A stretch of 64,000 nucleotides of DNA. It comes from an uncultured bacterium (lineage in GTDB: Bacteria > Patescibacteriota > Minisyncoccia > UBA6257 > 2-01-FULL-56-20). The notes beneath the pieces are model-generated. The model worked only from the letters and a program-made list of their open reading frames with translations. It made no database searches and was not told the origin of the DNA. The stretch is from assembly GCA_963807165.1 (NCBI GenBank), contig CAWDZM010000001.1, positions 577,471 through 641,470 of the forward strand, in the 5' to 3' direction. Below are positions 1-64,000 of this stretch, piece by piece (position 1 is the stretch's first letter; every line of letters begins with the position of its first letter). The translations under genes and the position numbers were made by a program.

Positions 1-18429: not shown

Positions 18430-18564
18430 ATGTCGTTCACATACAATCCAAAGAAAAAGAAGCGCAAGACCACTCATGGTTTTTTGGTGCGCCAGGCGAC
18501 TCCTACTGGCCGCCGCGTCCTTTCCCGTCGCCGCGCGAAGGGAAGGAAGAAGTTAGCCGTATAA
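18430..18564 (+). CDS. rpmH: 50S ribosomal protein L34
   Basis: Manual translation gives [44 protein letters not shown] (44 aa). Absent from the ORF track because it is under 60 aa. Confidence 0.85.
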
Positions 18565-18583
18565 ACGGCCATTGGCCATCCCT

Positions 18584-18900
18584 ATGGCAGTTAAAATAAC
18601 GCGCCTTCCATCAGATCAATTCCGCGCCCGGGGATATAAAACAACCCCCACTCCGTTTTTTTTATTAAAGACAAAAAAGAACACCGTTCTCCGCGCCCGG
18701 ATTGGGATCGTGGTGGGAGGTCGGTTCATAAGACCGCGGTAAAGAGAAATTTTTGGAAGCGTCAGGCGCGTGCCACGCTCGCGGCGCATGCGATCATCGG
18801 GCATGATATCCTTATGATAGTTTCGCCCAACGCAAATCGCCTCACTAAAAAACAATTTAAAGACGAGATGCTGAAAACGCTCAACAAAACCCAATTTTAA
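18584..18900 (+). CDS. rnpA: RNase P protein component, apparently frameshifted near 18701-18735
   Basis: The N-terminus MAVKITRLPSDQF...FFLLKTKKNTVLRARIGIVVGGR is in one frame. The RnpA basic motif SVHKTAVKRNFWKRQAR and the C-terminus ...KTLNKTQF* are in the +1 frame. Conserved rpmH-rnpA-yidC order. Confidence 0.7.
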
Positions 18901-18909
18901 TAAAAAATA

Positions 18910-19623
18910 ATGGTCTATCTCTACCAGCAGATATTTTATCGGCCGATCCTCAATCTCCTTATTTATTTTTATAATACGATCGCCTATCACGATCTCGGCA
19001 TCGCCATTATTTTAGTCACGCTTTTTATCCGGCTCATCCTCTATCCATTTTTTCACACCGGCGCGAAACAGCAGATGCTCATGCAGCGCATCCAGCCGAA
19101 GATAAAAGAGATCCAGACAAAACATAAAGACGATCGTGACCAACAGGCGAAGGCGTTGATGGAATTATATAAAGAGCACGGCGTGAATCCATTCTCCGGT
19201 ATATTATTACTTATCATTCAAATCCCAATCCTCCTCACATTCTATTGGGTGATCCGTTCCGGCATCGGCACTGCGCAGATGACGGGATTATATTCTTTTA
19301 TTACGACGCCACACAGCATCAATACCATTTTCCTCGGCTTTATCGATCTCGCCAAGCCGAATTTTATTCTTATCATCGCCGCCGCCCTCGCGCAATATTT
19401 TCAAGCAAAGCTTGCCATCTACCGCGCGCCGTCCAATACTGGTCCACTCTCGCAAGCAGAAAAGATCGCGCGTCAGATGGTATTCGTTGGCCCACTCATT
19501 ACTATCCTCGTATTCTATAATTTTCCCGCGGCACTCGGCCTTTATTGGCTGATGAGCTCTCTCTTCTCTGCCGTCCAGCAATATTTTGTTAATAAGCATT
19601 TAATAAAAAAGTACGGCGTATAG
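18910..19623 (+). CDS. yidC: membrane protein insertase YidC (short form)
   Basis: 237 aa, multi-TM, conserved YidC/Oxa1 core; follows rnpA. Confidence 0.8.
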   Translation: MVYLYQQIFYRPILNLLIYFYNTIAYHDLGIAIILVTLFIRLILYPFFHTGAKQQMLMQRIQPKIKEIQTKHKDDRDQQAKALMELYKEHGVNPFSGILLLIIQIPILLTFYWVIRSGIGTAQMTGLYSFITTPHSINTIFLGFIDLAKPNFILIIAAALAQYFQAKLAIYRAPSNTGPLSQAEKIARQMVFVGPLITILVFYNFPAALGLYWLMSSLFSAVQQYFVNKHLIKKYGV

Positions 19624-19683
19624 TGCAAAAATAGGCTTAGCGCTTGATTTTGTTTGCGTAATATGGAATAGTTACGGGAACGC

Positions 19684-20118
19684 ATGGATAACTGGGAATC
19701 ATATATTAAAAAAACATTAGACCTTATCGGGTTTAAGGACTATCACTTGGAAATAAAGATAGACGAGCGCCGGGGCTCAGTTTTTATCTACGAGGACGTG
19801 GAGATGGTAAAAGAGAACCTTCCCGCAATTGTGGATGCGGTGAACCATATTCTCCAGATGGTGGCAAAGAAGAATCAGGCCGAGGCGATCTTCCTCGACG
19901 TGAATAATTATCGCCATGACCGTGAGCGATTAATCGCGGAGCTCGCCCGCGCGGCAGCCAAAAAAGCATCAAGCACAAAAACGGAAGTTTCGCTCCCTGC
20001 GATGAATTCTTACGAGCGCCGATTGGTGCACATGGAGCTCGCCGTGCATCCGGAGGTAAAAACAGAAAGTGCTGGCGAAGGAAAAGAACGATACGTTGTT
20101 ATAAAACCCATCGCATAA
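19684..20118 (+). CDS. khpB: Jag/KhpB-family RNA-binding protein (R3H domain)
   Basis: C-terminal R3H-like NSYERRLVHMELA...TESAGEG; position after yidC. Confidence 0.75.
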   Translation: MDNWESYIKKTLDLIGFKDYHLEIKIDERRGSVFIYEDVEMVKENLPAIVDAVNHILQMVAKKNQAEAIFLDVNNYRHDRERLIAELARAAAKKASSTKTEVSLPAMNSYERRLVHMELAVHPEVKTESAGEGKERYVVIKPIA

Positions 20119-20150
20119 AAAATACCTCCTATGATAGGAGGTATTTTTTA
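20119..20150. terminator. intrinsic terminator (bidirectional)
   Basis: aatacctcct-atgat-aggaggtatt followed by a T-run. Confidence 0.65.
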
Positions 20151-20162
20151 TTATGCGCCTAT

Positions 20163-21500
20163 CTAATGAGAGAACGTTAGCCCGTACAACTTTTGATCGT
20201 AACGGTTGATAAAGAACAACGCGTCATTGAAAAATTTCATATCAGAGGTGTCCATGTTCTGCGTGGCATCACTCCAGAGGGTTTGCTCCGCGCCCGTCGC
20301 GGTGTTGATCTTATAAATATCATCAGAGGTAAAGAGCGCCATCGTTTCGTAATCGTCCGGCAGGTGTGCGGCAGAGAAGCCGCTCGAACTGCGCGGAATG
20401 CCGCAGTAGAGCGCAAGATATGGAGTCGATGTTGCCGCGGCAGGCAAGATCTTCTTTGTTTTCGTGGTGGAGGTAGCGCTACTCGCAGAGCTTGTCGCGG
20501 TCGACGTTGCTATCGGCATTAACTCCGTATTAAAGGCGCACTTTGATGGCAATGTGAGGAAACTAAGCGGTTCGGTTGGCAGATTTCCATACATCGCCTG
20601 GAGTTGGAGAGTATTCCCCGCCTGGCCCGATGGATTATTAAAGAACGTAAGCCCGTATGGGATGGCCGGATTGGCACTCCATATTCCCTCCGCGCCCGGA
20701 ACCTCATAGATGAGCGGGGTGAGCGCGCTTGTTAGAGAGTTGAACGCCCATACTGAGCCTGCGTTCTGCGTAGTTGGCTTGTCGGATAAAATGAACTCGT
20801 TCTGCGTGGGCCACGCAAGTGTGAGATCGTTCGCGTTAAGGGAAATCAACACTCTGGGCGCGGCTTTTAAATTCACGGCGTTCATGATCGCGAGCGTGAG
20901 CTTACCACTGCTCGTTACCGCAAGATATGCGATCAAATAATTACTGATTGGCGACCATTGCGGAGAGAGCATCCCTTGGGGGAGCGCTACCCACGCGTTC
21001 GTGGCGACATCATAGAGCGCCGCCTGGGGGTTTGTGGGGTCGCCGTAACTCACTATAATTTTCTTCCCGTCATGAGAGAAGCTGGCCGAAATGATTTCGT
21101 CAATCGTTGATGAGTTGACCGTGACGGATTGGCCGTTCGCGATAGTAACAATCGAGCCGTTTGGTTCGATGGCGATGATATTATTTTGCGGATCAATAAA
21201 ATAATCCAAGATCGGATCTTGTGAGAGTACGCCGAAGTTTGATACTGTCGCTTGGCCGCCGCTCACCGTCGTGGCGGTGCTACTCCCTGTCGTCGTCGGC
21301 AGGCCGAGCGTGCCGACGCTGTTCGCCGTGCCGGAATTATTCCCCTGCGTGCCCGTTGTCGGGAGCGAGCCACCGGTGGTGGTCGTGCCAGTCACGCTGG
21401 GCGCCGTGCCTGCAGAATTGTTCTTTATAAGGAAAAGAATAAGTATCGCGAGCGCCGCTGCGACGATGATGCCGATGATGATGTAAATATAGCGTTTCAT
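20163..21500 (-). CDS. membrane-anchored protein with Thr/Gly-rich linker and a beta-propeller-like repeat domain; last gene of the T4SS-like locus
   Basis: N-terminal TM IIIGIIVAAALAILILFLI, then a TGTTTTGGSLPTTGT linker, then a beta-rich domain. Confidence 0.5.
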   Translation of the reverse strand: MKRYIYIIIGIIVAAALAILILFLIKNNSAGTAPSVTGTTTTGGSLPTTGTQGNNSGTANSVGTLGLPTTTGSSTATTVSGGQATVSNFGVLSQDPILDYFIDPQNNIIAIEPNGSIVTIANGQSVTVNSSTIDEIISASFSHDGKKIIVSYGDPTNPQAALYDVATNAWVALPQGMLSPQWSPISNYLIAYLAVTSSGKLTLAIMNAVNLKAAPRVLISLNANDLTLAWPTQNEFILSDKPTTQNAGSVWAFNSLTSALTPLIYEVPGAEGIWSANPAIPYGLTFFNNPSGQAGNTLQLQAMYGNLPTEPLSFLTLPSKCAFNTELMPIATSTATSSASSATSTTKTKKILPAAATSTPYLALYCGIPRSSSGFSAAHLPDDYETMALFTSDDIYKINTATGAEQTLWSDATQNMDTSDMKFFNDALFFINRYDQKLYGLTFSH

Positions 21501-21518
21501 AATAATATTTTTATATTA

Positions 21519-21995
21519 TCAACAACCAACATAAATTACTTGGAGTCCACTAGCGGGAATGCAAGGATTGGGATTTGTTAACGGGCCGTTCGGCGAAGCT
21601 GGCGCAGGGGTTGGAGTGGTAGCGGGAGCTGATGCCTGAGTGTTCACTGGCGGCAGGGTCGTTGGTAAACTAAGTGTCGTTAGCTGTGGATTTATTACAT
21701 GTAAAACGAAATACGCTCCTACTAATAATAATAACCCAAGCAGTGCCGCCTCAATCCATTCTTTTGCATCACTTTGTCCAGAAGGGTTTCCTGCTGATGC
21801 CATATACCTAACGCCGCCGTATACCACAACACCGAATGCGAGTATGCCGCCGATCATCAACGCAAACTGGTAGAAGCCGCCGACGAATGCGCCGGGGTTA
21901 GAGCCAGAATTCGGAGCCATACCTGGGACGCTTGTGCTGATAGTAATCGCCGTAGCGTGCGCGACCGAAATGAATGGAAATGAGGCGCCTATCAT
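21519..21995 (-). CDS. VirB2/TrbC-like pilin candidate (two hydrophobic helices in a hairpin, Pro/Thr-rich C-terminal tail)
   Basis: AFVGGFYQFALMIGGILAFGVVVYGGV and EAALLGLLLLVGAYFVL helices separated by a short loop; the topology is typical of T4SS pilins. Overlaps the upstream gene's stop. Confidence 0.4.
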   Translation of the reverse strand: MIGASFPFISVAHATAITISTSVPGMAPNSGSNPGAFVGGFYQFALMIGGILAFGVVVYGGVRYMASAGNPSGQSDAKEWIEAALLGLLLLVGAYFVLHVINPQLTTLSLPTTLPPVNTQASAPATTPTPAPASPNGPLTNPNPCIPASGLQVIYVGC

Positions 21996-22729
21996 AATTG
22001 GCTCTCGTAGGTTAGATTTGCCGACGCGGTGGCGATAGTCGAATCGTTGGGATTTTCAAGGCTGAGCGACACACTCACACTGGTTCCTGACTGTGTCCCT
22101 TGCGGGAGCGTTATTTGTGCCGCCTCGGGATTCTCAGCGTTGGATCCGTTCTGGCCATTTACCGACCATGTATAGGAAAGTTTAGTGAGATCAGAAACAT
22201 TGAAAAAATATGGGATTGCTTGCACCGAAACCGGATTTTGTGAGAACTGTCCGTTCGGATACGGCGCGTAGATTACCGCCTCTGGCAGCACCATCGGGAT
22301 GGTTATCGCATGGACAAGGTACGCACCGTTATAGTTTGGAATCGTCACGCGTAGGTTGATGGTGTTCGGCGCGTCGCCAATAGGAGGAAAGGTCACGTGC
22401 TGTACACCAACACCACCACCGACAAGGTTATCATTAACATACCAATAAATGGTCTGTTGGCTGAGGTCGAGCACTTTACCCTGCGGGGAGATCAATTCAA
22501 GCGATGCGGTGATGTTCGAGCCGTAGGTAGGGAGCGCTTTGCCCTGATAAAAAGAAGGGATATAGCTCCCAGTCGTTTTCCAGGTGATGAGAAACCACGG
22601 AGAAGAGGCGGTCGCTGCCGCCGTTTGCGCGCGGGCCGTCGGTGCAATGGAAATAAAAACGCCGGACGCAAGCACGATAGCAAAAAAACCCACAAGCGCC
22701 GATTTTTTAACGATAGTTCGCGATGACAT
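21992..22729 (-). CDS. secreted/anchored hypothetical protein
   Basis: N-terminal signal/anchor ALVGFFAIVLASGVFISIAPTARA; beta-rich. Confidence 0.45.
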   Translation of the reverse strand: MSSRTIVKKSALVGFFAIVLASGVFISIAPTARAQTAAATASSPWFLITWKTTGSYIPSFYQGKALPTYGSNITASLELISPQGKVLDLSQQTIYWYVNDNLVGGGVGVQHVTFPPIGDAPNTINLRVTIPNYNGAYLVHAITIPMVLPEAVIYAPYPNGQFSQNPVSVQAIPYFFNVSDLTKLSYTWSVNGQNGSNAENPEAAQITLPQGTQSGTSVSVSLSLENPNDSTIATASANLTYESQL

Positions 22730-22773
22730 TACTTTCCTTTAGTATACCAAATATGCCGCGATAGCGGATGGAG

Positions 22774-23622
22774 CTATGCCGCCTTGTCGGATTCTTCTTC
22801 CTCGTCACCATTTTCACTTTCATCATTCCCTTCGTCTTTATTTTGGTTATTAGTGCGGTCGGCGATGTCGAAGACTTTTTGAACTTGCCTTTTAGCTTTA
22901 TCAGCTTTCTTTTCTTCGGGCTCCTCGTTCTGTTCCGATCCTTGTTCTTCTGGGGATTCACGGAACTCATCTTCTTGTGGCAGGGTAATATCCTCCTCAA
23001 GATTTTCCATTGGATTCCTTTCTTCGCGGGTAAGGTCGAGGCCTTCTTGGGTTTCACCTGCTTCTGCAGCGGTTTCCGCTCCCTGTGTTCCAGCTTCTAT
23101 CCCTTGAGCTCCCGCTTCGGCGGTGGCCCCTCCGGCTTCGGCTCCTGCTGCGCCAACCGCTCCGGTGCTTTCAGCCACCGCCCCGGCCGCCTCCACCCCT
23201 TCTGCGGCAGTCGTCGCAACTTCAGCGCCCTCGGCGACGACCGCGCCGGCTTCGAGCGCTTCGCCGGCGCCCGCGGTGCCAATTGCGACAGCTTGGATAG
23301 CGACCTGTTCAACAACAAACTCACCAATTTTACTCGAGGTGACAACCATCAGAATTAATCCCAGCATAAGTGGTAGTGGTAATATCCAAAATAAAAGAAG
23401 GATAGATTTAGGAAGCCACCCGCCGGTTTTTCCCCAAAAGTAAAAAAGAATAATAAGACCAAAGCCCCAATGTGCCATAAACACAAACATAGCTATCGCC
23501 AATCCTATGCCCGGGATCGCCAACCCGATCAATCCTAATAGGGTGAGGTCGGCAAAAAAAGCCATGATAAAAAAAACCAAAGTCCCTGGCTCGAACAAAT
23601 CTATCTTACCTTCTTCATTCAT
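22774..23622 (-). CDS. polytopic membrane protein with a long Ala/Gly/Glu-rich acidic C-terminal tail; VirB6/TrbL-like role possible
   Basis: 3-4 TM helices in the first ~110 aa, then a low-complexity AGEA... tail and a DEEEESD end. Immediately downstream of the VirB4 gene. Confidence 0.4.
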   Translation of the reverse strand: MNEEGKIDLFEPGTLVFFIMAFFADLTLLGLIGLAIPGIGLAIAMFVFMAHWGFGLIILFYFWGKTGGWLPKSILLLFWILPLPLMLGLILMVVTSSKIGEFVVEQVAIQAVAIGTAGAGEALEAGAVVAEGAEVATTAAEGVEAAGAVAESTGAVGAAGAEAGGATAEAGAQGIEAGTQGAETAAEAGETQEGLDLTREERNPMENLEEDITLPQEDEFRESPEEQGSEQNEEPEEKKADKAKRQVQKVFDIADRTNNQNKDEGNDESENGDEEEESDKAA

Positions 23623-23634
23623 ACACGAAGAAAA

Positions 23635-25371
23635 TTATAATGCGTTTTTTTCCTCCAGTAGCTGCTCGGGGTTCGTGGTGATGATCTGATCCTCGTAATA
23701 TGACGGCACGATCTGGATGGCGACATGGCGCTTGCCGGCGAAGAAAATGCCGGTGCCGACCTCCGCGCCGAGGAGGAAGTTCTTTTCCGCTTCGGTAAGG
23801 TCGAACGCCTTTGCAACGATGTCGATCGTTGCCGGGGCTTGCTTGAGCAATAATTGCAAAGAAGAATTAGTGACGATCGGACGTCCGTAGGGCGATCGCA
23901 AGAAATCTTCCACATCCTGTGTGATTGTGGTGACTCCTAAATAATATTTACGTGCGCGCTTGACGAGGCCGAAGAGGAACGTTGCACTGTCTTCGTTCTT
24001 CATCATGATCCATGCCTCGTCAATAAACAGCAATCGCTTTGCGAGCTTGGCGCGGATAAGGTTCCAAATAAAGTTGAGCACGACGAACATGCCGAGCGGG
24101 CGGAGCTCTTCTTCAAGGTCGCGGATAGAGAAAACAATCAGCCGATTATTAACGTCGATGTTGGTGGGCTGGTTTAAGAATCCCGCGAAGCTGCCCTTGG
24201 TATATTTATAGAGTTTTTCCGCGAGATCACGGCCACCCTCCAGATTACGCAGGATCGTTTCTAAGTCACCGAGCAGGGGCGGCTCCTTGCCAACGAAGTC
24301 CGTGTCGGCGACGATCTCGCGCGAGGCGTACGTCTCTGTGATCGCGCGATCAAGTAAAGAATCTTCCTCCGGCGAAAGTTTTCCAAGCATCAACTTGAGC
24401 AAGCTTGCGAGGTTTACGATATGCGAGCGCAGAACATCCGACGGCGTTTCGCCTTCCGGCACCGGCGGAATATCGAACGGATTGATGTGCTCGTGCGATG
24501 ATAGCGAGATGTTGAACATGCTTCCGGCAAACGTATCTGCCAGGCGGCCATATTCGTTTTCAGGGTCGATGACGATTACCATCTCAATGCCCGCCATGAG
24601 TGAGCGCAGGATCTCAAGCTTCGTGGTGTACGATTTGCCGGAGCCGGATTTTGCAAAGACCACTTCGTTCGCATTTTCCAAAGAGAAGCGATCAAAGATG
24701 ACGAGGTTGCTGTTGTGCAGGTTGATGCCGTACATGATCCCCTGATTGGAGGAAAGATCCTCGGAGACGAACGGGAAGAATGACGAGATCGGGCTCGTGT
24801 TCATCGGCGAATAAATTTGTAGCTTATCGTTGTTGATCGGCAAAATAGAAGACAACCCTTCGAGCTGTTCAAAGAGCGCGGGTTTAAGGTAGATCAGCTT
24901 CGCCTCCATCATGGTGACGAGCTTGCTCTCCAGCCGCGCAAGTTCTTCCATCGTGTCGGAATAGATCGTGATGTAGACGCCCGTATTGAAAAGTTTTTCC
25001 TCCGACTGCTGGAGTGAGTCGCGTAGATTTTCGACATCGTTCACGGCAGTTTCCAAAACAGGATTTCGCACCAGCCCTTTCTCCTGCTCCTCGTTCATTT
25101 GCGATTCGAGCTGGCCAGCTTTCTTGCGCAGGTTCTTGAGCGCGCTGCCAGTATCGATCGGGTTGATAAAAATAGAAATGTCGAAAAGGTTCGGCAGGTT
25201 GATGAGCGGCTCGAACCAGCCGGTCGAAAGATAGCGCGGATAGGAAAAAACAAAAAATGTCTTTGCCAGCTTGTCGCCAATTTTCAAATAATTTGGAAAA
25301 ACCTCCGCTCCGGCGGGAGCGATCATCTTCCGTACGTTATCGAAATTATTTTCTTGTGGTTGGTCGGGCAT
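23635..25371 (-). CDS. virB4: VirB4/TraC/PrgJ-family T4SS ATPase, C-terminal 578 aa
   Basis: IAPAGAEVFPNYLKIGDKLAKTFFVFSYPR entry motif, Walker A VVFAKSGSGKSYTT, Walker B RLLFIDEAW. Confidence 0.8.
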   Translation of the reverse strand: MPDQPQENNFDNVRKMIAPAGAEVFPNYLKIGDKLAKTFFVFSYPRYLSTGWFEPLINLPNLFDISIFINPIDTGSALKNLRKKAGQLESQMNEEQEKGLVRNPVLETAVNDVENLRDSLQQSEEKLFNTGVYITIYSDTMEELARLESKLVTMMEAKLIYLKPALFEQLEGLSSILPINNDKLQIYSPMNTSPISSFFPFVSEDLSSNQGIMYGINLHNSNLVIFDRFSLENANEVVFAKSGSGKSYTTKLEILRSLMAGIEMVIVIDPENEYGRLADTFAGSMFNISLSSHEHINPFDIPPVPEGETPSDVLRSHIVNLASLLKLMLGKLSPEEDSLLDRAITETYASREIVADTDFVGKEPPLLGDLETILRNLEGGRDLAEKLYKYTKGSFAGFLNQPTNIDVNNRLIVFSIRDLEEELRPLGMFVVLNFIWNLIRAKLAKRLLFIDEAWIMMKNEDSATFLFGLVKRARKYYLGVTTITQDVEDFLRSPYGRPIVTNSSLQLLLKQAPATIDIVAKAFDLTEAEKNFLLGAEVGTGIFFAGKRHVAIQIVPSYYEDQIITTNPEQLLEEKNAL

Positions 25372-25391
25372 GGGATTTATAAATGGCGTCG

Positions 25392-26102
25392 CTATATCTT
25401 GCGTTCCACTGGCGCGTTTTTACGTTCGACCGTTTGCGGATTATAGAAGTTATAAAAGAGCTCGATGAGCTGTTCATCTTCCAACACGGTTGCTTCGAGG
25501 CCAATGTTTAAAAGGCCGCTCGTCACCTGCGCAGTGCGCTGGCCGAGTTGCGCAAGGTTCTCGTCGAGCATCTTTGCATATTCCGCGTCGCGCTGAGCGG
25601 TTTCCGCCGGATCCTCTTTTTTTTTTCCGCCAAAGAGCGCCATCACGCCGGAGACGCTTTTCGTCGCGCTCGGCAGCATGGACGCCGGATAGAACGAAAC
25701 GACCACCAGAAAAACTTTCTCCATAATAGCGTTCTTCTCCACAAAACCCTGAACGAATTTACTGTATTCATCGATCTGATTTTGTAGGATGGGAGATTGC
25801 TCGGTCTCTTTGCGCACCGTCAGCGTTTCTATATATTTATCAATATTCACCTTGCGCGAATGGATAAGGATTTGCAGGGGAAAGTCGATGCTGTTCAAAA
25901 ATGTCTGATATCCCTGCGTGATGATGTTCTGCTCCATCTCCGATTTTAATGAAAAATTAACGCCGCCTACCATGATGATCTGGCGGAAACTGCCGTCTTT
26001 CACAATGACGGTATTTTTCTTTATCTCTTTTATATCAACAAGATCGAGGGAGTTTCCCGCATCCTGCTTGTTTAGGACTGCCATACTCTTATTTTCGCAC
26101 AA
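25392..26102 (-). CDS. virB4: VirB4-family ATPase N-terminal domain, a separate ORF in another frame (split gene or frameshift)
   Basis: VIVKDGSFRQIIMVGGVNFSLKSEMEQ... resembles the VirB4/PrgJ N-terminal domain. It ends 20 nt before the C-terminal ORF, in a different frame. Confidence 0.6.
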   Translation of the reverse strand: MCENKSMAVLNKQDAGNSLDLVDIKEIKKNTVIVKDGSFRQIIMVGGVNFSLKSEMEQNIITQGYQTFLNSIDFPLQILIHSRKVNIDKYIETLTVRKETEQSPILQNQIDEYSKFVQGFVEKNAIMEKVFLVVVSFYPASMLPSATKSVSGVMALFGGKKKEDPAETAQRDAEYAKMLDENLAQLGQRTAQVTSGLLNIGLEATVLEDEQLIELFYNFYNPQTVERKNAPVERKI

Positions 26103-26116
26103 ATTACCCGCAAATC

Positions 26117-26638
26117 CTAGCGATAATCCACGCGCCGCGCCGCCTCGCGCTCGCCCGTCTCGCGCTGGAATATCTGATAACGCTCCGTCATCTTCTTTTC
26201 CACAAATTGACTGGCGGATTGAACCTTGCCGCCCGCCGGCGTGCCCGTCTGCAAATTTTCCCAGCTTTTATGCAGTGAATTTCCCTGCGCGATGGCCTGA
26301 ATGGGTGGTAACTCCCGCACGGCAGCAGCAGGCGCCGCGTGTTGTTGGGCCATCACCGGATGCTCCGGCTTCCATACATACATCTGCGGTTTCCAGTAGA
26401 AGTTAAGGGCGGATGTGGCGACCTTCATAAGCGGCCGGCCATTGACCTTAATAAAAGAGAGTGCGAGCGCGCCGCCGATCAGAATGAGCGCTACGATGGC
26501 GAACAGCCATGTTTGCAAAATAAAATAGCAGATGCCGCTCACGAGCGCGGCAACGCCAACATATGCGAACTGTCGGATTGAGAATGGCCCGACAATCTTG
26601 TCCTCCGTCTCAATAAATTGGGGAACTTGGTACTGCAT
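26117..26638 (-). CDS. small 2-TM membrane protein, PrgI/VirB3-like by position and topology
   Basis: QVPQFIETEDKIVGPFSIRQFAYVG followed by two TM helices; directly upstream of virB4. Confidence 0.4.
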   Translation of the reverse strand: MQYQVPQFIETEDKIVGPFSIRQFAYVGVAALVSGICYFILQTWLFAIVALILIGGALALSFIKVNGRPLMKVATSALNFYWKPQMYVWKPEHPVMAQQHAAPAAAVRELPPIQAIAQGNSLHKSWENLQTGTPAGGKVQSASQFVEKKMTERYQIFQRETGEREAARRVDYR

Positions 26639-26679
26639 ACCTTTTATTGTAAGCCGCGCGGGCCGTTAAAGGAAATCTT

Positions 26680-27560
<881 letters not shown>

Positions 27561-28232
27561 TAAGGTTTGCTATTCCGCTAAGTTTCTCTTCGGGGATATT
27601 ATTTTGGTCAGATATTTTTTGTAACTGTTGAGCATATGCATTGAAAATAAAATAAGCAAAAAATTAACGCAACGTTTTGGTGTGTATGTCTGTGGGAGTT
27701 GGAGTGCTGGAAAAATTTAAGTGCAACGGATATGCTAAAAAGAAAATGTATCAATAAGGGTTGAACTTCATTTTTAGCCCAAGCAATTCTTGTCTCGTAT
27801 TCCCAGAGTATAGGGAATAGAAAAAAGATGAAATTTTTCTATGAATAAAGATAAATTGGATAGGAGAATGTCACTCATCTTTGATGGGGAGGCGCTTAAA
27901 AAAAAAACATACCTGAGTGAGTCTCATGTTTTATTGATCCAGTTCCCGAATAAAAATGCCCACGGAACGACGGAATCCCTTCTATTATTCCCACCCAATG
28001 GACGCAGGACCCAATTTTAAGATCATAGTGAAAAATGTGTGCTTGTAAATAAAATTATCCGTGATCGAATTTTTTGACTTTGCAAAGCATCCCAAACATC
28101 CTCATCCCATAAAGGACATACGGCACTAAATGAAGTTACTATTTCTTCTAATGTTTGATAACTTTATGTATTATTAATTGGCTTACCATTCCTATCGAAT
28201 GTCACCGAACTTCGTAGCAATATCCTGACCAC

Positions 28233-28878
28233 TCACATGAGCAATGATGACAAAAGTATGTGCGCCTGAGCCGTATTTCTAGCATTATCCCCTTCGGCAT
28301 TCGTCTGCGCACTCGTGGCAAGTCCTTCATTTTCGGCAGTTTTGCTCTCATCCTCTTCTATCTTTTCTAGCGTTGCAAGAATTTGTTCGTCGTCTGCACT
28401 GATTTTTCCTTCCTTATCTCTCTTCACCTTCGTATTCTGCCGCAGATTTTGCTTTACCTTCCTCCACGGTGTGTTCATTTTCTCCATCAATTTCTTCCAG
28501 TGTCTTGAGCTTGTTTGCTCTTTCCCCACATCATCCCAGGGAACTCTTTTATTTTTTGCCCAATTGGTGCATCCTCTGCGATCCCTTTTTGCTTGGCTCC
28601 ATCAGCCTACGCATTTCGTTTGTAAGATTTGGAGGGAGAGTTCGTAGCGCCGCTTCAGCAGATGCCTTAGCTTTTGAATCTTTACCTTTTAGTGCTTTAT
28701 CAAAAGTTGATAAAATAGCAAGTTTGCCTGCCGTATCCTGCGTCCCAAATCTTCGAGCCTGCTCTTGAGGGATTTTTTCCCAAGTTCTTTTTGTATTGTC
28801 GCCGACTTTTGGTTCTCTTGTAATGCACCAACGATCCACAATGCATTCGCCGCCAAGCATAGGGGCGAAGTAAACCAC
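28233..28878 (-). pseudogene. Lys/Glu-rich hypothetical gene split into two ORFs (28549..28878 and 28233..28529) in an AT-rich segment
   Basis: Two adjacent same-strand ORFs in different frames; no recognisable domain. Confidence 0.3.
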
Positions 28879-29033
28879 TTATAAGAAGGTTGCGACCAAC
28901 ACCTGCATCTGTAAGGCCTGAGTTACTTACCTATCACAATCATCTCAGCATAAGATCCAGCCCTCTGTGCCCCTGCTCGCGTCTTCTTTCCTCGTCACCC
29001 GCTACCGCCTTGCTCGCCGTGGTCGCGCCATCT

Positions 29034-30003
29034 TCAGCAGTACGGTACGCTGTTCCGGCAAGCGAATTCCAGAACGTCAGCCCCGTGGCCGGTGGAGGCC
29101 AACAAAAAGAATTTCATCCGCAGCTTGTTGGAGTATTCCGCTTCAGGCCAGTTTCTTGATAGAATGAGTAGCAAGATACTCCGGTAGCAGCACCCGTAGG
29201 GAAACTCTTCCGGCTTGAGTAAGATGCGTGCCACCGGTACCCGGTGCAACCCAGATACCCACTGTTCATATTTGTCGCAGTAATGAACGCGAGGTCGTAA
29301 AGAAGAGTGCGAGTGGCAGAAAAATATCCATTTAAGCAAAAGTATTCCACCACTTGCCAAAGCTATTATCAAATTTGGAAATACGTAAGTAAGCCATGCG
29401 AGAGGGAGGATAATAAGCAAAACCAGCGTAAGGATCGCGAATGATAAGCAAGGTCAAACAGAGGAAAGTGAAAGCGATACGACCGGAAAAAATCACATCA
29501 AAAAACATTGCCATCGTCATTTGCCAAAGAGTATTTGCAGATTGTTGCGCTGCGGACGCATTCAGCGCCGCTGCTGCATTCGCCGCCGCCGCGTTACAAA
29601 ATGGATAACGCCCGTGTTCCCAGTGGCGGCTGCGTTATTAAGGAGCGTGACTATCTGCTCCAGCGATCTGCGCCGATTGATTTACTTGCGATGCCCGGCA
29701 CCATCAGCTGTGGAGCGAATGCTTGCACCATTGTTTCGGCGTATCCTTCATATCCAGCCACGCTCATTGAGCCCGGACTTGTGGCGTTGACGAAATAAGT
29801 ACTCGAATGCTGGCGAAGCTGACGATCGGTGCGGTAATGACAAGGCCAAAGTTCACTAAAATCGCCATAAAGACCAATTTCCATAAAAGCTGTTTCATTC
29901 CATAAGTTTGATTCCGAAGGATGGTGGCGATCGCGATAATGATAATACCGAGCACAAACCCAAGATTTGCGATTGCGAGCGAAACAGAAAATCCAGTTTG
30001 CAT
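29034..30003 (-). pseudogene. decayed polytopic membrane-protein gene(s), VirB6/TrbL-like and pilin-like TM hairpins, broken into at least 4 frames
   Basis: ORFs 29764..30003, 29651..29884, 29332..29520 and 29034..29420 each carry strongly hydrophobic helices (for example GFSVSLAIANLGFVLGIIIIAIATIL) in consecutive, different frames. Confidence 0.35.
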
Positions 30004-30440
30004 TCGGGGGAATTAAAAATATTATCGTTAAATTGAAGCCCTAACTTAACAAGCCAAGCGCCGATACTGACAACAACTCCCATATCGCCATTTACGATGA
30101 GTGATACATAAAAAACAGAGCAAGTTGCGGGATTTAAGTGAATCATAGAGGCACGGGGTTTGTTGAGGGGCTGTTCCGGCGCCTGCCGGTGGATCCGACT
30201 ACCGGTGTTGCTGCGCGAGCCAGTTGAGCCTGCCGCAGGAGTGGTAGCGGCAGGAATGGATGTCCCGGGCAGAGAGAGTGTTTGTAGTGGAACGGTGGGT
30301 ATAGTAAATCCGGAACCACCCCCCGTCGTTTCTTGTGCGTGTGCAATATTAATCTTCGTCGCCATTCCCGCCGGCGCGAAAAGCAAAAACAGCGCCGCAC
30401 CAATGACTAATATTTTTTTGTAATGGTTTTTATATGCCAT
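29895..30440 (-). CDS. signal-peptide protein with a Thr/Gly-rich linker; its C-terminal half looks out of frame and may continue into the 29764..30003 TM hairpin (second VirB2-like pilin?)
   Basis: MAYKNHYKKILVIGAALFLLFAPAGMATKINIAHAQETTGGGSGF... is a clear signal peptide; the downstream frame has paired TM helices. Confidence 0.35.
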   Translation of the reverse strand: MAYKNHYKKILVIGAALFLLFAPAGMATKINIAHAQETTGGGSGFTIPTVPLQTLSLPGTSIPAATTPAAGSTGSRSNTGSRIHRQAPEQPLNKPRASMIHLNPATCSVFYVSLIVNGDMGVVVSIGAWLVKLGLQFNDNIFNSPECKLDFLFRSQSQILGLCSVLSLSRSPPSFGIKLME

Positions 30441-31224
30441 AAAGAACGCACGTTATGTTGCACGGTAACGGTACAGATCGACGGGGATCACTTGCTGAAT
30501 CGGTAAGGGTAACGTTATACGTCCCCGGGGTGGCGAAGATGTCGGAGAAGAACGCCCCAGTACCCGTTACCCCGTTGGAATCGGACCAGGAATAAGTGGG
30601 CGGATTGCCATTTACGTCAAACGTGCCGCCAGTGGCGGAAATGGAGGTCGGGGAAGTGCCGGAGGCATTCGTGCTACTAGCAAGAGCCATAGTGCTTGTG
30701 GTGTTGAGATAAGAAGTGCCATTGCCAGCCGTTGGGGAGGGGATGGTTTGTGATGATGGATTACATGCGAGCGGGATCGAGGAAACAGTTCCGGCGGTAG
30801 CGCTGGTGCTACTAGCGAGACCTGCCAGATTTGCAGGGGGCGGAGTCGCTCCGGCTGTGATACTCGAGCCATTATTAAGAGAGCTAAGACTCTGATTTAC
30901 TAACTGATTCGCTGCGTTGACTGCGGTACTTGCCAAGCTCGTCATAAGAGAATTAAGTACCGCATTTAATACTCCAGTGATATCATTCGCTGCCGCAACT
31001 TGTTGCGGGGTTGCATTGATGGCGCCTTGGAAAACAAACCCGGTAGCGGCGGCAGGAGTAGTGACGGTAGGCTGAGAGCCATTTGCACAGAGACCGTTAT
31101 TAGATTCCGTGACAGGAACCATCCCTTGACTGCATGTCCCAGCCGCAGGCATTAAGTAATCATTTGTATCGCCGCCTTCGCACATGAAGCGAGTCCCATT
31201 AGGATTACTGCCGTCGCTACACAC
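30430..31224 (-). CDS. secreted Ser/Thr/Asn-rich, Cys-containing hypothetical protein
   Basis: 264 aa; low-complexity S/T/N/G composition with 8 Cys; overlaps neighbouring genes (operon). Confidence 0.45.
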   Translation of the reverse strand: MCSDGSNPNGTRFMCEGGDTNDYLMPAAGTCSQGMVPVTESNNGLCANGSQPTVTTPAAATGFVFQGAINATPQQVAAANDITGVLNAVLNSLMTSLASTAVNAANQLVNQSLSSLNNGSSITAGATPPPANLAGLASSTSATAGTVSSIPLACNPSSQTIPSPTAGNGTSYLNTTSTMALASSTNASGTSPTSISATGGTFDVNGNPPTYSWSDSNGVTGTGAFFSDIFATPGTYNVTLTDSASDPRRSVPLPCNITCVLYGI

Positions 31225-31259
31225 TTGGTCTCCACTGAGCCCATTAGATGTCTGAGCTT

Positions 31260-32435
31260 TTAATTGGCTTGCTCCTTGTTGAGTTGATAAGCAAATTGAA
31301 CTGTTTGAGCATTAAAGAATAGATTCCCATAGGGATTCCCGCTAGGAAGCGTGCTTGCGCCAAATGCAATGAATCCACCATTCTTAAAATTATTATAGAA
31401 TTGCTGGAAACTGTTTGAGCCGAGTGCCGCCGCGAATTGATTTGCGCAAGCATTACTCCCGGGCTTATAAAAAGCATTAAGGGTAATTTTTTCTTGTCCT
31501 ATAAAGGCGGGGAAGGTACAGCCGTTTGGATCGAATAAGGTGTTAATAGAGTTGAGTGCGCTTGTCTGGGCGGCATCCACTAATTGAGTCCCCCAATTAG
31601 TGATGAATCGCGGAGCGCCACTGCCATTTATCCATGCAACCACTTCTCGTTGGATGATCGCGATGAGTGTATTTCTAAGTATTTGTAGTAAGGTGTTTTT
31701 AAGTAACGCCTCAAGCCTCTGCCCCATATTTTGTACATGGATACTGGAGATAAGGGAAAATAAGGAGGCGCTGGTCCCGACTTGTTGGGCGTGAGCAGTC
31801 AGGTTAAGTTGCAGATTAGCGTTTTGCTCAGGTAGCTGAATACTATCAAGGGCTGAGTTCTGTTGGACCACCGCAGGTATTTGTACGGTGGTATATGGTG
31901 TTTCTAATATAGGGTCACTCACTATCAATTGTGCATGAGCTTGTTGTATGCCGAATGTGCCATTAAGTAGAGATAGAAGCATCCCTTGGGGGCTTGGTTG
32001 GGTTTGTTGAAGAGATAAGGTTTCATTCGTAAGGCTCTGCGCCTGATTTAAGAAATTTGTTTCAACGGAATCGAATCTGGCATCTTCCACTTGAAAAACA
32101 ATAGTCGCCCTTACCGGGTCGGTTTGAGCGAGATTGTAGAGAGGGATGAGATTTTTTTCATACAACAGATCGGCCACTAAACTTTTTTGATATGCCACGG
32201 CTGGTGTCGGAATTTTTAATGCAGTGACATCCTGAAGCGCACTGGTCACCTGCGACTCCAAATAATTTAGATCGCCCACGCTGGTATCGCCAGTCTGGTC
32301 GCTCATGATACTTTGCACCTGCGTATCGCTGTCAAGGTGGCTGTTCATAATATCATTCAATGCGTTGCTATAATTAGTCAGCGCTTCGGCGCTTGAAGTC
32401 ACAACAACTGTCAAGGGGATTGATCGCAACCTCAA
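31260..32435 (-). CDS. Gln/Asn/Leu-rich hypothetical protein (possible extracellular structural component)
   Basis: 391 aa; its ATG overlaps the upstream stop (ATGA coupling). Confidence 0.45.
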   Translation of the reverse strand: MRLRSIPLTVVVTSSAEALTNYSNALNDIMNSHLDSDTQVQSIMSDQTGDTSVGDLNYLESQVTSALQDVTALKIPTPAVAYQKSLVADLLYEKNLIPLYNLAQTDPVRATIVFQVEDARFDSVETNFLNQAQSLTNETLSLQQTQPSPQGMLLSLLNGTFGIQQAHAQLIVSDPILETPYTTVQIPAVVQQNSALDSIQLPEQNANLQLNLTAHAQQVGTSASLFSLISSIHVQNMGQRLEALLKNTLLQILRNTLIAIIQREVVAWINGSGAPRFITNWGTQLVDAAQTSALNSINTLFDPNGCTFPAFIGQEKITLNAFYKPGSNACANQFAAALGSNSFQQFYNNFKNGGFIAFGASTLPSGNPYGNLFFNAQTVQFAYQLNKEQAN

Positions 32436-32689
32436 GATCCCAGTCGGGAACCGGAGTTTTCAGTGCTCGTGGCATCGCCAATATTTGTGGCAATAGCATT
32501 CACGTCCGGAGAATTGAATGTCGGATTTCCATTGGCATCAGTCCCAGTCGGACCATTAGGATTAGCTGCAACCACGCCATTTACGAATTTTGCCGCAACG
32601 TCATCAGTAAGGTTACTCGGATTGGTGGAGCTGACGAACATTGTTGATGACGTAAGCTCCGGCGCAAACGCAGCGGCAACTTGCTCCAC
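32432..32689 (-). CDS. small hypothetical protein with GTG start; first gene of the coupled set
   Basis: 85 aa; the in-frame upstream region has an Arg6 run and no ATG. Confidence 0.35.
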   Translation of the reverse strand: MEQVAAAFAPELTSSTMFVSSTNPSNLTDDVAAKFVNGVVAANPNGPTGTDANGNPTFNSPDVNAIATNIGDATSTENSGSRLGS

Positions 32690-32973
32690 TTGAGCCTGGG
32701 TGGGAATGAACGCATTCGTGCCATCCGCCCCCGCGATGGCTGCGCTAACGCCATTGATTGATCGCTGTGCACTGTTTCGTCTCCGCCGCCGACGTAATAT
32801 TTGTGAGCGAAAAGATCAGCCCAGAACAGACCGCGGCGGTCGCCAAGATAAGGAATCCAGTGATCAATTTCTTGACATCTATCATTAACTTGAATTATAA
32901 CCCCGAAATAAAGCGCACGCTATGGGGTTATCCCCAGTTAATCCAGAAAATCTGCGCGCGCGATGGCGACACC

Positions 32974-33996
32974 TTATCCCTTTTTTGAAACAAGCGCCAG
33001 AACGAGCCCGACGACCCTGTTTTTGTCTTTCGGATCGCTTTCTGCCACAAGGATGGTGAGTGCGGTAAGCGCAGGCGGTGTAAGGCGCGCGGTGTCCAAG
33101 ATCTTCGCTTGGCGCAAAAACCAGACGAACGCATATGCCCCGCTCCGCTTATTTCCATCCACGAACGGATGGTTTTTCACCATAAAATACAGTAGATGAG
33201 CTGCCTTTTCCTCCACGCTCCCATAGAGCTCCTTTCCACCAAAAGATTGCATGACATTTCCCACGATACCGGCAACATTCCCCCGCTCACGTTCGGCGCC
33301 AAAATGTTCTGTAGCCTCGCCTTTTTGTACGAGCGCCAATTTTAACTTCGCTAAGCTGCTTTTAAGTTTCTCCGCAGTGATTGCCACACGTTTTCTTATG
33401 GCACCCTTGGTGGGGAGGGCATCTTTGTCATACGCATCGAGCGAAAGCCATGTACTGGCAAAGAGATTTATGAGCTCAAGGATGCTTCCCGTATCGATCG
33501 CAGCGGCAGCGGGCAAAAGTTTCTTGACCGCGTCAACGGCTTCCAAAAATTGCCCATAATTTTTGGCTATGCGTTGCTTATTGATGGCGTATCCCTCAAC
33601 GATATATTGGTGGAGCGTTTTCGTGGCCCAGCGGCGGAATTCTATTGCACGCTGAGAATTCGCACGATAGCCAACCGCAAGGATAATATCAAGATTGTAG
33701 AATTGAACCTGATACGTTTTTCCATCTTCGGCAGTATGTGCAAAATTTGCACATACTGAAGATCCATCCAGTTCTTTGTCTTTCAAAATGTTACGGATGT
33801 GCTTTGTCGCCACAGAACGTTCAAGCTCGAATAAATCTGCTATCTGCGCTTGTGTCGCCCAGATGGTTTGTTTTTGAACATCCTTTCTTAACTCAAGAGC
33901 TCCGGATTTCCCCTGATAAATAACGACATCATTTTTTATATCTTTCTTTTTCATTCTTGTAGTCCTTATGTTAATATTTCTCAGTTGGATACTCAA
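32974..33996 (-). CDS. RhuM-family N-terminal domain fused to a Fic/Doc domain (HPFVDGNKR motif); putative toxin/AMPylator
   Basis: N-terminal ...IWATQAQIADLFELERSVATKHIRNI... (RhuM-like) and C-terminal HPFVDGNKRSGAYAFVWFL (Fic motif). Probable start MKKKDIKNDVV at ~33953. Confidence 0.7.
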   Translation of the reverse strand: MSIQLRNINIRTTRMKKKDIKNDVVIYQGKSGALELRKDVQKQTIWATQAQIADLFELERSVATKHIRNILKDKELDGSSVCANFAHTAEDGKTYQVQFYNLDIILAVGYRANSQRAIEFRRWATKTLHQYIVEGYAINKQRIAKNYGQFLEAVDAVKKLLPAAAAIDTGSILELINLFASTWLSLDAYDKDALPTKGAIRKRVAITAEKLKSSLAKLKLALVQKGEATEHFGAERERGNVAGIVGNVMQSFGGKELYGSVEEKAAHLLYFMVKNHPFVDGNKRSGAYAFVWFLRQAKILDTARLTPPALTALTILVAESDPKDKNRVVGLVLALVSKKG

Positions 33997-34813
33997 TAAA
34001 TATATTTTTTGCTATAGCAATGATTTGTCCGATATTGAGGTTTTGCGGCCGCGCGACCGGATCAATGCCGATCTTTTTGAGCTGCTCTATAATATCGCCC
34101 TTCGCGCGAGTTTCGCTCGCTGATGATGACAGGTTGTTAAGGAGTGTTTTTCTTGGCTGGGCGAAAATGCCGCGTACCGCTCTATAATAGAGCGCCGCGT
34201 CGATAGCGGGGGCTCCATCCAGGATGGCTGGCGTCGTATCCGGTGTCGCTATTGCGTAGAATTCTTTATTTTCCAGCAAAATGACTGCCGAATCCACTTC
34301 CGGCGGCGGAGAAAAATCTTTGCGTGGCACGTGCGCGATGATCGTGGCGTTCGCCCAGAACTGTACGCTTGCGGCGAGGCGGTTCATCTCCGGCGGCGCG
34401 GCGCAGATACGCTCCGCTACTTCTTTTTGAATGAGCAACGCCACGCGCTTCGGTTTCTGATCGAGCTCGCTTATCACGCGCAATAAATGCCCGGTAATAT
34501 AGTAGGGAATATTTCCAACGATCTTCGTCGCCGGAAATTTCGGCAACAGCTTCAGCGCGTCCCCTTCTATAATATTAATATTCACATCCGCATTCGTCGC
34601 GAGCGTTTTTAAATCTTCTATCAGCGCATGATCTTTTTCAATGCAAGTAATTTCGCAATGCTTGTTGTGTGCCGCCGCCGCGAGCGGCGTCGTGAGCTCG
34701 CCATGCCCGGGGCCGATCTCTATCACGCAATCGCCATCCTCGAGCGCGAGCGCCCCCACGATTTTTTCTAAGACAGCAGTGTTCCTCAAAAAGTGTTGTC
34801 CGAGTTTTTGCAT
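33971..34813 (-). CDS. rsmA: 16S rRNA (adenine1518/1519-N6)-dimethyltransferase RsmA/KsgA
   Basis: QHFLRNTAVLEKIV, SAM-binding VIEIGPGHGELT, 280 aa. Confidence 0.85.
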   Translation of the reverse strand: MQKLGQHFLRNTAVLEKIVGALALEDGDCVIEIGPGHGELTTPLAAAAHNKHCEITCIEKDHALIEDLKTLATNADVNINIIEGDALKLLPKFPATKIVGNIPYYITGHLLRVISELDQKPKRVALLIQKEVAERICAAPPEMNRLAASVQFWANATIIAHVPRKDFSPPPEVDSAVILLENKEFYAIATPDTTPAILDGAPAIDAALYYRAVRGIFAQPRKTLLNNLSSSASETRAKGDIIEQLKKIGIDPVARPQNLNIGQIIAIAKNIFIEYPTEKY

Positions 34814-34842
34814 AGGAATATTTTTATATTGGTTGAGTGTAA

Positions 34843-36772
34843 TTAATCAAGTGTCACAAACCGTTCATATCCTTCGCCATGCGGCTCGTCGTCGTAATCA
34901 CTTCCCGCATCACGCCAGTGTCCGGCACTATTCGATCCATCGCTCGCAAGGAGCGTGATGCAATCTTCCGGGATCTCATTCACAAACCGCGATGGGATTC
35001 CATAAAAACTCAAGTATAAATTTTTCCTCGCGCGGGTCATCGCAACGTACATTAAGCGGCGTTCTTCTTCAAGTGCGTTCTCATCATCGAGCGATCGGCC
35101 GTGCGGCAGCAGCCCTTCCGCGACGCCGGCAATAAACACCGAATCAAACTCGAGCCCTTTCGCCAAATGAATTGTCATCAGATTGACCTCTCTCCCGTCA
35201 ACAGGCTTGTTCCCTATCTCATCGGCCGCCTGCAAGAGGCTTAAACGCTCAAGCAATTCATCCAGACTCTTAAAATCGGTTGCGAACGTGATGAGCTCTG
35301 CGATGTTTTCCTCACGCTCATCGGCATTCACAAAGTTTGATTCAAGGTACTCAAAGTAACCGAACGTTTCCAAAAATAATTTAAGCGCCGCGAGCGGCGC
35401 AATCGCCGGGCGAGCGCCAGCCGGAGCAGTAATATCTTCGGCGGCAAGCTGCATCGCCTGTACTTGTATTTTAAACTCCGCAAAGCGCCGCTTGGTAAGA
35501 TTCTTTTCCAAGCGTTCGCGCGCGGGCTCATCCTTTGCATTCGAAATATAGCGCAACGCCGACACCGCATCTTTTATTTCACGCCGTTCATAAAATTTCA
35601 AACCACCAAAAATTCGATACGGAATATTGTTACGGATGAGCGCTTGCTCGATCGCGCGCGACTGCGCGTTTGTCCGATATAAAATTCCAATATCCGCATC
35701 CTTGTCGCGCTCGCGCAACGAATAAATTTGTCTGCGCGATCCATTCCGCTTCTTCGTTCTCGCCCCACGCTTCGAAGAGGACGATGGGATCGCCATCCGG
35801 ATTTTGCGTCCATAAATTTTTCGGCGTGCGGAATCGATTATGTTTTGCCACAGCCGCCGCCGCGCGAATGATGATTCCCGTCGAGCGATAATTTTCTTCC
35901 AAAAAGTGCACGCTCGCCCCTTTCCACTCTTTATCAAAATTTAAAAACGTTTTTATATCCGCGTAGCGCCAACTATAAATTGTTTGCTCATCATCCCCCA
36001 CCACGCTCAAGTTACGATGTTCGCCTGCCAATAAAGAAACCAACTCATATTGTTTTGGATTGATATCCTGGTACTCATCCACAAGGATCGCATCAAACAT
36101 CCGCTGATATTTTTTCAACACCTCCGGATGGGTTTTTAATATCAACACTGTTTTCTCGATCAAGTCATCAAAATCGAACGCATTGTTCCGCTCGAGTGCC
36201 GCTTCATATTTTTCAAACACGTGCCGCACCTGCGCTTCCTTATCTACGTTTGGCCGTGCCTCCGGCAATAATTTCCCTAGGTTCTTCAACTCGGAGATCT
36301 TCTTAGCAAAATACACCGGCGTATCTTTCTTGTTCTTTTTGGCCAGGATGCCGTCATCCTCGTCCTCCTTCTTTGGTGGCAAGACGGCTTTGACCGCTTT
36401 TTTGACCAGATCGAACGAATCGTGGTCGTCAAAAATGGCAAAATTGATGTCCCGGCCCACTAGCCGACATTCCTTTCGGAGAATTTTAGCCCCCAAGGAG
36501 TGGAAAGTCCCCAAAAACGGGCCAGTTCTATTGACGCGCTTAGCCATCTCTTTGGCCGCCTTATTAGTAAAGGTGATAGAGCAGATTCGCTCCGGAGGGG
36601 TTCCCGTCTCTATTAAATGAATAATCCGGCTGGTTAAGGTCTTGGTTTTGCCCGTTCCAGCACCCGCCACTATTAATAGAGGGACACCCGGAGCGTGGGC
36701 GGCGGCGTCCTGGGCAGCGTTAAGGGGCGGTTGCCCGGCGACTTTGCCAACTGGTTGAGATTTAGGGGTCAT
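34843..36772 (-). CDS. uvrD: UvrD/PcrA-family DNA helicase, interrupted by a +1 frameshift near 35721-35740 (ORFs 35630..36772 and 34843..35937)
   Basis: N-terminal ORF: Walker A AGAGTGKTKTLT, DEYQD. The other frame continues exactly as expected: ...EAEWIAQ | QIYSLRERDKDADIGILYRTNAQSRAIEQ.... Confidence 0.8.
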
Positions 36773-36837
36773 TATGCTATCATAAAGGTATTAGTACGAC
36801 TATCGAAAAGCTTAATAAAGATTACAAGCCATTAACT

Positions 36838-37329
36838 GTGGCTGTTTTTTTGGCGATCGGCGGATTGTTGGGCGGACTCCTTTGGAGCTCCCTTTTTAGT
36901 TCAAATCCGGCGGGGATGGTCCAAGAGCGAAGAGTTCAGGGTGGACCGTCGCTTATCCCCCAGGCTCAGGGTGCGGAGATCGATAGTGCAGCCCTTATGC
37001 CGCAAAGCGCTCCGTTCCTTGCCTCTGCCAACACCAACGGGCAGGCCGTCCATTCTGCAGAAAATGTGGATGTACTCTATGGCCAGGCCGCCTTTAGGGA
37101 TGCCGAGCCAGTGCAAAAGACCAAGACGGTCGCGTTTGTCGCAAGTGGTACCCAGTCGACGCCCGCCTCCGGCATCATTTATCAGGTTGCCGCGGGAGAA
37201 ACTATCCAGTCCATCTCCACTTCATTCGGCGTGCCTATCAGTATGATAGTCGAATTTAACCCATCGGTAAATTTTTCATCACTCATCCCCGGTGTATCGA
37301 TCGTCATCCCCGGCCAAAACGACCTTTAG
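36838..37329 (+). CDS. LysM-domain membrane-anchored protein
   Basis: N-terminal TM, C-terminal LysM YQVAAGETIQSISTSFGVPISMIVEFNP. Confidence 0.7.
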   Translation: MAVFLAIGGLLGGLLWSSLFSSNPAGMVQERRVQGGPSLIPQAQGAEIDSAALMPQSAPFLASANTNGQAVHSAENVDVLYGQAAFRDAEPVQKTKTVAFVASGTQSTPASGIIYQVAAGETIQSISTSFGVPISMIVEFNPSVNFSSLIPGVSIVIPGQNDL

Positions 37330-38894
37330 AATATTTCTCTTAGCCGATAACTAAATGCTTCCGCGAGGTGTTCAGATGACACCTCATTTTTTTCTTCAAG
37401 ATCGGCGATCGTACGCGCGACCTTGAGCAATCGGTAATACCCGCGCGGGGAAAGGTGTCCGGCATTCAGGGCTTCTAAAAAATCGCGCGCGCTCGGGTCG
37501 AGCATAGTTAACCCCTGCGCCTCGCGTGAGCTAAGCTCCGCGTTTAATTTTTTATATCGCGCTAACTGCGTTTCTCGTGCTCGCGTGATACGCTTTTTGA
37601 TCACGTCGCCTTCTTTTTCTTCCACTCCTTCGCTTACCCCGCTTCTTTCCGTTGGCATCTTACGCAATTCTTCTATCGCTACACGACCAACTTTTATTTG
37701 TAGATCGATACGATCAAGGAGCGGGCCAGAAATCCTTTTTTGATATTTTATAATTTCATATGCAGAACATTTACAATCCTTTTCTGTATCGCCATAAAAA
37801 CCGCATGGGCACGGATTCATCGCGGCGACCAAAATAAATTTTGCGGGGAATATGACGCTTTGTTTTGTGCGTGCGAGCTGTACAATGCCAGCTTCGAGCG
37901 GCTGACGCAACGCCTCGAGCGCGTTCTTTTGGAATTCCGGTAGCTCATCAAGGAATAGCACTCCGTTATGCGCAAGGCTGATTTCTCCCGGATGCGGATC
38001 CGCTCCCCCGCCGATAAGGGCCGTGATTGATGCGGTATGATGCGGCGCGCGAAACGGCCGTTCACAAATAAGCCCGCCAGGACTGAGCCCTGCGGCGCTC
38101 CATATCTTTGTTGTCTCAATCGCCTCCGATGTCGTGAGGTTCGGCATAATACCTGCGAGTGCATGGGAAAGAAATGTCTTTCCTACGCCTGGCGGCCCGA
38201 AGAGCAAAATATTATGTTGCCCCGCGGCGGCGATCGTGAGGGCTCGCTTCGCATTCTCTTGCCCAACGATCTCGGAAATATTTGCGCCGGTAATCGCGGG
38301 GTGGTGCTCCCCTGCTATAAACTGCGCAGGTGCTCGATCTAATTTCCCCTCAAGAATAGCGAGCGCTTCACGAAGATCTTCTAACGGAATAACTTTGATC
38401 TCCGTGATTGCCGCCGCTTCATTCGCATTCTCCCGTGGAAGAAATAAATAATTGAATCCTTCGCGCGCTGCTTTTTGAGCGATATTGAGCGCGCCACTCA
38501 CCGGACGTAATCGCCCATCAAGCGCGAGCTCGCCAAGAAATAGTTTATCCCCGCAGAAAAATTCTTTTATCTGCTTTGTCGCAAGAAGATATCCAAGCGC
38601 GATCGCAAGATCATAGTGCGAGCCCGTCTTTTTTATATCCGCCGGCGCGAGATTGATGGTAATCTTTCGGTTCTCGCGATTCGGCGGTTTGATTCCAGAA
38701 TTTTTCAGCGCCGAGTTGACGCGTTCCTTCGCTTCGTTGAGCGACCGATCTCCGAGCCCAACGATATTGAACGAGTGTAACCCAACATTGATATCAGCTT
38801 CGACCTCGATAATTTTTGCGTCAATCCCCTCAAGCGCCGCCGAATACAATCGCCCCAATTTTTTAGACATGAGAACACTATACACATCACACAT
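37326..38894 (-). CDS. comM: YifB/ComM-family Mg-chelatase-like AAA+ ATPase
   Basis: Lon-like N-terminal domain, Walker A LLFGPPGVGKT, Cys cluster NPCPCGFYGDTEKDCKC, 522 aa. Confidence 0.85.
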   Translation of the reverse strand: MCDVYSVLMSKKLGRLYSAALEGIDAKIIEVEADINVGLHSFNIVGLGDRSLNEAKERVNSALKNSGIKPPNRENRKITINLAPADIKKTGSHYDLAIALGYLLATKQIKEFFCGDKLFLGELALDGRLRPVSGALNIAQKAAREGFNYLFLPRENANEAAAITEIKVIPLEDLREALAILEGKLDRAPAQFIAGEHHPAITGANISEIVGQENAKRALTIAAAGQHNILLFGPPGVGKTFLSHALAGIMPNLTTSEAIETTKIWSAAGLSPGGLICERPFRAPHHTASITALIGGGADPHPGEISLAHNGVLFLDELPEFQKNALEALRQPLEAGIVQLARTKQSVIFPAKFILVAAMNPCPCGFYGDTEKDCKCSAYEIIKYQKRISGPLLDRIDLQIKVGRVAIEELRKMPTERSGVSEGVEEKEGDVIKKRITRARETQLARYKKLNAELSSREAQGLTMLDPSARDFLEALNAGHLSPRGYYRLLKVARTIADLEEKNEVSSEHLAEAFSYRLREIF

Positions 38895-38948
38895 TAAAGA
38901 AATCTAAAACAGCCACCTCCGAAGAGATGGCTGTTTTAGATTCTACAT

Positions 38949-39341
38949 TTAGATCGCTAATTTACATGCTTTGCAAAAACGGGATTCAGGATCGATAGAA
39001 AGAATTTCTTCTTCGATCGGCTTCCCGCATTTTTCACAAACGCCATAGGTTCCCGATTGGATTTTGCTTAGTGCAATATCAACCTCGCTCAGGCGGTCCT
39101 TCAGATCCGCCGCCGCGGCGAGCTGATCCCCTACCTGCTCAGACTTATCACTCTCTTCGTCGCCATGATCGACGTCGCTTCCAAAATCAACGGGTTTTTC
39201 TTCGCTTACGATCTCCTTCATGAGGAGTGTCCGCTCCTTCTCCAGTTTTATTTTATATTCTTTTAATTGGTCTTGGTTCATAGTCATATAAGAATAATGC
39301 GGCAAGCTAATAAAGGCAATGGGTTTGTCGACCGGGTTCAC
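38949..39341 (-). CDS. dksA: DksA/TraR-family C4 zinc-finger protein; the probable true start is the internal ATG (MTMNQD, ~39290) because the GTG at 39341 sits inside a hairpin loop with no usable SD spacing
   Basis: C-terminal CEKCGKPIEE...CKAC tetracysteine and a coiled-coil N-terminus. Confidence 0.7.
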   Translation of the reverse strand: MNPVDKPIAFISLPHYSYMTMNQDQLKEYKIKLEKERTLLMKEIVSEEKPVDFGSDVDHGDEESDKSEQVGDQLAAAADLKDRLSEVDIALSKIQSGTYGVCEKCGKPIEEEILSIDPESRFCKACKLAI

Positions 39342-39375
39342 CCTCCGGGATGGTCGACAAACTCATTGCCTTTAT
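39310..39375. repeat. 24-bp near-perfect inverted repeat (large hairpin) in the dksA 5' region
   Basis: ataaaggcaatgggtttgtcgacc (39310-39333) pairs with ggtcgacaaactcattgcctttat (39352-39375) with 1 mismatch; 18-nt loop. Confidence 0.55.
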
Positions 39376-39572
39376 CAACTTGCCTATTATATGACAATGA
39401 TATCAAAAGAGATGGGGATAGGTATTTCAAACTATCCCGTAGGGTGAGCCCGGTTTTTGGATGCCCATCCTTCTCTCCTGCATCTTTTGCAGGATTGCAG
39501 GATTAAATCAAAATTAATCCGGAAAAACCCGATAAGCCCATAAAACCTAGTGTTAAACAAAATTGTTTTTCA

Positions 39573-48273: not shown

Positions 48274-48509
48274 CCGCTTGTAGCTCAGTGGTAGAGCCGT
48301 CGTCTTAAAATGGGCAGCGAGACGAAAATAGAAATGTGGGCACGCAAGGGCGTATAGCTCAGCGGTAGAGCAGACGTCTTATACACGTCCGGTCCTAGGT
48401 TCGAATCCTAGTGCGCCCACATTTCTATTTTTGACGAGTGAACCCATTTTATGGGCGAAGCCCATAAACACAACTGGTCGTAGACTCGAATCCTACCGGG
48501 CGGACAGAA
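48274..48509 (+). other. tRNA-like gene (class I, anticodon UAA) apparently interrupted in the anticodon loop by a ~155-nt insert that contains tRNA-Ile
   Basis: 5' half CCGCTTG-TA-GCTC-AGTGGTA-GAGC-C-GTCGT-CTTAAAA (48274-48310). 3' half ACAAC-TGGTC-GTAGA-CTCGAAT-CCTAC-CGGGCGG-A (48470-48504). The acceptor halves pair (7 bp, two G-U wobbles). The 3' half is slightly degenerate (A53, C54). Confidence 0.35.
48348..48419 (+). tRNA. tRNA-Ile(TAT), AUA-decoding type, flanked by 17-bp inverted repeats
   Basis: GGGCGTA-TA-GCTC-AGCGGTA-GAGC-A-GACGT-CTTATAC-ACGTC-CGGTC-CTAGG-TTCGAAT-CCTAG-TGCGCCC-A. The inverted repeats are aaaatagaaatgtgggc (48325-48341) and gcccacatttctatttt (48415-48431). Confidence 0.8.
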
Positions 48510-48538
48510 TTGACTAAAGTTCATTTATCGGTTATAAT
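48510..48538 (+). promoter_or_regulatory. sigma70-like promoter
   Basis: TTGACT (48510-48515), 17-nt spacer, TATAAT (48533-48538); GAGGTG SD before ATG 48557. Confidence 0.55.
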
Positions 48539-48556
48539 TCTTGCAGAGGTGATCGC

Positions 48557-48763
48557 ATGGTAGTTTTTGAAGAAGTAGGCGAGAGGATTGCCGTTCGTAT
48601 GAACGGGCATCTCATCGGACACATTTCTCCCAGGCACGGATTCCATTTAAATTCCGGGCACATGGAAACCTTCATTCAGATAGGCGCGAAAGACCTGCGT
48701 CAAATCGCTGAAAAAGCAGAGGAAGTAGCGGGGATAGAACATCCCCAAGTCCAGCTCGTCTAA
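48557..48763 (+). CDS. small hypothetical protein (68 aa)
   Basis: Promoter, SD and terminator present; MVVFEEVGERIAVRMNGHLIGHISPRHGF.... Confidence 0.5.
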   Translation: MVVFEEVGERIAVRMNGHLIGHISPRHGFHLNSGHMETFIQIGAKDLRQIAEKAEEVAGIEHPQVQLV

Positions 48764-48785
48764 GACAAGCGCGGCATGTGCATCG

Positions 48786-48823
48786 CAGTCGCACGGAGAT
48801 TATCCCGTGCGACTGTTTTTTTA
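48786..48823 (+). terminator. intrinsic terminator
   Basis: cagtcgcacgg-agattatc-ccgtgcgactg followed by a T8 run. Confidence 0.7.
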
Positions 48824-48836
48824 TTCTCTTCTACGC

Positions 48837-50666
48837 TTACGCCGCGATTGGTTTGATCTTGAACGGTTTCAGCACTGCGTTGAAGTCGTCCTGTTCCAAA
48901 ACTTCTTTCTCTATTAATGTCTCGGCAATCTTTTGCAGTGCCGCTTTGTGAGTCTTTAATATTTTTTCTGCGGTGGTATAGGCGTGGAAGAGGAGGGCGT
49001 GTATCTGTTGGTCGATCTCCGATGCGGTGCGTTCGGAATAATTTTTGTCGTTAGAGATCTCTTGACCGAGGAACATCATCTGTTCGCTCTTGCCGAAGAC
49101 GATCGGGCCGAGCTCGCTCATGCCGTATTTTGTAACCATCCGTCGCGCGAGCTCGGACGCTTCTTTAAGATCGCTTGATGCGCCGGTGGAGACGTCGCCA
49201 AAGGTAAGCTTTTCCGAGACGTGGCCGCCCATCATCATAGCGAGATCCGCCATGAATTGGTTGCGCGTCTTGAGGTGCTGATCTTCATTCGGGAGCTTCA
49301 TGGTATAGCCGCCAGCGAAGCCGCGGGAGATGATGGAAACTTTCTGTACCGGATCGGCGTCTTTGACTGCGGCGGCAACGAGCGCATGACCACCCTCGTG
49401 GTACGCAGTGATCTCTTTTTCTTTTTGCGAGATGACGCGGCTCTTGCGCTCCGGACCCATGATCACTTTTTCTGCGGCCTCAAAGAGCTCTGCTTGGCCG
49501 ATCGATTTTTTATTATGCCGCGCGCTTGCGATGGCGGCCTCGTTCATCAAGTTCGCAAGGTCTGCGCCGGAAAATCCCGGCGTGCGTCCCGCGACGCGGC
49601 GGAGGTCAACGTCCTTCTCGAGCGTTTTGCCTTCGGAGTGGATTTTAAGGATCGCTTCGCGGTCATTCATGTCGGGGAGGTCGAGGATGACGCGGCGATC
49701 GAAGCGGCCGGGCCGGAGCAACGCTGGATCAAGAACATCCGGGCGATTGGTTGCTGCAAGGACGATCACCCGTGTGTCGCGGTCAAAGCCGTCCATCTCC
49801 ACGAGAATCTGGTTGAGTGTTTGTTCGCGCTCATCACTGCCACCGCCCATGCCGGCGCCACGCTGGCGGCCGACGGCATCGATCTCATCTATAAAGAGGA
49901 TTGCTGGCGAGGCTCGCTTGGCCTGCATGAAGGCGTCGCGCGTGCGCGAGGCACCGACGCCAACGAACATTTCCACGAACTCGGACGCTGATATATAGAA
50001 GAAGGGGACGTTGCTCTCGCCGGCGACCGCGCGCGCGACGAGCGTTTTGCCCGTGCCCGGAGGTCCCATCAAAAGAATGCCGCGCGGGATGCGCGCGCCA
50101 AGATCCAAAAACTTTTGCGGATTTTTTAAAAAGTCTACAACCTCTATCAATTCCTCTTTTGCTTCTTTTAATCCGGCGACATCTTTAAAGAGCACTCGGT
50201 CTTTTATGTTCGAGAGTTTAAGATTCGATCGCCCGAAATTAAATGCCTGATTGACGCCGGTCTTTGCCTGGCGGAGCATGAACCAGAAAAATGCGCCGAT
50301 GATGATGAGTGTGAGAAGTGGATCGATCAGGATGCCGAGCCAATATTCCCACCCGGACTGATTCACGATCTCGAGGTCCACGCTTTGCATCGCTTGCTGA
50401 TTCACGCCGAGATTTTTTAGCGTGTCGGTAACACTCACCCCATCCTCTTTTTGTGCGATGGCGGCACTGCCGTCCGTCATCGTCACGTCGAGTTCGTCGC
50501 CATTCACTTTTATTTGCTTGATAGTGCCGGCGTTGATATCGCCCACAAGCTGATCAAGGTTGAGCGAGGTCGGCGTGGTTTGTGGTCCTACAAAATATGA
50601 AAAAATAAGCGAGATAACAATAAGCGTGATGACCGCCCAGATAATATTTTTAGTAAGGTTGGACAT
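48837..50666 (-). CDS. ftsH: ATP-dependent zinc metalloprotease FtsH
   Basis: Walker [12 protein letters not shown] region, HEGGHAL zinc motif, N-terminal TM, 609 aa. Confidence 0.95.
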
Positions 50667-50770
50667 GGGGTGGAGTTAATTAATGTAACATCATTATATC
50701 ATTTAGGAATATAGAATGGAAAACGCGCGAAGGAATAAATCCTCCGCGCGTTGTTGTTGCCTCTCATCGA

Positions 50771-51040
50771 TCAGCAGGAGGTCGGCGTTAGCCGCTCCAG
50801 CTTGTGGGAGAATCGCTCCCACTGACTTCGGCGTTCCTGGATATCTTGCATCAGCGGCCAATCCTGAGAACAGGAATCGCCGTCCGCAAGGAGTGTCGGA
50901 AGCTCATTCTCGCGCTTCTGGATCTTGTCCAGTGCTTCTTCGGCCACCGCGAGGTTAAGCTTTCTCTTATTTTCGAACTTCTGCAAGAGCTCCTCTGTCC
51001 CGTTGAGCCAGTTCCAAAACTTTACCAACATCTTAACCAT
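50771..51040 (-). CDS. small coiled-coil hypothetical protein (89 aa)
   Basis: A terminator-like hairpin cgcgcgaagga...tcctccgcgcg lies downstream on the minus strand; no recognisable domain. Confidence 0.35.
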   Translation of the reverse strand: MVKMLVKFWNWLNGTEELLQKFENKRKLNLAVAEEALDKIQKRENELPTLLADGDSCSQDWPLMQDIQERRSQWERFSHKLERLTPTSC

Positions 51041-51168
51041 GATGATCTCCTCTTCTTCCCGGCCATTTTCAATGGCTAGATACTGAAAGTATTATAGCAT
51101 ATATATTAGCTATTTGTCAATAGCGGCACAAACCCGCACAATAGGGCTGTATTTGCTATAATTCCAGC

Positions 51169-51666
51169 ATGGAAAAGAAAACGGAGCTCTATCTGCGCAA
51201 TGTCATCTTTGGGATTTCGGACAGCTTGGTTTCTACGGTCGGACTGCTTGCCGGTATCGATGCCGCCGGAACGTCACGGCAAACGATCCTGCTCACCGGA
51301 ATTGTTTATGCGTTCGTGGAGGCATTCTCTATGGCGGTGGGGAGCTTCCTTTCCGAGCAGTCCGCAGAAGAATATGAGGTGAAGGGCGAAGCGCCGGGCG
51401 CAGGGCCATTCACCGCGGGAGTAGTGATGTTTATTTCGTTTATCCTCGCGTCGTTTATCCCAATTGTGCCGTATCTTCTTTTTAGTATTACCACAGCGCT
51501 GTGGTGTTCTATAGGATTCTCTCTCGTCGCGCTTTTGATCGTCGGCATGATCAGCGCCAAGATCGTGAAGGTAAACATGCTGAGCCACGCTTTGAAAATG
51601 ATGTTGCTCGGTGGCGCGGCGATCGTAATCGGTGTCATCGTCGGGATTTTTGTGAAGGCGGGGTAG
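51169..51666 (+). CDS. VIT1/CCC1-family (DUF125) putative iron/manganese transporter
   Basis: LRNVIFGISDSLVSTVGLLAG family motif, 4-5 TM, 165 aa. Confidence 0.65.
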   Translation: MEKKTELYLRNVIFGISDSLVSTVGLLAGIDAAGTSRQTILLTGIVYAFVEAFSMAVGSFLSEQSAEEYEVKGEAPGAGPFTAGVVMFISFILASFIPIVPYLLFSITTALWCSIGFSLVALLIVGMISAKIVKVNMLSHALKMMLLGGAAIVIGVIVGIFVKAG

Positions 51667-51682
51667 AACGGGATGTAAGGAT

Positions 51683-51729
51683 AAAAAAAGGGCGGAGTCG
51701 GAATATTATCCGACTTCGCCCTTTTGGTT
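51683..51729. terminator. bidirectional intrinsic terminator
   Basis: gggcggagtcgg-aatattat-ccgacttcgccc followed by T-runs on both strands. Confidence 0.65.
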
Positions 51730-52356
51730 TTCTAGTAGTGGGATCAAATCGTGCAGACGTGCGATAAAAGAATCGGCGTTTGCTCGGAGAGAATCTTCGG
51801 ATGACTCAAAACATCCGGGAATCCCAACGGTTTTCATGCCGAGCGCCTTAGCGGTTACAATCGCTTTTGTGGTGCTCCCTACGTATAATCTGGCACACGT
51901 TGGGATATAGGAAAATGCGGAAAGAAGCCTTTCCCTATTGCTGTTATACCCGCCCGCTTCAACATGATCAATGAGAGTAGCGATACTCATCCGCTTGATG
52001 TTATGAAACATTTTTTCCGGAGGTGTTCCGCTCACGAGAGCGGTCATGATCCGGAGATCGTGACAGTAGGCGAGTGCCTCCCTTGCGCCATCTCGCAGCT
52101 CGAGATCATCAAGGTGTTCCAAGAAGTATTGCTCGTAAATCACATACGGCTGTAGCCAATTGGCCCTCTTTGGTATCCCATGGTTTCGGCAAAAAGCGGA
52201 AAAGCTTATGGAAATTTCCGCAAGAAATACCGCAAGAGTAGGAGGTTCCACTTCGTAGTACTCGAACGTTGCGCGCATTGCTTGATAGGCATGGTCGAGG
52301 CTATTGGCAACCAACGTCCCATCCCAGTTGCATATCACGGCCTTCGGTAATGGCAT
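51706..52356 (-). CDS. HAD-superfamily hydrolase
   Basis: N-terminal catalytic motif NWDGTLV (DxDGT), 216 aa. Confidence 0.7.
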   Translation of the reverse strand: MPLPKAVICNWDGTLVANSLDHAYQAMRATFEYYEVEPPTLAVFLAEISISFSAFCRNHGIPKRANWLQPYVIYEQYFLEHLDDLELRDGAREALAYCHDLRIMTALVSGTPPEKMFHNIKRMSIATLIDHVEAGGYNSNRERLLSAFSYIPTCARLYVGSTTKAIVTAKALGMKTVGIPGCFESSEDSLRANADSFIARLHDLIPLLENQKGEVG

Positions 52357-52429
52357 GGCTGCTCCTTTCTAAACCTCTGTTGCTGTGGGTAGCCTAGTAC
52401 ATCCGAAGCTAAACTACAAGATTATTTCC

Positions 52430-53506
52430 TTACAATATCCCGTGGAGCGGCCAGGTGATGGCCTCGAGTATTTTTAAAAGGAACGGGCGCTGTATCCACT
52501 CCTCTTTTATTGTGAGTTTTGAATGGAGAAGATCTTCTTCGAATTGATGTTTTAACTCGGCGATAAAATCTGGGTTGGAGCTTTTTATATTTCCTTCAAA
52601 GTTAAGGAGCAGGCTAAGATTGTCGATATTCGCGCTCCCGACGCTTGCCCACGTATCATCAATGATTCCGGTTTTCGCGTGGAGGATTCTTTTTTCGTCA
52701 TAGCGATATATTTTAATGCCCACGTGGAGTGCGAGGAGGACATACGATCCGCTCGCGATCTGGGCGCTGCGTACGTCCGAAGATCCGGGAATAAGAATAC
52801 GGACATCAACGCCACGCAGGGCGGCGCGTTGGAGCGCGGTAAAAAGCAGAACGCTTGGCACGAAATACGGCGTGGTCAAATAGATATATTTTTTTGCCTT
52901 GCGTATCGTGCGGCGGAGATCGTGATAGATATAGCGGCCGTGCAAACGCGGCGCATTGGCGAGGAATAAAAATCCATCCTCTGTTCTAAACGCCGGTTTA
53001 TGTTTAAAAATTTTATTGCGCGGCGCAGTGACCCACATCTGATCGAAGCTCTTTTGCAGTTCCGCCACCACGCGCCCAGTCACCCGCACATTGGTATCGC
53101 GCCAGTTCGCCATGCGCCCGTCAATCCCCACACCTCCTGTATGGGCGATGGCTCCGTCTACCAACAGGATCTTCCGGTGATCGCGTAAGAACCACGAGAA
53201 GACATTGCCAATGCGCCACGGCTGGATCGGATTGAAAAACTTTATCGCGGCGCCGGCAGCCGTGAGTGCGTGCTCACTCTTTGAATTCAGAAAGCCATAG
53301 CTTCCCACCGCGTCGCACAGGATCCGTACACGCACGCCCTCGCCGATCTTTTCCTTTATTACCTCGAAAAATCGTTGCCCCACCGCGTCGTCCTCAAAAA
53401 TATATTGCTCAATGTCGATATATTTTCGCGCGAGGGCACAATCCGCAAACATGGATTCCCACGCATCCGCGGAATGTATATAAAATTTCCAGGTGGTGTC
53501 TGTCAT
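52430..53506 (-). CDS. cls: phospholipase D-family protein / cardiolipin synthase-like (two HKD motifs)
   Basis: HRKILLVDG...GGVGI and HAKTGIIDDTWASVGSANID HKD motifs, 358 aa. Confidence 0.75.
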   Translation of the reverse strand: MTDTTWKFYIHSADAWESMFADCALARKYIDIEQYIFEDDAVGQRFFEVIKEKIGEGVRVRILCDAVGSYGFLNSKSEHALTAAGAAIKFFNPIQPWRIGNVFSWFLRDHRKILLVDGAIAHTGGVGIDGRMANWRDTNVRVTGRVVAELQKSFDQMWVTAPRNKIFKHKPAFRTEDGFLFLANAPRLHGRYIYHDLRRTIRKAKKYIYLTTPYFVPSVLLFTALQRAALRGVDVRILIPGSSDVRSAQIASGSYVLLALHVGIKIYRYDEKRILHAKTGIIDDTWASVGSANIDNLSLLLNFEGNIKSSNPDFIAELKHQFEEDLLHSKLTIKEEWIQRPFLLKILEAITWPLHGIL

Positions 53507-53596
53507 GAGATGCTCTTTATGATAAGCTTAGCACCAACTTGCCAAAGCTGTTCGTTTTTGAAAGACTGGAGAGAGAACATCGCAAAGGAGGTTGAT

Positions 53597-54040
53597 ATGG
53601 AATATCCCGATGGAGAAAAGCGCAGGCGCGATATTCCAGCGGTCGCATTAAGCGCGGCCGATTACGAGGAAATGTCTGCTATAAAAGGGATGGCTTTTGA
53701 GTGCGTCGACTGGGTAAAACACAACAAGAACCGATTAGAAACGACTTTGCCGTTGATTGAGGAGGCTCTTCGGCTGAAGATTTTCGACAATTGGCTACCG
53801 GTCCGCTCGGTCATTAATAATCTGACCGACAAGAATGTGGTCAATGATATTACCGAAGCGGTTCCTCCGGAAAGCACCTTCTTTGATAAGCCTGCCAGGG
53901 TTCTTGATATCGTCGTTGTTCTGAACTATTGGAAGGGGAGGGGATTTTTAAGAGATCAGGATCAGTTTGTCTATGCCTTCAATGTTTTGAGCGACGCCCT
54001 AGAAGAAGATATTCGGTTCCTCGCAACGAAACAAGATTGA
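53597..54040 (+). CDS. hypothetical protein (147 aa); the track start 53375 overlaps cls on the opposite strand and is probably spurious
   Basis: AGGAGG SD 7 nt before ATG 53597; a terminator-like palindrome gtctcgcgagac follows. Confidence 0.5.
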   Translation: MEYPDGEKRRRDIPAVALSAADYEEMSAIKGMAFECVDWVKHNKNRLETTLPLIEEALRLKIFDNWLPVRSVINNLTDKNVVNDITEAVPPESTFFDKPARVLDIVVVLNYWKGRGFLRDQDQFVYAFNVLSDALEEDIRFLATKQD

Positions 54041-54097
54041 AAATACGGCAGACCCCCGTCCTCAAAGGCCATCTCTCGCGAGACGGCCTCTTTTTTA

Positions 54098-54595
54098 TTA
54101 CTTTATTTGATTCTCATAGATGCCAGTGACGAGTAGCCATGCGCCGGAAATAAGAAAAGCAAAGGTGAGCACGATACCTACAGAGGCTATATAAAGTCCG
54201 GCAATGTATCCCGATATAAGCAGGATAGAGCCGACTATCTGAGCTACGTAGCACGAGGTGCCCGCGATAAAGCGGCCAGTCCTGAGCCCCACCGAGCTTT
54301 TGCCAAGCTTTTTGGCCTGGATATATTTCCGAATGTACGTGAGCACCGCAAAGAGCGCGAAGAACAGCCACTCAGCGCCGATCCATTGATAGCTTTGATT
54401 GGCGATGAGCGCGAACGCGCAGATCATAAAGACGGCGCCGAAGCCGGTCAGCGTCGCCACGGCGCGATTCTTATGCGTCGCATCCTGGCTGATGATCGAA
54501 AGATTGATGGACATGGCGATGAATACCAATCCCGCGAGCGCCGCGGCGCCGTCTCCTATCATGACGAAAAAGTCGTACCATTGGCTGATGCCCAT
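54098..54595 (-). CDS. polytopic membrane protein, hypothetical
   Basis: 4 predicted TM helices, 165 aa. Confidence 0.55.
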   Translation of the reverse strand: MGISQWYDFFVMIGDGAAALAGLVFIAMSINLSIISQDATHKNRAVATLTGFGAVFMICAFALIANQSYQWIGAEWLFFALFAVLTYIRKYIQAKKLGKSSVGLRTGRFIAGTSCYVAQIVGSILLISGYIAGLYIASVGIVLTFAFLISGAWLLVTGIYENQIK

Positions 54596-54816
54596 TGCAC
54601 TATAATACTAAAAAGAAAATGAATTGGCTACGGGCGGAGGAGCGCTAAGCATAATAGCTCATTAGGAGTATAATTAATTCCATCATAACAATATGATCAT
54701 AAGAGGAAATTTTATCGGTGCGGCAATCGTTTCAATAATTTACACAGTCTATATTTTATGGAAACCTCTTGCCTCGCGTCCGCAAGAAATAATCGCGTTG
54801 GTGAATTACGCCCGAA

Positions 54817-55110
54817 ATGTACGACAAAAAATTGAAAGAGTATAAGGCAAAACAGTCTGATCTTTTGCAGCAAATGAACGATCACAGCCTAGCCGATCAA
54901 GAATATCATTTGACCGCAAGCAGGCTTCTAAGCATCTGTAAACGCGCTTTTGAGATATTTGAAAGTTCTGAACCCGCCGAAAAACGCGTTTTCTTGAATT
55001 TCATACTTCAGAACTCGACATTAAACGCTAGGAAGCCAGTGTTTATGCTGAAACCCGTGTTCCAAGGCATCGTAAAAGCGCACGATGACCACAAATGTAT
55101 TTCCCGTTAG
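54817..55110 (+). CDS. hypothetical protein, possibly a truncated remnant; its stop codon lies inside repeat copy 1
   Basis: No SD; preceded by an overlapping 51-aa TM ORF in another frame; the 3' end ...KCISR* is encoded by the repeat. Confidence 0.25.
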   Translation: MYDKKLKEYKAKQSDLLQQMNDHSLADQEYHLTASRLLSICKRAFEIFESSEPAEKRVFLNFILQNSTLNARKPVFMLKPVFQGIVKAHDDHKCISR

Positions 55111-55190
55111 GGGTATCCTCAATAAATCCCATAAAATCTATCTAAAAATCGCCGGGTGCCTCAGTATACGACGTTAGAACCTGCTTGAGG
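55098..55190 (+). repeat. copy 1 of the ~80-90-bp tRNA-His-trailer-derived repeat
   Basis: TATTTCCCGTTAGGGGTATCCTC...ATCTATCTAAAAATCGCCGGGTGCCTCAG...; about 85% identical to copy 2. Confidence 0.75.
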
Positions 55191-55234
55191 GGATAGGGAT
55201 GATCAAGAAATCTCCTACGCCATCCCACATATTC

Positions 55235-56395
55235 CTACTTCACTTCATGCTCATCTGGCGTAAGCTTCACGAGGCCAAATTTTGCAGAAGCAGCCTTATG
55301 ATTAAATCCATCAACAGCTTCCGTAAAATTATGTCCCGATCCGTAAATCAAGGGAATTACTCGTTGTGTCGATTTGTCTTGATTTATGATACCAAGAGCC
55401 GCGTCTTCTCTGAGACGATGTCGATATTCTGGCTTATATTCTTTATCGGGAATAGAAGCTATTCTTTCCTTAAACGAGAAAGGTGCATCCGTTTTGTCGC
55501 GCGCCGCCTGATCCTCTGCGGGCAGTAGATTTATTTTACCTTCGGCATATAACTTTTCCGCGGCTCCCCATGCGTATATATTATCCCCGCGGATGAGTTC
55601 GTCTTCTCCTAATTTTTCAGCTTGGAGTTTAATGTTCTCGATCAGCTGAGGTATATTGTCTTTCGCGTGTTTTTCAAATGTCTTTTGGTATTGTTCGTCT
55701 GCATGGCCTGTTTTTTGAAAATTTTGGTATTCCCCTTTTATTTTAAGGTATTCTCTTTCAAGCTCGCATTTGTCCGAATAAAGAGTTTGGGCAACTATCC
55801 CTTCGCCAAGAACATCTCTCATCCCAGGTCCGTCATCGTCCGATGAGGAATTCGCCATTTCTAGGCTAGAGGCTAACACGTCATTTTGGAATTTTGCCCG
55901 ATTTTCTGTTACATGTGTTTTCACCTCATCAAGATCCCCCCTTTTTTCTTCCGGCGTTTGTCCTTCAACGTAGACCGTATCGGTTACACCTTTTTCCTTG
56001 AGATATAATAGGAGCTTTTCTATATTTTTTTGTGATGTGATAACTCGCTTTAATTCTGTCGGGGAAGTAGTTTCGATTAGCCTTCCAGGCAAATGAGTTT
56101 GTCCAATATGTAATATGGTCTTCTCTCCGCCGGGAACTTGTTGTTCAATCTGAAATTTCATTGCCAAATTCTCAAGAGGAAGTCCCTCGTGTTTTAACAC
56201 TTCCATCGTAGCCTCAGTGACTTGTTTATCGTGTTCTACGCTTCGCTCTATTCCCATTCCCGCACCAAAAATAGCTATCGCTAAAGCCATCACTCGCGCA
56301 GCTTTTGATTTGTAGACCGATTCAAAACGGCTCTTTTGAGATGTTTGTGGTTCGCTCTCGGCAGATGCCGTGGGGTCGGATTCAAATCTATTCAT
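55235..56395 (-). CDS. hypothetical protein, possibly TraB/GumN-family; cargo of repeat-bounded islet 1
   Basis: N-terminal TM; ILHIGQTHL and LIYGSGHNF resemble the paired GT.H / G.GH motifs of the TraB/GumN family. This is weak, from recall only. Confidence 0.3.
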   Translation of the reverse strand: MNRFESDPTASAESEPQTSQKSRFESVYKSKAARVMALAIAIFGAGMGIERSVEHDKQVTEATMEVLKHEGLPLENLAMKFQIEQQVPGGEKTILHIGQTHLPGRLIETTSPTELKRVITSQKNIEKLLLYLKEKGVTDTVYVEGQTPEEKRGDLDEVKTHVTENRAKFQNDVLASSLEMANSSSDDDGPGMRDVLGEGIVAQTLYSDKCELEREYLKIKGEYQNFQKTGHADEQYQKTFEKHAKDNIPQLIENIKLQAEKLGEDELIRGDNIYAWGAAEKLYAEGKINLLPAEDQAARDKTDAPFSFKERIASIPDKEYKPEYRHRLREDAALGIINQDKSTQRVIPLIYGSGHNFTEAVDGFNHKAASAKFGLVKLTPDEHEVK

Positions 56396-56459
56396 ATGTG
56401 CATTATATCTGCGTTGCTTAGAAATTGTCTATGCTCAAAATTTCTTCACGCACTACAGG

Positions 56460-56554
56460 TTCTATTTCCCGTTAGGGGTATCTTCTGTAGGTCCTATAAT
56501 ATCTATCTAAAAATCGCCGGGTGCCTTAGCATCACGATGTCAGAACCTGTTTGG
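56460..56554 (+). repeat. copy 2 of the tRNA-His-trailer-derived repeat
   Basis: TTCTATTTCCCGTTAGGGGTATCTTCTGTAGG...ATCTATCTAAAAATCGCCGGGTGCCTTAGC.... Confidence 0.75.
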
Positions 56555-56769
56555 CGCGAAGATAAAAAAGCGGCCCAGATCGCTTAGTGCAATCTGGGCC
56601 CTTAGGTGTTGAAGGAATCGTCTTAGTCCACTAGAATCTCCAGAAAGCGCAATCGCTTCCTGCGAAGGGCGTACTTGATGGCATTGCCACGCCGGTCGAC
56701 AGTAATGTCCGCCAGCGTGCTTTCCCTGACTTGATTTTCAAACCTTATGAATTAATGTAAGCTGAAGCC

Positions 56770-57735
56770 ATGGGAAAAAGATTCGAGCAGCCATACGGCG
56801 AGGAAGAAGCCGCTATTGAGGCGGAGAGAATAAAGGATCTGGTTGGAAAATCAGGAACGAACAATGATTATTCCATGGCTCACGAGCTCATCGAAAGCGA
56901 GCGACAGAAAGAGCGAACGGAATTATTTGAAAAAAAGACGTTGGCAGTATTTGATACCTATCGCAAAATTCTTGAAAGCCTTGATTCAAATGAAATTAAG
57001 GACATCAGCCTCGCCTCGATAGGGTGGGAGCATCTTGGACAATATAGACAGCGCGAAAAGAAAAAGGATGGATCGAATAGCGATTTTTGGATGCGCTCGA
57101 TAATCGGAACCTCCGAGAGATTTGAAACCGATGAATTGGGAAATTCCCATTTTCTTTCCCCGGAAGAAAAAGATGGATATATAAGATTTGATTATCGCAG
57201 TTCCAGCGATGGAGGTGATGATCTTTACGAGGAACAGCCAGGGAAATGGATTACCCATGAGGGATTTCGTCATGAATCTAAAGAATATCTTCGAAACGAT
57301 TTAAGTCCAAAAGTTCGGCAGGAAAGAATATTCCATCTCTACGATCGCTTAACAAGCCTCGATACAATCGGCGTTTTTAATTATCATAACGAAGAAAGTG
57401 TTATAGATATTACCTCCCCGGAGATCACGAAATTTATTACGGATTATAGCGATGTTCTTAAAAAAATTGAAGGAGTTAAAGATCGACAGATAGGGCATGA
57501 TAGGCAGATGAAGCTGATCGATAATCTTGAACACAGGAGAAAACAGCTCCATGATGAAGCTGCCGAGGAATTACAGAGGGAAATGGAAAAGGATGGCGTT
57601 TTGATCGGGATAGAAAACGCTCGCCATTTATTAGCTCTTGTTTTTGAGATGAAGAAAAATCTACTCGAGGGCAATGAATTTGATATTTCATATACAAGCG
57701 AAGAGGACACGGGAGGAGCTTCAGAAAAAAATTAA
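56770..57735 (+). CDS. hypothetical protein (321 aa); cargo of islet 2
   Basis: Acidic, coiled-coil-rich; no recognisable motif. Confidence 0.45.
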   Translation: MGKRFEQPYGEEEAAIEAERIKDLVGKSGTNNDYSMAHELIESERQKERTELFEKKTLAVFDTYRKILESLDSNEIKDISLASIGWEHLGQYRQREKKKDGSNSDFWMRSIIGTSERFETDELGNSHFLSPEEKDGYIRFDYRSSSDGGDDLYEEQPGKWITHEGFRHESKEYLRNDLSPKVRQERIFHLYDRLTSLDTIGVFNYHNEESVIDITSPEITKFITDYSDVLKKIEGVKDRQIGHDRQMKLIDNLEHRRKQLHDEAAEELQREMEKDGVLIGIENARHLLALVFEMKKNLLEGNEFDISYTSEEDTGGASEKN

Positions 57736-57800
57736 GGAAACATTCGGCTTTGAATCCGAAGTAAAATTATATATATTGCCAGGTGGAATGCACGAACTAG

Positions 57801-57950
57801 ATGCAGATTCATTATAGCGAGAGCGACGCAGAAGAAATTACCTTTCAAAATACTCGTTACTCTCTAATCGTGGATATTCCCGAAGGTAATCTTGTTACGC
57901 ACAGAGAAATAGCAGAATTTATATCCTCTTATTTTGAAGGATTGAAATAA
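57801..57950 (+). CDS. small ORF (49 aa), hypothetical
   Basis: MQIHYSESDAEEITFQNTRYSLIVDIPEGNLVTHREIAEFISSYFEGLK; weak RBS; ends 3 nt before repeat copy 3. Confidence 0.2.
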   Translation: MQIHYSESDAEEITFQNTRYSLIVDIPEGNLVTHREIAEFISSYFEGLK

Positions 57951-57953
57951 AGG

Positions 57954-64000: not shown

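Follow-up and report, generated by a model that had tools for sequence, protein, structure and literature searches.

We analysed a 64-kb stretch of DNA, hereafter the window, in which one minus-strand operon of ten genes runs from 32885 to 20163 (Table 1). A first-pass annotation had described seven co-directional genes here as a minimal type IV secretion (T4SS) or conjugative-pilus-like locus. All seven open reading frames (ORFs) exist where it had placed them, apart from a corrected start of the N-terminal VirB4 gene, and they are as tightly packed as claimed, with gaps of 14, 20, 12, 44, -4 and 18 nt. The locus does not end at 26638: three more conserved operon genes lie upstream (26666-32885), and "minimal" overstated the case. 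The T4SS reading itself is supported and holds for four of the seven ORFs, namely the PrgI/VirB3-like, TrsD-like, VirB4 and VirB2-like pilin genes. The acidic-tail, tandem-Ig and β-propeller proteins have the predicted topology, but no membership of a known T4SS family was found for them.

The gene order is ksgA - g737 - g880 - g341 - PrgI - VirB4 N-terminal ORF - VirB4 C-terminal ORF - variable gene - Ig protein - pilin - propeller - jag/yidC/rnpA - dnaA - dnaN. Both the order of the ten genes and their position between ksgA and jag-yidC-rnpA-dnaA-dnaN are kept across Paceibacteria, and the synteny is collinear across genomes down to ~70% VirB4 identity. Dozens of independent genomes show this order collinearly, so the locus is not a chance grouping. 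Counts of gene conservation given below as parts of 85 refer to 84 loci plus the window.

Table 1 Features of the T4SS operon, in order of transcription
Feature	Coordinates	Strand	Evidence
g737 homologue, first operon gene, large surface protein	30487..32885	-	tblastn with the 737-aa protein of L001
g880 homologue, second operon gene, polytopic, weakly VirB6/TrbL-like	27760..30440 (low end approximate)	-	tblastn
g341 homologue, third operon gene	26666..27755	-	tblastn covering 27668-26991
Homopolymer block G7-A29-T10 (plus-strand sequence), 46 nt	26704..26749	.	inside the proline-rich coding end of g341
PrgI/VirB3-like protein, 173 aa, two-TM hairpin (23-41, 45-63)	26117..26638	-	PF12666
TrsD-like ORF, 230 aa, VirB4 N-terminal part, separate cistron	25392..26084	-	NCBIfam profiles, orthologue alignment
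VirB4 ATPase, 578 aa, without N-terminal module	23635..25371	-	NF045971, Pfam, PDB 4AG5, Walker motifs
Acidic-tail membrane protein, 282 aa	22774..23622	-	hydropathy, composition
TM-anchored surface protein, 245 aa, two tandem Ig/FnIII-like β-sandwich domains	21992..22729	-	AlphaFold2
VirB2-like T4SS pilin, 158 aa	21519..21995	-	PF18895
TM-anchored β-propeller protein, 445 aa	20163..21500	-	AlphaFold2

The VirB4 assignment made from the Walker motifs was confirmed. The ATPase scored 400.6 bits against the NCBIfam model NF045971 (CD1110 family VirB4; cutoff 325), carries a Walker A motif (AKSGSGKS, 24631-24654) and a Walker B motif (LLFIDE, 24016-24033), and aligned over residues 211-565 with the VirB4 C-terminal domain in PDB 4AG5 (E 6.9e-40). 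Its Pfam matches were P-loop_TraG, AAA_10 and DUF87. VirB4 families gave the best matches and the HerA/DUF87 similarity reflects the shared P-loop only, which argues against an FtsK/HerA-type ATPase. On the NF045971 profile (752 positions) the N-terminal ORF spans 5-114 and the C-terminal ORF 186-733. The N-terminal ORF also matched the NCBIfam profiles VirB4_CagE (19-192) and TrsD/TraD NF041427 (E 3e-6), and its orthologue in the close relative L001 carries PF26593 (TraC-like). This ORF had been given a TTG start at 26102; the gene is present, and because of its alignment to orthologues the ATG at 26084 is the most likely start.

The division of VirB4 into N- and C-terminal ORFs was likewise real, and proved to be a lineage-wide arrangement of a TrsD-like gene followed by an ATPase gene. 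Separate halves were found in 78 of the 82 loci carrying both. Across these 78 loci the second ORF lies at a frame offset of 0, 1 or 2 and after a spacer of -8 to +163 nt; a true stop closes each N-terminal ORF and an ATG opens every C-terminal one. More than 100 homologues of the ATPase with 80-94% identity are ~578 aa long, and the TrsD-like module is unfused in nearly all of the best 150 cluster representatives, fused forms being rare (L002-4, L044 and P0371). Added to the TrsD-like ORF, the shortened VirB4 amounts to one full-length VirB4, an addition to the published description of these systems (PMC12102498). On a plasmid of the actinobacterium Embleya, a 349-aa protein encoded directly 5' of a 643-aa VirB4 aligned with the window PrgI over residues 14-77 (E 2e-7) and with the N-terminal ORF over residues 138-249 (E 1e-11).

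Profile searches also bore out the two small T4SS components, which had been proposed from topology and synteny. The PrgI/VirB3-like protein matched Pfam PrgI (PF12666) above the gathering threshold (E 1.2e-10, 42.2 bits, GA 27), and its gene lies immediately 5' of virB4 in 78 of the 85 sequences. The pilin candidate of VirB2/TrbC topology matched Pfam T4SS_pilin (PF18895; E 1e-6, 29.2 bits, GA 26.6), with a weak additional match to the NCBIfam Mbov_0395 pilin-like model. Behind a short leader closing in AHA come two hydrophobic helices (44-62, 83-101) that make up a two-TM hairpin; the C-terminal extension is rich in Pro and Thr and contains two Cys. The start of the pilin gene overlaps the stop of the upstream gene by 4 nt. 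Its family suggests that a pilus may be formed.

The remaining three downstream genes encode predicted membrane-anchored proteins, as had been claimed from the letters of the sequence. The acidic-tail protein consists of an N-terminal hydrophobic block (~14-100) and a 157-residue E/A/G-rich tail with a net charge of -32, and had no Pfam or NCBIfam matches. Its position is conserved and its sequence hypervariable: homologues occur in 14 loci only, and L001 carries at this position a different sequence of the same architecture. The AlphaFold2 model of the 245-aa protein (pLDDT 83) shows two β-sandwiches preceded by a helix at 5-22; Foldseek searches of the PDB returned generic tandem FnIII/Ig/BIg matches and nothing VirB8- or NTF2-like. 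Its gene is present in 75 of the 85 sequences. For the 445-aa protein, the model (pLDDT 85, pTM 0.79) predicted a helix at 3-29, a disordered Ser/Thr/Gly linker at ~29-81 and a β-propeller at 85-444, with Foldseek matches in the PDB to generic propellers only (prolyl oligopeptidase, clathrin TD, WDR91 and TolB); this is the last operon gene in 58 of the 85 sequences compared. These predicted folds are new for two genes left unassigned in PMC12102498.

The three upstream genes are interrupted in the window and were recovered by tblastn. The g737 homologue was found as four collinear pieces in frames 3/1/3/2, that is, with at least three frame changes. Its orthologues are anchored by a TM segment at the N-terminus and bear a PKD domain at the C-terminus (PKD/PKD_4 matches in 13 of 39, best E 4e-10), and six of the 39 contain a short sub-threshold DUF4141 motif. 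The g880 homologue, with ~7 TM segments followed by a long hydrophilic C-terminal region, is heavily fragmented, its pieces (30440-29937, 30018-29809 and 29526-29095) lying in different frames. For the orthologue in L002, matches to TrbL_3 (precomputed), TrbL_4 (E 9e-5) and TrbL (E 1.7e-3) all fell below GA; TrbL families were matched by only 3 of 40 orthologues, and a profile search of the PDB found nothing. By sequence, g880 is a weak VirB6/TrbL-like candidate. The third gene, g341, encodes a conserved N-terminal domain of ~130 aa without a TM segment and a proline-rich C-terminus closing in IVKDFL before the stop (IQKDFL in the relative L006); no family was found for it in Pfam or the PDB. 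In the window, as in 6 of 7 relatives examined, its conserved 3' end, atcgtaaaagatttcctttaa, is found 27 nt ahead of the PrgI ATG. In the window, g341 contains at least one frame change and is interrupted by the G7-A29-T10 block, which is missing at the equivalent place in all seven relatives examined and thus represents an artefact of assembly or else a tract that is hypervariable.

We scanned 44 window ORFs against Pfam, leaving aside UvrD fragments and several ORFs shorter than ~170 aa. No coupling protein (T4CP, VirD4), relaxase or VirB11 was found among these 44 ORFs, in agreement with the first-pass annotation. The only related ATPase in the scan was a PilB-type T2SSE protein with MshEN (9764-11440), a type IV pilus ATPase. 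VirB8-like and VirB1-like proteins were not found in the locus. Many T4CP homologues of Patescibacteria are encoded far from virB4 (PMC12102498), and a coupling protein could here be encoded outside the 64 kb.

We conclude with good confidence that this region of a Paceibacteria/Parcubacteria genome is the chromosomal, origin-proximal T4SS typical of Patescibacteria, which most likely mediates host interaction and is probably non-conjugative. Related machinery serves conjugation in monoderm bacteria (MPF-FATA), and the present organism is probably monoderm itself. The assignment is correct and not new; the system has been in the literature since 2025 (Quinonero-Coronel et al. 2025, PMC12102498), and the suggestion of a CPR-type, non-conjugative system agrees with that account. 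Shared with the published Patescibacteria clade are a monoderm-type (MPF-FATA-related) VirB4, a TrsD homologue directly 5' of virB4, a nearby PrgI/VirB3 homologue, a PF18895 VirB2-like pilin, no relaxase found, no adjacent T4CP, and the Paceibacteria site by dnaA, dnaN, rnpA and ksgA. Nothing essential differs, although Saccharimonadia and Microgenomatia have pilin arrays where the window has a single pilin gene.

The MPF-FATA conjugation systems of monoderms include pCF10 Prg/Pcf, pGO1/pSK41 Trs/Tra, the CTn2 CD1110 family and, among the sequences examined here, the C. perfringens and Embleya plasmids. PrgI adjoining VirB4 and a CD1110 family ATPase (30-36% identity) are common to them and the window, and in pGO1, as here, the counterpart of the VirB4 N-terminus is a TrsD protein of its own (PMC12102498), whereas on the Embleya plasmid this module and PrgI are one protein. 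Beside virB4, the Embleya plasmid has a T4CP, a relaxase-like gene and an NlpC/P60 hydrolase, and the C. perfringens plasmid a T4CP and an SLT hydrolase; the present locus is instead fixed in the chromosome, and no DNA-processing genes were found. VirB2-type pilins are absent from MPF-FATA systems (PMC12102498, PMC12857230) and present here. The diderm VirB/D4 systems (MPF-T, e.g. Agrobacterium VirB and R388 Trw) share the VirB2-type pilin topology, the VirB3-like hairpin and a Walker-motif VirB4. In contrast to them, VirB5, VirB7-10, VirB11 and VirD4 were not found here, TIGR00929 VirB4_CagE reached only 106 of the 643 bits required, and the organism is probably monoderm.

A saccharibacterial T4SS, that of Ca. 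Southlakia epibionticum, was reportedly described by Wang et al. in 2023. As far as it is recounted in citing papers (PMC12102498, PMC11665869, PMC12857230), that system is also chromosomal and has VirB3-, TrsD-, VirB4- and VirB6-like genes and VirB2-like pilins in common with ours; its genes are essential for the epibiotic growth of this Saccharibacterium. It differs in its class (Saccharimonadia), a six-pilin array and peptidase/lysozyme genes 3' of virB4.

A variant of the host-interaction explanation, concerning the same object, is that the machine imports host DNA, RNA or nucleotides, as in H. pylori ComB or archaeal Ced, which would compensate for missing nucleotide biosynthesis. The lack of a relaxase and T4CP among the scanned ORFs is consistent with it; T4SS have been proposed as a candidate route of nucleotide acquisition, competence being dispensable in S. 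epibionticum (PMC11665869), and host-RNA feeding has been linked with possible T4SS pili (2026 preprint, 10.64898/2026.06.21.733656). The weak NCBIfam match to CedB, however, reflects the shared P-loop only (33.9 bits, cutoff 700; CedD, 14.5 bits, cutoff 600), the locus showed no nuclease or nucleic-acid-binding domain, and sequence cannot give the direction of transport; we consider import rather unlikely.

With three upstream genes disrupted, this genome might encode a defective machine, g737, g880 and g341 being true pseudogenes of a decaying locus. The breaks are unevenly distributed, with zero frame changes in the seven downstream genes. Against decay, essential or housekeeping genes of the same window carry disruptive single-base shifts as well: dnaA, in which one extra A at an A8 run brings back a 451-aa DnaA, and uvrD. 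Both are intact in L001; assembly errors are therefore the likely cause of the upstream breaks. The sequence comes from one contig of 726 kb, possibly the product of long-read assembly, and the upstream genes evolve fastest, so that strain mixtures would degrade their consensus. True decay is thus distinctly unlikely.

Membership of VirB4 in the CD1110 family of conjugative ATPases, and the location of its closest plasmid homologues in conjugation clusters, might suggest a DNA-transferring element (an ICE or integrated plasmid remnant). We regard this as very improbable: the scanned ORFs yielded no relaxase, T4CP or integrase, the site from ksgA to jag/yidC/dnaA is chromosomal and fixed, the GC content of the locus is in line with that of its flanks, and the conclusion for the whole clade is likewise non-conjugative (PMC12102498). 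We rejected the idea that split VirB4 is a single gene broken by a sequencing error or programmed ribosomal frameshift: one A added to an A5 run fuses both ORFs into an 822-aa reading frame, and homopolymer indels are present elsewhere in the window, but the same two ORFs recur in 78 independent assemblies, where the varying frame offset and spacer and the invariable stop and ATG make a fixed slippery site impossible.

For the host-interaction T4SS, we propose that the TrsD-like module docks the ATPase onto the VirB3-like protein at the membrane, as the fusion of PrgI and this module on the Embleya plasmid would suggest. The weakly VirB6-like polytopic protein may form the membrane channel, and the ATPase would power the extraction of pilin subunits and their polymerisation into a pilus or tube; tubular structures, possibly T4SS pili, have been reported at a parasite-host interface (bioRxiv 10.64898/2026.06.21.733656). 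Five lineage-specific proteins might build or decorate the extracellular, host-contacting part, four of them surface-anchored (the PKD-bearing giant and the acidic-tail, tandem-Ig and β-propeller proteins) and the fifth, g341, without a predicted TM segment. Identity to L001 is 94% for the C-terminal VirB4 ORF, 62-75% for the pilin, Ig protein and propeller, and 38-49% for g737, g880 and g341. Such far faster divergence of the surface components than of the ATPase among close relatives would fit a host-facing role. The literature and the missing genes point to delivery of effectors or to the uptake of macromolecules from the host, not conjugative DNA transfer, and the most likely role of the locus is that of a pilus-forming machine for host interaction.

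All seven minus-strand open reading frames (ORFs) assigned to a type IV secretion system (T4SS) in the first-pass annotation of 20163-26638 were found, tightly packed or overlapping as claimed, with gaps of 14, 20, 12, 44, -4 and 18 nt. The 578-aa ATPase (C-ORF) carries both Walker A (AKSGSGKS) and Walker B (LLFIDE) motifs, scored 400.6 bits against NF045971, the VirB4-like ATPase CD1110 family (cutoff 325; profile positions 186-733 of 752), and matched through residues 211-565 the C-terminal domain of Thermoanaerobacter VirB4 (PDB 4AG5, E 6.9e-40). These scores and the structural match place the protein in the VirB4 family rather than with HerA/FtsK, the alternative against which the original call had been set. 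CD1110 was the best NCBIfam family for this VirB4, which by sequence similarity relates it to the FATA type of monoderms; close homologues were all from Paceibacterota, Parcubacteria or Minisyncoccia metagenome-assembled genomes. Directly upstream, the 230-aa N-ORF, separated from it by 20 nt, matched the TrsD/TraD family with an E-value of 3e-6. The proposed PrgI/VirB3-like two-TM protein and VirB2/TrbC-type pilin both scored above the Pfam threshold (GA), and by hydropathy the former is a two-TM hairpin, whereas the latter has two helices in a VirB2-type topology. The PrgI-like gene adjoins virB4 in 78 of 85 sequences (84 related loci plus the window), and the pilin is encoded by the third gene downstream of virB4.

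Coordinates and family assignments of the T4SS locus, its flanks and other features of the window
Feature	Coordinates	Strand	Assignment or remark
PilB-type T2SSE ATPase	9764-11440	-	MshEN domain
Lamin-tail-domain (LTD) protein	7071-7682	-
dnaN	15672-16784		flank of T4SS locus
dnaA	16919-18270		flank, same side as dnaN
dnaA break	17640-17660		two ORFs, split at A8 run
rnpA region	18292-18894		alignment to orthologue only across ORF breaks
yidC	18910-19623		flank, dnaA side
jag	19684-20118		flank, dnaA side, adjoining locus
445-aa protein	20163-21500	-	predicted TM-anchored β-propeller
VirB2-like pilin	21519-21995	-	T4SS_pilin PF18895, 29.2 bits vs GA 26.6
245-aa protein	21992-22729	-	predicted tandem Ig/FnIII-like
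282-aa protein	22774-23622	-	TM block, acidic tail
VirB4 C-ORF	23635-25371	-	P-loop_TraG, AAA_10, DUF87 (Pfam); NF045971 (NCBIfam)
VirB4 N-ORF	25392-26102 (as in first-pass annotation)	-	NF045971 profile positions 5-114; TIGR00929 19-192; NF041427
PrgI-like	26117-26638	-	PF12666, E 1.2e-10, 42.2 bits vs GA 27
g737, g880, g341	26666-32885	-	all broken in window
G7-A29-T10 block	26704-26749	+	proline-rich 3' coding end of g341 homologue
RhuM-family/Fic-DOC protein	32974-33996	-	340 aa, motif HPFVDGNKRSG
ksgA	33971-34813		other flank
uvrD break	about 35705-35733		two overlapping ORFs, one shift
ComM/YifB Mg-chelatase-like protein	37326-38894	-
tRNA-Ile (predicted)	48348-48420	+	anticodon UAU

The description of this seven-gene set as minimal did not hold, as three further conserved genes upstream bring it to ten. 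Gene calls in related contigs gave the order UvrD, KsgA, three proteins of about 737, 880 and 341 aa (g737, g880 and g341), PrgI, VirB4-N, VirB4-C, then proteins of about 264 and 252 aa, T4SS_pilin and a protein of about 432 aa, beyond which come jag, yidC, rnpA, dnaA and dnaN. By tblastn across the 85 sequences, almost every locus whose VirB4 is at least about 70% identical keeps this order collinearly. The full ten-gene operon, as predicted from gene order, is an incremental addition for this lineage. Over 19900-33200, promoter-like sites were not enriched (15 vs 14.3 in shuffles), and the modest excess of terminator-like sites (26 vs 16.9, sd 4.5) gives no operon boundary. The GC content of the locus equals that of its flanks, and the window is ordinary chromosome. 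On the ksgA side the flank consists of the Fic/RhuM gene, ksgA and uvrD; the Fic/RhuM gene is an insertion that separates ksgA from the first T4SS gene, and in L001, a close relative, and in L002 ksgA directly abuts the operon without it. About 9 kb from the locus lies a T2SSE ATPase that belongs to type IV pili as their assembly ATPase, so that both surface-filament systems lie near the origin. Elsewhere the window encodes LTD and ComM/YifB-like proteins and a tRNA-Ile whose anticodon is uncommon in bacteria.

The three upstream genes are all broken in the window: g737 lies in four pieces (frames 3/1/3/2), g880 in many fragments, and g341 has at least one shift in addition to the G7-A29-T10 block, which sits 66 nt upstream of the PrgI start, has no counterpart at the equivalent place in seven relatives and reflects either misassembly or a hypervariable stretch. 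Breaks also affect housekeeping genes. One added A restores a 451-aa DnaA, and dnaA, uvrD and rnpA are all intact in L001, which points to indel errors in the window's assembly. Assembly indels are the most economical explanation for the broken upstream T4SS genes as well, since dnaA and uvrD are shifted here and intact in L001 and the source is a single 726-kb contig. Real decay of these T4SS genes in this genome, to which the concentration of shifts upstream might point, is quite improbable. In orthologues, g880 encodes about seven TM segments and ends in a long hydrophilic part, an architecture like that of an "extended VirB6"; matches to TrbL families occurred in only 3 of 40 orthologues, all below GA (in a single orthologue, TrbL_4 at E 9e-5 and TrbL at E 1.7e-3; TrbL_3 in one), and a profile search of PDB gave nothing. 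The large TM-anchored g737 protein matched in PDB and Pfam only through C-terminal PKD domains (13 of 39 orthologues) and a short sub-threshold DUF4141 motif (6 of 39). In conjugative transposons of Bacteroides, DUF4141 proteins are encoded between traG and traJ (PMC10434189); the motif is a weak lead at most. For g341, Pfam and PDB gave no match.

VirB4 had been annotated as two ORFs, and this split is genuine. One added A in an A5 run would fuse the two ORFs in the window, the same type of repair that restores DnaA at its A8 run. A homopolymer error is nevertheless ruled out, as the halves are separate cistrons in 78 of the 82 loci carrying both, where the frame offset between them is 0, 1 or 2 depending on the genome, a true stop closes every N-ORF, spacers of -8 to +163 nt occur and every C-ORF begins with a conserved ATG. 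The same 78 loci rule out a programmed frameshift. Fused VirB4 was found only in L002-4, which represent one species, and in L044. Consistently, more than 100 homologues of about 578 aa (80-94% identity) spanned only the C-terminal 70% of a fused query, and among the 120 best matches listed only two were full-length forms (792-793 aa, 69% identity). Queried with the N-ORF, a set of 1.84 billion cluster representatives yielded 1857 relatives, of which the best 150 were nearly all stand-alone proteins of 200-250 aa, one being a 797-aa fused VirB4. The variable spacers and frames, stops and ATGs in 78 loci indicate that VirB4 here is a lineage-wide two-cistron gene, neither artefact nor programmed frameshift. 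The split falls within the N-terminal half of VirB4, leaving about 230 aa in the N-ORF and about 210 aa before the 4AG5-like domain in the C-ORF. In L027, L029, L040, L043 and L077 the spacer measures 89-163 nt (about 9880-10000 in fully flanked loci) and carries palindromic sequence resembling a small inserted repeat, e.g. ...ggatccccgcctgcgcggggatgacag...; these palindromes may be small inverted-repeat elements that landed between the VirB4 halves.

The N-module also occurs in other arrangements. On the Embleya sp. plasmid NZ_CP108778.1 (L085, 2350-3399), a 349-aa "PrgI family protein" fuses a PrgI module with a TrsD-like module: its residues 14-77 align with the window's PrgI-like protein (E 2e-7) and residues 138-249 with the N-ORF (E 1e-11). 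The fusion gene lies just upstream of a shortened, 643-aa VirB4 and also upstream of a coupling protein (T4CP) and a replication-relaxation protein; the NCBIfam SCO6880 family showed the same two-part pattern at low score. Across systems we find PrgI with full VirB4 (Clostridium), a PrgI-N fusion with VirB4 lacking the N-module (VirB4ΔN; the actinobacterial Embleya plasmid), PrgI, N and VirB4ΔN as three genes (the window) and, rarely, PrgI with fused N-VirB4. From these arrangements we infer that the N-ORF may couple the ATPase to the VirB3-like membrane protein. Nine longer N-module representatives (300-480 aa) gave no PrgI match at E <= 1e-3. The TrsD-like P0430, P0435, P0451, P0463 and P0482 (320-480 aa) bear N-terminal extensions of 100-225 residues without Pfam match.

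The 282-, 245- and 445-aa proteins encoded downstream of virB4 had no family match in Pfam or NCBIfam, and the architectures proposed for all three were upheld. The 282-aa protein combines a hydrophobic N-terminal block with a 157-residue E/A/G-rich tail (net charge -32). Its gene keeps its position and its architecture of TM block and acidic low-complexity tail (the equivalent in L001 is 11749-12543), while the sequence is hypervariable, without detectable similarity even between close relatives with 94% identical VirB4. The model of the 245-aa anchored protein has a predicted TM helix and two tandem Ig/FnIII-like sandwiches (pLDDT 83), with only generic matches in PDB. In that of the 445-aa protein a disordered linker joins the predicted TM helix to a β-propeller (pLDDT 85, pTM 0.79), for which PDB gave only generic propeller matches and no specific function. 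The predicted folds of these two conserved accessory proteins, tandem Ig and β-propeller, are added by the present analysis. Compared with L001, the C-ORF is 94% identical and the surface components 38-75%; this far more rapid divergence of the presumed host-facing parts than of the ATPase among close relatives is a further point added here.

As the first-pass annotation had noted for relaxase, VirD4 and VirB11, a Pfam scan of 44 ORFs of the window, to which the UvrD fragments and a number of ORFs shorter than about 170 aa did not belong, revealed no coupling protein, relaxase or VirB11, and likewise nothing resembling VirB8 or VirB1. The combination that defines conjugative MPF-FATA systems, T4CP and relaxase with MPF genes, was accordingly not found among these ORFs. 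VirB8/PrgL had no match in Pfam or NCBIfam, and the two bitopic candidates that were modelled came out as tandem Ig-like and β-propeller; the 245-aa protein is ruled out as the missing VirB8, its model being tandem Ig/FnIII-like and not NTF2-like. VirB8 is rarely found in Patescibacteria (PMC12102498). As regards DNA-import systems, represented by archaeal Ced (CedA/CedB/CedD) and H. pylori ComB (ComB2-4 and 6-10), no VirB7-10 homologues were found, and Ced-type components scored far below cutoff (CedB 33.9 bits vs 700; CedD 14.5 vs 600), these matches reflecting the shared P-loop only. The closest plasmid VirB4s are from monoderms of the Actinomycetota and Bacillota, namely Embleya and Streptomyces (35-36% identity) and Pontibacillus, Clostridium and Bacillus (30-35%). 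Unlike the window locus, where none of these were found among the ORFs scanned, the Embleya plasmid carries a T4CP, a relaxase-like gene and an NlpC/P60 hydrolase beside virB4, and a C. perfringens plasmid a T4CP (VirD4) and an SLT hydrolase.

T4SS across Patescibacteria were described by Quinonero-Coronel et al. (2025; PMC12102498), with a VirB4 clade related to MPF-FATA, PrgI/VirB3, some VirB6 and VirB2-like pilins including PF18895. In that description the commonest neighbour of virB4 is TrsD, which is remotely homologous to the N-terminal part of VirB4 and has no function assigned to it, relaxases are almost absent, T4CPs are rarely adjacent, and the Paceibacteria locus lies close to dnaA, dnaN, rnpA and ksgA (PMC12102498). 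The window shares with this clade the FATA-related VirB4, the adjacent TrsD homologue and a pilin near virB4 (PF18895; for the clade, PF18895 or PF04956), and with its Paceibacteria members the dnaA/dnaN/ksgA vicinity and the lack of a relaxase among the 44 ORFs scanned. The CPR-type reading of the first-pass annotation thus correctly names a system that had been described before, and no new kind of T4SS. To that description the present analysis adds explicit proof that the TrsD-like ORF and the shortened VirB4 are the parts of one split gene, with rare fused orthologues and, elsewhere, a PrgI-N fusion.

With the locus identified as a T4SS, we infer its function. A membrane platform of VirB3, VirB4 (N and C) and VirB6-like proteins would assemble a VirB2-like pilus or conduit, which together with lineage-specific surface proteins would most likely serve host interaction, not conjugation. 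A more far-reaching proposal would make the PKD-bearing g737 giant and the g341, acidic-tail, tandem-Ig and β-propeller proteins novel building blocks of the pilus-bearing T4SS of a monoderm, replacing VirB8, VirB1 and adhesin functions, with the machine extracting host RNA, DNA or nucleotides instead of exporting and the VirB3/VirB4-N/VirB4-ATPase three-piece as a regulatory or assembly adaptation of the lineage; we consider this unlikely. Patescibacteria are host-dependent and account for a large part of bacterial diversity. According to two reports, Ca. Southlakia epibionticum, the only species with genetic tests, cannot grow epibiotically without its T4SS genes; the role of the system, described as "completely unknown", has been proposed to be the delivery of effectors or the acquisition of nucleotides (PMC11665869; PMC12857230). 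Tubular structures, possibly T4SS pili, have been seen at a parasite-host interface in an organism that feeds on host RNA (bioRxiv 10.64898/2026.06.21.733656). The window provides a clean Paceibacteria example with a defined ten-gene operon, and its two-gene VirB4, the PrgI-N fusion and the predicted accessory folds are targets for interaction, localisation and cryo-ET studies in a manipulable Paceibacteria co-culture.

What the first reader, a model, noticed from the sequence alone, without database searches (positions are those of the whole stretch)
48274..48509. tRNA-like gene split in its anticodon loop by a ~155-nt insert carrying a complete tRNA-Ile(UAU)
The split gene:
- The 5' half (48274-48310) has a textbook acceptor strand, D-arm and anticodon 5' stem plus loop CTTAAAA.
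- The 3' half (48470-48504) supplies ACAAC (pairing 4/5 with GTCGT), a short variable loop, a T-arm, and CGGGCGG, which pairs 7/7 with CCGCTTG.
- Joined, they give a 73-nt class-I tRNA with anticodon UAA.
- A UAA anticodon would read Leu codons, yet the short variable arm is not Leu-like, so this is odd.
- The 3' half carries A53 and C54, so it is slightly degenerate.

The insert:
- Between the halves lies a fully canonical tRNA-Ile(UAU) (48348-48419).
- It is flanked by perfect 17-bp inverted repeats (48325-48341 / 48415-48431), the right one overlapping its acceptor 3' strand.
- The insert ends also carry short AATGGGC / GCCCATT inverted motifs.

This is too small and lacks the features of a group I intron. 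It is at the anticodon loop, not a BHB context. It could be a novel small mobile or intron-like element with tRNA cargo, a tRNA gene disrupted by insertion, or a recombination product.
Basis: seen in the sequence. Interest (0 to 1): 0.8.

Follow-up and report, generated by a model that had tools for sequence, protein, structure and literature searches.

The report
Working tRNA nested inside dead tRNA
A functional isoleucine tRNA gene, wrapped in hairpin-forming arms, sits inside the anticodon loop of an older, decaying copy of the same gene, and related CPR bacteria show such cassettes repeatedly invading and replacing this gene, which I could not find described anywhere.

Summary
Positions 48274-48306 and 48466-48504 are the two halves of one tRNA gene. 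They are split after U34 by a 159-nt insert (48307-48465) that holds an intact tRNA-Ile(UAU) at 48348-48419.

The outer gene is not a Leu tRNA. It is a decayed tRNA-Ile(UAU) allele. The intact allele is the only tRNA-Ile gene at this site in close relatives (L106-L118). The window copy differs from it at 5 sites, including U36>A, G53>A and U54>C.

The same cassette architecture interrupts tRNA-Ile(UAU) at exactly 34/35 in three separate Paceibacterota clades:
- helix Pa, a tandem-GA internal loop, a 17-21-bp helix Pc clasping the cargo tRNA, and hairpin Pb;
- the helices are kept by compensatory changes.

Two arm types each travel with their own cargo tRNA type, and each occurs in both kinds of outer gene. 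L099 shows the reverse nesting laid over the window's own cassette. tRNA-Val(UAC) has an analogous cassette, with two stacked 5' halves in L080.

The outer copy is defective in 7 of 8 nests; the inner never is. No group I, BHB, integrase, MITE or IS200/IS605 features fit.

Best reading: a small, protein-free, site-specific tRNA-replacement cassette. How it inserts is unknown.

The parts
48274..48306 (+). Outer tRNA-Ile(UAU) pseudogene, 5' half (acceptor strand, D arm, anticodon-stem 5' strand, C32 U33 U34).
   Evidence: 33 of 34 nt identical to the 5' half of the intact allele CCGCCTG... in L099 and L106-L118. The single change is C>T at 48278.
48307..48314 (+). Cassette helix Pa, 5' strand (AAAATGGG). 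This is the first base of the insert.
   Evidence: Pairs with 48443-48450 (pair I2). Positions 5 and 6 covary across the window, L015, L022 and L027.
48315..48324 (+). Cassette internal loop, 5' side (CAGCGAGACG), holding the conserved AGCGAG.
   Evidence: Conserved in the window, L015 and L022. AGCGAG can pair with CGAGYG on the 3' side as A.G, G-Y, C-G, G.A, A.G, G-C. This is read from the sequences; the standard pairs are counted.
48325..48341 (+). Helix Pc, left arm (AAAATAGAAATGTGGGC).
   Evidence: Perfect 17-bp inverted repeat with 48415-48431 (pair I1), 19 bp if C-G and G-U extensions are counted. Equivalent 13-21-bp helices with unrelated sequences occur in L015, L022 and L027.
48348..48419 (+). 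Inner, intact tRNA-Ile(UAU): the cargo and the working gene.
   Evidence: ARAGORN. Rfam tRNA 70.5 bits. One D-loop difference from the single-copy type I allele of L101 and L102.
48415..48431 (+). Helix Pc, right arm (GCCCACATTTCTATTTT). It overlaps the last 5 nt of the inner tRNA.
   Evidence: pair I1. An identical arm plus GACGAG survives in L104, and a decayed copy survives in L099.
48432..48442 (+). Cassette internal loop, 3' side (TGACGAGTGAA), holding the conserved CGAGYGA.
   Evidence: Conserved in all five cassettes. It is part of the pattern and profile that find only these loci.
48443..48450 (+). Helix Pa, 3' strand (CCCATTTT).
48451..48465 (+). Hairpin Pb (ATGGGC-GAA-GCCCAT). This is the last base of the insert. 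If the insert ends were joined, Pb and Pa would form one uninterrupted 14-bp helix.
   Evidence: pair I3. GGGC/GCCC is replaced by CCGC/GCGG in L022 and by GCCC/GGGT in L099.
48466..48504 (+). Outer tRNA-Ile(UAU) pseudogene, 3' half (A35 to A73).
   Evidence: Differs from the intact allele at 48467 T>A (U36), 48472 G>A (anticodon stem), 48484 G>A (G53) and 48485 T>C (U54).

Best explanation
What it is. The locus is a 'tRNA-in-tRNA' nest. A 159-nt non-coding cassette landed precisely between U34 and A35 of the resident tRNA-Ile(UAU) gene (allele 'type II', CCGCCTG...). The cassette consists of arm x, a complete tRNA-Ile(UAU) of allele 'type I', and arm y. The insertion destroyed the resident gene and supplied its replacement in the same step.

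State of this copy. The inner tRNA is the working gene. The outer halves are a relic that is accumulating lesions.

The arms (shown as structure; role inferred). The two arms pair with each other (Pa, a tandem-G.A internal loop, and the 17-19-bp Pc) into a rod of about 35 bp that clasps the cargo tRNA. Pb closes the 3' end. In the transcript, which probably starts upstream with the 199-aa ORF, this rod most likely serves two purposes:
- it keeps the inner halves folded together, away from the homologous outer halves;
- it acts as a leader-trailer processing stem, like the stems that RNase III cuts around rRNA, before RNase P and 3' trimming release the tRNA.

The family. The cassette belongs to a family found in Paceibacterota that always sits at 34/35 of tRNA-Ile(UAU). 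An analogous family sits in tRNA-Val(UAC). Because the cargo recreates the target site, cassettes can invade one another. This gives stacked nests and rapid turnover of tRNA-Ile alleles among near-identical genomes.

Shown versus inferred.
- Shown: anatomy, homology, site specificity, covariation, decay of outer copies, stacked and reciprocal nests.
- Inferred: that insertion is an active site-specific process. My leading guess is double-strand-break repair ('homing') after cleavage of the anticodon-loop DNA by an endonuclease acting in trans, or uptake of nested alleles by transformation.
- Inferred: the RNA-processing role of the arms.
For: Identity of the outer gene:
- The intact allele CCGCCTG...GTAGGTTCGAATCCTACCGGGCGGA is the only tRNA-Ile at this syntenic site in L106-L118, and it is the inner gene in L099.
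- The window copy differs from it at 5 sites, four of them at critical positions.

Recurrence:
- The same nest occurs in L022/L083 (outer copy intact; ARAGORN -i calls tRNA-Ile with a 160-nt intron at 34), L015, L027/L082, L028, L004, L104 and L099.
- These fall in three separate clades of the FtsH tree.

Structure under constraint:
- 92% of cells are paired, 5 pairs change on both sides, and 0 of 500 shuffles reach the observed values.
- Pc is 13-21 bp with unrelated sequences in different cassettes.
- Fold z-score is -4.88.

The cassette behaves as a unit:
- Alpha arms (window, L015, L022) always carry type I cargo.
- Beta arms (L027, L099) always carry type II-like cargo.
- Each arm type occurs in both type I and type II outer genes, with base-precise junctions and no chimeric exons.

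Serial invasion:
- L099 has a beta cassette with type II cargo abutting a type I 3' half that is still followed by the window's own Pc right arm and y loop (about 60 of 67 nt identical).
- L080 has two successive tRNA-Val 5' halves before the intact gene.

The outer copy is dispensable:
- It is defective in 7 of 8 nests and the inner copy never is (one-sided p = 0.008).

Allele turnover:
- Where tRNA-Gly(UCC) is 100% identical to the window's, tRNA-Ile identity is 93% (L001), 82% (L030) and 68% (L003).
- Contigs that share an identical 197-aa neighbouring protein carry type I, type II or a decayed nest.

Specificity:
- Orphan tRNA halves in 118 loci are only Ile(UAU) and Val(UAC) (Fisher p = 0.0013).
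Against: - No enzyme or mechanism for insertion was found. About 50 window ORFs scanned against Pfam include no transposase, integrase, HNH endonuclease or reverse transcriptase, and the rest of the genome is unseen.
- The cassette is rare. A scan of JGI metagenomes with the 3'-arm pattern recovered only two lineages already known, and nothing turned up in IMG/VR, phage or plasmid collections.
- A mix of vertical descent, gene conversion between inner and outer copies (L015's outer 3' half is identical to its inner 3' half) and easy loss by recombination between the direct repeats (L028) could mimic part of the pattern.
- In the window the arms are flawless although the outer gene has 5 lesions. 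In L004 the arms have decayed although the cargo is intact. So the proposed role of the arms in maturation is not settled.
- L022's outer gene is fully intact, with compensated differences from its inner gene. Splicing cannot be excluded there.
- The covariation test rests on only 4 distinct sequences.
Confidence: 0.7

Rival explanations
1. It is a true intron. The cassette is excised from the outer pre-tRNA, either by an unknown protein endonuclease and ligase (for example RtcB) or by RNA catalysis. One transcript then yields two tRNA-Ile(UAU) molecules, and the excised, possibly circular, intron RNA is the mobile form.
For: - The junction is base-precise and restores CTTATAC in L015, L022, L027 and L099.
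- L022's outer gene is a flawless cloverleaf with compensated differences from its inner gene.
- If the insert ends are joined, Pb and Pa form one continuous perfect helix (window 14 bp, L022 13 bp), as expected for a circularised intron. This is read from the sequences.
- In the window the 5' exon end CGUCUU can pair with GAGACG in the insert, with U.G at the cut site (read).
- Group I introns at nearly all anticodon-loop positions, and HNH homing endonucleases in tRNA introns, exist in this phylum (PMC13011429).
Against: - No ribozyme or intron family matches, even at E <= 10.
- Only 87 nt are not tRNA, there is no terminal G, and there is no BHB motif.
- The window's outer gene would give a tRNA with anticodon UAA, A53, C54 and a C.A mismatch.
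- Outer copies are truncated or damaged in 7 of 8 nests, and there is no nest with a damaged inner copy.
- The Val cassettes cannot restore TTTACAC by simple excision.
Confidence: 0.12
2. There is no mobility. A single ancient rearrangement placed a tRNA copy inside another. The nest was then inherited vertically, kept partly uniform by gene conversion, and lost many times by recombination between the repeated halves.
For: - Loss is easy and was observed: L028 has a deletion between the inner and outer 3' halves, and L104 and L004 carry partial deletions.
- L015's outer 3' half is identical to its inner 3' half, which points to gene conversion.
- The window, L004, L104 and the older layer of L099 clearly share one event.
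Against: - Neutral outer halves could not stay intact across hosts whose FtsH is only 76-79% identical.
- Alpha and beta arms each occur in both exon contexts without chimeric exons.
- The beta arm core CCGAGCGATTCGATTT is identical between L099, a close relative of the window, and the distant L027 clade.
- Stacked nests in L099 and L080 require repeated insertion at the same site.
- An independent cassette family exists in tRNA-Val.
Confidence: 0.12
3. It is the scar of a conventional integrase-driven element (phage, plasmid or island) that integrated into the tRNA gene and later lost nearly all of its DNA.
For: - Integrases commonly cross over in the anticodon loop (established knowledge).
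- An archaeal case exists of a tRNA 5' fragment left 1.8 kb upstream of a new tRNA copy by a recombinase-bearing element (PMC3293823).
- The tRNA-FtsH spacer is variable, and in the window it holds a unique 68-aa ORF.
Against: - Integration gives host 5' half plus element 3' part, then the element, then the displaced 3' half. It does not give a complete gene between both displaced halves.
- Five independent cassettes end at exactly the same base, with Pb abutting ATAC and no cargo remnant.
- There is no shared crossover segment at the two junctions beyond 1-2 nt.
- No integrase lies nearby.
Confidence: 0.04
4. It is a chance resemblance or an assembly artefact from mixing two co-existing tRNA-Ile alleles.
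For: Both alleles do co-occur in related populations, and most of the sequences are metagenome assemblies.
Against: - The arms are unique sequence, absent from single-allele loci.
- Identical nests were assembled independently: L022 (NCBI MAG) matches L083 (JGI), and L027 matches L082.
- The pattern expectation in the window is 0.00, and the fold z-score is -4.88.
Confidence: 0.02

Closest known systems
Group I introns in bacterial tRNA anticodon loops (tRNA-Leu(UAA) at 34/35; Patescibacteria tRNA-Asn/Asp at 35/36; Nakagawa et al. 2026, PMC13011429)
   Same: - Insertion in the anticodon loop of a tRNA gene, here at the same 34/35 phosphodiester after U33-U34.
- Same phylum.
- Precise junctions.
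- A possible P1-like pairing with U.G in the window.
   Different: - Only 87 nt are not tRNA, against 184-894 nt for known tRNA group I introns.
- No Rfam Intron_gpI match.
- No terminal G.
- It carries a whole tRNA.
- The host gene is usually dead, so splicing is not required.
Integrative elements and genomic islands that target tRNA genes and bring a replacement segment (including the Caldiarchaeum tRNA-Thr case, Sugahara et al. 2012, PMC3293823)
   Same: - The target is a tRNA gene, often its anticodon loop.
- The element makes good the damage it causes.
- Displaced tRNA fragments are left behind.
- Alleles differ within a population.
   Different: - No recombinase and no cargo genes; the whole element is about 160 nt.
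- A complete tRNA is carried, rather than a 3' segment.
- Both displaced halves flank the insert, so the arrangement is nested rather than attL/attR.
Leader-trailer processing stems around rRNA, and around some tRNA precursors, cut by RNase III
   Same: A long, nearly perfect helix formed by the sequences on either side of a stable RNA gene, maintained by covariation.
   Different: - Here the stem is part of an insertion cassette inside another gene.
- Cleavage has not been tested.
- The stem overlaps or directly extends the acceptor stem.
Homing of intron or free-standing endonuclease loci
   Same: - Site-specific spread into a conserved RNA gene.
- Replacement of the recipient's allele.
   Different: - No endonuclease gene is in or near the cassette.
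- The cargo recreates the target site, so an inserted allele would not be immune. That would explain the stacking.
MITEs and other miniature non-autonomous transposons; IS200/IS605-derived hairpin elements (PATEs)
   Same: - Small, non-coding and strongly self-complementary.
- Inserted at a defined short sequence.
   Different: - No terminal inverted repeats at the ends.
- No clear target duplication.
- Single copy, found only at its own isoacceptor gene.
- A hairpin at the right end only.

Membership tests
tRNA (inner gene, 48348-48419) | Covariance-model score above threshold, full cloverleaf, conserved G53-U54-U55-C56. | tested here: met
   Rfam RF00005 scores 70.5 bits against a threshold of 29. 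ARAGORN calls tRNA-Ile(tat).
tRNA (outer gene, joined halves) | Cloverleaf when the halves are joined. | tested here: met
   ARAGORN calls a 73-nt tRNA at its default threshold, but not at 105%. The acceptor stem is 5 Watson-Crick plus 2 G-U pairs.
tRNA (outer gene, joined halves) | Invariant T-loop G53 and U54, an intact anticodon stem, and an anticodon that matches the identity of the body. | tested here: not met
   A53, C54, a C.A mismatch in the anticodon stem, and U36>A, all relative to the intact allele. The outer gene is therefore a pseudogene.
Group I intron | Match to the group I covariance model and a P3-P9 catalytic core. | tested here: not met
   No Intron_gpI hit at the gathering score or at E <= 10. 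Only 87 nt are not tRNA, against a minimum of 184 nt among 333 bacterial tRNA introns.
Group I intron | Terminal guanosine at the 3' end of the intron. | tested here: not met
   The inserts end in ...CCCAT...GCGGAT...CCCTT or ...GGTAT.
Group I intron | P1 helix with a U.G pair at the 5' splice site. | tested here: inconclusive
   The window can form CGUCUU/GAGACG with U34.G (read). In L015, L022 and L027 only 3-5 mostly wobble pairs are possible.
Archaeal/eukaryal protein-spliced tRNA intron | Bulge-helix-bulge motif at the exon-intron borders. | tested here: not met
   The borders lie at a three-way junction (anticodon stem, Pa, Pb), with 3 and 4 unpaired nt. There is no 3-4-3 bulge-helix-bulge.
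Archaeal/eukaryal protein-spliced tRNA intron | A splicing endonuclease (EndA) and a ligase encoded in the genome. | not testable with these tools
   Only 64 kb of the genome is available. Neither gene is among the ORFs scanned.
Integrase-type tRNA-targeting integrative element | attL/attR arrangement: a tRNA 3' segment as a direct repeat at both ends, with a recombinase gene inside. | tested here: not met
   The arrangement is nested, with both halves displaced. The insert is 159 nt with no ORF. No integrase is found in the window ORFs scanned.
MITE (DDE-transposon derivative) | Terminal inverted repeats at the element ends. | tested here: not met
   The 5' end AAAAYNGG pairs with a subterminal segment 15 nt inside the 3' end. 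The 3' terminus itself is the Pb hairpin.
MITE (DDE-transposon derivative) | Target-site duplication. | tested here: inconclusive
   The Ile junctions can be read as a duplicated TA (CT-TA-...-TA-TAC) or as no duplication. The Val junctions show no duplication.
MITE (DDE-transposon derivative) | Many dispersed copies per genome. | tested here: not met
   nhmmer with arm profiles finds one copy per locus, only at tRNA-Ile, and none elsewhere in the 64-kb window. Whole genomes were not available.
IS200/IS605-derived hairpin element | Similar subterminal hairpins at both ends, and a Y1 transposase in the genome. | tested here: not met
   There is a small hairpin at the right end only. No Y1_Tnp or OrfB hit appears among the window ORFs scanned. 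The genome-wide question is not testable.

The most novel reading that the evidence does not exclude
A protein-free 'tRNA gene drive'. A cassette of about 160 nt, made only of a tRNA gene and two self-pairing arms, inserts site-specifically into the anticodon loop of its own isoacceptor gene. It kills the resident copy, replaces its function, and recreates its own target, so that cassettes overwrite one another in series. The arms would be the recognition or catalytic part. They might act as a folded single strand of DNA, or as an excised and possibly circular RNA whose joined ends form one continuous helix. This would be a new class of mobile element and a new route of tRNA allele turnover in CPR bacteria.
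Probability: 0.35. Interest if true: 0.9.

Novelty: categorically new. Interest (0 to 1): 0.8.

Why it matters
- If the cassettes are mobile, they are a kind of element defined by an RNA gene rather than a protein gene. It repairs the damage it causes by carrying a full spare copy of its target.
- It would explain why a single-copy, presumably essential tRNA gene differs by up to 32% between genomes whose neighbouring tRNA-Gly is identical.
- It gives annotators a reason to look for orphan tRNA halves around tRNA-Ile(UAU) and tRNA-Val(UAC) in Patescibacteria.
- It bears on old ideas about why tRNA genes become split, interrupted or replaced.
- It yields directly testable predictions: junction reads, empty versus filled sites, and a partner endonuclease.
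- For this particular window the practical message is simple. The inner tRNA is the gene, the outer halves are a pseudogene, and there is no tRNA-Leu here.

Tried and rejected
- Exact-protein look-ups of the three flanking window proteins found nothing on record.
It returned only L082 (the L027 lineage) and L083 (identical to L022), plus two chance loci, L081 and L084. This pattern cannot see cassettes with diverged arms.
- IMG/VR scans gave nothing for the Ile pattern, the alpha circle-junction 23-mer, the Val 5' junction and the beta 16-mer, or gave only chance hits without tRNAs.
- Phage and plasmid BLAST searches returned only generic tRNA matches.
- Rfam at E <= 10 on the region, and at gathering score on 12 related loci, found only tRNAs.
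- I looked by eye for hammerhead, hairpin, twister and HDV-like cores at the junctions and found none. This was not a formal search beyond Rfam.
- I considered a kink-turn in the internal loop and rejected it. The tandem G.A pairs are flanked by Watson-Crick pairs on both sides, with no 3-nt bulge.
- I considered a tyrosine-recombinase core and rejected it. The two junctions share no 6-8-nt overlap segment.
- I considered a serine-recombinase or TA-duplication reading. It fits the Ile junctions but not the Val junctions.
- ARAGORN in intron mode over all loci found no nest with a damaged inner copy and an intact outer copy.
- The 68-aa ORF next to the nest is unique to the window and so is not a shared partner gene.
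- Literature searches found no description of nested tRNA genes in bacteria.
Full report
**1. The observation**

The window comes from a Paceibacterota (Parcubacteria/Minisyncoccia, CPR) genome. Its FtsH (48837-50666, minus strand) is 93% identical to that of a Minisyncoccia MAG.

- The inner gene at 48348-48419/20 is an ordinary tRNA-Ile(UAU): ARAGORN and Rfam at 70.5 bits.
  - a 5' half at 48276-48307, 84% identical to the inner 5' half;
  - a 3' half at 48465-48506, 71% identical to the inner 3' half;
  - the inverted repeat with its perfect 17-bp core at 48325-48341 / 48415-48431;
  - the pairing TAAAATGGG (48306-48314) / CCCATTTTA (48443-48451);
  - a terminal hairpin at 48448-48468.
- The 233-nt stretch folds with z = -4.88 against shuffles.
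- Joined, the halves are called a 73-nt tRNA by ARAGORN at the default threshold, but not at 105%.
- The acceptor stem has 5 Watson-Crick and 2 G-U pairs.

**2. What the outer gene is**

A genome scan with FtsH returned 80 related loci. The order tRNA-Gly(UCC) / 199-aa ORF / tRNA-Ile(UAU) / FtsH is conserved.

Look-ups of close homologues of the 199-aa ORF showed the following:
- In L106-L118, the only tRNA-Ile gene at this site is CCGCCTGTAGCTCAGTGGTAGAGCCGTCGTCTTATACACGACTGGTCGTAGGTTCGAATCCTACCGGGCGGA.
- The same allele is the inner gene in L099.
- The window's outer halves are this allele, including its unusual C1-G72 pair.
- They differ from it at five positions: 48278 C>T, 48467 T>A (U36, which creates the apparent UAA anticodon), 48472 G>A (anticodon stem), 48484 G>A (G53) and 48485 T>C (U54).

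So the outer gene is a pseudogenised tRNA-Ile(UAU) ('type II'), not a Leu tRNA. The inner gene ('type I') differs by one D-loop base from the single-copy allele of L101 and L102.

**3. The insert is a member of a family**

The same architecture interrupts tRNA-Ile(UAU) in these loci:

| Locus | State of the outer gene |
|---|---|
| L022 (= L083) | Flawless; ARAGORN -i calls tRNA-Ile with a 160-nt intron at 34 |
| L015 | 5' half truncated; 3' half identical to the inner 3' half |
| L027 (~ L082) | One acceptor mismatch, a different base in each of the two |
| L028 | Only the 5' half and arm x remain |
| L004 | Only a decayed 5' half and arm x remain |
| L104 | Internal deletion; the end of the outer 3' half survives |
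| L099 | See section 5 |

- In every case the junction is CTT|insert|ATAC, between U34 and A35.
- The inserts are 153-165 nt.
- From 5' to 3' the insert consists of:
  - helix Pa, 5' strand (AAAAYNGG);
  - a loop with AGCGAG;
  - a 13-21-bp helix Pc that overlaps or directly extends the acceptor end of the cargo tRNA;
  - the cargo tRNA;
  - Pc, 3' arm;
  - a loop with CGAGYGA;
  - Pa, 3' strand;
  - hairpin Pb.
- The two loops can pair as A.G, G-Y, C-G, G.A, A.G, G-C. That is a tandem sheared-GA motif inside a helix, not a kink-turn. This is read from the sequences.
- On a four-sequence alignment, 92% of cells pair, five pairs change on both sides, and none of 500 shuffles reaches the observed values.
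- Pc has unrelated sequences in different cassettes.
- Wobble pairs fall mostly on the tRNA-sense strand: about six G-T against one A-C, counted by eye. This mildly favours an RNA or sense-strand role.
- If the two insert ends are joined, Pb and Pa form one uninterrupted helix of 14 bp in the window and 13 bp in L022.

**4. Evidence that the cassette moves as a unit**

- The nests lie in three separate clades of the FtsH tree, among many lineages with a plain gene.
- Two arm types exist.
  - Alpha (window, L015, L022) always carries type I cargo.
  - Beta (L027/L082/L028, L099) carries type II-like cargo.
- Each arm type occurs in both type I and type II outer genes, with no chimeric exons.
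- Types I and II share only 6 and 7 nt on either side of the junction. Ordinary homologous recombination therefore cannot explain a change of exon context.
- The beta core CCGAGCGATTCGATTT is identical between L099 (199-aa ORF 88% identical to the window's) and the distant L027 clade (FtsH 76% identical).

**5. Serial and reciprocal invasion**

- In L099 the intact type II gene is followed by a canonical beta 3' arm that abuts ATAC.
- That ATAC begins a type I 3' half.
- This half is in turn followed by a decayed copy of the window's own Pc right arm and y loop (about 60 of 67 nt identical). The window's Pc left arm lies upstream.
- So the history in this lineage is: a type II gene was invaded by a type I cassette (the state seen in the window), and that cassette was invaded by a type II cassette (L099).

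An analogous but unrelated cassette interrupts tRNA-Val(UAC). Its layout is exon ...TTTA | TTCA-SCCCGTYAGA... cargo ...TCTRACGGGS-CAAG | exon.
- It occurs in L040, L048, L060 and L077, probably also in L049.
- L080 has two successive 5' halves ahead of the intact gene.

Across all 118 loci, orphan halves belong only to Ile(UAU) and Val(UAC). The comparison is 12 of 102 against 0 of 81 (Fisher p = 0.0013). The sample is biased, because all loci were chosen around FtsH. Both anticodon loops read N-U-U-A-Y-A-C.

**6. Allele turnover**

- With tRNA-Gly(UCC) 100% identical to the window's, tRNA-Ile identity is 93% (L001), 82% (L030) and 68% (L003).
- Contigs encoding the identical 197-aa protein P0008 carry type I (L102), type II (L103) or a decayed nest (L104).

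**7. Is the outer gene spliced?**

Probably not, at least here.
- The window copy would yield a tRNA with four lesions at critical positions.
- Outer copies are damaged in 7 of 8 nests, and the inner copy never is (one-sided p = 0.008).
- Intron-mode ARAGORN found no nest with a dead inner and a live outer copy.
- The Val junctions cannot be restored by simple excision.
- No ribozyme or intron family matches.

L022 remains compatible with splicing.

**8. What the arms do (inference)**

- They form a rod of about 35 bp that clasps the cargo tRNA.
- I propose that the rod keeps the inner halves together, away from the homologous outer halves.
- I also propose that it serves as a leader-trailer processing stem.
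- For: the arms of the older cassette have decayed in L099, where their cargo is dead.
- Against: in L004 the arms have decayed although the cargo is intact.

**9. How it inserts (unknown)**

- No transposase, integrase, HNH endonuclease or reverse transcriptase is among about 50 window ORFs scanned.
- There is only one arm copy per locus.
- Nothing related is in the phage, plasmid or IMG/VR collections.
- Homing after a break made in trans at the anticodon-loop DNA is my leading guess. HNH endonucleases in tRNA introns exist in this phylum.
- That guess would also explain stacking, because the cargo recreates the target site.
- A single-stranded DNA or RNA route cannot be excluded.

**10. Comparison with known systems and novelty**

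- The cassette fails the tests for group I introns, BHB introns, integrase-type integration, MITEs and IS200/IS605 derivatives (see the membership table).
- In outcome it resembles integrative elements that repair the tRNA gene they target. The closest published case found is an archaeal 1.8-kb recombinase-bearing element (PMC3293823).
- The only paper found on tRNA introns in this phylum (PMC13011429) reports group I introns of 184 nt or more and does not mention nested tRNAs.
- I found no description of such cassettes.

**Verdict**

- The window copy is a working tRNA-Ile inside a dead one.
- The family it belongs to appears to be new.

Noticed in passing
L040 6989-7116; L048 6434-6700; L060 10304-10513; L077 8190-8330; L080 7345-7670; L049 8750-8920: tRNA-Val(UAC) genes carry an analogous nested cassette with different arms (TTCA-SCCCGTYAGA... 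/ ...TCTRACGGGS-CAAG). L080 has two stacked 5' halves. The outer 3' halves hold further large insertions.
   Followed up: partly
L035 3369-3500; L036 7384-7570; L058 8621-8830; L082 9665-9830: A different phenomenon. The last 16-30 nt of the tRNA (from the T loop onward) is repeated 100-180 nt downstream of tRNA-Leu(UAG), Arg(UCU), Val(UAC) and Gly(UCC). In L035 and L036 the intervening sequences share a motif GGGGTCGGGGAAAC...GTTTCCCCGTG. This may be another small element aimed at the T loop.
   Followed up: no
window 16919-18270 (minus strand): dnaA is split into two overlapping ORFs: 17626-18270 (N-terminal domain plus the first part of the ATPase) and 16919-17632 (the rest of the ATPase plus the C-terminal domain). 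This indicates a frameshift, a sequencing error or a pseudogene at the replication-origin gene cluster (dnaA-dnaN, yidC, jag).
   Followed up: no
window 48510-48816: Directly after the nest there is a near-consensus promoter (TTGACT-17-TATAAT), a 68-aa ORF (48557-48763) with no Pfam hit, and a strong terminator (48785-48816). The ORF is absent from all 118 related loci, so the tRNA-FtsH spacer is a variable spot.
   Followed up: partly
L001, L030, L085, L099, L101-L118, between the 199-aa ORF and tRNA-Ile (for example L102 1390-1500): A conserved GC-rich block of about 100 nt (…TTCGGGGACGGGTCGCG…GCTCCGCGA…CCCTCAAAG…) flanked by a 16-nt inverted repeat. It has no Rfam match and is absent from the window. 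It may be an undescribed small RNA or another inserted element.
   Followed up: partly
L040 about 6930-6960; L060 about 10470-10490; also L066 and L068: The palindrome CCTGCCTGCCGGCAGGCAGG recurs inside decayed tRNA halves and near tRNA genes in several Paceibacterota. It looks like a small dispersed repeat.
   Followed up: no
L074 8409-8800 (minus strand): tRNA-Cys(GCA) is clasped by a helix of about 16-22 bp. It is preceded by what looks like another tRNA 5' half ending in CTG (position 34) and followed by a 30-nt tandem repeat. This may be a third isoacceptor with a nest.
   Followed up: no
window 20163-27560 (minus strand): A cluster resembling a type IV secretion or conjugation system (TraG/VirB4-like ATPase, PrgI, T4SS pilin) lies next to the origin region. 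A Fic/RhuM-domain ORF lies at 32974-33996.
   Followed up: no
L003 6900-7000: A genome whose tRNA-Gly is identical to the window's carries a wholly different tRNA-Ile(UAU) (68% identity). It is flanked by an 8-9-bp inverted repeat (TTTTTTAC / GTAAAAAA). This may be the last trace of another replacement cassette.
   Followed up: partly
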